IMG/VR virus record: IMGVR_UViG_3300024518_001350
Coordinates: 1-59,149 of that record
Source: a virus
Taxonomy: Duplodnaviria > Caudoviricetes
Direction: 5' to 3' (one strand)
Length of the DNA stretch: 59,149 nt
Shown: positions 1 through 59,149 of the stretch, piece after piece
How the letters are laid out: each line of letters opens with the position of its first letter
Position numbering within the stretch: position 1 is the first letter of the stretch
Notes under the pieces: generated by a model
What the model saw: only the letters and a program-made list of their open reading frames with translations
Database searches by the model: none
What the model was told of the DNA's origin: nothing
Position numbers and translations under genes: made by a program

Positions 1-64
1 TAATATATGCATATGGTAACTAATGACATAGAGACTGTCATATTATATGGATCTATTGACACTA

Positions 65-147
65 ACACTGTCAAAACCATATGAGTTATCGCATCGACAC
101 TGTTAAAACCATATGAGTTTGTGCATTGACACTGTTAAAACCATATG
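65..147. repeat. 32-bp-period tandem repeat (core ACACTGTYAAAACCATATG, 3 copies)
   Basis: Copies start at 65, 97 and 129; CATATG also occurs at 10, 211 and 229, with degenerate TATATG at 44. Confidence 0.9.
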
Positions 148-432
148 GTCTGGAATACCCTAACCCATCCGATCCGTTAACCCTAGGGATTTGCTATGGG
201 GTTGCTTCCCCATATGGGAAGACACACACATATGGAAATTCGACGATGATGCCACCCCCCCTTGGACAGCCGAAGGCTGGCTCAAGGTTACACTCGGAGT
301 TCACAGCCATCATTTAAGTAAAAAATAGTAAAGTTCCCCAATATTTCTCTCTCTCTAACCCACCTACACTCTTCCACACAAATTATTTTGCAAAAAATTC
401 AAATAACTGAGATAGGGAGCCTAAAAAAGCCC

Positions 433-459
433 TTGACACGAAGCCAAATGTGCTACTCT
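433..459 (+). promoter_or_regulatory. sigma70-like promoter with extended -10
   Basis: TTGACA-N15-TACTCT preceded by TGTGC; the spacer is short. Confidence 0.5.
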
Positions 460-464
460 ATGTC

Positions 465-699
465 TGAAAGAGGATAAAAGGTAGTAATATTACTAGGGAG
501 ATCCCTGTAGGGCCTCCCTGACCGTTACAAAGGGGTCTCCCTACTTAGCATCCTCTGTTCAAACTGGAAAATGTTACATGGCTCGCCCTTTTTGGGGCTC
601 GCTGTAGGGTAAATCAAGCCATACCGGTAAGGATAAATCAAGCCGTCTCCTGAGTACCGGCATTAGAAGGAACCAATTAGCCTTGGTTCCTATTTTTTT
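465..699 (+). ncRNA. candidate small non-coding RNA
   Basis: Lies between a promoter and an intrinsic terminator; 13-bp stem at 494-543, duplicated TAAATCAAGCC, no convincing + ORF. Confidence 0.35.
668..699 (+). terminator. intrinsic terminator
   Basis: AGGAACCAA-ttagcc-TTGGTTCCT followed by A and T7. Confidence 0.75.
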
Positions 700-761
700 G
701 CCAAAAATATGACTTGAATGTAAAAACTGAGCTATAATTTGAGTAAAGGGGGGGGGGTACA

Positions 762-1103
762 ATGCAAGTAGTAAGATTTATAGATGTAGCAGTTAGCTTT
801 ATTTGTGCATGTGTGGCATGGCAAATCATGTTCGGGTCTAACATTCCAGTTGAGTCCGCAGTGTCTGCACTAATTTTGTTTCCAGTGTTGGGTTTCTTAG
901 GTGTTCTCTTTGAGTTATTTAAGATTGTTTCATTCTTTGTAATATTCCTAAGCACAATGTTTGTTTTTGAGCAGCTAATCCTAATAATGAGATCCATAGG
1001 CTATGAGTATAATCATAAGATGAACCCTGGCTATTACAAAGTCCTAGATCTTAGTGATTTTCCAGAGGATGAACCCGCAAGCAGCGAAAAGGAAGATAAT
1101 TAG
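762..1103 (+). CDS. membrane protein (about 3 TM segments)
   Basis: Hydrophobic ORF; TATAAT at 733 and a G10 tract upstream. Confidence 0.7.
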   Translation: MQVVRFIDVAVSFICACVAWQIMFGSNIPVESAVSALILFPVLGFLGVLFELFKIVSFFVIFLSTMFVFEQLILIMRSIGYEYNHKMNPGYYKVLDLSDFPEDEPASSEKEDN

Positions 1104-1280
1104 ATGGGCAAGAGCCGTAAGCGTGAAGAAGATTTCATTGATGAGGAAATATCTGAAGATAAACTGGATGATCGTGAACTTAAGAAGAACAGGGTGAAGA
1201 ATAGAAGAAAGCAACTCAATAGAGCTATAGAAGAGAGCATTCTTCTTGGCATAGAACTAGATTCCTTCTATGAGAGTTGA
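1104..1280 (+). CDS. small charged hypothetical protein (58 aa, MGKSRKREEDF...), absent from the ORF track
   Basis: ATG directly after the previous TAG; fills the gap in the operon. Confidence 0.65.
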   Translation: MGKSRKREEDFIDEEISEDKLDDRELKKNRVKNRRKQLNRAIEESILLGIELDSFYES

Positions 1281-1461
1281 AGTAAATAGCATTGAAGACC
1301 TAGTTGACCTGTCTGTTGATGGAGTTGTTGACCTAACTGACCCAGAGACCGGGAGAGTTATTGTTAAAGGGGTACCTATCTCTATGACAATAGACAACAT
1401 GTCAATAGCCTCCTATGTCTGGGACTATTTAGACACTGATAACCTAATGGAGATAGAATGA
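1270..1461 (+). CDS. hypothetical protein
   Basis: Co-oriented ORF overlapping the previous gene. Confidence 0.6.
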   Translation: MRVEVNSIEDLVDLSVDGVVDLTDPETGRVIVKGVPISMTIDNMSIASYVWDYLDTDNLMEIE

Positions 1462-1462
1462 C

Positions 1463-1675
1463 ATGGAGTCAGTACTGATTCTAGTAGGTGTCCTTGTTGG
1501 ATTGATAATTTTAGTGAGATCTATAGGTAAATATGCACACATTGGGGGTAGGGGTGAAGCAAATGCAGAAAACAACGCACATGATGTCAAAATTATCAAC
1601 AGGGTCATGTCTAAGCTCCAGGGCAAGGTACCTAATATCTCTGATATTGCTAATCGTTGGCGTAATAGGATGTAG
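1463..1675 (+). CDS. putative i-spanin (Rz-like)
   Basis: Single N-terminal TM followed by a helical domain; overlapped by a lipoprotein ORF next to the endolysin. Confidence 0.6.
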   Translation: MESVLILVGVLVGLIILVRSIGKYAHIGGRGEANAENNAHDVKIINRVMSKLQGKVPNISDIANRWRNRM

Positions 1676-1838
1676 TCATGGTCGAGGAGCCGTGGTTGTG
1701 GCTCCGTGCCCAGTTCCATCAGCTTTAGCCTACTCCGAGCTAGGAACAATGAATGAATGTTGCCCTGGGATGGTAGAATACCTGGGTAGAGTTGAATTAT
1801 TGTGTGATGCACTAGGAGAGATGAGAAATGAGCGATGA
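1581..1838 (+). CDS. putative o-spanin lipoprotein (Rz1-like)
   Basis: Signal peptide LISLILLIVGVIG-C with lipobox, Pro/Cys-containing mature part, +1 overlap with the i-spanin; start uncertain. Confidence 0.6.
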   Translation: MMSKLSTGSCLSSRARYLISLILLIVGVIGCSHGRGAVVVAPCPVPSALAYSELGTMNECCPGMVEYLGRVELLCDALGEMRNER

Positions 1839-2163
1839 CCCAAGGCTACCACTCAGTCCGTGTGAGTTTGACTCCATGTGTAGGAGGTTGGAGAGAGTCT
1901 TTCCTGACCTCTCACAGACTAGCGGCAAGAGGTCTGCTGCTAGAAACCAAAAAGTAGGAGGTAACCCATTATCTAAACACCTGCTTGGTATGGCAAGGGA
2001 TTATGGAACAGATAGTGAGCCAGACAAGGCTATGCAGGACCACTATTCTGCGATAGCTATTTCTCTGGGGCTTTGGCCTCTCTACCATGATAACCACTTG
2101 CATGTCCAAGGGCTACCCCCTGGGGAGATCCCCCGGTGGTGGAGGGAACGGTACTTAGGTTAA
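1828..2163 (+). CDS. endolysin, peptidase M15 family
   Basis: TSGxRSxxxNxxVGG, SxHxxGxAxD and HxH Zn motifs. Confidence 0.85.
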   Translation: MSDDPRLPLSPCEFDSMCRRLERVFPDLSQTSGKRSAARNQKVGGNPLSKHLLGMARDYGTDSEPDKAMQDHYSAIAISLGLWPLYHDNHLHVQGLPPGEIPRWWRERYLG

Positions 2164-2179
2164 GGAGATTATAGAAAAG

Positions 2180-2245
2180 CCGCTAGGGGTAGGGTAGGCT
2201 CTTCGATCCCTCTCCCCTTTAGGAGGGTTTATCCTCCCCTATCGG
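2180..2245 (+). promoter_or_regulatory. long GU-rich hairpin upstream of terL
   Basis: CCGCTAGGGGTAGGGTAGGCTCTTC pairs with GGAGGGTTTATCCTCCCCTATCGG. Confidence 0.4.
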
Positions 2246-2277
2246 TGATATGATGGATGTGTTTGAATTACCAATAG

Positions 2278-3858
2278 GTGTATGGTATACTAATCGAAAT
2301 AGCACCCGAGGGAACTTTGCAAATAGAGATACGCGAAAAGATATATGACAATCTTAAGCACCTCAGTGAGCCTGATGCCAAGCGGGTATTTATACTTCTT
2401 GAGGAACTAGATAAGCGAGAATTTCGTAGCAAGACAGCAAATAGTTTCATAGACTACACGAAGACAATCTGGCCTGAGTTTATATCTGGAACACATCACA
2501 AGATAATGGCGGATGCCTTTGATAGAATAGTTGGTGGTGACCTTAAGAGACTCATTGTCAACATGCCACCTCGTCATACGAAAAGTGAGTTTGCATCATG
2601 GTTACTTCCCTCTTATTTCCTGGGCAAGTACCCTGATAAAAAGTTAATACAAGCATCGCATACAGCAGAGCTGGCACAGAGTTTTGGTCGTCGTGTAAGG
2701 AATCTTATCGACAGTGACGAGTATAAGGATGTATTTCCTGGCGTTCTGCTGAGTAGTGACAGTAAATCAGCGGGTAGATGGAATACAGACAAGGGCGGAA
2801 GCTACTTTGCAATTGGTGTAGGTGGAGCTATAGCGGGTAGAGGTGCTGATCTATTCATAATTGATGATCCGCATTCAGAGCAAGATGCCTATGGTAATGA
2901 CACAAAGTCCTTCGATCTAGTACATGAGTGGTTCACATCAGGACCAAGACAGAGATTGCAGCCAAACGGTGCCATCGTTATTGTGATGACCCGGTGGCAT
3001 AAGAATGATCTAACAGGAAAGATATTAAAAGACTCTCTTGAGAGAGAAGGATCAGATGAGTGGGAGCTAATAGAATTCCCAGCTATCCTTCCTTCGGGGA
3101 GTCCTGTGTGGCCGGAATACTGGTCAGAGGATTTGTTATTATCTTTAAAGGCCGAACTCCCTGTGGGCAAGTGGATGGCGCAGTACATGCAAAATCCATC
3201 AGCAGAAGAGGGGGCCTTGGTGAAGCGGGAGTGGTGGAAGTTATGGGAGGGAGACCCACCACCGGTCAAGTACATCATAATGTCGCTTGACACTGCCTTC
3301 ACCAAAAACACGAAGAATGATCCAACAGCTTGTACAGTGTGGGGCATTTTTGAGGAAGAGAATGCAGAGACTGGAAAAAGTATAGATAGTATAATACTAC
3401 TGGACGCATGGGATGCTTACTTAGAATTCCCAGAGCTGAAGCAGAGAGTCAAGCTAGAGTATACAGAGAAGTGGAAACCAGACCTACTGCTCATAGAGAA
3501 CAGAGGATCTGGTCAGCCATTGATACAGGAGCTAAGGAACGCAGGCATCATGTGTACTGAGTTCACTCCAACCAGAGGCAAGGCTAGTCAGAAGACACCT
3601 GACAAGATAGTAAGAGTTAATAGTATAACTGATATGTTCTCAAGCGGAATCATATATAGGCCCAACAAGAGATGGGCAGAAAAGGTCATGCATCAGTTCG
3701 CAGAGTTCCCAAACGGTGACCATGATGATTATGTGGACAGTGGGACGCAGGCATTGATGAGATTCAGGCAGGGAGGATTCGTAAGGCTAGAGTCTGACGA
3801 TCAGGATGATGACGATGAATTCTATTCTAAGAAGAGGAAACGGAGGAAGTACTACTAA
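2278..3858 (+). CDS. terL: terminase large subunit
   Basis: Walker A-like MPPRHTKS, Walker B IIDDPH, C-terminal nuclease with HDDYVD; start may be TTG at 2317. Confidence 0.97.
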   Translation: MYGILIEIAPEGTLQIEIREKIYDNLKHLSEPDAKRVFILLEELDKREFRSKTANSFIDYTKTIWPEFISGTHHKIMADAFDRIVGGDLKRLIVNMPPRHTKSEFASWLLPSYFLGKYPDKKLIQASHTAELAQSFGRRVRNLIDSDEYKDVFPGVLLSSDSKSAGRWNTDKGGSYFAIGVGGAIAGRGADLFIIDDPHSEQDAYGNDTKSFDLVHEWFTSGPRQRLQPNGAIVIVMTRWHKNDLTGKILKDSLEREGSDEWELIEFPAILPSGSPVWPEYWSEDLLLSLKAELPVGKWMAQYMQNPSAEEGALVKREWWKLWEGDPPPVKYIIMSLDTAFTKNTKNDPTACTVWGIFEEENAETGKSIDSIILLDAWDAYLEFPELKQRVKLEYTEKWKPDLLLIENRGSGQPLIQELRNAGIMCTEFTPTRGKASQKTPDKIVRVNSITDMFSSGIIYRPNKRWAEKVMHQFAEFPNGDHDDYVDSGTQALMRFRQGGFVRLESDDQDDDDEFYSKKRKRRKYY

Positions 3859-3935
3859 TGGCTAAATGCAAATGTGTAGACTGTGAATGTGTGGAATGTA
3901 AATGCTCCGAAGAATCTGAAGAGGGTAATGACTAG
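3858..3935 (+). CDS. 25-aa Cys-rich metallothionein-like micropeptide (MAKCKCVDCECVECKCSEESEEGND), absent from the ORF track
   Basis: GGAGG at 3842; TAATG overlap with the terL stop and TAGTG overlap with the portal start; (CxC)3 motif. Confidence 0.6.
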   Translation: MAKCKCVDCECVECKCSEESEEGND

Positions 3936-6451
3936 TGGCTATTGATAAATCAGCAGAACCATTCACCTACGCTCAGGATGTCAACCCTGAACTCATAGTG
4001 GATATTGAGTTTGACTCTGAACTCCAAGTACCATCTATCACTGAAGAGGAGGATGGTGGTGTTCTTATAGATCTAGATGGTGGAACAGACGTTGAATATG
4101 AGGTTGATGAGAGCTTCGGTGCCAATTTAGCGGAGAGTATTGACGAAGATAGGCTTGATCTACTCGCATCTGACATAATTGGTCAGTTTAACGCGGACAT
4201 CAATTCAAGGAAAGATTGGGCAGATACCTACGTTAGAGGGCTAAAATACCTTGGATTTGACGTAAAAGAGAAGAATGATCCATGGGAAGGGGCATGTAGC
4301 GTTATCCATCCCCTCATATCTGAGGCTGTTGTTAGGTTCCAATCTCAGGCTATAACAGAACTTATGCCAGCAGATGGGCCTGTAAAGGTTAAGCTGGTCG
4401 GTATACAGGATGATGAGAAGCTAGGACAGGCCAATAGAGTCAAGGACTATATGAACTATACCTTGACCGAGAGGATCACAGACTACAGGCCAGAGACAGA
4501 GAAGATGCTATTCGGCTTAGGGGTAACTGGATCAGCATTCAAGAAAGTTTACTACGACAGCATCAGGGATATACCAGTATCAGAGTTTGTACCGGCAGAA
4601 GACCTTGTAGTCAATTACGGTGCTAAGAATTTACAAACAGCAGAGAGGATCACTCATGTTGTAAAGGTATATGAAAACGATTTCAAGAAGCATGTTGCGA
4701 GGGGCTTCTACAGAGACGCAGAGATGTCTGACCCTGTTAACTTCCAGTCTGACATTGAAAGAGAGAAGGATAGACTGAACGGTACGACACCTGTGGATTA
4801 CAATGATGGAAGATATACCCTCCTTGAACACCACTGCGAATATGATTTATATGGATATGAAGACAAGGACGAAGAAGGAGAAGAGACTGGTATAGGTCTT
4901 CCTTATGTAGTTACTGTTTGTATGAGTTCCAATAAGGTACTCTCTATCCGAAGGAACTGGGAAGAGGGTGATGAGAAGAAGCTCAAGATTAACCACTTCG
5001 TACAATATGAGTATGTTCCGGGGACTGGGTTCTACGGTTTCGGTCTGACCCATTTGGTTGGCGGGATAGCTGAGTCCTCCACATCCATACTACAGCAGCT
5101 TGTAGATGCAGGGGTTCTATCAAACCTCCCCGGGGGATTGAAGGCTAAGGGTATGCGTATACAGGGTGACGACACTCCTATAGCCCCTGCTGAGTGGAGA
5201 GATGTTGATATTGGTGGCGGGAGTATTCGTGATAATATTTTCCCTCTGCCGTACAAAGAGCCTAGTATGGTGCTGCTAACTCTCCTTAAGGGAATGGTTG
5301 AGGATGGCAGAAGGTTTGCATCTCTAAACGATATACAAGCATCTGAGATGAACAACCAAGCCCCCGTGGGTACTACGTTAGCCATCATAGAACGCACTAT
5401 GAAGGTGATGACAGCTATTTTCGCTAGACTCCATGCATCAGCCAGAAAAGAGTATAACCTCCTTTCTGATGTGATTAGAGACTACGAAGGTCCAGAATAT
5501 CCTTACGACCTTGGGTCTAACACTGATAAGAAGCTTGATGACTTCAGCGCACAGGTTGATGTACTTCCTGTATCTGACCCAAATGCATCGACAATGGCTC
5601 AGAGAATCATGCAAAGCCAGAATGTTCTACAGTTGGTACAGATGAAGCCAGAGATATATGACATAAGGAAGATACACAAGCAGATGCTTACGGCTATGAA
5701 TGTTCCTGATGTAGATGAGTACATCCCTGCCGAGGAGTCCGAGGAACCCAAGGATCCTGCTACTGAGAATATGTACATGATTATGGGCAAACCTACAAAG
5801 GTGTTCATGTGGCAGGACCATGAGGCCCATATAATCACTCATATGACTGCTGCTGAAGATCCTAAGCTGGTGGGTGCATTGAGTATGTCACCTTCTGCAC
5901 CAGCCATGCAGGCAGCATTGGCTGCCCATGTGACTGAGCATGTAGCCTATTTATATAGGAGAACCATAGAGGAGAACATGGGTATACCAATGCCTAGCCC
6001 GGACGAGGAGCTTCCCAAGTCCATTGAGATGGCATTTTCTAAGGTTGTAGCTGAGGCTGCAAAGAAGACTTTACAGAGCAGTATCGCAGAGATACAGAAC
6101 CAGAAGGCAAATGCGGAAGCAGAGGATCCTCTTCTTAAGATGCAGGAGAGGGAGTTGGCTATCAAGGAGATGGATGCTCAGCGTAGGTCATCGGAGTCTC
6201 AGCAAAAGCTACAGCTTGACACCCTGAAGATAGTCTCTGATATAGGCTTCAAGGAGAAAGAATCTGAGATAGGTGAGATAGAAGTTGCTATAAATATCAT
6301 AACGAAGATGCTTGAACAGAATGCAGATAATGCTAATGAACAGGCTAAACTACAGATAGAATCAGCTAAAGCTGGCGTAGAGACCATAAAGATGGTATTA
6401 TCTGGATTTGACAGCATAAAAGATTTAGGGATATTAGGGGAGAATAAATGA
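3935..6451 (+). CDS. portal protein
   Basis: Follows terL; P22-like portal features (HPLISEAVVRFQ, GFYGFGL) and a C-terminal coiled coil. Confidence 0.92.
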   Translation: MAIDKSAEPFTYAQDVNPELIVDIEFDSELQVPSITEEEDGGVLIDLDGGTDVEYEVDESFGANLAESIDEDRLDLLASDIIGQFNADINSRKDWADTYVRGLKYLGFDVKEKNDPWEGACSVIHPLISEAVVRFQSQAITELMPADGPVKVKLVGIQDDEKLGQANRVKDYMNYTLTERITDYRPETEKMLFGLGVTGSAFKKVYYDSIRDIPVSEFVPAEDLVVNYGAKNLQTAERITHVVKVYENDFKKHVARGFYRDAEMSDPVNFQSDIEREKDRLNGTTPVDYNDGRYTLLEHHCEYDLYGYEDKDEEGEETGIGLPYVVTVCMSSNKVLSIRRNWEEGDEKKLKINHFVQYEYVPGTGFYGFGLTHLVGGIAESSTSILQQLVDAGVLSNLPGGLKAKGMRIQGDDTPIAPAEWRDVDIGGGSIRDNIFPLPYKEPSMVLLTLLKGMVEDGRRFASLNDIQASEMNNQAPVGTTLAIIERTMKVMTAIFARLHASARKEYNLLSDVIRDYEGPEYPYDLGSNTDKKLDDFSAQVDVLPVSDPNASTMAQRIMQSQNVLQLVQMKPEIYDIRKIHKQMLTAMNVPDVDEYIPAEESEEPKDPATENMYMIMGKPTKVFMWQDHEAHIITHMTAAEDPKLVGALSMSPSAPAMQAALAAHVTEHVAYLYRRTIEENMGIPMPSPDEELPKSIEMAFSKVVAEAAKKTLQSSIAEIQNQKANAEAEDPLLKMQERELAIKEMDAQRRSSESQQKLQLDTLKIVSDIGFKEKESEIGEIEVAINIITKMLEQNADNANEQAKLQIESAKAGVETIKMVLSGFDSIKDLGILGENK

Positions 6452-6633
6452 TAGAAGAACTGATTAGAATTGTAGGTAGCCGCAAGGAGTCATTGACTCA
6501 TGGATTGACACATGGAAATGCAAAATCATTTGAGGATTATGCAAAGTTCGTTGGGCAGATAACGACTCTAGAGGATGTAGAGAACACTATAGAGGACTTG
6601 GTTAAGAAAGCAAATGGTGTAGATTTAACATAG
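6448..6633 (+). CDS. small hypothetical protein
   Basis: ATGA-coupled to the portal gene. Confidence 0.7.
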   Translation: MIEELIRIVGSRKESLTHGLTHGNAKSFEDYAKFVGQITTLEDVENTIEDLVKKANGVDLT

Positions 6634-6653
6634 TTTTATATAAGGGGGAATTA

Positions 6654-7016
6654 ATGGGAGAGAGCAAGAGAAAGAAGGAAAAAGCAAAGTTATTGCCAGA
6701 CCCAGTGGGCTACAGGCTACTGGTTACACCAATAGAAGTAGAAGAGAAATCTGTTGGTGGCATTTTTATACCCGATGACTTAAGAGATCGTGAATCAATT
6801 GCAACTGTAATCGCAATGGTAATTAAACTTGGACCATCTGCCTACAAGGACTCTGCAAAGTTTCCCGATGGGCCTTGGTGCAAGGAAGGTGATTTTATTC
6901 TTATTCGTCCTTACCAGGGAACTAGAGTCAAGGTAAAGGGTACTGAGTTTAGGATTATCAACGATGATACAGTTGAAGCAGTTGTCCAAGATCCTAGAGG
7001 AGTAGAACGAGCATGA
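6654..7016 (+). CDS. groES: co-chaperonin GroES (Cpn10)
   Basis: PVGYRLLV, GGIFIP mobile loop, EFRIINDDTVEAVV. Confidence 0.92.
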   Translation: MGESKRKKEKAKLLPDPVGYRLLVTPIEVEEKSVGGIFIPDDLRDRESIATVIAMVIKLGPSAYKDSAKFPDGPWCKEGDFILIRPYQGTRVKVKGTEFRIINDDTVEAVVQDPRGVERA

Positions 7017-7975
7017 GTGAGCAAGCAGAGCAAGCAAACGATGATCTATTTGGTAACAAAAGAAATGAAGTAATCATTAACAGCGGTGCTGAAGGTGAAG
7101 GTGGAGAAGAAGTTGAGTTTGAAATCTTCGATGCCAGACCGGAAGAAGATCAAGTCGCTCCAAGAGTAGGGCCAGACCCCTCAGAGAGTGAGTTTGATTC
7201 AGAGATAGAAGGTGTTGATGCAAAGGTTAAGAAGCGAATCAATAGACTAAGATATGAATTCCATGAACAACGTAGAGCTAAAGATACTGCTGAGAGAGAA
7301 CGCGATGAAGCTGTCGTGTACGCACAATCTCTACAGAATATAGTAAAAAAAGGTGAAGAAGTTCTATTAGGTCAGCTTAAGGCTAAGAACTCAATAGAAC
7401 TAGAGAACGCTAGGAAAGAAGCTAAGGTAGCATTTGAAGAAGGTGATGCTGAAGGCTTTACCAAGGCACAGGAAAACTTAAATAGAGTAAACTATGAGGG
7501 GATGGTTGCCAATTCATATATTCCTAATAGTGGTCAAGAGCAGTTTGAAGGACAACAACAATCTCAGCAAGTACAGCAAGAACAACCAGTAGTTGATGAG
7601 TATGCTCTACAATGGAAAAACAATAACCCTTGGTACGGCAAGGATCCTGCATTGACAGGATATGCGTTAAGTGTACATAATGAACTTATTAATGGTGGTG
7701 TAGATCCTGTCTCAAATAGAGACGAATACTATGGAACAATTAACAGTAAGGTTAGGGATCAGTTCCCTGACAAGTTTGGAGATGTCTCACAAAGCCCACC
7801 GGGGGCAACCGCAAGACAATCCAAGCAATCCGTCGTTGCACCAGCTAGGAGAACTTCTGCTGGTACTCGACGCAAAGTGCGGTTAACCGAGGATCAAGTC
7901 AACCTCGCGAAAAGACTTGGCGTCCCACTAGAAGAATATGCTAGGCAAATGAACCTGCTGCAAGGAGACAACTAA
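7013..7975 (+). CDS. putative scaffolding protein
   Basis: Acidic coiled coil with C-terminal LTEDQVNLAKRLGVPLEEYA; lies between portal and MCP. Confidence 0.75.
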   Translation: MSEQAEQANDDLFGNKRNEVIINSGAEGEGGEEVEFEIFDARPEEDQVAPRVGPDPSESEFDSEIEGVDAKVKKRINRLRYEFHEQRRAKDTAERERDEAVVYAQSLQNIVKKGEEVLLGQLKAKNSIELENARKEAKVAFEEGDAEGFTKAQENLNRVNYEGMVANSYIPNSGQEQFEGQQQSQQVQQEQPVVDEYALQWKNNNPWYGKDPALTGYALSVHNELINGGVDPVSNRDEYYGTINSKVRDQFPDKFGDVSQSPPGATARQSKQSVVAPARRTSAGTRRKVRLTEDQVNLAKRLGVPLEEYARQMNLLQGDN

Positions 7976-8431
7976 ATGGTAGAAGAAAATCGTGTAAAAA
8001 GAAAGACCGAGACGAGAGAAGTAGAACAACGTGATCAACCTTGGACTCCACCCAAATTACTTCCTAGCCCAGATCCGCAGGAAGGCTATGTCTTCCGATG
8101 GGTAAGGAGTGCTACTAGAGGAAGTCTTGATAATAAGAATGTCTCACAGAAGCTTAGAAGTGGATGGGTTCCATGCAAGGCTGAAGATCATGATGAGCTT
8201 ATGGTTATGTCCGATCTGAACTCAAACTTTGAAGGAAACATAGAAGTGGGAGGAATGCTTCTATGTAAGAGAACAGTTGAGGAGTCTCAGAGAGAAAGAG
8301 ACTACGTTTCCAGAGTTAATCAAGCACAGAACGAAGGTGTTGATCGAAACTTCATGAAGGAAGAAAACGAGGCTATGCCTCTCTACTCGGAGAAAAGAAC
8401 AGAGGTGACATTTGGTGGTGGACGCAAGTAG
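7976..8431 (+). CDS. head-module hypothetical protein
   Basis: GYVFRWVR and GGMLLCK motifs typical of the gene preceding the capsid in such phages. Confidence 0.7.
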   Translation: MVEENRVKRKTETREVEQRDQPWTPPKLLPSPDPQEGYVFRWVRSATRGSLDNKNVSQKLRSGWVPCKAEDHDELMVMSDLNSNFEGNIEVGGMLLCKRTVEESQRERDYVSRVNQAQNEGVDRNFMKEENEAMPLYSEKRTEVTFGGGRK

Positions 8432-8474
8432 AGATACTACTTGGCTATCACCAATTAAATAAGGAGATAGTCAA

Positions 8475-9083
8475 ATGGCAGGATATGGATTAAGACCTGT
8501 TGGCAAAGGTGGGACTACAATAACAGACTACGATAGTGGTGGTTTCTGGGAGTATCCCATTGCTGATGGTTCAACTATTAAGTTCTACAATGGTGATACC
8601 GTAGAGTTGGGTACTGATGGATATGCTATCAGGGCTGGTGGGGCTGCTGGTCAGAGCCCAACTAGTGTCGATGGGTTTCGACCCATTGGTGTAGCTGTTG
8701 GTTTTAAGTATACCAATTCTAGTAGTACTCCAGTTTGGAGTCAATGGTATGATGGTAATGCAGCTAACACCAATATTAGTGTAATGTGTGCAGACGACCC
8801 TAATCAGATATTTATGATTAGGTCATCTGGTGATACCACGTTTGCAGATGTTGGGTTCAATGCACAGTTAGCTACAACTAATGTGACTGATGCTAATGAT
8901 ATAACTGGTGTATCTGGTATAACATTGAATGATGCTACGATTGCGGCTACGGCGACTTTTGGTCTTAGGATTGTTGGCAATGCTAATCAGGAAGCAACTA
9001 CAGCTACGACACGGGATGTACTCGTTCGTTTTAATCATGGTACACATGCTACCACTAACCCCACTGGGACAACGGCAGAATAG
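8475..9083 (+). CDS. capsid decoration/cement-like protein
   Basis: GLRPV start, beta-rich, strong RBS, directly before the MCP. Confidence 0.65.
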   Translation: MAGYGLRPVGKGGTTITDYDSGGFWEYPIADGSTIKFYNGDTVELGTDGYAIRAGGAAGQSPTSVDGFRPIGVAVGFKYTNSSSTPVWSQWYDGNAANTNISVMCADDPNQIFMIRSSGDTTFADVGFNAQLATTNVTDANDITGVSGITLNDATIAATATFGLRIVGNANQEATTATTRDVLVRFNHGTHATTNPTGTTAE

Positions 9084-9102
9084 CCTAAGGAAGGAGTAAA
9101 TC

Positions 9103-10023
9103 ATGGCAGCAATTTCTAGAGCGCAAATGATGAAAGAACTTGTTCCTGGCTTGAACGCATTGTTCGGGTTGGAGTATAATAAGTACGAAGAACAGCACAC
9201 GGAGATCTATGAGATGGAGTCATCTGATAGAGCTTTCGAGGAAGAGGTCAAGCTTTCCGGGTTCAATCAAGCACCCGTTAAGAATGAGGGTGCAGCTATC
9301 ACTTATGATACTGCACAGGAGACCTTCACTGCTCGATACACGCATGAGACGATTGCTATGGGATTCTCTATCACAGAAGAAGCTGTGGAAGATAATCTTT
9401 ATGCAACTCTTTCTGCACGATACACGAAGGCACTTGCTAGAGCTATGAGTCATACTAAGCAGACCAAGGCGGTTTTCCCTCTTGTTAATGCTTACACCCA
9501 GGCAAACTTTGCCGCTGGTGATGGCTTGCAGCTTTGCATAGGAGATGGCAGCAGATTAGGTACTGGAGGTCAGCCGATTAATAATGCTCTGGCTGTATCC
9601 GCAGACCTTGCTGAAGCTTCTCTTGAGCAAGCTTGTATCGACATTGGTAACTTCACAGACGAACGTGGACTTATCATTGCAGCCAAACCAGTCAAGTTGA
9701 TTATTCCATCAGAACTTCAGTTCGATGCTACCGTTATACTGGAGTCCGCTCAGCGGCCCGGTACTGCGGACAACGATGTGAATGCTCTTAAGAGCAACGG
9801 AATGATCCCACAGGGGTATAGCGTAAACAACTTCCTTACGGATGCCCAGAACTGGTTTATCATCACCGACGTGCCTAATGGCATGAAGGGCTTCACCCGT
9901 GCCCCACTTACGACTGGCATGGACGGAGACTTTGATACTGGTAATGTTCGCTATAAGGCGCGGGAACGATATTCCTTCGGCGTTAGTGACTACCTCGGTA
10001 TCTTTGGTAGTGGTGACATCTAG
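9103..10023 (+). CDS. major capsid protein (Mu gpT-like)
   Basis: ISRAQMMKELVPGLNALFG ... DFDTGNVRYKARERYSFG. Confidence 0.93.
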   Translation: MAAISRAQMMKELVPGLNALFGLEYNKYEEQHTEIYEMESSDRAFEEEVKLSGFNQAPVKNEGAAITYDTAQETFTARYTHETIAMGFSITEEAVEDNLYATLSARYTKALARAMSHTKQTKAVFPLVNAYTQANFAAGDGLQLCIGDGSRLGTGGQPINNALAVSADLAEASLEQACIDIGNFTDERGLIIAAKPVKLIIPSELQFDATVILESAQRPGTADNDVNALKSNGMIPQGYSVNNFLTDAQNWFIITDVPNGMKGFTRAPLTTGMDGDFDTGNVRYKARERYSFGVSDYLGIFGSGDI

Positions 10024-10037
10024 ACATTAATGTCCCA

Positions 10038-10063
10038 GGGGGGTGAAAAGCCCCCCATCTTTT
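10038..10063 (+). terminator. intrinsic terminator after MCP
   Basis: G6-loop-C6 followed by ATCTTTT. Confidence 0.65.
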
Positions 10064-10067
10064 ATAC

Positions 10068-10130
10068 CAGACTCGTCAGACTTAATCAGACAGCACACGG
10101 ACTGGCGAGCTAATTGTGTGCAATGAGGTG
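10068..10130 (+). ncRNA. H-type pseudoknot, candidate Mu-gpT-DE RNA motif
   Basis: P1 CTCGTCAG (10072-79) pairs with CTGGCGAG (10102-09); P2 GCACACG (10093-99) pairs with TGTGTGC (10115-21); downstream of the gpT-like MCP and directly before SD GAGGTG. Confidence 0.65.
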
Positions 10131-10137
10131 AAATATT

Positions 10138-10617
10138 ATGGCTACAACTAGTTTTCAAGGTGTTACTAGATCCTATGGTGGTGGTAAGAAGAAGAACGTA
10201 TCTCCCGGTGTATTAACGATGTCGGTTGTTGCTTCTTATCTTGCAAGTTCAACTGATGCAACTGTTGAAACCGCGAATCTGAGGATTGGAACGTCTGCGA
10301 CCGTTGGTGAGTTCTTTGTTCTTCCCAAAGGAGCAATTCCTATCTCGGTAATGCCTGTTAATGCCGATGTTACAGGAGCGAGTCCAACCACTGACATAGG
10401 TTCAGCAGTTGATCCAGATGGATTCTTTAACGAAGTTGCCGCTGCTAGTAAGGGCGTCATAAAGGGTGCTGACGGTGCATTAGTAACTGAGTTAGGTATA
10501 CTTCTTGATACCCAAGTAACGGCAGTAATGGGTGCTAATCCCACAGGAGGTGGCACAGGTACCGTAGTAATTACTTACACAGTTGCGGACAACGGAAAAG
10601 ACGGATCTATTCAATAA
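10138..10617 (+). CDS. virion structural protein (capsid-associated)
   Basis: MATTSFQG start and LPKGA motif; follows the MCP. Confidence 0.7.
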   Translation: MATTSFQGVTRSYGGGKKKNVSPGVLTMSVVASYLASSTDATVETANLRIGTSATVGEFFVLPKGAIPISVMPVNADVTGASPTTDIGSAVDPDGFFNEVAAASKGVIKGADGALVTELGILLDTQVTAVMGANPTGGGTGTVVITYTVADNGKDGSIQ

Positions 10618-10622
10618 TTAAA

Positions 10623-10660
10623 CATTGGAGGGGTTCCATTAGTTTGGAGCCCCTTCAATG
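10623..10660 (+). terminator. 16-bp hairpin (terminator or processing site)
   Basis: CATTGGAGGGGTTCCA pairs with TGGAGCCCCTTCAATG; no U tract. Confidence 0.45.
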
Positions 10661-10685
10661 GCTATCTCATAACGGAGAATAAAAT

Positions 10686-11084
10686 ATGGCAGATGATGCT
10701 GGGACTAGAGGACTTACCATTGGAGTTGACAGGAACTCTAAACAGACAGGTGTCAGAGCAGGTAAAGAGTGTTACTTTGCTTTTAATAATGCTACTCCTG
10801 CGACATCAGTCAACTCTAAAGTTTTTGAAGTGAATTGCAATAAGGCAAACGTATATACTGCTGGGATGAAAGCTGATGCAACTAATACTGCCGGTGCTGG
10901 CTCGTTCTGGAAGGTTGTTGGTGACAGTAATACTGCGACACAAGAAAACAGTGAAGAAATTCATACGTTTGCACTTGGTACTCCAACCAACTTCACACTA
11001 AGCAGAGGAAGATGGTGGATAGAAATTACAACTGCGGGTTCAAGTTCTGTTGATAACATAATCCAAATAGCTGGTTCTAATTAA
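10686..11084 (+). CDS. putative structural protein
   Basis: Beta-rich, RBS GGAG, in the virion module. Confidence 0.65.
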   Translation: MADDAGTRGLTIGVDRNSKQTGVRAGKECYFAFNNATPATSVNSKVFEVNCNKANVYTAGMKADATNTAGAGSFWKVVGDSNTATQENSEEIHTFALGTPTNFTLSRGRWWIEITTAGSSSVDNIIQIAGSN

Positions 11085-11092
11085 TAACTAAA

Positions 11093-11362
11093 TTGGATAA
11101 TCATAAGGTGCCTGAAGGTAACGGAACACAGAGGGAAATAGGTGCTAGGTTTCAGGAAATAGCAGAGCTTAGGCACGATTTCAGAAACATGAGGCAGACT
11201 ATTACTCTTCTGGAGAATTTATTTAGAGAGAATGAGAAACAATTATTTTCTTTAAAATCAGAAATCATGCAAGTTAAGACAAGGATAATGACAGCAGCAG
11301 GGTTCGCAGTAGCATTCATCTCAGTATTAGCATGGGCAGTAGAGTGGCACTTTAAAAAGTAA
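11093..11362 (+). CDS. coiled-coil protein with C-terminal TM (XhlA/holin-like)
   Basis: Heptad repeats then AAGFAVAFISVLAWAV. Confidence 0.55.
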   Translation: MDNHKVPEGNGTQREIGARFQEIAELRHDFRNMRQTITLLENLFRENEKQLFSLKSEIMQVKTRIMTAAGFAVAFISVLAWAVEWHFKK

Positions 11363-11374
11363 GGGAGATCATAG

Positions 11375-11605
11375 ATGGAAATTGAAGCGATGTTATCTGC
11401 GTTGCACCTTTCGGGTGTGAATTCAGAATTAATTGGGTACATAGGTATAGCATTCATAGCTGCAAAGTTGATTCTCAAGGTAGTATCTGCCATTGACTCA
11501 AATGGTAAGGCAGGTAATACTGCGAGGAGCATTGATGGGGCTATTGGTATGAAGACAGTTAAGAGTGTTGGTTCAAGTATAAAGAAGATTAAGGAGAAGA
11601 AATAA
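11375..11605 (+). CDS. putative holin
   Basis: Small, TM helix, basic C-terminus. Confidence 0.45.
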   Translation: MEIEAMLSALHLSGVNSELIGYIGIAFIAAKLILKVVSAIDSNGKAGNTARSIDGAIGMKTVKSVGSSIKKIKEKK

Positions 11606-11940
11606 TGTTTAGATATTTAACTTTGTTTGTTATGTTATCATTGTTAGTTCCGAGCTTACTGCTGGCACAGGAGGTTGGAGTTGAACCTACTGCCGAGGTA
11701 GAGGTTCTTAAGCTTGACACCCCTATCACTAATCCAATATTTAGTGATGGGACTATTGACCTCAGAGTACTTACCTTAGGAAAGAAGACATCTGTTGACA
11801 TAGTAGTTGCTGGTATAGGATTCAGAGTAGACCCAGAGAATTGGGCACAGATTGATTTCGATCCCACCTTTGTAGATGTAGGACTTATACTTTGTACTAC
11901 TCCTTACTTCAATACGGTCTTCCAGACGAATTGCGATTAG
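11605..11940 (+). CDS. secreted or envelope protein with signal peptide
   Basis: MFRYLTLFVMLSLLVPSLLLA-Q; TAATG-coupled. Confidence 0.55.
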   Translation: MFRYLTLFVMLSLLVPSLLLAQEVGVEPTAEVEVLKLDTPITNPIFSDGTIDLRVLTLGKKTSVDIVVAGIGFRVDPENWAQIDFDPTFVDVGLILCTTPYFNTVFQTNCD

Positions 11941-11946
11941 TCTACT

Positions 11947-12726
11947 ATGGCTATATCTTCAACTCATAATTTCAATCTAGATGTAGGAGACCTGATAGAG
12001 GATGCATCAGCCATAGCTGGGTTTGATGCAACCGCAGGGTTTGACGTTCGTTCTGCAAGGAGATGTTTGAATCTTCTTCAGCTAGAATGGTCTAACCTTG
12101 GGATCAACCTATGGCAGATGGAAGAGGTTAAATGGTCAGATCCTGATGATCCATTGGTGGATACCCTTACCTCTGGAGTGTCATCATATGGGTTAGCAGA
12201 TAACACTATATCACTACTTGATATGTCTCTCAGAATGGATGATGGTACTGCTAACCAAGTAGACTATGCTATGGATAGGATATCACAACCTACATATTCA
12301 AACATAACTTCTAAGGTACAGACAGGTAGGCCATTGCAATTTCTGTTTGAGAGAATAGAGATAAAAGATTACAGGACTCCTTCTGTATTAGTCGTTCCTA
12401 ATGTAAGGGCAGATAGACGTAGTGTTATTAGACTATGGCCTGTTCCTGACTTGGACCTTACCTACAAGCTGGTGTACTGGAGAATCGCTAGGATGGCAGA
12501 TGCTGACGGTAGCCTTTCTACTAACATAGAGGTACCAGACAGATTCCTTCCTGCATTAGTACATGGACTTGCGTTCAATATGGCTAAGAGAAGCAAGATT
12601 GGAAACATAAGGACAGGGGCACCTATACTGTACTCAGAGTACGATAGGCTCTTACAGATGGCATTAGATGAAGACAGGGTAAAGACTAGTCTTATACTGT
12701 CACCTAGGAGACACAGGAGTGTCTAA
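11947..12726 (+). CDS. head-tail adaptor/connector protein
   Basis: SARRCLNLLQLEWSNLGINLW and VPDRFLPALV motifs. Confidence 0.7.
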   Translation: MAISSTHNFNLDVGDLIEDASAIAGFDATAGFDVRSARRCLNLLQLEWSNLGINLWQMEEVKWSDPDDPLVDTLTSGVSSYGLADNTISLLDMSLRMDDGTANQVDYAMDRISQPTYSNITSKVQTGRPLQFLFERIEIKDYRTPSVLVVPNVRADRRSVIRLWPVPDLDLTYKLVYWRIARMADADGSLSTNIEVPDRFLPALVHGLAFNMAKRSKIGNIRTGAPILYSEYDRLLQMALDEDRVKTSLILSPRRHRSV

Positions 12727-13000
12727 TAGATACGCATCAGGACCGAAAGCATTAGGTATATGCGACAGATGTGGTCGTACATACTTGTTGAATGAGCTTA
12801 AATTTGAAACTAAAAACTATAAAAGAGACAATATACGGGTTTGCCCAAGTTGTTTTGATATCCAGAATCCTCAGGATCTACCAGATCTATTCGACGGGGG
12901 GGATACACAGGCGTTAAAAGACCCGAGACCGGATACTGGCTTAGAGGCCAGCAGAACTGTAGACTTGTCAGCTTGGAATGAAAAGTATGGAGGTAGCTAG
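12719..13000 (+). CDS. Zn-finger protein
   Basis: CDRC...CPSC followed by DPRPD. Confidence 0.75.
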   Translation: MSNRYASGPKALGICDRCGRTYLLNELKFETKNYKRDNIRVCPSCFDIQNPQDLPDLFDGGDTQALKDPRPDTGLEASRTVDLSAWNEKYGGS

Positions 13001-13276
13001 ATGCCAGACGTAGGCGGAAAAAGTTTTGGGTATACACCTGAAGAAATACGTAAGGCCAAGGCATATGGTTTGGAGACAGGTCAGGAAGTTAAGTACAAGG
13101 AAGGGTATGCCCATGGGGGATCAGTTGGCTTATCCCATAATCAGAGTATGCCTGACAAAAAAGAGAAGTGGCTGCCTAAGGGAACTAAGCTAGCAATAGG
13201 TGCTGACCCAGAGTATGCTAACCGTGGATGTGGTACTAGTGGCATGGTAGGTTCTAGTAAAAAGGGTGTAGTCTAA
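13001..13276 (+). CDS. small hypothetical protein with GYAHGGSV motif
   Basis: Contiguous in the operon. Confidence 0.65.
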   Translation: MPDVGGKSFGYTPEEIRKAKAYGLETGQEVKYKEGYAHGGSVGLSHNQSMPDKKEKWLPKGTKLAIGADPEYANRGCGTSGMVGSSKKGVV

Positions 13277-14073
13277 TGTCATTCCCAATTATATCATCGA
13301 CTAGTAACCCAATAGATCTTGATGACTTTAAGAACCTTGTTAAGAACTTTTTAGAGAACAACGAAAGCTCATTCTCTACCAATCTTGATCTATTAATAAG
13401 AGTTGCTGAAGACTTTATATGGGGAAGTATTGGTGGTTTCAGGACAAGATTCAAGACAGATGGAACAGATAAATTAGTAGCATCACAAGGATACTTTGAT
13501 GCAAAGGCAGCAGTAATTACTGGGTCAGTTGGTCCACCTGTAATCCCTGATAAACCTACAGGTAATATAAAGGATATTCTTTCAATTGATGTAAGTAGTG
13601 AATATGCAACGGCAGGTATAAACTGGAGTCCACTACAGCTTAGAGACTATGACTTTGTAACTCAAGCATATCCCTCATCTGCTGAGACTGGACTGCCTAG
13701 GTACTACTCTGCTGATCCACTACAGAGTGTAACTGACCCAGATGAAAATCAAAATACAATAAGTATTGCAATATCCCCAGCTCCTACCGAGACTTATTTC
13801 ATCAGATACTCATACACCAAATTCCCACTATCCCTTGTAGATGTCACCGCAGGAGAGGGTACTTGGATTAGTAGGAACTACATAAGTGCTTTGTTGTATG
13901 GAGTTCTGTACCATGGATACCTATATGAGAAGGGTGACATTCAGTTACTAGAGCAGTACTCAGGTCTATTCAAAGAGTCTATTATGTTAGCAGGTAAAGA
14001 TGTCCAAGAGCAAGATACAAGTCAATATGAAAAGGGTACAGGCCCAGGAGATGGTGGCAATGAAATCACATAA
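13276..14073 (+). CDS. tail adaptor/tubular protein A-like
   Basis: GLPRYY, SPAP and TWISRNYISALLYG motifs. Confidence 0.65.
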   Translation: MSFPIISSTSNPIDLDDFKNLVKNFLENNESSFSTNLDLLIRVAEDFIWGSIGGFRTRFKTDGTDKLVASQGYFDAKAAVITGSVGPPVIPDKPTGNIKDILSIDVSSEYATAGINWSPLQLRDYDFVTQAYPSSAETGLPRYYSADPLQSVTDPDENQNTISIAISPAPTETYFIRYSYTKFPLSLVDVTAGEGTWISRNYISALLYGVLYHGYLYEKGDIQLLEQYSGLFKESIMLAGKDVQEQDTSQYEKGTGPGDGGNEIT

Positions 14074-14084
14074 AGGGAGATTAG

Positions 14085-16751
14085 ATGGCATCCACCTATA
14101 AAAGCAACTTATACTCAGTAGAGGAAATCGGAATCGGAGAGGCCGATGGGATATGGGGAACTCTAACTAATGATAACTGGGAAGTTATTCAACGTGCCAT
14201 TGGCTACAGTGTTGAGCTTGATGTCGATAATATATCTGGTAGTACTTCATACTCAAATCCAGAACTGAACTGGATAATTCCTGATGACACAAACGTAGCT
14301 AGTCTTAATGATGACGCCAAGGCAAGGTCTTCGTGTGTTACGGTTAAGGGTACTGGAGGGTCTCCTCTTGTAATCAACTTCAGGATTTGTGGGCTAGACA
14401 CAACAACTTCAGTTGATAGAATATATTTTGTAAGGAATGCGCTTACTGATACTAGTGAGCCAAGGACTATACTTAGAGTATATAATGCTGATGGAACAGA
14501 ATATGTAGATATAAACCAAGGTAGCACTGGAATAGTATCTCTGACATCTGATGTAGCAGGCGCTGGAAAGATAGTAAATTTAACTTCCCAGATACAGGTT
14601 GGTAAGATTGACTTCTCAGCGACTAGCAGTGCTGAAATTCTATTGGAGAACGATTCTAGTACAGCATTGCAGATCAAGCAGATACAGGATGATTTTACAT
14701 CAAGGATAGTTGCTTCAATAAGCACTTCCACGGGGTTGCAACCAACTGGTACAGTTGCCAATGTTGGTGGTGAACTCACTAACGGAGAATTTGACGCTGT
14801 ATTAAGTGGGGGCTCACCATCGTCAGCGTTGGATACTACCCAGATAAGCTTCACTGTTTCAGGAAATGAACTCTCAGCCATTAATGTTCTAGCCCCAGGG
14901 GTTGGATGGACAGCCCCACCGGTTCTATCGTTTGAAAAAGCTATTGGAGTTTTTAGCTTAGGAGTATCTACCACAGGTTCAGGATATGTCACCGATGGCA
15001 CATATCCTGTTGTGTTCAGTGTTGGGGGAGAAGTTGTACCTGCAACTGCCACGTTTGTAGTGACTGCCGGAGCAGTCTCTGGTGTAAACCTTACTAGTTC
15101 AGGACAGTACACTGGTACACCCACGGCTACATTTAATGATGGTCTGGCCGACCCAGGAACTACCTTCGGAACAGGTAATGTGGTTGTAAGTACACCTCCC
15201 ACTGGGACAGTTGAACTTGGCCCATCTTCAGCTATAGATCTGTCAGAATCATTCTCACAGCTAGGAGCTACCGAGCTATCAGGTAGCCTTCTCGGAAGGG
15301 TAAGGGCTTCAACTGGACCGTTTGTATCAGCAACACCTATCACTCTAGCAAACATAGCATCACCTCTTGTCTCCGGTGGAAACCTATTCATCACTGGTGG
15401 TACTGCCGATATAACAAATTTCTCAGGTGGAACCATAGGACAGACTATAACTATTATCTCTGCCTTTGCGACTTCTATCAAGGAAGGTTCTATTCTACTT
15501 GATGCGTCAACTAATTACAATATGGGGATCAATGACTCCCTAACGGTTGCCCTTAGGTCTGACAACAAATGGCATGAGACTGCTCGCATGAGTAGGACTG
15601 GTTCAACTGGAAACTCACTTAGTAGCCTGTCAGATGTGACACTAGTTGCGCCTATAGAAAACGAACAAGTACTTGCATACGACTCAGGCACAACTCTTTG
15701 GACTAACTCAGAGATAGTTATTCCCCCTGGTAGTCCTCAAGGCCCCAACGATGGCAACCTTGCACCCACTAACACATCCCTTGGTGTTCTTGCTATGAAT
15801 GATTCCGATGGTGTAGACAATACTGCAATAGGTAATGAAGCAGGGATAAGCACTATTCGTGATCATAATACATTCTTAGGAGCAGATGCTGGTAAACAAA
15901 ATAACTTTAATGGGTTTCCATTATGGCAACCTGGGACAGTTTACTCTATTGGAGACGAAGTTAGAGACTTACAAACACCACAGAATGTGTGGAAGGCTCA
16001 AAGCTCTGGAACCTCAGGATCCACTGCTCTGGTTGGTACGAATTACAATGAGCAGGGGCCTGCTGGATTACCAACCTATAGTGACTGGGAGTCTGGCTTT
16101 GACTATGTAGACGTTGGACCAAACGCTGATTTCTATCCACTTGTTATAGGAGCAGGGGGTGACATTTATTACACGATACCCGCTAATAATAGTGGACTAT
16201 CAGGGAGTACTATCCCTTCTGTTTTTGACACAAGTGCTGGAACTAGCGATGGGAATATAATTTGGTATCCCAGGGCTTTCAAGTGGAAACCAAACACTAG
16301 TTATAATATATCCGCACTAGGAGTAGCATACGTGGGTATGTTTTGGAACGAGAGCGACGGTTCATGGTGGAACGATGGAACCAGCCCTGACAATGTTTTC
16401 ACCACTGGTACAGTAGCTCCCAATGCACCATCTTACCCAACTCCACTTGCCCCCTGGTGGAGTCCAACCGAATATGGATCTGAACCCACGTTCTCTAATG
16501 CTGCTAACGGAGGTACAGGAGCTGTCACATTTGAATGGCAGGACAACCGCAGAGATTATGTACCTCCTTTTGACGATGGAGGTGTCACTTGGTATGTAAG
16601 CGCACTTGGATGGCAAGCTAATAGAGGGTACGGTGGATACATGATGCCTGGGAGACTTCTGGCTGATACTGATACTAAAGGTGGATCAATATGGTCTGGA
16701 AATCCAGATGTTGCTGGTGGTGGTGAAGGTGGTGGTGGTGGTGAACCTTGA
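14085..16751 (+). CDS. tail fibre 1
   Basis: MASTY...WG..TN.NW virion-anchor N-terminus, Gly/Thr beta repeats, NTxxG beta-roll and WxxxxxY carbohydrate-binding-like modules. Confidence 0.8.
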   Translation: MASTYKSNLYSVEEIGIGEADGIWGTLTNDNWEVIQRAIGYSVELDVDNISGSTSYSNPELNWIIPDDTNVASLNDDAKARSSCVTVKGTGGSPLVINFRICGLDTTTSVDRIYFVRNALTDTSEPRTILRVYNADGTEYVDINQGSTGIVSLTSDVAGAGKIVNLTSQIQVGKIDFSATSSAEILLENDSSTALQIKQIQDDFTSRIVASISTSTGLQPTGTVANVGGELTNGEFDAVLSGGSPSSALDTTQISFTVSGNELSAINVLAPGVGWTAPPVLSFEKAIGVFSLGVSTTGSGYVTDGTYPVVFSVGGEVVPATATFVVTAGAVSGVNLTSSGQYTGTPTATFNDGLADPGTTFGTGNVVVSTPPTGTVELGPSSAIDLSESFSQLGATELSGSLLGRVRASTGPFVSATPITLANIASPLVSGGNLFITGGTADITNFSGGTIGQTITIISAFATSIKEGSILLDASTNYNMGINDSLTVALRSDNKWHETARMSRTGSTGNSLSSLSDVTLVAPIENEQVLAYDSGTTLWTNSEIVIPPGSPQGPNDGNLAPTNTSLGVLAMNDSDGVDNTAIGNEAGISTIRDHNTFLGADAGKQNNFNGFPLWQPGTVYSIGDEVRDLQTPQNVWKAQSSGTSGSTALVGTNYNEQGPAGLPTYSDWESGFDYVDVGPNADFYPLVIGAGGDIYYTIPANNSGLSGSTIPSVFDTSAGTSDGNIIWYPRAFKWKPNTSYNISALGVAYVGMFWNESDGSWWNDGTSPDNVFTTGTVAPNAPSYPTPLAPWWSPTEYGSEPTFSNAANGGTGAVTFEWQDNRRDYVPPFDDGGVTWYVSALGWQANRGYGGYMMPGRLLADTDTKGGSIWSGNPDVAGGGEGGGGGEP

Positions 16752-16801
16752 TACCCGATTACTGTATTATCGGGAGAGTAATGATGATTAGGAGTAAATA
16801 G

Positions 16802-18979
16802 ATGGCTGGTAATGTTTACGCATACCGACAAGATTGGATAACGGATACTAATGAACCAGATCAGGGAGTCCCTCCAGGGCAGCCACCTGTTATTGGTTAC
16901 GACCGTGATCCATTCTTTATCACGGTAGGTATACACGAGAATGATATATCCTTGCCAGGGAGTTTTAATACCGCTGTAGGGTCACAGGCTGGTGCAGTAC
17001 GTACAACTGGTGATAGGAACATAGACATTGGATACCAGTCAGGTCCAGCGGTTGACTTTGATGGAAGTGATAATATATCTATAGGCTACCTAGCCGGTTC
17101 AGCGAAGACCGCTGGAGATGACAATATATACATAGTGAATGATGGATCTTCCCTCACTACAGAAAGCGATACAATACGTATTGGCACCGTAGGGACACAC
17201 TCAAATACATATATTGCTGGTGATTCAATCACATTTGCAGATGGCAGTGTAACTCTTACTTCAACTGAAACCTTCTTGCAAGGTAATGTGAACATAGATG
17301 GTTTTAAGTACATTAAAAGCTTTGAAAGAGGACAAAATCGCGATACTAACTTATCCATTGGTAAAAACTCTATGGATGAAGATAGTAGCGCTGGCGTGCC
17401 TTCCGGCCCAGCCACAACCGTCATGGTTGGACCCAGTGCAGGATTTTTTATAACAGATGGTCAGCGTAACACAGGACTTGGACACAGTGCGATGTTTAAT
17501 GCTTCGTCCTTTACTCAGGATAATACTTGCATTGGGGCTAGTTCAGGTTTTAGTCTCGTCAGCGGTAATAGTAATACAGTGATCGGCGCTCTAGCTAATG
17601 CTCTTGGTAGCGATTCTGTTGTCATAGGTAAAAGCGCAGGGTCTAATAATTCTGGAGGTGATTCAAATATATATATAGGATCTTCAGGCCCAGCTTCTAC
17701 CTCCATAGAAAGCGATACAATACGTATTGGCACCCCGGGGACGCACACAGATTCATTTATTGCTGGCGATATTCTTGCAATTGGTAACCCTGCGTCCACC
17801 ACATCCACCGAGATTAGAACAGGACTCGCGGCACAGACTACCAATATTGGTATAGGTGCGGGAGGTACAAAGACCGGACTTAATAGTGTACACATTGGCT
17901 ACGCATGTGGTGGATGGGGGACTGGGGGATCGGAGAATGTATACGTTGGAGCGTTATGCGGAGCGCAACATAATGGTGGAGGTACTGGCAATGTACTCAT
18001 TGGCTACAACGCCGGATATGGGAATGGAGCGGGTTTTGACGGAAGGGATAACACTATCTGCATAGGCAAAAATGCAGGGAATCAAATGGGGTTTAACAGG
18101 GATAATTGTATATTCATAGGACACGGTGGTGGTCCATCGAATCCGGGTGGAGATGGTATAGTTAGGATAGGCGAAGTGAGTCTGATTCAGGATACGTATC
18201 TAGCTGGCACTTTACATATCCTGCCGGGTGTGGGAAACACTGAATCAGAATTAGAACTCACTAAGCCTGACACCACTACAAACATAGTAACGATGACAGA
18301 CTATGACACATTGTCAACCCAGCTTGGAGACAACGGAGTTTTTAATGTTCCTCTTAGCCAGAATCCTGTTGATGTTGGCGAACTAGGTTCATTTTACATA
18401 CTGAACCCATCAACAACAACTATTAATTCAGTATTTTCCGATGCTGGTAGTATCACTGCTGGAACATTACCTGATGGCATGAGATTTACAATAGGTAGTA
18501 ATGGAAATACAAAGGTTGTACATAATCTAGCTGGATCTAGTGGTTTCAAGCTTAAGGGTCAAAAAGACTTCAATATGTTACCTGGAGACAAAATAGATTT
18601 TGTATTTACAGGCAATGTGGCATATGAAACAGGCAGGACATTATATGCTGTACGTTCCATTGAGGATTTGCCAGATGGAAATGCTACACCTGATTTGGAC
18701 ACTGAAACTGATCAGGTTGTATACAGAACCGCTAATACTGGACCTACTACTTACACTGGATTCTACCAAAGTCCAAACTTTTCACCTACTGGTCGTAGTA
18801 TAATGATTGTAATTAACGATAACTTATCTACATTCGACTTCTCAGGGGTAAATCTGAAGGGCAATGCTGGTGTTTCATGGAGTCCAACCGTTGGGGATCA
18901 TTTAAAAGCAACATACTCAATGGAGTCTGCTCCAACTGCCTCCCTCGGGGTATGGTACTGTGATGTTAGCGAAAACTAG
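16802..18979 (+). CDS. tail fibre 2 (YadA-like beta-roll repeats, no anchor domain)
   Basis: Many NxxIGxxAG repeats; SD AGGAG at 16790. Confidence 0.8.
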   Translation: MAGNVYAYRQDWITDTNEPDQGVPPGQPPVIGYDRDPFFITVGIHENDISLPGSFNTAVGSQAGAVRTTGDRNIDIGYQSGPAVDFDGSDNISIGYLAGSAKTAGDDNIYIVNDGSSLTTESDTIRIGTVGTHSNTYIAGDSITFADGSVTLTSTETFLQGNVNIDGFKYIKSFERGQNRDTNLSIGKNSMDEDSSAGVPSGPATTVMVGPSAGFFITDGQRNTGLGHSAMFNASSFTQDNTCIGASSGFSLVSGNSNTVIGALANALGSDSVVIGKSAGSNNSGGDSNIYIGSSGPASTSIESDTIRIGTPGTHTDSFIAGDILAIGNPASTTSTEIRTGLAAQTTNIGIGAGGTKTGLNSVHIGYACGGWGTGGSENVYVGALCGAQHNGGGTGNVLIGYNAGYGNGAGFDGRDNTICIGKNAGNQMGFNRDNCIFIGHGGGPSNPGGDGIVRIGEVSLIQDTYLAGTLHILPGVGNTESELELTKPDTTTNIVTMTDYDTLSTQLGDNGVFNVPLSQNPVDVGELGSFYILNPSTTTINSVFSDAGSITAGTLPDGMRFTIGSNGNTKVVHNLAGSSGFKLKGQKDFNMLPGDKIDFVFTGNVAYETGRTLYAVRSIEDLPDGNATPDLDTETDQVVYRTANTGPTTYTGFYQSPNFSPTGRSIMIVINDNLSTFDFSGVNLKGNAGVSWSPTVGDHLKATYSMESAPTASLGVWYCDVSEN
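17161..17734 (+). repeat. 28-bp exact direct repeat within tail fibre 2
   Basis: AGAAAGCGATACAATACGTATTGGCACC at 17161-17188 and 17707-17734. Confidence 0.9.
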
Positions 18980-18996
18980 CAACAGGGGAATAATTA

Positions 18997-21402
18997 ATGG
19001 CATCAACTTATAATAGTAACTATTTCTCCATAGAGAAGATGACCACAGGGGAGAAGGATGGTACGTGGGGAGAACTCACAAATGACAATTGGATTGCCAT
19101 ACAGCAGGCCATTGGTGCCAACAGTGTAATAAACACAGAAACTGTAACTGGCAGTAGTACCTACAGCTTGGTTCCAGGTACACCTCTTTATGGTGATCTA
19201 ACCTTATTACTACCAGATGCTACCAACTCCTCAGCTACAACCACTGATGCTAAGTCTAGATGTTCCTTCATGACCATAACTGGTACCGGGCTAGGGAGTG
19301 GTGGCGTAGTACCTTACCCTGATTTTGTTAGATTAAATGTGTGTGGAATTACTTCTACAACGGCTGTTGATAGAATGTATTTCATAAAGAACGAACTTAC
19401 TCCTGGCTTGATACAGCCAAATACTGTATTAAGAGTCTACAATGGTGATGCTACTTTCACTGGCAGTTATGTAGAAATAAACAATGGAAGTACTGCGTTA
19501 GTGTCGTTCATCTCAGACCCTAAATCGGTTACCGATGCAACTCAGCAGCTAAAGATAAAAACTATAGACATGGACAATACGCAGGGTGGTAAGATACTGC
19601 TAAGAAATCAATTAGCCAGTAGCCTAGCGATAGTTCAAGTTGATGATCTTAATGCTGAAGTTGCAGTTGCATCAATAAATACTACTAAGGGTGTTACTGA
19701 TGTGAGCATAGACCCAGGTGGAAATGGAACTGGATACGTAGAAGGTCTTAACGAGTTAACATTTTCAGGAGGGATTCCCCTTACTGGAACAGGAGTAACA
19801 GCAGGAACATTTACAGTTGTAAACGGGGCGCTAACAGATACCACTATCACCCATCGTGGTCAGAACTGGACAACTGCACCAAATGTAGGATTTGATAAGG
19901 GTGTACAGGTAAGGGATATAACTCTCAATGCACAGGGTACATTGTACACCCCAGGGACATATCCTATTACCTTTACGGGTGGTAGCCCTGATGTACCAGC
20001 CAATGGAACATTCACAGTTGCTACTAGCGGTGATACTGTTACAACAGTGAACCTAGTATATGGTGGTCGTGGTTACCAGTCAGTTCCTACAGCTACATGC
20101 GTTCAATCGGGAGCAAGTGGCGGAAATGCAACTGTTTTAATTAGCTCTAATGCAGCAGCAACAGCTACTCTTGGCGATACCTCAACAGTAGATTTATCTG
20201 CATCTAGTTCCATAATTAGAAATGCAGTAATAGAAGAGTCAAGTATTGGTTTAGTTGATCCTCAGCCTGGAAAATTCACAACGCTTGAATCGTCATCGAG
20301 TACCGTGTTAGGTGGGGATGCTAATGATATTATAAATATAACTGGCCTCATAGATGGTCCAATAAAGTTCTCGGTGGATAACGACACTACTCCTAATAAT
20401 GTACTAGGAACAGATACGTCTAGGATTACTTCCTTAGTTTCTAGGGATATAACTATAAACAAAGGAGATGACGAACAGATACTTCTTTTCAAGGGAGGGG
20501 GTACCGAAGCTGCGGGGGCTGGGGTAAATACGACACAGGTAGGGAGAATAATAACAGACTTCACAGATGAAACTATCTCTATGGAGTCTGCTTCTGATTG
20601 GGCTGCCACTGGTGGAATAAGGATTATACTAGACAATACAGACAGGAAAGCATACATATCGACTAACCCAGGGTTGAGTGGTATAGGGAGTATAACCTTG
20701 ACCGGAGGAGGATCAGGATACCCTAATGGGTTTAATCAAGCATATAGCCTGACTAATGTTACAAACACTTCTCTTTGTAATGTTCTTTATGATGTAGAGT
20801 ATGGTATTGTTACAGCAATGAGGATCAACTACCAAGGCCAGGGATACACAGATGTTGGTCCAGCCCCTAATATTGCTCCCGACAACACTACTGATCCAGT
20901 ACCGGGAGGAGGGTCTGGTTGCACCTTTACTACAGTGGTTGGTGGTCCTACAACGAACACACTTATCGGTGGTGCCTCTCAAGAAAGAGTTGTACCAGAT
21001 CCAAATACAAGCCTTACGTCCATTGGCAACTACCAAGAATTCACATTCAACAGTAATAGTGCTAATATGACAGGGGCTATGTTCGACCAATCTCATGGTC
21101 GAAATACTCCCCCTATCATGATAAGTGGACTTTACAGGATAACCAGTACTGCTGGGTATGGTCTTTCAATTGGTGATGAGATTCATGCAGACAGGGGTTC
21201 TGGTAGGTTCAGTGGTGGTGCAACTGGTTCTTTTGGTGTAAACATTATTGCCAATGCCAGCAGATTTTATTGGCGTGGCGGGAGGAGTGGTAACGCTGGT
21301 TCCAATGTATATTACCAACCAATAGGTACCCCTAGTAGTGGTGGAAACACCCTAGGCCAGATTCAAGGAGATTTTGATTTCGTGACAAGGTGTTGGTGGT
21401 GA
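18997..21402 (+). CDS. tail fibre 3, paralogous to fibre 1 over roughly the first 400 aa
   Basis: MASTYNSNYFSIEKMTTGEKDGTWGELTNDNW versus MASTYKSNLYSVEEIGIGEADGIWGTLTNDNW. Confidence 0.8.
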   Translation: MASTYNSNYFSIEKMTTGEKDGTWGELTNDNWIAIQQAIGANSVINTETVTGSSTYSLVPGTPLYGDLTLLLPDATNSSATTTDAKSRCSFMTITGTGLGSGGVVPYPDFVRLNVCGITSTTAVDRMYFIKNELTPGLIQPNTVLRVYNGDATFTGSYVEINNGSTALVSFISDPKSVTDATQQLKIKTIDMDNTQGGKILLRNQLASSLAIVQVDDLNAEVAVASINTTKGVTDVSIDPGGNGTGYVEGLNELTFSGGIPLTGTGVTAGTFTVVNGALTDTTITHRGQNWTTAPNVGFDKGVQVRDITLNAQGTLYTPGTYPITFTGGSPDVPANGTFTVATSGDTVTTVNLVYGGRGYQSVPTATCVQSGASGGNATVLISSNAAATATLGDTSTVDLSASSSIIRNAVIEESSIGLVDPQPGKFTTLESSSSTVLGGDANDIINITGLIDGPIKFSVDNDTTPNNVLGTDTSRITSLVSRDITINKGDDEQILLFKGGGTEAAGAGVNTTQVGRIITDFTDETISMESASDWAATGGIRIILDNTDRKAYISTNPGLSGIGSITLTGGGSGYPNGFNQAYSLTNVTNTSLCNVLYDVEYGIVTAMRINYQGQGYTDVGPAPNIAPDNTTDPVPGGGSGCTFTTVVGGPTTNTLIGGASQERVVPDPNTSLTSIGNYQEFTFNSNSANMTGAMFDQSHGRNTPPIMISGLYRITSTAGYGLSIGDEIHADRGSGRFSGGATGSFGVNIIANASRFYWRGGRSGNAGSNVYYQPIGTPSSGGNTLGQIQGDFDFVTRCWW

Positions 21403-21443
21403 TAAAATAAATGATGTCACAAAGTTTGGAGAATAATAACTGA

Positions 21444-23978
21444 ATGTATATTAAACCACAAATAGAACCAGGGATGAGTAGGGATGGATCCCAGTATGAA
21501 GCTATGAATACATGGTTTAATGGCAACAATGTAAGGTTTAAGCTTGGTAAGCCTCAGTCTGTAGGTGGATGGGAAGAGAAGCTTTACCAAGACTTTGACG
21601 ATTTGCCTAGAGATCTAAAAGGTATAGCAAGGTCTGTATTTCAATGGGTGTCAGGTAATGGGAGCTATTACACATTAGTAGGAACTACATGGAAAGTATA
21701 TCTTATACATGTAAATACTGTATATGATGTAACTCCACTCAAGTCTGATAATCTTAAAATAGTATCCCCAGTTCTCCCTGAGACCAACGACTACAGCTTC
21801 CCTGCATTTGAGTATAATGCTACAAATAAGACTGAAATATGGGTTAGGAAAACAGTCTCAAGCACCCCAGGTAATTTTGCAAGAGTTAAAACTGAGTGCA
21901 AAGGTAATGACGTAGTTAATTACAACAACGGTTTTTGTATGATAAAGGATTTATTGTTCACTGAGCCAGGGCTTGATGTATTGCCCGAGGATTTTAATTC
22001 TGGATACAAGGGATCAACCCAGCAAGGGAAACCCAGTAACGATGATGGATGGCATCTATTCAAGAAGGATAACTTTGACTATTTTAAAATAGATGCAGAG
22101 ATCGGTGAGATGGCCGCATTCACAACTGCTACACTTGATGTTGCTAACAAAATCAGTCAAGGTCAAACAACCAACATAACAATAAAGACTGACCCCGTTT
22201 TCAAGCCAAGGGAGGGAGATGTTGTACTAATTAGTGTACTTTATGGTTTTGAGCTAATACAACTAGGAACTGATGTGTCTACTACTAACAACGTAACATT
22301 GTATGGCGATGCTACAACACCTTGTGAGAGGGGTATGTTTGGAACTACTGATAGTGAATGGATCCCTGACTTGACGCTCGGCTACCCAATAAATATGCAG
22401 ATGTATGAAAGGAAATTGAATCTCCAGCCTAATGATAATACTGCTAAGATATGGTACAACATAAACCCTGGGTTAGACAGAGAAATATCAGTAGTGGCTA
22501 CATCATCCTGGGGTATTGGTAGCTGGGGCAATGGGCTATGGGGAGGAGCTGGCCTTATACCAGCAACTGCTGAAACTAGTCTAAGGTTCTGGAGCTTCTG
22601 TGCTAATGGTGATGATATAGTAATGAGTCCAACAAATGGAGAGATATACTATCTATCACTAAAGAATATAACTGGATCGGCAGACACTGTTCCTGATACC
22701 GAGGATGTTAATACTAGGAGAGTAAGGACACTTGGAGAACAGGGTGAGTTCAACGGTGTAACACCAGTGAAAATACCTACCGTAAATGGTGACATATTGC
22801 TAACCACACTTAGTGGGCATTTAATATCTTTCTCCACACAACATTTCTCTGGTGGCAGCCAGACTGAGGTTAGCCCCATACTTGTAAGGTGGTCTGATAA
22901 TGACTTGAATGATCTTAACATATTCGATTGGGGCCTAAGGTCAACCAATACCTCTGGAGGGTTGGTACTCAATAGCGGATCAACCATTAATGGTATGTTA
23001 GAAACTAATAGAGAAGTTCTTATATGGACAGACGTTTCTATGTATAGTCTAAGATACGTTGGTCCTCCTTCCGTGTTCACGCTTACATTGATATCAAGTA
23101 ACGTAAATCTTATAGCAAGGCATGCATCAGTAGTAGTTGGTGGTGAAGTATTCTTTATGGGGATAGACTCATTTTACAGTTACAAGGGACAGCTATCAAT
23201 GATCCCATGTACTGTTTCTAACTTTGTCTTTGACAATATAAACACATCGCAGAAGGATAAGATATATGCATTCCAGAATGAAAGATTCTCTGAGATAAGC
23301 TGGTGTTATCCGTCTGCTAATTCTTTTGAAGTAGATCTGTATGTTACATATAACTACCTAGACAAGGTTTGGTATACTGGAAGTTTTGATATGATTCCTG
23401 TAGAGGTATCAGGGGTTCAAGGTGGAGCTGTCACTGGATACAATAGAACATCATGGATTGATGCTAACCTTGAGGAGACTCCAGTTTCAACCTACATAAA
23501 GACATTCGACTTACAATCACAGCCACAAAATCTAACGACAGGTATAGTGGCTCATGATACTGGTTATGCAATGGTTTACCAAGGAGTAAGTCCAGAACCA
23601 CTAGAGGCATTCATAGAGAGTGGAGATGTTGGGCTGGACGATAGTGGAACTGTATTCTTCATGAGGAGATTCTTGCCAGATATATACTGGACAGGCTCTG
23701 CTCCTAACATAGAGGGAGATGGGATAGACATGGTATTTTCGTCAAAGAAGTACCCAGACTCCTTTGCTCCTACGTCAATTAGTGATGCTAAGGTGTTTGA
23801 GCCAACTGAGTACACAAGTACAGTTGGTACTGGTAACCCTGTACCAAGGGATGGTAAATATGACATAAGGGGTCGTGGTACTACATTCTCCATAAAGCTA
23901 ACATCTTCTAGCCAGAACTATGGATGGAGAGTTGGTGACGTTTCTGTTGATATAAAGCCTGATGGGAAGAGATCATAG
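21444..23978 (+). CDS. tail nozzle/tubular protein B (P22 gp10-like)
   Basis: NVRF..G.P..VGGW, VRWSD and EISWCYPS motifs; C-terminal DIKPDGKR. Confidence 0.75.
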   Translation: MYIKPQIEPGMSRDGSQYEAMNTWFNGNNVRFKLGKPQSVGGWEEKLYQDFDDLPRDLKGIARSVFQWVSGNGSYYTLVGTTWKVYLIHVNTVYDVTPLKSDNLKIVSPVLPETNDYSFPAFEYNATNKTEIWVRKTVSSTPGNFARVKTECKGNDVVNYNNGFCMIKDLLFTEPGLDVLPEDFNSGYKGSTQQGKPSNDDGWHLFKKDNFDYFKIDAEIGEMAAFTTATLDVANKISQGQTTNITIKTDPVFKPREGDVVLISVLYGFELIQLGTDVSTTNNVTLYGDATTPCERGMFGTTDSEWIPDLTLGYPINMQMYERKLNLQPNDNTAKIWYNINPGLDREISVVATSSWGIGSWGNGLWGGAGLIPATAETSLRFWSFCANGDDIVMSPTNGEIYYLSLKNITGSADTVPDTEDVNTRRVRTLGEQGEFNGVTPVKIPTVNGDILLTTLSGHLISFSTQHFSGGSQTEVSPILVRWSDNDLNDLNIFDWGLRSTNTSGGLVLNSGSTINGMLETNREVLIWTDVSMYSLRYVGPPSVFTLTLISSNVNLIARHASVVVGGEVFFMGIDSFYSYKGQLSMIPCTVSNFVFDNINTSQKDKIYAFQNERFSEISWCYPSANSFEVDLYVTYNYLDKVWYTGSFDMIPVEVSGVQGGAVTGYNRTSWIDANLEETPVSTYIKTFDLQSQPQNLTTGIVAHDTGYAMVYQGVSPEPLEAFIESGDVGLDDSGTVFFMRRFLPDIYWTGSAPNIEGDGIDMVFSSKKYPDSFAPTSISDAKVFEPTEYTSTVGTGNPVPRDGKYDIRGRGTTFSIKLTSSSQNYGWRVGDVSVDIKPDGKRS

Positions 23979-24889
23979 TGGGTGTTACTGGAGTCGAGAA
24001 TCTATCTTCTGCCTCGGAAGAATATGACAAGGCCAATGAAGATGAATTTAGATTCATGCTTCAGCAGATTGTTGATAGACTAGATAGTAAACTTTCCTCT
24101 GTAGCATCAGGTGTAGGGGAAGAGTCATTAAGTTCCAATTCAAGATTATCACATGTCAGACCTAGCGTAGGAATAAAAACATATCCTGACCAGAGCGGTG
24201 GTTCAGCTCCTGTAGTCCTAGAAGACAACAACTTCTTCTTTGGAAATTGGGAAAGTTTCAACATAACCAAGTCTATACCATTGGGTAATCTGGTTCCACA
24301 ATGGTTTGAGAAGGTAGAATTCTCTGCACGGCAAACAACGACACCAGTTACATGGGCTCAGGAAATAGTTGCACCAAAGGTGATTCCAGTGAATCAAACA
24401 CCTCCAGCAGCAGCTTTAGGATTCGGCAGTGAATTTAAATATCAGGGAGCTTTCCCTGAGAGTGGAGAGAAGTATTTTTTAGTCAACTGGAGTCTTGGTC
24501 TAGTGGGTTACTCCTATATAAAAGGGAATCTTGTAATTGCCGGTTTGACCATGGACACTACTCCAACCTATAACGGTCCGGTTAGGGTTGATACACATGC
24601 TGACCTACCTGGGACTTATCAGATATCGCAAGGTTTGGGTTCTGGTTATGAATACTACGGTGGGGTCTTTTACCTTGGTTCTCAAACATGCTCTGGAACT
24701 GCTATAGTAAAGATAAAGAACAACGTGCTGAACGGAACTCAGTCTGGTATAGTGGACAGACTTGGGTTTCAATGGGGAATGATGAATAATACTCAAGTTG
24801 ATGCAGCACCTAACCCATACACTGTCACAGCCCTTTTACCATATGCTGATGGCTTTCAAATTTCAATAGTACCCCTGGGGAATGGATAA
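23978..24889 (+). CDS. tail-associated protein
   Basis: Coupled to the nozzle gene; N-terminal helix plus beta domain. Confidence 0.6.
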   Translation: MGVTGVENLSSASEEYDKANEDEFRFMLQQIVDRLDSKLSSVASGVGEESLSSNSRLSHVRPSVGIKTYPDQSGGSAPVVLEDNNFFFGNWESFNITKSIPLGNLVPQWFEKVEFSARQTTTPVTWAQEIVAPKVIPVNQTPPAAALGFGSEFKYQGAFPESGEKYFLVNWSLGLVGYSYIKGNLVIAGLTMDTTPTYNGPVRVDTHADLPGTYQISQGLGSGYEYYGGVFYLGSQTCSGTAIVKIKNNVLNGTQSGIVDRLGFQWGMMNNTQVDAAPNPYTVTALLPYADGFQISIVPLGNG

Positions 24890-24895
24890 TATAAA

Positions 24896-25162
24896 ATGGC
24901 TAAAAGTTTATTAGATATTATGATGATACAGTATGTGGAAAACATCATTCAGTCCTCCATGCATGGGGACTTTATAACAGAATCTCAACTTATTAAACAG
25001 AATTATATAGAATCTGTATTAATTGATATTGGTAAACCTACTCTAGATGAAGTATTAGATGCTAGTGAATTAGAAGTAAAGAGAATGCTCAATGATGGTA
25101 TTGAATTTAGTGGGATACGGCTGGAACTACCTAAAGAAAAATCTAAAATGGACACTAAATAG
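24896..25162 (+). CDS. hypothetical protein
   Basis: Co-oriented ORF. Confidence 0.55.
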   Translation: MAKSLLDIMMIQYVENIIQSSMHGDFITESQLIKQNYIESVLIDIGKPTLDEVLDASELEVKRMLNDGIEFSGIRLELPKEKSKMDTK

Positions 25163-25573
25163 ATGGATAGGTATAAAGTACTAGGTAAGGTGAACCTAAC
25201 AACACCTAGCTCTTCACTATTGTACACAGTACCGTTACCTACGGTATTTGAGAATACAGATGTAGGGCCAAGGACAGATGCTACAGTTCTATATACTATA
25301 GTAAGCTCTATTATAATATCTAATCAACTTTTTACTAATAGTCACTTCAGTATAGCTGTACTGGACGATAGTTCAGTAGTAACTCCAGTAGCTGCTGATT
25401 ATATATTTAAAAGTATATTATTAGAATCATGGGTTACAATGGTTGTAAGCCCAGGTATAACATTGCCATCTATCCCGCAGGGAGCAGATTTATTACATGG
25501 GGCAGCTCTATGGGTAAAATGCGATACGGGAAATATAACAGTTCAAGCTTATGGAGCAGAAGTAACTCAATGA
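25163..25573 (+). CDS. small tail structural protein
   Basis: YKVLG...LYTVP...YGAE pattern. Confidence 0.65.
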   Translation: MDRYKVLGKVNLTTPSSSLLYTVPLPTVFENTDVGPRTDATVLYTIVSSIIISNQLFTNSHFSIAVLDDSSVVTPVAADYIFKSILLESWVTMVVSPGITLPSIPQGADLLHGAALWVKCDTGNITVQAYGAEVTQ

Positions 25574-25588
25574 AAGGTATAGATTGAT

Positions 25589-26953
25589 ATGATAGAATGG
25601 GAAAAGTACGCACCTAAGAATAAGAGCAGTACTTCTAAGTTTAGGAATGAATTTCCTAACAAGAAAGAAGCTGAGGACATAGCTAAGAAGGGTCGCTTCG
25701 GTGACACTATGATTATGCATGTCAACCCAGCAGAGGTTGAGCTTCTTGCACAGTTTGCCCCCGGTGGGATAACTATCAACCCAGAGACAGGTCAGCCAGA
25801 GGCATTCTTGCCATTACTGGCTGGGATTGTACCCATGATAACTGGTGCCTTATCATCTATAGGGCCTGCATTGATGGCTGGTATTGGAGCTATAGGTAGC
25901 GGCTTAGGTGCCGTTGGTGGTATGATAGGTACTGGACTAGGTGCCGTTGGTAGTGCAGCAAGTTCCGTTCTTGGGTCTGTAGGTATTGGAGGAGGAGCAG
26001 GAGCAGCAGCAGCTCCTTCAACTGTGCTAGCAACTGTGCCAACTGCTACTGCTGAAGCTGCGCTTGCTTCTGCTGGTACTACTGCTGCACAGGGTGCTGC
26101 TAGCATACCAGCATGGATGTCTGGTTCAGGCACTCCTTTTATGTCTGCCCTCGGAGTGGATGCGACAGGTGCAGCATTACCGGGATCATTTAGTACTCTT
26201 GGGAGTGGAGGTGCTGCCTTTACTCCAGCAGCCTTGCCGGGAGCAATTCCGACAGGCATCATAAACCCTGCGTTAATGGGTGGTCAGGTTCCAATGAATA
26301 CTGGTAGTATGCTAGCACAAACAGGGAGTCAAATGACACCTGAGATGTTTACTGCATTACAGAATGCACAAGGAGCAGTTGTACCACCTGTAACTCCACC
26401 TGTTGTAGCACCTGTAGCTCCACCCGTTACACCCGTTACACCAACTTGGGCAGGCTCTCCATTGAACCCTGCTAATATGGGAGCTAACCCTGCTTTCCCA
26501 CCCACTACTGGCCCATGGAATCCAGCTCCCGCTTTCAATGCTACGGCTCCTATCCAGAATATACCTGCCAGTGCATTCCCTGGTGCCCCTCAGGCCACCA
26601 ACTCGATTAGTCAAGCCTACTCGGCGATGCCGGGTGGAGCAAATAGTACTCCGATAGCCGGGGTGGAACTACCTGCCAACCTAGGCGAGCCACTCACTAT
26701 AGGTGAAAGTATAGCTGGAATGAGTGATAGTAGTAAGTTAATGGCTCTATTTGGAGCAGGTTCACTTATAGACTCTCTGGCAAGCGATGACTTTGGAAGT
26801 GAAGAAGAGGAATATGTGAATAGTTATGGTGCAGAATACCGTCCAAGCTGGAAAGAGAATCCATATTCTAGAAAAACTAGAAGACTAGCAGTAGGCCCAG
26901 GTGGTAGCCCCGATAACATAAACCCAAGATATTATGGTAGTGGAATAGGATGA
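25589..26953 (+). CDS. internal virion/ejection protein
   Basis: GRFGDTMIMHVNPAE...TINPETGQPEAF followed by a Gly/Ala-rich hydrophobic region. Confidence 0.7.
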   Translation: MIEWEKYAPKNKSSTSKFRNEFPNKKEAEDIAKKGRFGDTMIMHVNPAEVELLAQFAPGGITINPETGQPEAFLPLLAGIVPMITGALSSIGPALMAGIGAIGSGLGAVGGMIGTGLGAVGSAASSVLGSVGIGGGAGAAAAPSTVLATVPTATAEAALASAGTTAAQGAASIPAWMSGSGTPFMSALGVDATGAALPGSFSTLGSGGAAFTPAALPGAIPTGIINPALMGGQVPMNTGSMLAQTGSQMTPEMFTALQNAQGAVVPPVTPPVVAPVAPPVTPVTPTWAGSPLNPANMGANPAFPPTTGPWNPAPAFNATAPIQNIPASAFPGAPQATNSISQAYSAMPGGANSTPIAGVELPANLGEPLTIGESIAGMSDSSKLMALFGAGSLIDSLASDDFGSEEEEYVNSYGAEYRPSWKENPYSRKTRRLAVGPGGSPDNINPRYYGSGIG

Positions 26954-26964
26954 AGGGAATATAA

Positions 26965-27900
26965 ATGGAATCAGGTAATAACTCGTCAGATCCAGGCAAT
27001 GTATACTTTGATGTACCTGGGGGTATATCAAGTCAGTTCCAAGTTAATAATCAACTAAACCCTTACAGCTATGCACCTGTGCATTCTAGTTTCGGAATAG
27101 GGTCATTAACTGGAGGTGGTAATGATAGGGTGGCAACTGACTATGAGACATTGCGTGGAGTAGGAGATTCTACTCCCTACAATTATGATCAGTATTTGAG
27201 TTGGGGGTTAGGCGGATATGCTACTGAGATAGTTACTGGCTACGATAGTTTCGGGAATCCAATCATAGTTAGACCCGGTAGCTCAGTCCCTATGGAGGGA
27301 TATGATAATGTAGAAGGATATAATTGGGATCTGCTTCCTGAACATGGACCTTCATTCACTGACTCACCACTTGTAAGCCCACAAAGAGATGCTCCTTCAC
27401 AGGAGTTCTATGATAGTGGTGTAGCTAATGTAGACAGGGGAATACCTGGGGTTCTACTAGGTTCACAAAGTGCTGGATTCCAACCAGACTACGGTTACGC
27501 AATGACTAGCGACGGTCCTCGGATGCCTTCAAATCGTGATCAATATACATCAGTAAATGGTTACATACCCGCATTGATAGGTGGTGGTAGCTGGGTGTGG
27601 AACCCTGAGCTTACGAGAATGGGTTACGCGACAAATTCACCAAAGGGTGCCAGGGGAGGAGAACGGGGAGAACTCGAGAATCTTAGAGGAAATTGGTCAT
27701 ACGTTGGCAGAAATGGACAATGGGTCAAATCAACTGAATTGAGTGATGAACAGATAGCAACTAGGCCAACCTTGGATGATGCGAGGGAACAGGGGTATGT
27801 GAGTAGGAATACCGGATATGGTGGTTCAGGAACACCGGTCCAAGGCTACATCCCTCCAGGCAGAGACACGTACGTTGACTACGGTTTTAGAATATACTAA
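26965..27900 (+). CDS. putative internal virion protein
   Basis: Low-complexity Gly/Tyr-rich ORF in the ejection cluster. Confidence 0.6.
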   Translation: MESGNNSSDPGNVYFDVPGGISSQFQVNNQLNPYSYAPVHSSFGIGSLTGGGNDRVATDYETLRGVGDSTPYNYDQYLSWGLGGYATEIVTGYDSFGNPIIVRPGSSVPMEGYDNVEGYNWDLLPEHGPSFTDSPLVSPQRDAPSQEFYDSGVANVDRGIPGVLLGSQSAGFQPDYGYAMTSDGPRMPSNRDQYTSVNGYIPALIGGGSWVWNPELTRMGYATNSPKGARGGERGELENLRGNWSYVGRNGQWVKSTELSDEQIATRPTLDDAREQGYVSRNTGYGGSGTPVQGYIPPGRDTYVDYGFRIY

Positions 27901-27917
27901 AGGAAGGTGACATCAAC

Positions 27918-28445
27918 ATGATAAATGAACAGAATGATAGGTTTGACTTTGATAGAAATCAATCAGAGTTCGATAATGGAAGTACGCAGTTTAATCAAGG
28001 AGATATGGAAGATGTTATGCTTGCCCTTGAAGCTGCCTTAATAGGAGAGCTTCCTCAGGCAGAGGCTGCTCAAGTTATAGATCAGTTCATAGCCGTCTTT
28101 GGTGAAGAGGAATTCAGAAGGGCCAGCCAAGCTATCCTTGAAGGTGGTCAAGGTATGGATGTTCCCATGGGGCCTGATTCAGGATTGGTTGAAGGCCCAG
28201 GTACTGGGACTAGTGATAGTGTGGATGCTATAATAATGCCTAATGCACAGCCTGGGTATGCTATGGGTGGCAATGTTGACCTAAGTAAGCACCCAGGTGG
28301 TGGTGGTCCTGAGCCTGTTAAGCTCTCTGCTGGGGAGTACATACTTCCACACGATGCAGTTAGGAAGATAGGTGGAGGGGATCATGGGCTAGGCACACTC
28401 AAGCTAGACAAGATGCTAGGGAAGGAGATTGTAAGGAATGGGTAA
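27918..28445 (+). CDS. internal virion protein (GPGTGTSD...LSxGEY domain)
   Basis: Conserved motif seen in tape-measure and internal proteins. Confidence 0.7.
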   Translation: MINEQNDRFDFDRNQSEFDNGSTQFNQGDMEDVMLALEAALIGELPQAEAAQVIDQFIAVFGEEEFRRASQAILEGGQGMDVPMGPDSGLVEGPGTGTSDSVDAIIMPNAQPGYAMGGNVDLSKHPGGGGPEPVKLSAGEYILPHDAVRKIGGGDHGLGTLKLDKMLGKEIVRNG

Positions 28446-29559
28446 AAAAGGAGGAGGAGGAAACCCGGACTCTACTCAGACTGTGATCAATGAACTGCCT
28501 AGCTATGCAAGACCATACTATGATCAAGTAATGGCTATGTCGTCTGAGAATCTAGACAACACGGTAGGCTGGGATCAGTATAAAGAGACTGGAAGGACAG
28601 ACGTAAACGGAGATCCTATCCTGGGAGGGTACCTAGAACCCGGCGATGAAGGATATGGAGGAACAGGAATACCTACCTATATGGGAGGGAGACCTGAGGC
28701 TAGAATAGCAGCAACGGCACCAGAAATTGTAGCTGCTGGTCAAGCTAGGAAAGAGTTATTCGATAATCCGAATAGAATGTACGAACAGTTCAGCAATGAT
28801 CAAATGAATTTTGCTGCTAATGCTAATGCAAACATGGAAGCTCAATCTGCTGGTGGTAATTTCTACGACTTAGATGAGAATGGGATTTCAAATGCACAGA
28901 AATATATGAATCCCTATCAACAGCTTGTAACAGATAATGCAACAAGGGCAGCCACTACAAGCTATGAACAGCAGAGAGATAGAAGAGCAGCTCAGACTGC
29001 TGCTTCTGGTGGCAGAGGGGGTTATAGGGATAGTATAATGGACTCTATAGGTCAAAGTTCACTAGCAGGTGAGCTTGGTAATATAGTAGGTGACTTCGGA
29101 TCACAGGGGTACATGAATGCCCAAGATCAGTTCAATAGAGACAGGGATGTTTCTATGGGTGCTGTTAATAACAGAAACGCAATGAGACAAGCTCAGGCTG
29201 GCATAGCTTCTGGACTTGCTGGAGACAGTAGAGGGTTCGGACAACAGGACTACAACCAAAGGCTAAGAGAGATTGCTGGTATGGAATCTGTTGGGTACAG
29301 AGCTATGGGCGAAGAGCAGCAGAAGAAGGATCTAATGTATTCTGACTGGGTAAACGAAGATAACTACCTACAGAATCAGATGGCTAACCAAATGGGTATG
29401 CTCAGTGGTATGCCTATGAGCAATAACTCGTACCAAACTAATGCATCAGCAGTTCCTGGGGCTGCTCAGCAACTTTTTGCTACTGGAATTGGCATTGCAG
29501 GAATGGACCAAGCCTTTAATGGCGGTGGTGGTGGTAAGGGAATATTCGATCTTCTTTAA
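28438..29559 (+). CDS. DNA ejection/transfer protein
   Basis: MGKKGGGG start, YMNPYQ motif, Gln/Ala-rich helices. Confidence 0.7.
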   Translation: MGKKGGGGNPDSTQTVINELPSYARPYYDQVMAMSSENLDNTVGWDQYKETGRTDVNGDPILGGYLEPGDEGYGGTGIPTYMGGRPEARIAATAPEIVAAGQARKELFDNPNRMYEQFSNDQMNFAANANANMEAQSAGGNFYDLDENGISNAQKYMNPYQQLVTDNATRAATTSYEQQRDRRAAQTAASGGRGGYRDSIMDSIGQSSLAGELGNIVGDFGSQGYMNAQDQFNRDRDVSMGAVNNRNAMRQAQAGIASGLAGDSRGFGQQDYNQRLREIAGMESVGYRAMGEEQQKKDLMYSDWVNEDNYLQNQMANQMGMLSGMPMSNNSYQTNASAVPGAAQQLFATGIGIAGMDQAFNGGGGGKGIFDLL

Positions 29560-29583
29560 GATAAACATTTGAAGGGAAATTAG

Positions 29584-31683
29584 ATGGCATACAATAACGC
29601 AGGAATATCTGGCTTGACCGGACCTGATAGTCATGAGTCACCAGACATACTCCAAAGGCTGGATATGTACAGAGGCTACCCAAGTGAAAAGCTTGGGCCA
29701 ATTGCATCCAATGGAGATCTTGCAGCCGTTAGTGTGCTTGCTGACAGAAAGGATCAGGAGAGAAGACAGAAAGAAAATGCAGCTAAGAACCCAACAACCA
29801 CTGCTATAGAAGATTTGATTGCAAGGAATAACTTTCCAGTGGGTAGTAATAGTCTTCCTCAGATGCCTCAAGGTAGACCCGGTATGCAGGGAGCAGACAC
29901 TGCTATGCCTAATATGGGAAGCCCCCCAGGGGCAGGCATGATAGGCGCATCATCCTCTCCGGGGATGGGACTTGCAAGCCAAGGTCCACCCACAGGCTCT
30001 CAGATGCCCCCTGCTGGATTTAATCAACAGCAGGTACCTGGACAGCCCCCTGTCATGGGAGCCAAGGACGGGGGTCTGGTGGACAGATTCAGAAGATCTG
30101 GTGTGAGAGGGTTTAGTGGGGAATATGGCAAGTCTGGATCCTTGATGACTCCAAGTCAGAGAGACGCACTTGATGCCTATAACCGATGGGGTGTTCCTCT
30201 CCCCCCAGGACATCCAAGTTATGATACTGGTCTAGAAGTCTATGCACAGGAGTCACACGCTGATAGATATCGTGCTGAGCAGGAAGCTAGTGGAATGAAG
30301 GTGGGTAGATATAGGGACTTGCCTATACCTCGTAGCGAAATTTCATACAGGTTACCCTTTAGAAGAGATGAACTAGGTGGAGAATACGGACCAGGGCAAG
30401 CTCCTCATGTACCTGCTAGCGATCTCATGCCTCCTGTGCAGGGCATGAAATATAACTTTAATACAGAACCTAGGGAGACGTTCGATACAGGGGCAGACGT
30501 ACCCGGTCAGAAATTTGGTAGGTTTTTAAAGGCTATGAGTAAGATTGATATTCCCGATGTACTCCGTTGGGATCCTGACCACCCATCACTGCACACTAAT
30601 GATGATTGGACTAGTAATAGCGAGTACTACAAAGGTAAAGGCAAGCATGTTAGAGATATTATTGGAGATAAGATAGGTGGAGCCTATAATGCTTTCAAGG
30701 GTGGGATTGATAATAACCCACTTGGAAGGACGGGTAGTGAGTCAGGACATCCTCCGGGTGTATCATTGTTCGTTGATCAGCCATGGATGAAAAGAGTAAG
30801 AGAGAATGTAGCTCAAGGAGAGCCTGATCAAGATCGTATAGCAGCTATGGAAGGTTGGAACTGGTTCGGAGGAATGTTTGATTCTGATGATGTTGGATAT
30901 CAAAACAGAAAGAAAGCAGGAGGGCAAGCCTCTGAAGAGAAAGGAGTTGGAGGTGGCGGTGGCGGTCCTAAAGAAGGTGTAGAAGGTAGACCTAGACCAC
31001 CACTCCTAGAGGCTGGTAAGGTAGATGTTACTGCTATGGATATGTTCATGGATAAGATTGAGGAAATGCAGAGGGGTAAGAGGGGGATGGCCTTACTAGC
31101 GATGGCAGCAGAGATGGGCAAATATCATAAGGGAGGATTCCTTCCATCAGCAGTTGCTGGTATGAATGCTGCTGGTCAATCTGCAAGGGATACTGACACT
31201 CAGACTTTGAAGGGCTATGGTTTAGGAGCAGAGCTGCAACTTCAGAAAGAAAAAATTGCCAATGATTATGCAGTAGGAATGGGTAGAAATGCTTCATACG
31301 CAAGTAATGCCAATGAAAAGGCATATAAAGCCCTAACAAAGGAACAGCGAAGTCTTGTAAATGACCGTATGAAGGCATTCGATACGTCAGCAGATGGTCC
31401 AAGGGCATTAGAAGCTCTCATGCTTGGACGCATGGGATCAAGGGACGACTACAGATATCTTCAATACGCTTTCTATGGTGGAAATGAAATTGATTCAACC
31501 TTGAGTGGTGCAGGTGATTGGGGTCAAGTATCTCCTAGGGATCGTACTGAAGCCAGATCGATAGTTATGCAAGCATTAGTTGCTGATGTTCAGATGCAAT
31601 TAGACATCGGGGGATCTGGTGGGGGTGGTCAAATAAACATAGCTTCTCTGGGTGGTAAACCTATAACTGCGAGTAGATTCTAG
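29584..31683 (+). CDS. internal virion/ejection protein
   Basis: Pro/Gln/Gly-rich N-terminus, AKDGGLV motif, amphipathic C-terminal helices. Confidence 0.65.
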   Translation: MAYNNAGISGLTGPDSHESPDILQRLDMYRGYPSEKLGPIASNGDLAAVSVLADRKDQERRQKENAAKNPTTTAIEDLIARNNFPVGSNSLPQMPQGRPGMQGADTAMPNMGSPPGAGMIGASSSPGMGLASQGPPTGSQMPPAGFNQQQVPGQPPVMGAKDGGLVDRFRRSGVRGFSGEYGKSGSLMTPSQRDALDAYNRWGVPLPPGHPSYDTGLEVYAQESHADRYRAEQEASGMKVGRYRDLPIPRSEISYRLPFRRDELGGEYGPGQAPHVPASDLMPPVQGMKYNFNTEPRETFDTGADVPGQKFGRFLKAMSKIDIPDVLRWDPDHPSLHTNDDWTSNSEYYKGKGKHVRDIIGDKIGGAYNAFKGGIDNNPLGRTGSESGHPPGVSLFVDQPWMKRVRENVAQGEPDQDRIAAMEGWNWFGGMFDSDDVGYQNRKKAGGQASEEKGVGGGGGGPKEGVEGRPRPPLLEAGKVDVTAMDMFMDKIEEMQRGKRGMALLAMAAEMGKYHKGGFLPSAVAGMNAAGQSARDTDTQTLKGYGLGAELQLQKEKIANDYAVGMGRNASYASNANEKAYKALTKEQRSLVNDRMKAFDTSADGPRALEALMLGRMGSRDDYRYLQYAFYGGNEIDSTLSGAGDWGQVSPRDRTEARSIVMQALVADVQMQLDIGGSGGGGQINIASLGGKPITASRF

Positions 31684-34600
31684 TGGGAACATATAAATAC
31701 TTCTTTCCAACTGGAGGGTACTATCCTGTAGAAGATGATGTATCTATGGAAGATGCAGGCAATCAATTACAGGAATTGTATCCTGCTGGGTTCTATCAAA
31801 ATTTTAGTCCTATGCAGAGAGAAGAAGATATTCGTCAACGTGAGGCTGACAATCAAGGATTCTTTATGGATGTAGTTGGCGAGCCCATTCTTACTGGATT
31901 GGAACGTCATCTCACAACCCTTCCTTTAGCCGGTAGGTTGGCTCATGATTTTGCTACTGCAACTAAAGAGCAGATGAATGACCCTAGGCATCTACAGCAA
32001 TATCGAGATGATTTTGCAGCGATGTCACAGGAGAAGCAAAAGCATACCTTCAGGCAAGCATCTGAACTTATAGCAAGAGGTGAGTTTACAGACTCTGCCA
32101 AGGAGCTTGGCATGTCAGGGCTAGAGAATTTCTTTGGCATGTTGGCCCACTGGGCACCAACGATTGCTTCAAGCAAGCTTGGAGCTGCTGCTGGTACCGC
32201 CATAGCACCCGGTCCTGGCACTCTCGCTGGTGGTATGATTGGGTATTCTGCTATGTCTGCCGATCAGTTTCTAGCAGAGAATCTGATGGAGTCGATTCAG
32301 AGCAACCCAGACATAACCCTTAATGATATAGCAGATAGATTCCCACATTTATTACTTGCCACTGCTGGTCAGGTAGCAACTGAAGCTGTTGCCTTTAAGG
32401 TGTTGGGATTGTTCAGCAACAAGTTACTTGGCAGCATACCTAAGAATGCACCTATAAAAAGGGAACTTGTAAATTCAACTCAGAGAAAAATAGCAAGTAT
32501 AACTGGACCTAGATCTACGGTTCCTAGAAATATAGCACAAGGTGCAGTCGGAGAGGGTGGAGCAGAAGTACTCCAACACATCATGACCAAGTGGCAGGCT
32601 AATGTTCCGATAGATTACGCCGAAGAAGACCACATGTGGGAGTTGATGGAGAACTTCTGGGGTGGATTGAGTGGTGGTGCAGGTATTGGTGCAATGACTA
32701 GTCTGATTGATGGACGTAATCCACAGACTAGCAAGAGAGACAAAGATCTGCAAGATGAAAAGATTAAGAGTTGGGCACATGCTAGAGCAAGAACTGCACA
32801 GCTAGAGACCCAAAGACTTGAAGCAGAGAATAGAGATAAGCAAGCACAAGCAGCAGAAAACTCCCAACTTGAAGCTGAACTAATCAACGAGCAGATAGAT
32901 GTGGATAGGAATGAAGGTAGGTCTGTAGTCTCAGAAGAAGACATACATGCTGCTGCTCTTGAGAGGAATATAAACTCAAGAGATGGAGGGTTCATTGACT
33001 TTGTTAGGAGAACATTCCCTAGTCATGAAGGTCAAATAGATAGCCTGTCAGATCTCAGTTTACAAGAGAAGAACATCCTCTACCAGAATCTTAAAAGATT
33101 CCAGAGGCAAGGAGCAACTGGAACTGGAGAGTCACAACCCGTAAGCTTCAGGGCACACTCAGATAGTGACATTGAGAAAGTAACTGATTCTATAGCTAAG
33201 AGGTTTAAGAGACATAAGAATAAGGCTAAGTTATTCACAGTTGAAGATGTCAAGAAAATACTTGGTGATGCCAGTGATGAGAGAGCCAAATCTTTGATCG
33301 AAGAGTTGCGTGTGAACGGTGTAGTAGAAAACGAAGGGGTAACAGAAACATTAGAACGACTAACGAAGAAACATAGAGAAGATTCAGTAGATTATGATAA
33401 TGATTTCGAGCCAGACTATACAGCACAACAACTTTCTGACCTGTCAGAGGAAGCCTCTAATTGGAATGAAGGTGACAACATCTCACCAGAATTAGGTAGA
33501 TTAATATTAGATAATTCTGGATACGTACTAAACGATGCACAGGTAGATCCAAATACAAGAGCTATATTAGATATAGCGAGAGAGACAACTACATTTCCAA
33601 CATGGGAAGAGATACAGAGGCGCACTAAGGGCAGTAGCCAAGCAGAAACAGTTTTAAAAAGCCAGTATGATGAGGTTGTAGAAAAATTAAAAGCGGATGG
33701 TTCATTACAAACCAATGCAGATGGTGAACTTTTCTTGGCAAGCAGGTATGAACAGGGTGTAGTAGGGAGACAGTATAGAGGAGTAGAGAGAGGAAAGTTC
33801 GTAGTCAGGGCATTGGATGGTTCGATAATATCAGTACATGATACTATCGAAGGTGCTAAGCAGTCAGCACATGAAGCCAATGAAGACAAAGGTGGAGGAG
33901 GCTACGACCTAACAGATGACTTCGGCAACACCACTAGGATAACTGGACGTAAATCTAAAGAGAGAGCCTTAGCATTCATAAGACAGCATAAGAATAGTAA
34001 ATATAAAATATATGTTGATGGCGTAGAAGCAGAGTCAAATCTTAGTAAGACTAAGGCTGAGAAGCTTTCAAGGTGGATGAGAAGTACTAATGGACTGACT
34101 GGTCAAGAGGGGAGAAGAAGAATCACAGTAGGTAGAGATGAATCTAGCTTCCAGTTTAGATCAACTCCAGATTCATATCTGAATAAGCTACCAGATGTTA
34201 TATCTGCTGGAAACACTAAAGAGAATTTATTCGTTGTCGAGGAAACAAAGCTAGGTGAACAGGGGAGATACTTAGGAAGCAAGCTAATAGGATTAGCAGA
34301 CACATTAGCTGATGCAGAGTCTAAGGCTAACAACTTTAGAGATCTTAGGAGAAAATCATTTGACTCAGTAGGTGGCAAGATAGTAGAAGAAGATGCTGAT
34401 CTAGCAGACTTGAGGAATGATCCAATAGGTCATGCGACGAGGAGGGTCAGGGAGGAATCACCACACTTATCCGAACCTATAACTCCATCAGAATCTAAGA
34501 TATACAAAGCAGAGATGACAGAGTATGGGAAGAGGCTGGAGAAATACTTCAATAGAGCCAAGCTAGGTCATTATGGAATCGGTTTACAATTCGTTCATAA

Positions 34601-37600
34601 TATGCAGGACTTGGCATCTTCATTAAAGAATGGAGAAGATGGTTGGTTTAGTACACAGACTGGGATGATAACCTTACTTGATAGATTAGAATATTCACGC
34701 ATAGATGCTAACTCTTCAGATGAGGAAGTGTATCAAGTATTGCTCCCAATCCTGGGTCATGAGATGATGCACGCCTATGAGACACTTGGTTTAATAAAGC
34801 CTTCCGAGAAGAGAAGGATCCTGAAGAGGATGGAAAAGATAAAGAATGCAAATGGTCAGACCTTGGCAGATGAGGTGCGAGAACGGTATAGACATTTAGA
34901 GGGACCAGAATTAGAATCAGAGATGCTTGCTGTAGCGTTAGAGGTATATATAAAAGAGAGGGGATGGTCTTTAACTGATAAGCAGAAAGCATCTAAGAAA
35001 AAGGATATAACAGGTGCAGATGCAAGTGTGATGAGTAGAATTGGTACATGGCTCAGAGGTCTAGGGTCGTATGTCAATAGTAGTGAATGGACTGGAAGAG
35101 ATGAGAAGTTAATGAGTAAGTTTGTGCCAGGGGAGGAGAGGGACAGTCTTACTGTTAGGTCTGCTCGATCTGGCTTCAGACCATTTGATTCTATGGAGGG
35201 AACCATCAGGCCAGAGAGATACACCGATGGTGAGAAGATCGTATGGGATGGAGATGTAAATTCAAGAGGGGACAAGTGGTTAACTATCGTTGAAGTCAAG
35301 GATATACATAACTTGGCAGATGCTAAGGGTGTACCTTGGGATAACGATGAAGAATTTATGCAGAAAACTATGAGGCTAACTGGTAAATCTAACCATTTAG
35401 ATGAACTCAACCCAAGACAAAGGAGGCTTGTATACCTTGACCTAGCAGACATGCAAGATCCCTACAACATAACTGAAACTCAAAGAACTGTTATCCCTAA
35501 AGAAGAAAAGCCTAGAGCCTCAGCAGCCGATGAAGAAGGAGTTGATAACGAACCTTATACTTACGAAGAAGAGTATCCGGATGAAGCCTATGCTTATGAT
35601 GACGAATACGGTATGGGCAGCAGACCCATAGAAGAAGCTAGGAAACATATGAAAGAAAATGCAAATGTTTCCGTCAATATAGAAAGAATGTATGAGCAAG
35701 AGAATGTAGGTATATGGGATGAAAAGCAGCAAGAGATTATCCTTAGGGAGCTTATACAGAATGCATGGGATGCTGTTAAGGGTGCATACCGGAATGGCAT
35801 TATAGATGAGGGGTCTGGTGTTATAAACGTAGAGATAGAAAGTCCAAATGACTATACAATTTTGGAGCCCGAAGGCAAGGTTCAATCTAAGAAGACAATG
35901 GACTATGATGATCTTGAATCTTTATTTGATGGGATGGATGGCGATGTAGAATTAGTACTCTCCAACATGCGTAAGATGGGAAGCATAGAAGAAAATAATA
36001 CTTTTACCTACAGTGGATCAATGGAAGTTCAGGATAGTGGAACTGGTATGTCACCTGAAGATATAACATACCATTTCCTTAACATCAAGGGATCCTCTAA
36101 GCCCAGCACTGAAGCTTCTGAGACAAGCGGAGGATGGGGTGACGCCAAAATGAGGTTCCTCTTTAATCCAAGCCTTATAGTAGTTGAGTCAACCCAGAAC
36201 GGATTAACTACTAGAATCGTATCTGACAGTCGTACTCTCATAGAAAGCTCAACGGACGTAAACATCGTGCTACCTCACAGTGTTGAGCAAGCATGGAACT
36301 ATGGTACGAGTATGGGTCCGACATGGAGTGATGGACGATTTGACTCAGGAACAAGTGTAAAAGTTTTTCTACCAGTAGACATGCCTGTAAAACACGTAAA
36401 TAGTAAACAACGCAAGGATGTCAAGTGGACCAACCACCCAAGGTTCATGAGCTTTCCTCTAATAGGAGATGTCAAAGTAGATCTCATAGTGGATGGCGTT
36501 AGGACTGATCCAAAGGAAGACTATGATGCACCTGGGAATAGAGAAATCCCAGGAATGGGTAAGGACTTAGACATAGGTGGTAAGTACGAGGAGCCAGTTA
36601 GGTACAACGCAGATTGGGGATACATTGATGTTTACAAAGGGCCTTTTGTAACCAGACAGGTGGAGCCCGGTGATAACTTTTCAACTGCTCCAGTATACGT
36701 GTTCTCATCAGGGCTTTACCAGTTTGACACTAGAGGCCCTCAGAGATCTGGAGACACTGAGTTCTCTGGAAGGGTTGACAAAGCATTCCGATTTGATGCT
36801 TCACATGTGATTGGCAGGCTTCTAAATCGAGAGATTCTATTAGATGTACATTCAAATGTCAGACCAGGGGAGGGGGACTACCCATTCCCTAAGTCAAGAG
36901 ATTCATTGATGGAGGAGGCCAAGGAACTCACTACTATCATAGCTAGGGACATTGTAGGGGAAAGAAGAGATCTGGATAGGAAGGACTTTACCGTTAAGAT
37001 GGGTGACGCCACTTACATGAATAGAACAAATGATCCTGTTCAACAAGGGTTCGTCCACATGGATGATGAAGGGAATGCAATCGAACCTTCTGATGATACC
37101 CTCAACAATGATTTGCCATTACTATATAACTTCAGCACCATCGACAACGAAGATATAACTAATAAACAGATGGAGTTCATCGGAGGGTTGGGCAATATCT
37201 TTCGTGATTTCATAGTTGATATAGACGAGAAGGATATACAAGAGCTAGGTTCTCATAGGAAGACTATGGAATATCCTATGAGAAAGCGAGAGAAGATTGG
37301 TAATTGGTCTACTGCTATTGCTATAGCTCCGAAGAGTGACTGGGCTGGACTGAACATGTTCAAAACATTTTCAGACTCCAGTCTTGATCCAGACTCTTCA
37401 GATTTTAAGGGCTTCAGCGGTATTATGCTAATAGACCCATTCAAGTATAACTTCACCAAGTATCTAGAACAGTACATATCTAAAAACCAAGATATAATAG
37501 ATATGAACTCACATGCAACAACGGCGCAGCAGCTATCTCTAGTTAGCCTTTTACAGAAAACTAATCTTGAGACCTACGCAACAACCTGGGCAAACGCAAT

Positions 37601-40600
37601 CTATTCCACGATGGCACATGAAGCCCTTCATGTTAATCACAGGAGTCATAGTCCCGAAAGATTTATTATAGCCTTGGAAAAGTTTATTTCTGAAGGTGTT
37701 CCTTTGCACAATTTACAAGTCCACATAGACAGCCTATCTGAGCTGTTTACCCAAAACCTAAACGAGTATATAGAATTAAAGGAGATGTATGACGGAGCCA
37801 ATGCGAAATCTGATATCGGCATTCTGGAAGGGACAGAGCTACCAAAGCAAAAGCCCATTCTCAACCAAGATGATAGGGGTCTTAATACCACTAGAGACAC
37901 ACGGTCTGCTGAGCGGACAGGAGGGAGACAAAGAACTGGAGAGTCAGTTCCTCTCGGCGAAAGAGGAAGTAGAAGCAATGAGCGAAGGGGAGTTTCTAGA
38001 CTTCGTAAAGGAATAGTTGGTGAGAAGGGTAAAGCTAGTCGTAACAATACCTCGGCAGGAGGTTCAAGCTGGAGAAACCCTGCTCATGTAGGACAACCAG
38101 ATCTTATTAATAATCCAATAAGCACAAAGGATGGAAATAGGAAAATAGATATAGACAAGAAAGGCTTTCATCTACCTACTTACTTAAGGAGTGTTATTGA
38201 ATCAGTTGTACAGCATTATGCTTTATCTCGAAAGGATGAATATAATAATACTTATGGTAAGCAGAGGTTTACACCAGAAAGAGAACAATCTCTGATAGGA
38301 CAGTATAATAACATAAGCATCGAGCCATCACGGGATGACCATCCTCGTTTTCAACAGCATGATCCAAAGGATGGATATACAACTAATACTGAGATATTCA
38401 AAGAATACGTTAGTAAATATATTGCAGATGTAATAGCCTCAGACCTTGGTATACAAACTGCTGGTACTGATTTCGTCAATGACGAAAATCTAGGTGCTGC
38501 AATTGATGAAGTGATACATGAACATCATGTTAACATGATTGCTATGGGGATTAAGGATTCTAGATTCAGGCTTGACAATGGGTATGGATTGGGATCTACG
38601 CAAGCAGAATGGGATGCAGCCACGTCCATTGAAAAAGAATTAATCATTGAGGAAATTATCGAACTGCAAGTTGAGAGTATTGCTGATGAAGAATTCGGAA
38701 CAGGTGATAAAGCTATTCCTATAACGATTGATCAGGTTCGGGATGCAGTATTCAAAATACAAACCGGAAGGAAGTGGCGTAAAGGTCAGGACTCGGATAG
38801 ACCTATCAGGAATTCAGTTATAGAAAAATTTCGGATCCGAAATGATAAAGACGGAGGAAGATTAAAGGTTATAGAGAAATCTTTCGTAAGATTTACTGGA
38901 CAGGGTAGATATGAGGAGAAAGGTAAAGCTAGTAGGGGAAACCAAGGGGTGGTGGTTACTCCTGATGATGTTTCAATGCTTAGTGAGCTTACTTTGTTTC
39001 ATGGAGGAGACTCTGTACTGAAGAGTCTCAGGAGTGGGAGTGAAGGTGGGTCACTAGGCAGTGGGATTTACCTCACTCCTACAAGGGAAAAGGCTGAAGG
39101 TTACGGAAAGAATCTCTATTCCGTCAATGTAAAGATTGACAATCCTCTTATCATAAGTTCATCCCGAGACGTCACTGCCAAAGCTACCCAACCCCTTAAC
39201 TGGGCCGGAAGCAACACTGCTCCCCGGTGGCTTAATCCTGCTGAACACCTATTGATAAAGCTTGGGGTGCCGAGTGAGAAGGCTCATTCCATAGTCGAAA
39301 AAGAGGAAGAAGAGTACGGTTACGTAAGAAACCGAATCCGTTCTCTGGCGAGAAGACAGGGTTACGATGGTATACTACAGTTTATAGATGGTGAGCTAAT
39401 GGAGGTTGTTGCATTCAGCAAAGGTCAGGTTTCCAATGTAGCCGACGCCATTGGTGAAGAGAAAGGTATGGCTAATATACCAAAGAGGGAAAGGGAAAGA
39501 CTAGAACGTGATAGGCTTGAGGCTATAGAGCAACTACCCCCTGATGAGAGAAGGAGAGTTAAAGAGAGGGATAGGATAGCAAAGGCTAATTCTCTAGCCA
39601 CTAAGGCCAGGAGAAAGGAAGAGGCTGCTGCTAAGAAGGTAGTAGATGACGAGAGAGAACTCCTTGAGAGGGACATAGATACTACTATGTCAAGAGGTAG
39701 GGATCTTGGTAACATGCCAGTACAAATCTTAACCCTCAAGCATACTCCAACAGGGACAAGCATTGATATACACAAGTATCCGAAGGCTAGTGATACACTT
39801 CCATCAATAGTGGGTGTGGATATACCAGTACGCAGTGAGGGATTAGGAAGTGCTGCGATACTCATGGATTATGCTAGGGATATATATCCAGACATCAGAG
39901 TAGAACTAGGTACAGGTGACGCAACAGTACCTAATGCTAAGCGTGTTACATTGATCAGGGATCTAAGTACTGATCAAATACGGAAGCTTATCGAGGTCAA
40001 TGAAATGTTGAAAGAGCGATCCCCTAACAACACTTCTAATTACGAATCAGAAGAATACATACAGGTATTAGCTAACAGGGGAGAAAGAGGTAAAGCTTCT
40101 AGGGGGTTCGATACCACCTTACCTGATCAATTCAGGGCGAAGAAGTTAACATTTAATAAGAACACTCTCGACATGATGGTGAAGGAAGCTAAGTCTATAG
40201 CTATCAACAAGATAAAATCTAGATCCTATCCTGATCTGAAAGGTACCGAGAAGGACAGAAGGATTAAGGATATGGTTAGTAGGCAGCAACGATACTACAA
40301 TGACATCATAAGAGATGACAACATAGCGATGAAGGTAGACGTAGTATCTAAGCTTAGCAATCTATACTCTTCCAATCAGTCAGCCACTAACCATGGAGTT
40401 AACAGCTCTGATCTGTATCAGTTCCTTAAGGAGCTATCAGATGCCGGTGTTTCTAGTAATAGAGTCTTTAAGATAAAGAATGATATGTACGATAGCATGG
40501 GTATGGAAACTAGGAAGATAAAGATAAACGATCTAGAAAGAAATTTATTAGATGACGTATCTAAGATACAGTTCTCTCAAGAATTACTAGAGACTAAGAC

Positions 40601-43600
40601 TCCATTCTCTTCAATCCAGCAGTTGATGGATGACTTTAAAGAAAGAAGTCTTACTACCACACCTCGGACTCAGAATATAAATGGGAGTACGGCTTACTTC
40701 ATTGGAAACGAGCTTGGGTTCACTGAGCCGATTGCTATATTCATGAAGCCTTCCGGGTTCAGGGATATGTCTATAGTTGAGATTGTATCCAACGCCGAGT
40801 ATGGGTCTAGGAATATAGAGTATGCGGGTGAAGGGTCACCTCCACTCCATGGTGCTGAAGCGACAGTAAGAACAGCAATGATTATGCTTGATCCAAGCCT
40901 AGGCAGCAAGGTTGCACAATCAACAGAGAAAGGAAGAGCAAGCCTAGGGTATAACTCAACAGTGCATAGTACTGAAGAGCAAGCGATAATGGCTAAGGTT
41001 CATGCACCTGTAAAGCATAGTATATTCAACCAACTAAAAATGTTCTTTGCCGATGACAGCTTCCGAGAGCAGAAGCTATTGGATACAAGGGAAGGATTGG
41101 TGTTCAAGTATGATCCCATAGAGAAGACTTCTGATGAGGTGAGAAGAAGAGCCTTGGATAGGGATCCTGAAAACCCTGTGCTACTGTCCGACACTGGACT
41201 TGGAGATGTTATTCTGGCACAGAAGGGTAATGGTTTACTAGCTGCTTCGTTGAAGTATGGTGTACCAATCTTTGATAAGGTAGCTGGGCTAACTCAAGCT
41301 AAGCTAGGTAGCTTCAAGCTACAGAACATTGAAGGACTACCACCCATATATGAAAAAGAATTTGGTGGCATGATAGACATACTTGGGCCTGCCATAAGTG
41401 ACTATGGTATCAGGGAAGACCTAATGAGGAAGGTCCATGTAGTTCTGTTAGCAACCAGAGGAAGGAGATTTATAAAGGAGAAAAAATTAATACCAGAGGG
41501 TATTAATCCAGAATACCTAGCACTAGCTGATAAGTTCTTGAAGACAAACCCAGAGATTCAAGCCATAGTACACAACTATCAGAGATGGAATGAAGCAATG
41601 ATAGACCATGGGGTTGCTACTGAGTACCTATCCGAGGAGCAGGGTGCAGCATTAAAGAAAAATATGGATTACGTTTCGTTCAAGAGACAATCAATGAACA
41701 TGGAAGACCAACTCTTAGATCATGATTCACTCTTCAATCAGGAACTTCAAGAAGGACTTAAGGGTGACCTCCAAGATCTTAAGCAACCACCCAGGTACAA
41801 GGGTAGCAGGTATGGATTGATAGAAGGCTTCCTAGAGGGAGCTAGCCTTAATGCGTTTACTATGATCCAGAGGGGTCTGAATAATCGGGCAAGTAAGTCT
41901 GTAATAAATGATCAGAAGATTATATTCCCCGATCAGGTTAGGCGTGCAGGTGAGGGCAAAGATGCTAATGGAGTAGATAACAATAAGCTTAGGGATATGA
42001 ATGGTGAGCTACCCACCATGATAGTGAGGGAGAATGGTGAAGAGGTAACATATGTAATAGCTGATGCTCGTGTGGCGAATGCAATGAAGGGATCAATAGG
42101 TATTAGGGATCCATTTGTGGATGGAGTAATGGCTAGGTTCTCTGCTGTGCTGAGGAAGGGTGTCACCATAGCACCAGAGTTTATATACAGAAACACACTA
42201 AAAGATCCAATGGTAAATGCTCTGATCGGTGGTCAATTCAAGGGCTGGAAGGCTCTTACATTGCCATTCGTTGTAGCGGGCAATGCAGTGTCTCACCTTG
42301 CAGGTGGGTCAAGCTACTACACTAAGGAGTTCCTTGAGCTTGAGTCCGTTGGTGGTGCTAGTGGTATCTATAATGATGCACTGTATGCACCAACCCCCGA
42401 GGGATTCAACAACATGCTGGGAGATCAGAAGAGGGGCAAGATAGGATTGAATCCAAAGAAGACATTCTTCGCTATATGGGATGGGCTTGGTGTTGCAAGT
42501 ACCAAATCTGAAACTGCAACTAGGGAGAGAGTTTATGATTCAGTATTGAATGAAACTGGTAGCCTTAAAGAAGCTTTGATACAAGGCATTGAAGTTATGA
42601 ACTATGACAGGAGAGGTGGTAACCAGAACTTTGCTAGGTACGCTTCGATGGCAACCTTCTTGAGTGCCAGTATAAACGGTTGGGACATAGCAGACAGGAC
42701 ATTAAGAAAGGGTACATATAGTATTGATGCCAATCAGAACAACAACGAAGCAAGGAAGAGAGCATGGTACAGGGTAGGTGCGATGGCTGCATTATCTGTC
42801 GGCTATGCCCTAGCATGGGCAGGTGGAGATGATGATGAATGGAGATCATTCGGAGATGAGGTTAGATATAGTAACTGGTTAGTTCCATTCTTTGGTAGTG
42901 CTATCGCAGTCGGGTTGCCATTTGAGTTAGGTGTACTAACTAAGGTGATACCAGAGCTAGCGGTAAGGACGATGCTAAAGGGTATGGATCCATCTGAAGC
43001 AGCCATGATACTGCTAGGTCAAGTTTGGGGTGCAGCTCCAAACATAGCTATGCCTACAGCCTTAGCTGGCATGATCAACATAGGCGGGAGTCCTTGGTCA
43101 GAATCAAGAGGGTGGAATCCCTTCCTTAAGTCTCCTATAATCCCTGACCATATGCCAGTTGGTCCAATGGCTTACGATAATAAGACTAGCCTAACTGCAA
43201 GAGGCTTAGCTACTATGCTTCCGGGTGGTAGTAGTCCTAAGAAATGGGAACATCTTGTCTCTATGTATGGTGGCACCATGGCTGTCAATATCCTAGCTAT
43301 AGCTGATACACTCGTTGATCAACTGATGCCTGGGTTTGCAGCTACCCCCTACACTGAAGCATTTGAAAATATACCTACAGTGAGAGCTATACTCAAACAC
43401 CCGGATGGTGCATCACATATAAATAAATTCCATAAATGGTTCAAGCAGGTAGAGGATCTTACTCATGAGGTTAGAGTTCTGAGTATAGAGAATCCAGCGA
43501 AGGGAAGAAAATTAAAAGAGGCAAACCGTACTACATTGAAGTATGCTCCGATGGCTCAGTCAGTTAAGTCTAGACTTCAAAAGCTTGATAGAAAAGCAAG

Positions 43601-43754
43601 GATAATCAGAGCAAATAAGCATATGGGTAGTAGCGAAAGAACAAAAGCGTTAGAGAGAATAAGGCTAATGAAATTAACTGAGGTTCAGAGGTTTAACAAA
43701 AAGATAGAGGGTAAAGATTACAAGCACATGTCTTATAGTGGTAGAACGTACTGA
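31683..43754 (+). CDS. giant polyvalent internal virion protein (zincin, GHKL ATPase, second zincin, ART-like, GNAT-like, LPD38-like C-terminus)
   Basis: HEMMH at 34758; RELIQNAWDA / DSGTGM / GGWG GHKL motifs; HEALH at 37617; LFHG..GIYLT..GYDGI ART-like; PFELG-type LPD38-like tail. Confidence 0.85.
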   Translation: MGTYKYFFPTGGYYPVEDDVSMEDAGNQLQELYPAGFYQNFSPMQREEDIRQREADNQGFFMDVVGEPILTGLERHLTTLPLAGRLAHDFATATKEQMNDPRHLQQYRDDFAAMSQEKQKHTFRQASELIARGEFTDSAKELGMSGLENFFGMLAHWAPTIASSKLGAAAGTAIAPGPGTLAGGMIGYSAMSADQFLAENLMESIQSNPDITLNDIADRFPHLLLATAGQVATEAVAFKVLGLFSNKLLGSIPKNAPIKRELVNSTQRKIASITGPRSTVPRNIAQGAVGEGGAEVLQHIMTKWQANVPIDYAEEDHMWELMENFWGGLSGGAGIGAMTSLIDGRNPQTSKRDKDLQDEKIKSWAHARARTAQLETQRLEAENRDKQAQAAENSQLEAELINEQIDVDRNEGRSVVSEEDIHAAALERNINSRDGGFIDFVRRTFPSHEGQIDSLSDLSLQEKNILYQNLKRFQRQGATGTGESQPVSFRAHSDSDIEKVTDSIAKRFKRHKNKAKLFTVEDVKKILGDASDERAKSLIEELRVNGVVENEGVTETLERLTKKHREDSVDYDNDFEPDYTAQQLSDLSEEASNWNEGDNISPELGRLILDNSGYVLNDAQVDPNTRAILDIARETTTFPTWEEIQRRTKGSSQAETVLKSQYDEVVEKLKADGSLQTNADGELFLASRYEQGVVGRQYRGVERGKFVVRALDGSIISVHDTIEGAKQSAHEANEDKGGGGYDLTDDFGNTTRITGRKSKERALAFIRQHKNSKYKIYVDGVEAESNLSKTKAEKLSRWMRSTNGLTGQEGRRRITVGRDESSFQFRSTPDSYLNKLPDVISAGNTKENLFVVEETKLGEQGRYLGSKLIGLADTLADAESKANNFRDLRRKSFDSVGGKIVEEDADLADLRNDPIGHATRRVREESPHLSEPITPSESKIYKAEMTEYGKRLEKYFNRAKLGHYGIGLQFVHNMQDLASSLKNGEDGWFSTQTGMITLLDRLEYSRIDANSSDEEVYQVLLPILGHEMMHAYETLGLIKPSEKRRILKRMEKIKNANGQTLADEVRERYRHLEGPELESEMLAVALEVYIKERGWSLTDKQKASKKKDITGADASVMSRIGTWLRGLGSYVNSSEWTGRDEKLMSKFVPGEERDSLTVRSARSGFRPFDSMEGTIRPERYTDGEKIVWDGDVNSRGDKWLTIVEVKDIHNLADAKGVPWDNDEEFMQKTMRLTGKSNHLDELNPRQRRLVYLDLADMQDPYNITETQRTVIPKEEKPRASAADEEGVDNEPYTYEEEYPDEAYAYDDEYGMGSRPIEEARKHMKENANVSVNIERMYEQENVGIWDEKQQEIILRELIQNAWDAVKGAYRNGIIDEGSGVINVEIESPNDYTILEPEGKVQSKKTMDYDDLESLFDGMDGDVELVLSNMRKMGSIEENNTFTYSGSMEVQDSGTGMSPEDITYHFLNIKGSSKPSTEASETSGGWGDAKMRFLFNPSLIVVESTQNGLTTRIVSDSRTLIESSTDVNIVLPHSVEQAWNYGTSMGPTWSDGRFDSGTSVKVFLPVDMPVKHVNSKQRKDVKWTNHPRFMSFPLIGDVKVDLIVDGVRTDPKEDYDAPGNREIPGMGKDLDIGGKYEEPVRYNADWGYIDVYKGPFVTRQVEPGDNFSTAPVYVFSSGLYQFDTRGPQRSGDTEFSGRVDKAFRFDASHVIGRLLNREILLDVHSNVRPGEGDYPFPKSRDSLMEEAKELTTIIARDIVGERRDLDRKDFTVKMGDATYMNRTNDPVQQGFVHMDDEGNAIEPSDDTLNNDLPLLYNFSTIDNEDITNKQMEFIGGLGNIFRDFIVDIDEKDIQELGSHRKTMEYPMRKREKIGNWSTAIAIAPKSDWAGLNMFKTFSDSSLDPDSSDFKGFSGIMLIDPFKYNFTKYLEQYISKNQDIIDMNSHATTAQQLSLVSLLQKTNLETYATTWANAIYSTMAHEALHVNHRSHSPERFIIALEKFISEGVPLHNLQVHIDSLSELFTQNLNEYIELKEMYDGANAKSDIGILEGTELPKQKPILNQDDRGLNTTRDTRSAERTGGRQRTGESVPLGERGSRSNERRGVSRLRKGIVGEKGKASRNNTSAGGSSWRNPAHVGQPDLINNPISTKDGNRKIDIDKKGFHLPTYLRSVIESVVQHYALSRKDEYNNTYGKQRFTPEREQSLIGQYNNISIEPSRDDHPRFQQHDPKDGYTTNTEIFKEYVSKYIADVIASDLGIQTAGTDFVNDENLGAAIDEVIHEHHVNMIAMGIKDSRFRLDNGYGLGSTQAEWDAATSIEKELIIEEIIELQVESIADEEFGTGDKAIPITIDQVRDAVFKIQTGRKWRKGQDSDRPIRNSVIEKFRIRNDKDGGRLKVIEKSFVRFTGQGRYEEKGKASRGNQGVVVTPDDVSMLSELTLFHGGDSVLKSLRSGSEGGSLGSGIYLTPTREKAEGYGKNLYSVNVKIDNPLIISSSRDVTAKATQPLNWAGSNTAPRWLNPAEHLLIKLGVPSEKAHSIVEKEEEEYGYVRNRIRSLARRQGYDGILQFIDGELMEVVAFSKGQVSNVADAIGEEKGMANIPKRERERLERDRLEAIEQLPPDERRRVKERDRIAKANSLATKARRKEEAAAKKVVDDERELLERDIDTTMSRGRDLGNMPVQILTLKHTPTGTSIDIHKYPKASDTLPSIVGVDIPVRSEGLGSAAILMDYARDIYPDIRVELGTGDATVPNAKRVTLIRDLSTDQIRKLIEVNEMLKERSPNNTSNYESEEYIQVLANRGERGKASRGFDTTLPDQFRAKKLTFNKNTLDMMVKEAKSIAINKIKSRSYPDLKGTEKDRRIKDMVSRQQRYYNDIIRDDNIAMKVDVVSKLSNLYSSNQSATNHGVNSSDLYQFLKELSDAGVSSNRVFKIKNDMYDSMGMETRKIKINDLERNLLDDVSKIQFSQELLETKTPFSSIQQLMDDFKERSLTTTPRTQNINGSTAYFIGNELGFTEPIAIFMKPSGFRDMSIVEIVSNAEYGSRNIEYAGEGSPPLHGAEATVRTAMIMLDPSLGSKVAQSTEKGRASLGYNSTVHSTEEQAIMAKVHAPVKHSIFNQLKMFFADDSFREQKLLDTREGLVFKYDPIEKTSDEVRRRALDRDPENPVLLSDTGLGDVILAQKGNGLLAASLKYGVPIFDKVAGLTQAKLGSFKLQNIEGLPPIYEKEFGGMIDILGPAISDYGIREDLMRKVHVVLLATRGRRFIKEKKLIPEGINPEYLALADKFLKTNPEIQAIVHNYQRWNEAMIDHGVATEYLSEEQGAALKKNMDYVSFKRQSMNMEDQLLDHDSLFNQELQEGLKGDLQDLKQPPRYKGSRYGLIEGFLEGASLNAFTMIQRGLNNRASKSVINDQKIIFPDQVRRAGEGKDANGVDNNKLRDMNGELPTMIVRENGEEVTYVIADARVANAMKGSIGIRDPFVDGVMARFSAVLRKGVTIAPEFIYRNTLKDPMVNALIGGQFKGWKALTLPFVVAGNAVSHLAGGSSYYTKEFLELESVGGASGIYNDALYAPTPEGFNNMLGDQKRGKIGLNPKKTFFAIWDGLGVASTKSETATRERVYDSVLNETGSLKEALIQGIEVMNYDRRGGNQNFARYASMATFLSASINGWDIADRTLRKGTYSIDANQNNNEARKRAWYRVGAMAALSVGYALAWAGGDDDEWRSFGDEVRYSNWLVPFFGSAIAVGLPFELGVLTKVIPELAVRTMLKGMDPSEAAMILLGQVWGAAPNIAMPTALAGMINIGGSPWSESRGWNPFLKSPIIPDHMPVGPMAYDNKTSLTARGLATMLPGGSSPKKWEHLVSMYGGTMAVNILAIADTLVDQLMPGFAATPYTEAFENIPTVRAILKHPDGASHINKFHKWFKQVEDLTHEVRVLSIENPAKGRKLKEANRTTLKYAPMAQSVKSRLQKLDRKARIIRANKHMGSSERTKALERIRLMKLTEVQRFNKKIEGKDYKHMSYSGRTY

Positions 43755-43784
43755 TATTTAACTTAAAAGAATAGGAGATTTTCT

Positions 43785-44540
43785 TTGGGGAGAAAAAAGC
43801 ATCTCGTTATAGGGGACAGTCATTCAAAGCCAGGGATCAGTAATGCTAGGTACACATGGTTAGGAAGGATGATCGCAGCAGAGAAGCCTGATGTCATTAT
43901 AGACATAGGTGATTTCTATGACATGGAATCATTATGTGGGTGGGACAAGGGCAAGAGAGCATTCCAAGGAAGAGAATATAAAAAAGATATTGAACACGGG
44001 TTAGATGCACAGGACAGGATAGAGGCAGAGCTAAAGAAAGTTAAGGGGTACAAGCCTAAGAAGATTAGATGCTTAGGTAACCATGAGAATAGAATATCTA
44101 GAGTGGTCGAGGACCAAGCAGAGTTCTATGGAACCTTAACTCGTAGTCATTTCCAGAGTGAAGAGTATGGCTGGGAAGAGCATGACTATCTTGAGCCAGT
44201 CAAGGTTGATGGCATAGCATACTGCCACAGCTTTGCCTCTGGTATAATGGGACGACCAATCAGTGGTGAAAACCCAGCAGCATCACTACTTAATAAAAAG
44301 AAAATGAGTTGTATAATTGGTCACAACCATGTGCTAGACTTTGCAACAAGAAACGATGCAATGGGAAAGAAGATGAGTGCAGTTTCAGTTGGTTGTTTCT
44401 TTGAACATGATGAAGCTTATGCTGGTCCACAAGTAAATAGGATGTGGGATAGGGGCATAGTAATTCTTAATGATGTTCAGGCTGGTGAGTTTGACTTTGA
44501 GTGGTGGTCAATGAGAAGAATAAAGGGGAAATATTCATGA
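43785..44540 (+). CDS. calcineurin-like metallophosphoesterase
   Basis: GDSH, DIGD, GNHE, H and GHNH motifs. Confidence 0.9.
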   Translation: MGRKKHLVIGDSHSKPGISNARYTWLGRMIAAEKPDVIIDIGDFYDMESLCGWDKGKRAFQGREYKKDIEHGLDAQDRIEAELKKVKGYKPKKIRCLGNHENRISRVVEDQAEFYGTLTRSHFQSEEYGWEEHDYLEPVKVDGIAYCHSFASGIMGRPISGENPAASLLNKKKMSCIIGHNHVLDFATRNDAMGKKMSAVSVGCFFEHDEAYAGPQVNRMWDRGIVILNDVQAGEFDFEWWSMRRIKGKYS

Positions 44541-45133
44541 GTATTTTAAGTGAACCAGAAACAAAACTAAACCTACCAGCTCCTGAGCTGACACACATAG
44601 TTGATATGGGTGTAGACATAACAAATAGAACAATCTACTTCGATGACTTTGAAGAAGAAAGTGGACAGTGGTTTCTACAGGTCATGAAGTATTTTGAAGG
44701 TCAAGATGTTGAGGATGTAGATCTGTTTTTAAACTCTCCAGGCGGGGATGTTATCAGTATGTTTGCGATCCATGATATAATGAGAAACTCTCCTATAAAT
44801 GTGAGAGTTACAGGGTATGGTCAGGTTTGCAGCGCAGGTGTACTGATACTGGCAGCAGGCAATGAGAGGAATGTAACTGAATCATGTAGCTGGATGTCAC
44901 ATGAACCCACTAGTGGTGGTGATCCAGACCTAGGCTTAAGAGCAGCTAAGTCTAGACGTAAGTGGGAAGACTGGAGCCATGTACACTGGTGCAGTTTAAT
45001 GGCTAGATACACACCTAACTCATCAGACTGGTGGGAAAAGCATACAGAAAAACAGGCAGAGTATTGGCTGTTGGGTGGGAAAGAAATTGTCGAAGCAGGA
45101 TTAGCGGACAGGGTAGTGAAAGGAAATGTATAA
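44537..45133 (+). CDS. clpP: ClpP-like serine protease
   Basis: LNSPGGDV, VCSAG (Ser), MSHEP (His), GLAD; ATGA-coupled start at 44537. Confidence 0.85.
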   Translation: MSILSEPETKLNLPAPELTHIVDMGVDITNRTIYFDDFEEESGQWFLQVMKYFEGQDVEDVDLFLNSPGGDVISMFAIHDIMRNSPINVRVTGYGQVCSAGVLILAAGNERNVTESCSWMSHEPTSGGDPDLGLRAAKSRRKWEDWSHVHWCSLMARYTPNSSDWWEKHTEKQAEYWLLGGKEIVEAGLADRVVKGNV

Positions 45134-45281
45134 ATTTATATTGATAGTTGTGTCCTTGGGTTTTCTTGGGTGTGCTATGGATAGCTGGGAGGTAGAATTA
45201 ATAGGGCCTAGTGGCAGAATTGAGCATGATTCTGGTAGAGATAATCACTCCTGTGAGAAAAAGAAAGAAGACACAATCTCC

Positions 45282-45479
45282 TTATGATCCCTGAACAGCA
45301 GGCTCTAAGTCACTACACGACTCAAAGTAGCCGCAGTTGCTAGTACAGACTAGCTTACACTTCTGATTTCTCATAAGACTCCCACAGTTCACGCATATAA
45401 GCCTAGCTCTATTTACCCCTACCTCTGCCCCAGTAGAAAGATCGTCGCTTACAGGGCTTCTCAGAGCTTCATCACTCAT
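45282..45479 (-). CDS. small Zn-ribbon protein
   Basis: CVNCG...CKLVCTSNCGYFESCSD. Confidence 0.65.
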   Translation of the reverse strand: MSDEALRSPVSDDLSTGAEVGVNRARLICVNCGSLMRNQKCKLVCTSNCGYFESCSDLEPAVQGS

Positions 45480-45693
45480 TGTTCTTAATGAACCTATTCA
45501 TATAGAACTGAGCCTTTTTCAAATCTATAATGGGATCTATCCCCTCGTCATACTTCCTCTGATACCTAGAGATGTACTTAATAACCTGACCCAAATGATA
45601 AGGAAGATTCCAGTCTTCAATTACAGATAAGGGCTCATGGTCTCTACCTTTTACGTAATGGTCAGGTCTATTAACTATATCATTACTACTCAT
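45472..45693 (-). CDS. DUF3310 (SaV-like) protein
   Basis: VNRPDHY, GQVIKYISR, DLKKAQFY. Confidence 0.85.
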   Translation of the reverse strand: MSSNDIVNRPDHYVKGRDHEPLSVIEDWNLPYHLGQVIKYISRYQRKYDEGIDPIIDLKKAQFYMNRFIKNNE

Positions 45694-46234
45694 TATGTCC
45701 TTTCTTTGTATCGACTATGCCCAGAATAGGCTGCACAACATTGTCTTCTTGAGGCTCATCCTTAAAGAACTTTATCTTCTTCTTCCCAAGATTCATACGT
45801 TTGATATACATAGTTTTTTCATATCCCTTGCTTGATGCATAATCTGAAAGCTTCTCAGATGATGTCCAGATCTCTATGCCAGAGCAGTAATTCCTCCGTG
45901 CTACTAGCTTAGCAATTTCATTGAAGCCATCAGCTACCGTGGGATCCTTTGCCACTGACCAAGCTATGAGGAGTTGAAGAGTCTTCTGTCTACGATAGGG
46001 ACAAGTATCTATTCTAGTTATACAGAATACATCACCCACGGGGTAGTCAGAGTAACCCCATATGTTGGCTGACCCAAGGCTACACATTGAGAAAACATCT
46101 TCAGGTCTTAGTGTTTGCCATTCAGGATCGCTTGTCAGTATAGACTCTACTCCTCCCCTAATCTCATCCCATACTATCCTGACATCATATTCATAAAATT
46201 CTCCTAGCCTATTAACTATACCTGCTTGCATCAC
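45686..46234 (-). CDS. GNAT-like hypothetical protein
   Basis: Beta-alpha pattern ending in ARRNYCSGIEI...GY. Confidence 0.5.
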   Translation of the reverse strand: MMQAGIVNRLGEFYEYDVRIVWDEIRGGVESILTSDPEWQTLRPEDVFSMCSLGSANIWGYSDYPVGDVFCITRIDTCPYRRQKTLQLLIAWSVAKDPTVADGFNEIAKLVARRNYCSGIEIWTSSEKLSDYASSKGYEKTMYIKRMNLGKKKIKFFKDEPQEDNVVQPILGIVDTKKGHNE

Positions 46235-46440
46235 TCCCCCTTATACTTATTGCTAATGATGTTATTACCCTGCTCAAGTCTGAATAAGATAGAATACATC
46301 TCATCAAAAAAATCCTCTGGAAGATCTGTTCTTAATGACAACTGTTCAAGTCTCAGCCTAATGCTATTTATATTTACATAAATACTTTCTATATTATTCC
46401 GTGCTGTCATCCTCCTCCTCTTTATCTGGATCTGTTTCAA
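46231..46440 (-). CDS. hypothetical protein
   Basis: Co-oriented ORF; start uncertain. Confidence 0.5.
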   Translation of the reverse strand: MKQIQIKRRRMTARNNIESIYVNINSIRLRLEQLSLRTDLPEDFFDEMYSILFRLEQGNNIISNKYKGE

Positions 46441-46702
46441 TCCACCAATTCATCAGGAGATCGGAGAACTCTACGTTAGAAAACTCAGGGATAAAGACCT
46501 TGTCACCTAGGTTTGAATTTGCAAACTGTATTGATTGGTTAATAATCTGAGCTATCGACATGTCTAGTTTGCTATAAGATATAGCAGCAAGACTTTCGAT
46601 TACTTCAAGAGAATCCTTTTGCTTGTCATGCTTCTCCACTCTCGCCAACTCAATTGCATCTAGTCTATTGTCCAATGTTATTCCCACCCTTATGCTCATC
46701 AA
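46394..46702 (-). CDS. hypothetical protein
   Basis: Co-oriented ORF. Confidence 0.55.
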   Translation of the reverse strand: MMSIRVGITLDNRLDAIELARVEKHDKQKDSLEVIESLAAISYSKLDMSIAQIINQSIQFANSNLGDKVFIPEFSNVEFSDLLMNWWIETDPDKEEEDDSTE

Positions 46703-46985
46703 TTATAAATATTGACGCATCTATAGAATTTCTTTTAACTAAGTTAACTATGTAGTTTGCTATGCTAATTGTTTTAAGGTCTTCTGATTCAGAGTAATCA
46801 AATTCTAATAGCATTTCATTTATACATTCTTCGTGCATTAGTATTGTATCTAAAGTAATAACATCATCATCTAGCCTATCTAGTTCGTTCCATACCAAGT
46901 ATGTATTTGAATAATCTTCAACTACTGTCTTGCATTTGTGACATGTGAGTACTGGATCTAAATCTTTACTCAAACCTAGGGACAT
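46665..46985 (-). CDS. hypothetical protein (CHKC...HEEC)
   Basis: RBS GGGAG; possible Zn ligands. Confidence 0.6.
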   Translation of the reverse strand: MSLGLSKDLDPVLTCHKCKTVVEDYSNTYLVWNELDRLDDDVITLDTILMHEECINEMLLEFDYSESEDLKTISIANYIVNLVKRNSIDASIFIIDEHKGGNNIGQ

Positions 46986-47000
46986 TTCTCTCCCGCCTAA

Positions 47001-47065
47001 AGGCTGAGCCTGACCCCAATGGCACAGAATCTCTGTGCTGGAACCAAAGGAATCAAGCTCAGCCT
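47001..47065 (-). other. long intergenic stem-loop
   Basis: Minus-strand AGGCTGAGCTTGATTCC pairs with GGGGTCAGGCTCAGCCT (17 bp including GU); inner stem GCACAGA/TCTGTGC. Confidence 0.7.
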
Positions 47066-47086
47066 AAGAGTGTTAGTTAACAGCGA

Positions 47087-47407
47087 TTAGAAAGGAGGTA
47101 TGTCCTCTACGTCTAGTTGCTTAGGCACATGTTGAGCTTGAGTGTCAATTTTATTCTCTTCAAGCTTATACTCATCCACTTGAATACTATAGCTAACGAA
47201 GTTGTTACCTTTCTTACTTGTCTTATTCCATCCAGCAATTTTCAGAGGTACTTCTTTAATGCCAGCATCTATATGCTTTTGTACACTGGCAAGAAACTCT
47301 TTGTTGACATCTCCGAATCCTGTAAAGTCAGGCTGATTAGGACGTTCCTTTCTTGTGTTAGCAAAAGAAGCACAGCTTAGACGGGCTATATTATTTTCGT
47401 AAGACAT
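47087..47407 (-). CDS. SSB-like OB-fold protein (DUF736-like)
   Basis: QPDFTG, IAGW..SKKG..FVS, acidic DIPPF tail; adjacent to sak. Confidence 0.7.
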   Translation of the reverse strand: MSYENNIARLSCASFANTRKERPNQPDFTGFGDVNKEFLASVQKHIDAGIKEVPLKIAGWNKTSKKGNNFVSYSIQVDEYKLEENKIDTQAQHVPKQLDVEDIPPF

Positions 47408-48097
47408 TTATTTCTCCTCTGTTTTTGCTGTTAGTGTAGCTGCACGATCTGTGAATACTTCAGTGATAGATTTCCTGTCATCCATCTTGTTGATAGATGC
47501 TGCGTTATTCTTCCAATATTCTCTCAGGTCAGATATGTTATCAATTGCCATGATACTATCCTTCAGCACAATCGTAGTGGCTCTGTCCTTTTTACTTTGA
47601 AGCTTCTCATCATAAGCATCTTGCATTTTCTCATTGTGATTTGGATCATCGTTCTTCTTGTGGATAGGTATAGGCTTAAGCGTTGGCTTCCTTTGCTTGA
47701 CCTGTTTCACTGGGTCAGCCTCTGGAAGATCTTCACCTGCATATATGTAATGACCCAACCCGAATAGTCCTATACACTTGGTAAGAACTCTCATCCTTGT
47801 TGAGTTTATGTTCCAAGAGTTAGGATTTTGAATGGGCTTGTTCCTGAAGTCGAGTACTGGTAGCCACATCCTTCTCTTGCAATCACCTATTACTATCTCT
47901 ACATTGCAGAGGACACTACCATCTGGCATGACTTCCTCGTCAAGCATGTTAATCTCTGCATCAGGAAAGTGCTTCATAAGCATTCCCCATGCCCATGCCC
48001 AGCTAAGGTAGGTCAATCCATTCTTAGATTCTACATGATCTGAACAATTTACTTTACTAAGTGTATCCCATATTGATTTGTATGTTGCTTGTGCCAT
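47408..48097 (-). CDS. sak: Sak (DUF1071) single-strand annealing protein
   Basis: LTYLSWAWAW, MWLPVLD, GLGHYIYAGEDLP. Confidence 0.9.
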   Translation of the reverse strand: MAQATYKSIWDTLSKVNCSDHVESKNGLTYLSWAWAWGMLMKHFPDAEINMLDEEVMPDGSVLCNVEIVIGDCKRRMWLPVLDFRNKPIQNPNSWNINSTRMRVLTKCIGLFGLGHYIYAGEDLPEADPVKQVKQRKPTLKPIPIHKKNDDPNHNEKMQDAYDEKLQSKKDRATTIVLKDSIMAIDNISDLREYWKNNAASINKMDDRKSITEVFTDRAATLTAKTEEK

Positions 48098-48108
48098 TTT
48101 TTTATCCT

Positions 48109-49011
48109 TTAGTTTTCAATTATTTGTTTGTATTGTGAACAGTATTCCTTAAAGTCACACCAAGATTCGCATCTTGTATTCTTTCCCATCCTTTCTTCTA
48201 TAACGTAAGCATCACCCTTTCCCTTTCCAAATGTTAGTGCTTCATCGGCAGTGTCAAAAACTCTTGTTGCCCTTTTTCTTTGTGACCCGTTCGCTATGAA
48301 ATTATATACAGCATATGTTTTATCTTTCGCCCATCTCTCCTCCTTTGTACAATCAGGCAGCAATGATTCATCATCTATACCCTCAACCATTGAGTGCTTG
48401 AGAACCCTTGATCGTATGAAGTCCATCCTTTCTTGAGCATCCCACAGGATCATCTCTACTAGAACAACAGGTGCTTCAGGGTAACCCTCTTTTCTACCAG
48501 CCTGTACCTTTGACCAGTCCCTTATAATAGCCCAGACACCTACTCCATTCACCTTCCTGCCTGTCGATTCTTCAACTAAAGTTGCATAGATATTGAGTTG
48601 CTCTTCCCATTCTCTCTTGCCATCAGGATTATATGTTAGAGTACTGGCACTGGTTGTTTTGTAATCATGTACTAGGTATCCCTCTCCATTTTTAATTTGA
48701 AGATCTATCTGCCCAGACAAAACAAAACCGTCTACATTCATGTACAGACGTTCCTCTGCAATATCATCTCCATCTCTATTTTGTTCAAGGATATGATGTA
48801 TCGCAGTACCTAGTAGCGGGAAGATAGAGTCATAGTAATCTTTCTCTATCTTGTCTTTGTATATATGTTTCATCCTTGAGATACGTGGGCTATCAATTAT
48901 TTCTGTAGCAGAGAAGTCGGCTTCGCCTTTAGTGTAGCCATCATTCTCTATCGCCTTAAGAAAAGGCTTGGGTAGATTATATTTGTTACTGCTCATTAAC
49001 CCTTGCTCCAA
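48109..49011 (-). CDS. PD-(D/E)xK exonuclease (Cas4/RecB-like)
   Basis: GTAIH, EERL, GQID, DYKT, QLNIY and C-terminal Cys residues. Confidence 0.85.
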   Translation of the reverse strand: MEQGLMSSNKYNLPKPFLKAIENDGYTKGEADFSATEIIDSPRISRMKHIYKDKIEKDYYDSIFPLLGTAIHHILEQNRDGDDIAEERLYMNVDGFVLSGQIDLQIKNGEGYLVHDYKTTSASTLTYNPDGKREWEEQLNIYATLVEESTGRKVNGVGVWAIIRDWSKVQAGRKEGYPEAPVVLVEMILWDAQERMDFIRSRVLKHSMVEGIDDESLLPDCTKEERWAKDKTYAVYNFIANGSQRKRATRVFDTADEALTFGKGKGDAYVIEERMGKNTRCESWCDFKEYCSQYKQIIEN

Positions 49012-49273
49012 GTATGTTTATAAGAAGGTTACTATCGTTAGTCTTTTCTCTGTACGATACCCTTCTCTTCTCAGATATCAGTTCCCTATTATCTTCGTAA
49101 TATTTTCTACTGTATGCTTGACATTTCTCCTTGTTGTTATGGTAGTAAGACTTAACCTTACCAAGGTGACACTCCCTACATTCTGATCTGTATCCTGACT
49201 TAGCATTCTTGTTCTTATAGAAAAGCTTTTCATCTTTCATCTCCTTACAAAGTGAGCATGTTCTAGCTTGCAT
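48986..49273 (-). CDS. Zn-binding protein resembling an HNH endonuclease N-terminus, without the nuclease domain
   Basis: CSLC...SECREC followed by basic helices. Confidence 0.6.
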   Translation of the reverse strand: MQARTCSLCKEMKDEKLFYKNKNAKSGYRSECRECHLGKVKSYYHNNKEKCQAYSRKYYEDNRELISEKRRVSYREKTNDSNLLINILGARVNEQ

Positions 49274-49336
49274 GTCTACCTCCCTGTGCTATTGTTTTTG
49301 GATTGACGAGTGTACAATCTTCTCGCGGTAAGTCAA
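49268..49336. promoter_or_regulatory. overlapping opposed sigma70-like promoters
   Basis: + strand TTGCAT-N16-TATTGT (with TGTGC); - strand TTGACT-N16-TACACT. Confidence 0.55.
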
Positions 49337-49344
49337 GGAGAATT

Positions 49345-49755
49345 GTGGAAAAAATAAAAGAAAAATGTCCGATCATCTGGCAGGGTACTATTATCGGTGA
49401 GCCAGCAAGTAAGTCCAACTCTCGTAGGATAATAAGCAGAGGGAAAAATAGCAGAATAATAAAATCAAAAAAGGCTTTAGACTATTCTTCTTCAATGGAG
49501 CAACAACTTTCTATACTATGTAAAGATGTTGATATGTTAGAAGGTTTGTTGTCAATATACTTTGATGTTTGGTACGCCTCTAGAAGGCCAGACCTAGACG
49601 TTGAATTGCTAAAGGATGTGATGCAAGGATGGGTATACAAGAACGACCGACAAGTAAGAGAGCAGCACGCAAGATGGCATCTAGATACGGAAGCCCCAAG
49701 ATGTTTGATAAGAGTGCTAATGTACGAAGAAGGAGAGATGACCCTGAAGATATAG
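49345..49755 (+). CDS. rusA: RusA Holliday junction resolvase
   Basis: GEPASKSN, RPDLD, NDRQV; GTG start after AAGGAG. Confidence 0.85.
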   Translation: MEKIKEKCPIIWQGTIIGEPASKSNSRRIISRGKNSRIIKSKKALDYSSSMEQQLSILCKDVDMLEGLLSIYFDVWYASRRPDLDVELLKDVMQGWVYKNDRQVREQHARWHLDTEAPRCLIRVLMYEEGEMTLKI

Positions 49756-50078
49756 AATCAATATTATCCAAGGAGGCATTCGATGACTGTGATGTTAATA
49801 ATATTTGTGATCTCTTTACTGTTGATGATTCGATACGCATCAGCAGATTAGTAATATGTAATGCAATAAATGATCTGGCAGTAGACCCTGAGGATAATTT
49901 ATTAAAAACGTGGACATCATCACCTCCATTTGAATACCATTGCATTGCTGCATTATGGGATAGCGGTTGGGTCAAAAGAATATTTGATTCATTGATGCTG
50001 ATACCAGAAGAGGATTTATATAAAGCCTGCCAGTACACTGTCAATAGGCTCATGAAGAGTTCTTATGATTACTACTAG
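49629..50078 (+). CDS. hypothetical protein
   Basis: ORF overlapping the rusA end; start uncertain. Confidence 0.55.
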   Translation: MGIQERPTSKRAARKMASRYGSPKMFDKSANVRRRRDDPEDIESILSKEAFDDCDVNNICDLFTVDDSIRISRLVICNAINDLAVDPEDNLLKTWTSSPPFEYHCIAALWDSGWVKRIFDSLMLIPEEDLYKACQYTVNRLMKSSYDYY

Positions 50079-50499
50079 TGCTTGCTATTATAGATTTATC
50101 CCATGAATCCTTATCAATTGTAAAGCCTATAGGGTTAAAGGCCCTACCAAGATTAAACTCTGGAGTCCTATAAGATTTTGGATAAGCCTGTATAGTTTCA
50201 AATTCTAGCAGATAACCAGTGTTAGTATAATATATATTCTCAATGTGTTCTCTCTCCATATTAACATGCTCATTATATATCTCCCTATTAGCACTGTCAG
50301 CTATAATCCCACAGCTACATTGAAAGACTAACTCTCTAGTCTTAACATCTCTAGGTGTAAGACCTCTGCTGATGTATTCTTCTTCAAGTTTCCTAGTGTA
50401 TCCACTAAGGTATACCATATCCCTTGGATGGTCACCACAGAACTCGCATCCTACATCAAGCAACAGAAACCTCCTCTTTTCTAGTGCAGTATACATCAT
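50050..50499 (-). CDS. hypothetical Zn-binding protein
   Basis: CEFC...CSCG. Confidence 0.55.
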   Translation of the reverse strand: MMYTALEKRRFLLLDVGCEFCGDHPRDMVYLSGYTRKLEEEYISRGLTPRDVKTRELVFQCSCGIIADSANREIYNEHVNMEREHIENIYYTNTGYLLEFETIQAYPKSYRTPEFNLGRAFNPIGFTIDKDSWDKSIIASTSSNHKNSS

Positions 50500-50501
50500 A
50501 A

Positions 50502-50577
50502 TGGTAGGGGTGGAGGGAGTCGAACCCTCACTGTAAGGATTTTAAGTCCTCTTTCTCTGCCATTGGAATACACCCCC
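50502..50577 (-). tRNA. tRNA-Leu(UAA) with short variable loop
   Basis: 76-nt cloverleaf, anticodon loop CTTAAAA, TTCGA T-loop, ACCA end. Confidence 0.9.
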
Positions 50578-50584
50578 ATAGCTT

Positions 50585-50707
50585 CTAATAAATATGTTGA
50601 AGACAGTACATCTTGGAGAAACCCATATCCATACATAGATCCCATTGATAGTACTGATAACCCACTGCAACACTTACCATAAAGACAACTATCATTATCT
50701 TAACCAT
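50585..50707 (-). CDS. 40-aa membrane peptide (MVKIMIVVFMVSVAVG...) between tRNAs, absent from the ORF track
   Basis: AGGAG 8 nt upstream; hydrophobic N-terminus. Confidence 0.5.
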   Translation of the reverse strand: MVKIMIVVFMVSVAVGYQYYQWDLCMDMGFSKMYCLQHIY

Positions 50708-50728
50708 TGATTCATCTCCTATTGTTAA

Positions 50729-50804
50729 TGGTACTCTGGGTAGGGGTCGAACCTACAACCTGTTGGTTAGAAGCCAACTGCTCTATCCATTGAGCTACCA
50801 GAGC
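50729..50804 (-). tRNA. tRNA-Arg(UCU)
   Basis: 76-nt cloverleaf, anticodon loop CTTCTAA, CCA end. Confidence 0.93.
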
Positions 50805-51209
50805 TTATTCACAAGGCTCACATTCCTCATTAAGAAATCTATGTACTAACTCTGATACATTTCCTATCTGTAGTACTGCATCAAAGAGTACTGGTATCCT
50901 ATTTCTAACAGCAAATTCATATTCCTTCATAGCACCTGAACCATTCTCATAGCCAGGACACATGAATATAAAGTCACACTTCTTTATAACAGCAAAGTCA
51001 TTAGACAAAGCATCATCATAGCTAAGAGATCCATTATCATATGCCCACATATCATTCTCTATAGGGTTGATAGTCGCACATCCTAATGCCATAAATCTAA
51101 GAGAATATTCTTGCATCTTTAATCTATTAAGTTCTCTAGTGGTTGCTTCTAATCGGTTACCATCAGAGTAACATCCAGCTATGTACACTACAGGTTTATG
51201 TCTTCTCAT
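50805..51209 (-). CDS. DUF4406/nucleoside deoxyribosyltransferase-like protein
   Basis: VYIAG, INP, CD.I.M.PGYE..SGA..EYEFA. Confidence 0.8.
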   Translation of the reverse strand: MRRHKPVVYIAGCYSDGNRLEATTRELNRLKMQEYSLRFMALGCATINPIENDMWAYDNGSLSYDDALSNDFAVIKKCDFIFMCPGYENGSGAMKEYEFAVRNRIPVLFDAVLQIGNVSELVHRFLNEECEPCE

Positions 51210-51352
51210 TGCCTCTCAACTCCCATGAAGTCAAGGAAGTCTTCTCTAGTTTCATCCTCACCTACATAATGATACATATCAGTGGCGAAGGTAGGAGTTA
51301 AAAAGTTAAAATTATCTTCCATTAGACTATTGAAATCTTCTTTACTTATCAT
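51206..51352 (-). CDS. 48-aa acidic hypothetical protein (MISKEDFNSL...), absent from the ORF track
   Basis: AAGGAG RBS; ATGA coupling to the next gene. Confidence 0.6.
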   Translation of the reverse strand: MISKEDFNSLMEDNFNFLTPTFATDMYHYVGEDETREDFLDFMGVERQ

Positions 51353-51362
51353 CTTGTCTTCT

Positions 51363-51400
51363 CCTTGTTACTCTTCCTTGTTGACTCTTCCTTGTTACTA
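51363..51400 (-). repeat. three ACAAGGA repeats in an mRNA leader
   Basis: Minus strand GTAACAAGGAAGAGTCAACAAGGAAGAGTAACAAGGAG. Confidence 0.8.
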
Positions 51401-51447
51401 TTACTAGCAATCTCTTTGGGAGATTGCTGTACTGTTCTCTGGTACTA

Positions 51448-51476
51448 ACATTACATACCGACGTAGTCGGTATCAA
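51448..51476 (-). promoter_or_regulatory. sigma70-like promoter containing a perfect palindromic operator
   Basis: TTGATA-N17-TAATGT; ATACCGAC-gta-GTCGGTAT at 51455-51473. Confidence 0.65.
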
Positions 51477-51656
51477 AGAACTAGGGGATTTCCATATGGG
51501 AAACCCAAGTTCCTTTTTTGTTCTATTTTTTGTTCGGTGTTGCGCTGGCTTGCTTGCTGGGGTAGGCTCGCTGACGCTGGTTCCCGGCGGGGAATCGGCA
51601 GGGTACCACGCCCGGAGGGTTGGGGCAACCGGAAATTTGGGGAGGGAAAACGGCTA

Positions 51657-51685
51657 TTGATATACCATAAATGCTGTGCTAAGCT
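51657..51685 (+). promoter_or_regulatory. sigma70-like promoter for the primase-helicase
   Basis: TTGATA-N17-TAAGCT with TGTGC extension. Confidence 0.65.
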
Positions 51686-51718
51686 AGAAGTTTTACATTC
51701 ACATTTAGGGGAAGTTTC

Positions 51719-53512
51719 ATGATGGAGGATGGAAGTCTTTCAATCATAAGAGATTCTATTGTTCAATATGGAACTAGTAGATCTAACTGGAGGGACACTT
51801 GTCCTTATTGTTCCCATGAGAGGAAGAAGAGTAAAGAAAAAACATTATCAATAACTATCAAGGATAACATTGGGTTATTTTTTTGCCACCATTGTGAAGA
51901 GTCAGGAAGTATAGATTATATGTCAACATCAGGGATGCCAACAGTGCCATTAGAAACCCAATCAACTATACCAGATAGTATCAGTTACAGCATGAAGGTT
52001 GGTAAGAAACAGAGAGATTATTTAGACTCAAGGAAAATTAATGGAACCTCTGAAGGTAAACATATAGTTTCAGGTAAGAAATATTTCTTCGACAAAAATG
52101 GTGGTGGCTCCAGCCAAGAAGCTATTGGATTTAGATACGTTAACCTTGATGGTAGTGAGGCTGTCAAGTGGAGATGTTTAGACTTCAAAGGATTCACTCA
52201 AGATGGTGCAGCTAGATCTCTATGGGGGATAGAGAATTTTAAGTCTGGGAATATAATTATTACAGAAGGAGAGATTGATTGTCTATCCTTCAGGGAAGCA
52301 GGGTTCACTGAAGATAATGGATGGACTGTAGTATCAGTACCTAATGGGGCACCCAGTTCAGTATCAACCAATGATAACTCAAGAAAGTATTCATACCTAT
52401 GGGATGCTAAGGATGCACTAGCTAAAGCAGAAAAGATAATCATAGCGTCAGACAACGATAAGCCGGGTGACTCATTAGCTGAAGAGATAACCCGAAGGAT
52501 AGGTAGACATAAGTGTTGGAGATTAAAGTATCCAGAGGGTACTAAGGACGCCAACGAAGTACTAGTAAAGTATGGTAAAGATGTTGTTAAGGATATGCTG
52601 GACAGTGCTATACCCTGGCCGATACAGGGATTAAGATCAGTACTAGAGTACGAAGGACACGTACTTAAGTACCACAATGAAGGCCCAGTAATTGGTACAG
52701 GTACAGGAGTTAAGCCAGTAGATGAATTGTTTAACGCATGTCCCGGCTCATTCGTTGTTGTTACAGGTATACCGGGATCAGGTAAATCTACATGGTTAAG
52801 CTGGCTGCTCATTAAGCTTGGCTCAAGAGATGACCAGAAGTTTGCTGTATGGTCTGCCGAGATGCCACCTACCATGCTAGTATCAAATCTATGTGCCACG
52901 TACAAAGAGAAAGCCTTTAGAGGATCCAATGGTATGAGTCCTGAAGAGGTTAAAGAATCTATTGGATGGATAGACGATCACATTGTTATCATTGAGACTA
53001 ATGACACTGACATAGATACTATATGTGAGGGAGCAATAGCATCTATACTGAGGAAGGGTATCACTGGCTTAGTGGTTGACCCATATAACATGATCACTCG
53101 TAGTGGTGGACACAGTGAAGAGGCTAGCTTAACTAACATAAGATACATCCTAAAGAAATTAAAGTCATTGGCCCTTGAGTATAGTATCACAGTATATCTT
53201 ATAGCTCATCCAAGGAAAATGATACAAGAGGTTGGTAGAGCATGCGTTCCAACCGGTTATGATGTTAGTGGCAGTGCAGACTTTTATAATATTGCAGACA
53301 TTGGGATAACAATATCAAGAGTTGAAGATGGTCAATCTCTTATGACTAATTGGAAGAGTAGATTTCCGCACTTCGGGAAGACAGGTAGTAACATAATAGA
53401 TTTTGATCTGGCAACAGGATCATATAGTGACCCACTATCAGGGCATCAAGGTAGCTTAGGTTCTGGAAGTAGTTGGAGTGATGTTGAAGATAAGGTTGAT
53501 GAATATTTTTAG
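51719..53512 (+). CDS. primase-helicase (T7 gp4/Twinkle-like)
   Basis: CPYC/CHHC Zn finger, TOPRIM EGEID and DND, Walker A GIPGSGKS. Confidence 0.93.
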   Translation: MMEDGSLSIIRDSIVQYGTSRSNWRDTCPYCSHERKKSKEKTLSITIKDNIGLFFCHHCEESGSIDYMSTSGMPTVPLETQSTIPDSISYSMKVGKKQRDYLDSRKINGTSEGKHIVSGKKYFFDKNGGGSSQEAIGFRYVNLDGSEAVKWRCLDFKGFTQDGAARSLWGIENFKSGNIIITEGEIDCLSFREAGFTEDNGWTVVSVPNGAPSSVSTNDNSRKYSYLWDAKDALAKAEKIIIASDNDKPGDSLAEEITRRIGRHKCWRLKYPEGTKDANEVLVKYGKDVVKDMLDSAIPWPIQGLRSVLEYEGHVLKYHNEGPVIGTGTGVKPVDELFNACPGSFVVVTGIPGSGKSTWLSWLLIKLGSRDDQKFAVWSAEMPPTMLVSNLCATYKEKAFRGSNGMSPEEVKESIGWIDDHIVIIETNDTDIDTICEGAIASILRKGITGLVVDPYNMITRSGGHSEEASLTNIRYILKKLKSLALEYSITVYLIAHPRKMIQEVGRACVPTGYDVSGSADFYNIADIGITISRVEDGQSLMTNWKSRFPHFGKTGSNIIDFDLATGSYSDPLSGHQGSLGSGSSWSDVEDKVDEYF

Positions 53513-53685
53513 AGCTGCCATTTCTTATCACTCACTAGGTCTATAATAACTTTCTTAGGAACACTGAATTCCTTAGCCAACCTTTCTATACCTATACCTC
53601 CATCTCTATATCTCTTTAATATATATATGATCTCTTGTTTAGTTAGTGGTGGAATCACTAATGATTTCGGTAGGTTATCAGGCAT
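53509..53685 (-). CDS. 58-aa HTH protein (MPDNLPKS...LAKEFSVPKKVIIDLVSDKKWQL), absent from the ORF track
   Basis: Same LT..E...I..RY..GG.....LAK.F.V....I......W pattern as the 58224-58592 C-terminus. Confidence 0.6.
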   Translation of the reverse strand: MPDNLPKSLVIPPLTKQEIIYILKRYRDGGIGIERLAKEFSVPKKVIIDLVSDKKWQL

Positions 53686-53742
53686 GAATAGATAATTATT
53701 CCTATTGCTTTATAATAAAAAATGTAGAACAAAATATTAAAT

Positions 53743-53786
53743 ATAAAAGGGGGACCACCCAGTGTACAGGTGGCCCCCCTTTTATT
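53743..53786. terminator. bidirectional intrinsic terminator
   Basis: AAAAGGGGGACCACC-loop-GGTGGCCCCCTTTT. Confidence 0.75.
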
Positions 53787-53788
53787 AT

Positions 53789-55129
53789 TTACGGCTCTAT
53801 TTCAACGACCCTACCAAACGGTGGGACATTGGTATATGTAGGATAAGCCACGGCGGGGTAGGAAGAGGCCCACATAACAGGATACTTAGGCTTGTCACCA
53901 TAATCTTTACTACCTAGATCGGTAAAGATTATCACCATGTCAGGTGACTTCTTCTTCTTGTTAAAATATTCAAACACTGGCCTAAACCTAGTACCACCCC
54001 ACCCACTAAACTTCTTAGGCATCTTCTCACCCTTAAGAACATTAACAATATTCTTTTTGTTTACTGTCGTGGTGAAGGGAACTATCTCTATGTTCTTAAT
54101 ATTATTTCCCTTCCTTATATCCTCCATCGCTGCAATCAGTAGATTCAAACTGTCAACATCCATGCTGGAACTAACATCCAAACCTATACCCAAATTAATT
54201 TCTTGTTTCTTTTTTGGTGAAGGATAGTATATATTATTCCTTAGTCTCTGCCTACAAAATTTCAATGGATTAGTACCGTCGCGCTTACCCTTCTTACCTA
54301 CAAACCTTGAGATATCTACCTTCCAATTTATCTTAGGTGTAGTGATCTTAGTTATATGTCTATCAGCTTCACCTGCACCCTCATATCCGCAAGCTACTGA
54401 CACTGCTCTAGTGTTATTAAGAAACTCTTTGTGAGCCTCCATCTTTTCCTTCATCTCTTCAGGCTTTAGAGCCTCACCTTTAGGCCCTGAGGCTTCAATG
54501 AATTGCCCCTGTTGAGCATTCTCCCAGTCTTTAGGGTCTTGCTCATTCGGTGGAGAATCTCCCGGTGTAGGCTTATCGCTCTTACCTTGTCCCCCATCTC
54601 CATCTCCATCTTCAGGAGGTTTTTCTTTATCCTTATTGAGTATATCATATACTGCTTCAAAGCTCATCCTTGAAAGCTTCTCATCCCATAGCCATCCCCA
54701 TTCCACTATCTGGGGATACCTATCAAGCATGATACCATTAACAGAATAATCTGCTGCTACGTTTGCAAGCTTATGCTTTCTTTTTCCTACTCTGAATGGG
54801 TGAAGCAATCCAACGTGCCAAGTTTCATGTTCAACTGTAGCCTGTGTCTCAATGAATATAGATTCCTTCAGATGTTGAGGAGCAAAGACTATAACTTCAC
54901 CATCAGTAGCAGCAGTTTTAATCTCCTTCCCTTTGTATACATCAGAAATGATATAGTCCATTGCCATTGATACGGTACCAGCGAATGGTTCCTGTTGTAT
55001 GATATTAGATCTAGCCTTTCTTATCACATCAAAGTATTCTCTATAAAGATATATCTCATTCAAAGGAAAGTCCTTTGAATAGACACACTCAAGTGTCTTA
55101 CTGCTCATTCTAGCAGAAATATCTAGCAT
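53789..55129 (-). CDS. DUF2201-type metallopeptidase plus VWA domain protein
   Basis: TAATDG, HETWH, NVAADY; MIDAS-like DVSSSM, GGT and FTD. Confidence 0.85.
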   Translation of the reverse strand: MLDISARMSSKTLECVYSKDFPLNEIYLYREYFDVIRKARSNIIQQEPFAGTVSMAMDYIISDVYKGKEIKTAATDGEVIVFAPQHLKESIFIETQATVEHETWHVGLLHPFRVGKRKHKLANVAADYSVNGIMLDRYPQIVEWGWLWDEKLSRMSFEAVYDILNKDKEKPPEDGDGDGGQGKSDKPTPGDSPPNEQDPKDWENAQQGQFIEASGPKGEALKPEEMKEKMEAHKEFLNNTRAVSVACGYEGAGEADRHITKITTPKINWKVDISRFVGKKGKRDGTNPLKFCRQRLRNNIYYPSPKKKQEINLGIGLDVSSSMDVDSLNLLIAAMEDIRKGNNIKNIEIVPFTTTVNKKNIVNVLKGEKMPKKFSGWGGTRFRPVFEYFNKKKKSPDMVIIFTDLGSKDYGDKPKYPVMWASSYPAVAYPTYTNVPPFGRVVEIEP

Positions 55130-55141
55130 TTATATTTTCTC

Positions 55142-56023
55142 CTATGATCTCATCATGCCTGACAAACCTGAAAGTATATGCTTAGCATCTGTTGCTATAA
55201 GCTCTCGCTTATCTTCATCCTCTCGCAATTCTGAGGGATGATACCTAGTGAGTCGAGTCACCATCTCATATCTCATAGCCTCAATCTTAGGGTTATTATT
55301 TATATTCATGTAACCAATAACCTTTGAAAGATCTTCGACGTTACTGATAAGGCTATCCCTGAACATGTTCCTTACTTTACCATCCTCCTCAATGGTATAT
55401 GACTCAAGCCTCTCAGCCACCCTACCTACAACGGTAGCAACCTTCTCATTTATTTCATCTACAATTATATCAAGATTTCTTTGAAGCTTCTGCTCCATCC
55501 TCTCTTTGAACCTACGCTCTACCTCTAGGGATCCAAAGGTTACAGAGGCACTTGGGTCTGGCGCTGTAGCTGCACCCACTATCATATAGAAATTAGACTT
55601 AAGCTCATCCCTATCAGGGTAATCCCCTCTATCATATAGAGTTCCAAGGTTAGCCTCAGCATACTTGAGTACCTCCTCATAATCACGTACAAAAGTCACC
55701 ACCTTACTACCTATGGCGGCCTCAGCCTCCATGACTAGAGGCTCTATCTCATTGAGCCACATCTCTTTGGTAGCAATGCGTTCACCTGAACCCTTACCCC
55801 AAGGGGAAGACTTATCATATATCAAACCCCTATACTTACTGATGGTTGCCACTGCATCCTTATATGATGGATGTCTTGCCCACTTCTCTTTAGTGACATT
55901 GATACACTTGATTTCAGCATTAGTTCTATCTGCAAGATCCATCTTCTCTTGCTTAATGCTCATGTTATTGCCGGGTACTTTAGATTCAACTGTAAAGACT
56001 ACATAACTATCTGGATTAAACAT
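55142..56023 (-). CDS. DUF3150-like protein
   Basis: PW...G.R, LG.LYD..DYP and FRDSL motifs; lies between the AAA and VWA genes. Confidence 0.65.
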   Translation of the reverse strand: MFNPDSYVVFTVESKVPGNNMSIKQEKMDLADRTNAEIKCINVTKEKWARHPSYKDAVATISKYRGLIYDKSSPWGKGSGERIATKEMWLNEIEPLVMEAEAAIGSKVVTFVRDYEEVLKYAEANLGTLYDRGDYPDRDELKSNFYMIVGAATAPDPSASVTFGSLEVERRFKERMEQKLQRNLDIIVDEINEKVATVVGRVAERLESYTIEEDGKVRNMFRDSLISNVEDLSKVIGYMNINNNPKIEAMRYEMVTRLTRYHPSELREDEDKRELIATDAKHILSGLSGMMRS

Positions 56024-56043
56024 TCGTTCTCCTATTATTTTGT

Positions 56044-57177
56044 TTAGTATTTGTTGGGTGTTCCGGTGTATTCAGTGATAAGCTCTGTGAAACTTGCACT
56101 GTCACGCACTTGATCAGATACCTTAGCTATAGCGTGTACTGCCATACCAATAAACTCTGAAGGCATCCTCTTAAGATACTTACATATATTCACTACCTCA
56201 TAATCTTCTACCGTTTTCCCTTCCCTGTAAAGATAACGAAGCTCTGAAGTTATATTAGCAATGACTCCAAACTGCTCACCCATACCATCGGGAAGCTTAG
56301 CACCATCAGGTGCAGAGGTTATAGATGCAAAGCTTGGTAGCTTATCAGCCAAACTGACAAAGGCTTTATACTTCTCATACTCAGCCGTACCTACTGAACC
56401 ACTACCCATATTATCAGCAACTTTGTTGTTCTTAATTAGTCTCATGTAACTGGTTGAAGGTTCTTCCATCATCAGTATCTTATGTCCAGCATTAAGCTTA
56501 TCCCACCCACGGCATGTAGGCTGAGCATCATCCATACTGCTAGCATCAAACTTGTATAGAGATTCTTTCTGCCATTCGATATAGCTAACGATGTATGGGT
56601 TGATCTCGTTAGGTATAGCGAAGTTGTTTATCCATTCCTTACTATCAGGATAGTGATTGATAGTAAGTAGTCTACCCTCAAGCATTGCCCTACTAAGATC
56701 TATAGAATTACAACCATCCTCTGATCCATTGCCTGCTGCCACGAACATGATGTTATCACCAATCTTACACCCCTCTATCACCCTGGATTGAAAGGCACTC
56801 TGTACAGCAGCATGTACATCTGGTTCAGCATTAGTTATTTCATCAAACAATAGAAGCTTAGGTTTCTTTGAATCACCTCCTGTGATTCTCTTTAGAGGGT
56901 AATGTTCCAGCATCTTAGTACCATGATTAGGAACAAACAATCCTTGAAGTTCTACAGCAGAGTATCTTGACAATATAATCTCATCATAATCCCAATCAAA
57001 CATCATAGCAATCTGTTTAATCATATCTGTTTTACCAGTAGCCGGTGGACCCTTAACGAATGGAACTATAGGTGCCATGCCATACAGTTGAGTCTTAAGG
57101 CACGCTAGTACTGTCTGTTGAGTAGTGTTAAAATCGTTGATGCTCTTACCTTCAGGAAATACTATTTTATTATTCAT
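56044..57177 (-). CDS. MoxR-like AAA+ ATPase
   Basis: GPPATGKT, LLFDE, AAGN, PTCRGW; start set at MNNK (RBS GAGG). Confidence 0.88.
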   Translation of the reverse strand: MNNKIVFPEGKSINDFNTTQQTVLACLKTQLYGMAPIVPFVKGPPATGKTDMIKQIAMMFDWDYDEIILSRYSAVELQGLFVPNHGTKMLEHYPLKRITGGDSKKPKLLLFDEITNAEPDVHAAVQSAFQSRVIEGCKIGDNIMFVAAGNGSEDGCNSIDLSRAMLEGRLLTINHYPDSKEWINNFAIPNEINPYIVSYIEWQKESLYKFDASSMDDAQPTCRGWDKLNAGHKILMMEEPSTSYMRLIKNNKVADNMGSGSVGTAEYEKYKAFVSLADKLPSFASITSAPDGAKLPDGMGEQFGVIANITSELRYLYREGKTVEDYEVVNICKYLKRMPSEFIGMAVHAIAKVSDQVRDSASFTELITEYTGTPNKY

Positions 57178-57259
57178 TTGTTCCTCTTGTTTTATTAGTT
57201 TTAATATAAGAACAATCAAGGGGGGAGAATATCTCTACCCTCCCCCCTTATCTTACTGC

Positions 57260-57535
57260 TTAGAACCGCTCATGGTTGTCGAGAGTGTCATTAAAGGTTG
57301 CGTAGACACAATTGCCACGAGTGACAACAGTAAAGTCAGCGCTCCACTTCTTCCTGATATTAGAAGCTGAAGTCAAGGCACTGGAAGCAGAGGAATACTG
57401 CTTAATGCGTGCAGACTTACCGGGTGAACTTCTCAGTGCATCCTGTGTCTGTGTATGCCAATGGTTCCTTGAGTCAGTCCTATCGGGGATCTCTTCCCAT
57501 ACGAATGTATTATCAGCCTTGTTTCGAGTTGTCAT
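57260..57535 (-). CDS. hypothetical protein
   Basis: RBS AAGGA; co-oriented. Confidence 0.65.
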   Translation of the reverse strand: MTTRNKADNTFVWEEIPDRTDSRNHWHTQTQDALRSSPGKSARIKQYSSASSALTSASNIRKKWSADFTVVTRGNCVYATFNDTLDNHERF

Positions 57536-57547
57536 TTTGTTTCCTTT

Positions 57548-57889
57548 TTAGTTTATGAATGAACTTTCACTTAGAGTAGAGTTTATTTCTTCTATTGTTA
57601 TTACTTCTGTTTGCTTTATATCATCTATCATTTCATAAAGCAAGTTGACCAACGCTCTTACTGATTCTTTATCTTCTCCTTCCTTGTCATATATTATAGT
57701 AGTAGAGTCTATGCTTAAATCAGGTGCATCATTGACTGCCATGATAAGGTTATCATCATATTCCTTACCTATTACCTTATAGTGTTCAACACCCATTTCT
57801 TGTTGATCACTATTGTTTTCATCTAGATAAAATACTTGTGCAACATAATACAAGTCACCATCCTTGACTACCTTATACTTCCATATCAT
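57548..57889 (-). CDS. acidic hypothetical protein
   Basis: RBS AGGAG. Confidence 0.65.
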   Translation of the reverse strand: MIWKYKVVKDGDLYYVAQVFYLDENNSDQQEMGVEHYKVIGKEYDDNLIMAVNDAPDLSIDSTTIIYDKEGEDKESVRALVNLLYEMIDDIKQTEVITIEEINSTLSESSFIN

Positions 57890-57914
57890 ACAACATACTC
57901 CTTAACTACTAAAG

Positions 57915-57990
57915 TGGTGGACCCTCTCAGATTTGAACTGAGAACCATCCAGTTATGAGCCGGGTGCTCTAACCATTGAGCTAAGGGTCC
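57915..57990 (-). tRNA. tRNA(CAU), probably Ile2 (lysidine type) rather than Met
   Basis: GGACCCTTAGCTCAATGGTTAGAGC...CTCATAA...ACCA resembles bacterial Ile2; G1-C72 pair and no initiator GGG/CCC stem. Confidence 0.85.
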
Positions 57991-58014
57991 GTAAGTCATT
58001 GTTTTATATAACCT

Positions 58015-58236
58015 TTAAGGTTTCTGTGATCCGCTGGGGTGGTCGCTCGACGAGCCTAGCACACTCGCCGGACGAGTGCAAACGGCGGGTACCAGTTGGA
58101 ATTGTGACCATGTAACCATACAGTTACTACATACTAGCTGTTCATCAAACTTATGTTTATGTTTATTAGTATGGCAATCACATTTGTTTACAAACTTAAT
58201 TTTACCGGGTGTACTATGTCTGCTTATCTCTTCCAT
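58015..58236 (-). CDS. small Cys/His-containing hypothetical protein
   Basis: Overlaps the HTH gene end; C-terminus overlaps a promoter. Confidence 0.4.
   Translation of the reverse strand: MEEISRHSTPGKIKFVNKCDCHTNKHKHKFDEQLVCSNCMVTWSQFQLVPAVCTRPASVLGSSSDHPSGSQKP
58053..58082 (-). promoter_or_regulatory. sigma70-like promoter overlapped by a CIRCE-like inverted repeat
   Basis: TTGCAC-N17-TAGGCT; CTAGCACAC-N9-GAGTGCAAA. Confidence 0.55.
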
Positions 58237-58592
58237 GCTTGGTTCCTTATGATCCTTGAGATTGCCTGTTGACTTACGTTAAAATGTTTAGCTAGGTATG
58301 CCTGAGTTACACCTCCCTTATTATATCTAGCAATTATAACCTTGACCTCTGCCTCAGTAAGTTTACTCTTACCATTACCTTCACCCCTTAGGTTAGGCTG
58401 TGGCTTTACGTCATGGCTTAGTCTGTAAATAGATTTCTTCATGCTATCTCCTATGCTTTGAAGTTTTATTAGTGTAGGTTTCTTTATATAACTTGCCAAC
58501 CTTTCTTGCAAAGTTATAATCATAACAGATCGCAACAATAAACCACGTTCCGCTGGTCCCATTGCATTCCACAATGTATCCATTGAAGTCAT
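58224..58592 (-). CDS. HTH DNA-binding protein
   Basis: RGEGNGKSKLTEAEV...QAYLAKHFNVSQQAISRIIRNQAWK. Confidence 0.75.
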   Translation of the reverse strand: MTSMDTLWNAMGPAERGLLLRSVMIITLQERLASYIKKPTLIKLQSIGDSMKKSIYRLSHDVKPQPNLRGEGNGKSKLTEAEVKVIIARYNKGGVTQAYLAKHFNVSQQAISRIIRNQAWKR

Positions 58593-58633
58593 CTATTTCT
58601 TTTTTGATTCTGGTTTTCATAATATTACTTACA

Positions 58634-58993
58634 TTATGCTTTGAAATGTTCTTCATGTATAGTTTCGTATCCATCATGATCAGTTATATAAGATACCATT
58701 AGTATCCTTGCTGGTATTGTGATAATTTTCAGGTCAGCATGGAGTCCAGATGCTTTCTTTTCACCATAACTTTCAATGCATTCAATAAGAAACCTATGAC
58801 TCCTCATCATAACTGAACTGCAATCAGCAAAATCATCTACTGCACCAAAATGATTATAGTCCCAGTACCATCTAGCATCTGGATCACTGGTATTGGAGTT
58901 AGTCTTACAATGCATATAGTCCATGAAATTATTACTGAGGGCATAGCCTCCGTATCCCTTATTCAAAACTATCTTACATTTTCTCTCAGTCAT
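58634..58993 (-). CDS. phage hypothetical protein
   Basis: KIVLNKGYGGYALS...DHDGYETIHE; RBS AGGAG. Confidence 0.75.
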   Translation of the reverse strand: MTERKCKIVLNKGYGGYALSNNFMDYMHCKTNSNTSDPDARWYWDYNHFGAVDDFADCSSVMMRSHRFLIECIESYGEKKASGLHADLKIITIPARILMVSYITDHDGYETIHEEHFKA

Positions 58994-59149
58994 TTCGTTT
59001 CTCCTACTCTGTAGATTAGTACCCTATATGACGCTATACTGGTACATATTAACTACCCCTGGGGTACTCATTTTGGCAGCTAAAAATGGTGAAGATTTTA
59101 CATTAAAGTCTCCTTCAGATCTCATTAAAATTGATGTTAAAGATTTTAA

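Follow-up and report, generated by a model that had tools for sequence, protein, structure and literature searches.

The window, by which we mean the whole 59,149-nt stretch of viral DNA analysed here, carries a podovirus structural operon (TerL, an SU10-like portal, MCP and two SU10 adaptors) that is closed by its last large gene, an ORF of 4023 aa. The features of this ORF and of its neighbourhood are as follows:

31683..43754, + strand: gene for a polyvalent, predicted virion (ejection-type) protein, 4023 aa, GTG start, with LPD38 and ART-PolyVal Pfam matches
34374..35105 (aa 898-1141), + strand: putative zincin region with HEMMH (aa 1026-1030, nt 34758-34772), conserved in the family and preceding the cassette array
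35505..35525, + strand: joint motif 1, EKPRASA, degenerate
35526..38021, + strand: cassette 1, GHKL-type ATPase with ELIQNAWDA (aa 1356) and DSGTG (aa 1451), together with a second HExxH (HEALH, aa 1979)
38022..38042, + strand: joint motif 2, EKGKASR, within an Arg/Gly-rich linker
38043..38915, + strand: cassette 2, orphan domain with FHLPTY
38916..38936, + strand: joint motif 3, EKGKASR, left half of the hybrid junction in relative L004
38937..39458, + strand: cassette 3, predicted ART-PolyVal ADP-ribosyltransferase; H2440, Y2463 and E2574 conserved
39459..39479, + strand: joint motif 4, EKGMANI (EKGKANI in relatives)
39480..40082, + strand: cassette 4, charged coil and small alpha/beta domain
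40083..40103, + strand: joint motif 5, ERGKASR
40104..40925, + strand: cassette 5, orphan domain
40926..40946, + strand: joint motif 6, EKGRASL, where the variable array gives way to the conserved C-terminal module
40947..43751, + strand: conserved C-terminal module (about 940 aa) with LPD38 (aa 3717-3877, nt 42831-43313)
43785..44540, + strand: neighbouring metallophosphoesterase gene
44501..45133, + strand: gene for a ClpP-like serine protease (Pfam 66 bits)
47408..49011, - strand: Sak-like single-strand annealing protein and exonuclease (PHROGs E=4e-44 and 7e-45)

Polyvalent proteins are encoded by phages or conjugative elements and combine 2 to 15 domains, among them LPD-type and anti-host enzymatic ones; the 4023-aa protein has at least seven modules, including LPD38 and ART-PolyVal, and its record holds terminase, portal and capsid genes. 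Its architecture is best explained as a conserved N-terminal module ending in the putative zincin, a variable array of five apparently autonomous cassettes, and a conserved C-terminal LPD38 module. The last of these has 508 relatives in IMG/VR, scores 53-56 bits with the LPD38 Pfam model (cut-off 27) and contains a hydrophobic segment (aa 3733-3756); homology to distant LPD38 proteins starts at about aa 3100. The domain labels of the original prediction stood for LPD38 and for ART-PolyVal, which cassette 3 alone matches with 35.4 bits (cut-off 31.2) over residues 18-173 of 174. The GHKL label of cassette 1 is weak (22.4 bits, under the Pfam cut-off of 25), with the ELIQNAWDA and DSGTG motifs present, and this part is common to L005, L007 and P0071 at 23-27% identity. 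The label "GNAT-like" for cassette 4 found no support in Pfam: no family is significant there, the one match being at chance level (E=0.12). A copy 61% identical to this cassette occurs in relative P0014. Cassette 2 has neither a Pfam nor a PDB match and evolves with dN/dS = 0.71. Cassette 3 is missing in L004, L085, P0013 and P0014 and is found in contigs of the independent seawater runs X2 and X3. The zincin region owes its label to HEMMH at aa 1026 and to homology with the HExxH region of family members (BLASTP E=1e-9 against P0008, with HExxH aligned); no Pfam peptidase model matches it.

The cassettes are separated by six copies of the pattern E[KR][GP][KRM]A[SN] (aa 1275, 2114, 2412, 2593, 2801 and 3082). 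They lie where they had been placed beforehand (nt 35505, 38022, 38916, 39459, 40083 and 40926), the spacings of 839, 298, 181, 208 and 281 aa are as then given, and the DNA string described as common to copies 2 and 3, GAGAARGGTAAAGCTAGT, is correct. Over 2000 protein shuffles the loose pattern matched 0.005 times on average and at most once; for the strict form E[KR]G[KR]AS, of which the real protein has four copies, 0.0005 are expected (2000 protein shuffles). When similar 6-mers were sought blind to the motif, no other family in the protein was as large as that of the four strict copies, though the margin is thin because five shuffles yielded families of two to three. The two degenerate copies, EKPRASA and EKGMANI, still act as joints in relatives; in motif 4 Asn replaces Ser, and does so stably there. 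The limits of Pfam and homology matches, together with polar composition (polar-residue percentile at the motifs 60-89), support placing the joint peptides outside folded domains. When 1.84 billion representative proteins were searched, most of the matches listed lay within positions 312-511 of the query, with ends at about 485-497, beside motif 4 at query position 494.

The claim of a motif that splits the central part of the protein into cassettes, and the proposal to look for gain and loss breakpoints at it, were borne out in the relatives. L004, the sole close relative, is without exactly the 181-aa ART cassette (aa 2416-2596), and where the cassette is missing its sequence passes from motif 3 into motif 4 at a hybrid junction, EEKGKA|NIPK; immediately after motif 1, EKPRASA, it also holds an additional cassette, about 179 aa long. 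Overall, 4 of 11 indels, and both of the large ones, fall between -3 and +13 aa as counted from a motif start, positions that make up 2.9% of the protein (binomial p of 2e-4 and 8e-4, respectively); exchange events in the lineage of the window are few because there is just one independent close relative. In P0014 (51% identity), which retains EKGRASR, EKGKASK and EKGKANI, cassette 2 stands as a tandem duplicate with its own motif leading each copy, and in P0015 cassette 5 is preceded by GEKGKASR but by different upstream sequence. Synonymous divergence from L004 is mosaic, with dS of 0.37 in cassette 1 and 0.11 in its upstream flank, falling to 0.04 in the linker after it. Gain, loss and duplication of cassettes and, in the wider family described below, changes of their order, with breakpoints that fall on the joint, are well supported, and the motif is very probably a joint at which cassettes are exchanged.

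The joint is not confined to the lineage of the window, a point that the original prediction had missed. Across the family the joint recurs as [KR]-Φ-S-[LVR] or PxFSR, and EKGKASR is the form that it takes in this lineage; the core of the joint is a basic residue, an aromatic residue or Ala, Ser, and then Leu, Val or Arg. [KR]ASL variants in L019 and L033 connect the aromatic form with the KASR and RASL of the window. Half of the LPD38-type polyvalent ORFs (33/66) have at least three joint motifs: at least three PxFSR in 20/66 and at least three K[YF]S[LV] in 13/66, against 0.03 and 0.2 per protein in shuffles. The other 33/66 have no clear recurrent motif by the regexes used. In 48% and 43% of cases a BLAST segment ends no more than 10 aa from a motif, as against 9% and 8% at random positions, and 31 of 36 complete ART domains have a joint motif within 40 aa on each side (background 0.06 per 40 aa), both statistics treating related proteins as independent. 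One motif match falls inside an ART domain among these 36. Joint-delimited cassette clusters vary in their neighbours and occur in the order B-D or D-B.

Short demarcating motifs are familiar from polymorphic toxins, such as VENN of CdiA and PxxxxDPxGL of Rhs, of which the second is also an autoproteolysis site. In these systems, as described by Zhang et al. 2012 (PMC3482391) and, for the MuF toxins of temperate phages, in PMC5576092, effector domains recombine beside a conserved demarcating motif, a likeness to the present case, but there is one variable C-terminal toxin, accompanied by orphan cassettes and immunity genes. Here too we find motif-demarcated variable modules and recombination breakpoints; the window protein differs in having several serial cassettes, each bounded by joints, with no orphan cassettes and no immunity genes seen. 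Swapping would occur in frame by short-homology recombination across the joint DNA, for which the Sak-like annealing protein and exonuclease encoded by the phage are possible machinery.

Whether this is all that the joint does is a separate matter. One reading takes the motif as a flexible inter-domain hinge and recombination joint that is never cut, its uniformity coming from copying of the joint DNA, gene conversion and weak constraints on linker composition; we regard it as a real contender, though one that we would sooner bet against. In its favour, the two leading direct-repeat families of 35000-41500 consist of motif DNA (23 nt, 78-83% identity), the linker with motif 2 (aa 2061-2140, 92-97% identical to L004) has the lowest dS among the compared segments, and the phage encodes the annealing machinery just named. 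The codon choice at the motif is also more uniform than gene-wide usage: the Ser codon is AGT in 44/67 (0.25 gene-wide) and AGC in 40/50 (0.22 gene-wide). Free-standing or orphan cassette genes are absent among the 3668 flanking ORFs of 79 related loci (E below 1e-8), so that natural gene fission lends no support to separate polypeptides, and certain polyvalent proteins are known to remain intact: according to Iyer et al. (PMC5512222), the virion RNA polymerase of N4, ArdC and TraC1 are transferred without being cut. Against a mere hinge, which would not need an invariant Ser, stands the retention of this residue in both codon classes, in the window protein (TCA, AGT, AGT, TCT and AGC) as in 17/20 PxFSR proteins. 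The peptide is moreover conserved at 6-7 of 7 positions in a relative 42-63% identical elsewhere, and the Φ-S-[LVR] core persists across lineages of unrelated DNA. Both Ser codon classes and the survival of the peptide at 51% overall identity argue for selection on the peptide too; the joint is evidently kept as a peptide and, in part, as DNA. The microhomology role proposed for it earlier is weakened as the sole reason for the motif. An invariant Ser, which in most variants has a basic residue at the second position before it, would also suit a docking or modification site that involves no cleavage and is used in capsid packaging or recognised by a chaperone, by a host factor or by a kinase that modifies the Ser. 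The motif does sit in polar linkers and is private to the 4023-aa protein, but the PxFSR form has no upstream basic residue, one copy per cassette at every joint suits a boundary function better, and no partner was identified; of the alternatives we find this one the hardest to credit.

A processing site would account for the retained peptide. Taken as a whole, our best explanation, evenly balanced in our estimate, is a cassette joint that serves both recombinational exchange and processing by the zincin. Polyprotein cleavage at the joint is putative and, by itself, falls somewhat short of an even chance. The cut is predicted between the Ala or aromatic residue and the invariant Ser (EKGKA|SR) and would turn each cassette into an effector of its own, either inside the capsid or once the protein has been ejected. 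Family-wide, the candidate protease is the zincin within the protein itself, though we consider it rather unlikely to be the cleaving enzyme. HExxH occurs in 65/66 family ORFs, which speaks for it, but its presence does not discriminate, as 32/33 members with fewer than three recognised motifs have it also. The second protease proposed at the outset, the neighbouring ClpP-like enzyme, would instead have co-evolved with the Ala-containing motif of this lineage and cut the EKGKASR sites. Its gene belongs to the same operon, two genes further downstream, and is present in the window phage and its close relative; its catalytic Ser and His match the ClpP residues in alignment. A dedicated pair of enzyme and substrate would also fit with a motif that, in the six frames of the window, is absent from all other stop-to-stop ORFs of at least 80 aa. 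However, the position of the triad Asp is a His, the protein scores under every NCBIfam cut-off, and the other [KR]ASL lineages, L019 and L033, have no ClpP in records that are 61-63% complete. PF00574 is found in 1/42 related virus records and in 0/17 near-complete ones, in phages in which joint motifs are widespread. The case for ClpP is thereby weakened to the point of being improbable, and the zincin, with HExxH in nearly all family ORFs, is the better candidate.

In eukaryotic RNA virus polyproteins, too, one and the same short site recurs wherever two domains of the single translated chain meet; the window protein, whose cleavage is putative, differs from these in being predicted virion cargo of a DNA phage and not a replication polyprotein. 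The site of a prohead protease is found also in capsid and scaffold proteins, and the protease gene lies within the head module. Compared with such substrates (T4, phiKZ and SPN3US type), the present motif is private to one ORF and does not recur in head proteins, and the sole protease gene stands outside the head module and is lineage-specific. What the two would share is a phage protease acting at a short consensus site on proteins that are packaged and then ejected, as described in giant phages for SPN3US gp245 (PMC10052503). Also close are the polyvalent proteins of Iyer, Burroughs, Anand, de Souza and Aravind 2017 (PMC5512222), giant multi-domain proteins of mobile elements with LPD38, ART-PolyVal and a zincin, for which these authors predicted delivery with the DNA, noted mosaicism and proposed processing by the zincin. 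The words "linker", "boundar" and "shuffl" are absent from their main text, which thus describes no conserved joint peptide; what the present work adds to that account is a specific recurrent joint motif with documented cassette exchange at it. The original prediction of an injected protein is supported by homologues: mass spectrometry of purified virions detected two LPD38 proteins, phi24B gp47 (2811 aa; bioRxiv 10.64898/2026.04.10.717836) and JC1 gp69 (PMC9144972). As far as these descriptions go, phi24B gp47 and JC1 gp69/Bcep22 gp75 (about 4500 aa) have the same C-terminal LPD38 module and belong to the same podovirus class, with an SU10/GP4-like portal and a double adaptor ring; their similarity to the window protein is confined to the C-terminal module, and the published passages on gp47 and gp69 report neither a joint motif nor processing.

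Polyvalent proteins are a major, largely unexplored store of phage anti-host enzymes. The joint motif offers a rule for dividing giant ORFs into functional units, which aids annotation and the expression of single cassettes, many of them orphan folds, and it reveals how phages remodel their arsenal in frame. It also makes the old self-processing proposal testable, since the peptide is now defined and both the bond that would be cut and an enzyme that might cut it can be named. More tentatively, and well below an even chance in our view, LPD38-type proteins may be true phage polyproteins, with a scissile joint read by their own zincin, anti-host enzymes freed after ejection and the joint DNA as crossover point. 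If so, the joint motif would supply the substrate site that the 2017 proposal of zincin processing lacked, and a DNA phage would be using a polyprotein strategy.

The original prediction divided the 4023-aa ORF into five cassettes by six short motifs (motifs 1-6: EKPRASA; EKGKASR; EKGKASR; EKGMANI; ERGKASR; and EKGRASL), and took this linker to be a cleavage site and/or a microhomology for cassette exchange. Our analysis strongly supports the reading of the protein as cassettes separated by a joint. The estimated completeness of the phage genome (59,149 bases) is 93%, and its structural operon is of the podovirus type, with a large terminase, an SU10-like portal, a major capsid protein, and two SU10-type adaptor paralogues; the head genes are followed by the tail genes and then by the 4023-aa ORF. 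The adaptor paralogues (11947-12726 and 13276-14073, + strand) match the double adaptor ring described for podoviruses of the phi24B/GP4 type. A DNA search of phage records gave no match, nor did PHROGs, NCBIfam or PADLOC match the 4023-aa protein, and PDB sequence searches with cassette 1 and with cassettes 3-4 returned nothing useful. The protein carries the following features.

Features of the 4023-aa ORF
31683-43754, + strand: the ORF itself, downstream of the tail genes
aa 1026 and aa 1979: two HExxH motifs, from the sequence
aa 1356: GHKL N-box ELIQNAWDA, seen in the sequence
aa 1451: GHKL DxGxG box, seen in the sequence
cassette 1: HATPase_c_3, weak Pfam match (22.4 bits, below the cut-off of 25)
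cassette 3: ART-PolyVal, Pfam match with the cassette alone as query (35.4 bits, cut-off 31.2)
aa 3717-3877: LPD38, in the conserved C-terminal module (Pfam, 53 bits, cut-off 27)

All six copies of E[KR][GP][KRM]A[SN] were found exactly where they had been predicted, compared with a mean of 0.005 per shuffle in 2000 protein shuffles; the strict form E[KR]G[KR]AS occurs four times (0.0005 in shuffles). A motif-blind search returned these four strict copies as the largest hexapeptide family of the protein, with a modest margin (shuffles reached three), and the motif DNA makes up the region's two highest-ranking families of direct repeats. The loose pattern is absent from every other ORF of at least 80 aa in the six frames of the window.

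Relatives were sought in IMG/VR (with queries A2 and the related protein P0014), metagenomes, genomes, and among shorter proteins, and the only ones recovered were the loci L004, L084 and L085, which represent one strain, and the proteins P0013 to P0015. The collections searched thus hold a single close relative under three handles: L004, from IMG/VR, whose contig is truncated at the gene's 5' end; L085, from a metagenome, with 100% identity over 2475 aa; and P0013. Identity between the window and this relative is 93.5% over aa 493-1274, 76.7% over aa 1275-2113, 80.7% over aa 2114-2411, and 92.6-96.8% from aa 2593 to the end. Exactly aa 2416-2596 are missing in L004, that is, the 181 residues of the ART unit from motif to motif, and its ART-less junction consists of the left half of motif 3 (EEKGKA) joined to the right half of motif 4 (NIPK). 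In addition, L004 holds an insertion that starts directly after motif 1 (EKPRASA) and has its right end in an acidic stretch without a motif:

L004 2369-2926 (aa 790-975 of the L004 ORF): extra cassette, ~179 aa

This extra cassette matches no Pfam family, and none of the proteins or loci collected for the analysis holds a homologue. Eleven indels of at least 3 residues separate the window from L004, and four of them fall in the zone from -3 to +13 aa around motif starts, which makes up 2.9% of the aligned protein (binomial p 2e-4 for the four of eleven; 8e-4 for the two large indels); these four comprise both large indels and an 11-aa indel just after motif 2. That breakpoints of module gain and loss fall on the linker, the check named in the original prediction, is supported by the ART-less junction, the start of the extra cassette, and the clustering of indels.

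Synonymous divergence from L004 is mosaic: dS rises from 0.11 in the N-terminal part to 0.37 in cassette 1, drops to 0.04 across the 80 residues of linker that surround motif 2, and is 0.15-0.20 in the segments beyond. This is compatible with a more distant allele having taken the place of cassette 1, the crossover points lying close to the joints. No other stretch of the variable region is as well conserved as this Arg/Gly-rich linker (aa 2061-2140; window 37863-38102), which has 92-97% amino-acid identity to L004, while the cassettes on either side fall to 60-75% in places. No sharp identity step was seen at motif 1, the profile being heterogeneous (53-98% in 40-aa windows against L004), so that breakpoints at this motif draw their support from indels and dS only. 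Cassette 2 (38043-38915) has a dN/dS of 0.71 against L004, compared with 0.09-0.27 for cassettes 4 and 5 and the C-terminal module, and may be under relaxed or diversifying selection.

More distant members of the lineage repeat this pattern. P0014 (1076 aa) is 42-63% identical to the window protein, depending on the part compared (~51% overall); its corresponding joints read EKGRASR, EKGKASK and DEKGKANIP, and its cassette 2 is present as two tandem paralogues, each with its own motif ahead of it. Since P0014, like L004, is without the ART cassette, the ART-less junction is probably ancestral and the ART cassette gained by the window lineage. The 188-aa fragment P0015 presents cassette 5 (90% identical) behind a different upstream sequence, the switch falling at GEKGKASR. 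P0014 ends at the expected position of motif 5, and P0015 opens on a short coil that precedes the motif; each comes from a contig of 4892 bases, and the two may be neighbours on one contig as a split gene or a frameshift. In four seawater metagenome runs, all contigs over 37500-41500 are in the ART-bearing form, and a contig of 13 kb has 2 differences in 3.6 kb; only low-depth fragments came from runs X4 and X5. No cassette-skipping joints occur in these contigs, which, as contigs drop rare variants, are silent on polymorphism.

Judged by homology limits and composition, the motifs also appear to lie at domain edges. The ART-PolyVal match covers residues 18-173 of the 174-aa cassette 3 (Pfam). 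When aa 2100-3110 were searched against 1.84 billion representative proteins, 200 matches were obtained; among the matches listed most lie within query positions 312-511 and end around 485-497, with motif 4 at 494, and cassettes 2, 4 and 5 have no relatives in this set beyond the lineage itself. Homology to distant LPD38 proteins sets in from about aa 3100, just past motif 6, while the conserved N-terminal module, including the zincin region (aligned to the related protein P0008 at E=1e-9), reaches to about aa 1146, ahead of motif 1. The flanks of the motifs are more polar than average (60th-89th percentile). Pfam gives no support to the 'GNAT-like' label originally attached to cassette 4 (aa 2593-2800).

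Other giant proteins that end in LPD38 have short recurring motifs of their own in their variable middle: K[YF]SL[AS]R; KKFSL/IRYSL; [DE][ILV]P[TL]FSR; GRAAVRRE/GRFAVDRS; and DFSLAAG/DFALSAG. In 66 ORFs of at least 1800 aa from 79 IMG/VR loci, PxFSR is present in at least three copies in 20 and K[YF]S[LV] in 13 (shuffles: 0.03 and 0.2 per protein); the remaining 33 gave no clear recurrent motif family by the methods used. Two loci (L019 and L033) carry [KR]ASL, which bridges the aromatic form and the KASR and RASL of the window, and in P0014 (aa ~270-290) RKFSL stands six residues after EKGRASR, both motif types side by side. All-against-all BLAST inside each motif group, limited to the variable region, placed 48% of 777 segment ends in the PxFSR group and 43% of 698 in the KYSL group at most 10 aa from a motif (9% and 8% for random positions), these ends not being independent events as the proteins are related to one another. 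A profile built from the ART cassette of the window detected 36 complete ART domains in the family; taking 40 aa on each side, 31 have a joint motif upstream, 34 have one downstream, and 31 have both. One match lies inside an ART domain, and the background is 0.06 per 40 aa. After cutting at the motifs and clustering the pieces, the PxFSR group, reduced to 17 proteins by the removal of three exact duplicates, yielded 63 cassettes; the ones that have a partner fall into 15 clusters with varying neighbours. Among KYSL proteins, either order of clusters B and D is found. Outside the LPD38 family the strict pattern is rare, flanking the ART domain on either side in 6 of 68 cases. A looser tail, P-D-[ILVM]-[RTNSK]-x-[SMA], is found after 84 of the 175 distinct ART domains (P0018-P0162, L005-L083), so that the joint may be older and wider than the LPD38 family; the form N-P-D-I-R-[KYF]-S lies just past the end of the Pfam ART-PolyVal model, and many of its bearers are without LPD38.

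Polyvalent proteins and their mosaicism are known; a recurrent joint motif with documented exchange at the joint appears to be new. In the main text of the founding paper (PMC5512222) mosaicism is treated in general terms only, and 'linker', 'boundar' and 'shuffl' are absent from it. Full-text searches on LPD38, ART-PolyVal, large polyvalent virion proteins, and polyproteins with ejection proteins found no description of a joint motif.

Both the peptide and the DNA of the joint appear to be kept, judging from codon usage and divergence. The motif Ser is encoded by codons of both classes (TCA, AGT, AGT, TCT and AGC in the window; both classes in 17 of 20 PxFSR proteins but only 2 of 13 KYSL proteins), which argues for selection on the amino acid. 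At the same time these codons are far more uniform than gene-wide (AGT in 44 of 67, against 0.25; AGC in 40 of 50, against 0.22), and this, with the lowest dS of the compared segments at the motif 2 linker, suggests that joint DNA has been copied or converted. A recombination module of the phage could mediate the short-homology exchanges:

47408-49011, - strand: Sak-like single-strand annealing protein and exonuclease
49303-49755, + strand: RusA-like resolvase

In this scheme, the exchange across joints would be carried out by the Sak-like annealing protein with the exonuclease. Other roles for the joint DNA were weighed and rejected. At GAGGAGAAAGGT, internal translation starts or Shine-Dalgarno pausing could not be maintained because the ATG of motif 4 is missing in relatives and the other motif families are without such DNA; internal promoters or terminators were no more frequent than in shuffles. 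Three tRNA genes lie on the - strand at 50502-50577, 50729-50804 and 57915-57990 (Leu(taa), Arg(tct), and Met(cat)); the Arg(tct) tRNA reads AGA, the commonest Arg codon of the 4023-aa gene (44%).

Cleavage at the joint, the other half of the original prediction, is plausible, and we put it forward tentatively. In the most simple reading the core, a hydrophobic residue or Ala followed by Ser, would form P1/P1' of a protease site, with the cut between EKGKA and SR. The internal zincin and a ClpP-like enzyme had been named as candidate proteases.

44501-45133, + strand: ClpP-like gene, closing the late operon, with a 40-nt overlap with the end of the metallophosphoesterase gene (43785-44540)

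In its product, Ser and His of the catalytic triad align with those of ClpP, and the position of the triad Asp is occupied by His. Among 42 related virus records PF00574 was found only in the one for L004, and in none of the 17 near-complete ones, so the ClpP-like enzyme cannot be the general enzyme of the family joint; the portal-capsid module holds no protease, and the ClpP-like gene lies far from it. The zincin is favoured over it as the putative joint protease. A zincin HExxH is present in 65 of the 66 ORFs of the family and, in most motif carriers, precedes the array; being nearly universal, it leaves a zincin-motif correlation without power. Iyer et al. 2017 (PMC5512222) proposed zincins as self-processing enzymes and noted that some polyvalent proteins stay intact. 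The LPD38 homologues phi24B gp47 (bioRxiv 10.64898/2026.04.10.717836) and JC1 gp69 (PMC9144972) are abundant virion proteins, and the passages describing them make no mention of processing. Gene fission at the joints was also considered and dropped, as none of the 3668 flanking ORFs is a free-standing cassette gene. Many family members have a second HExxH of the NFETLLHEGIHQAT type (L009-L082 in the PxFSR group; L008, L035, L045, L047, and others), and several of these carry an HEGRHR motif further along the variable region.
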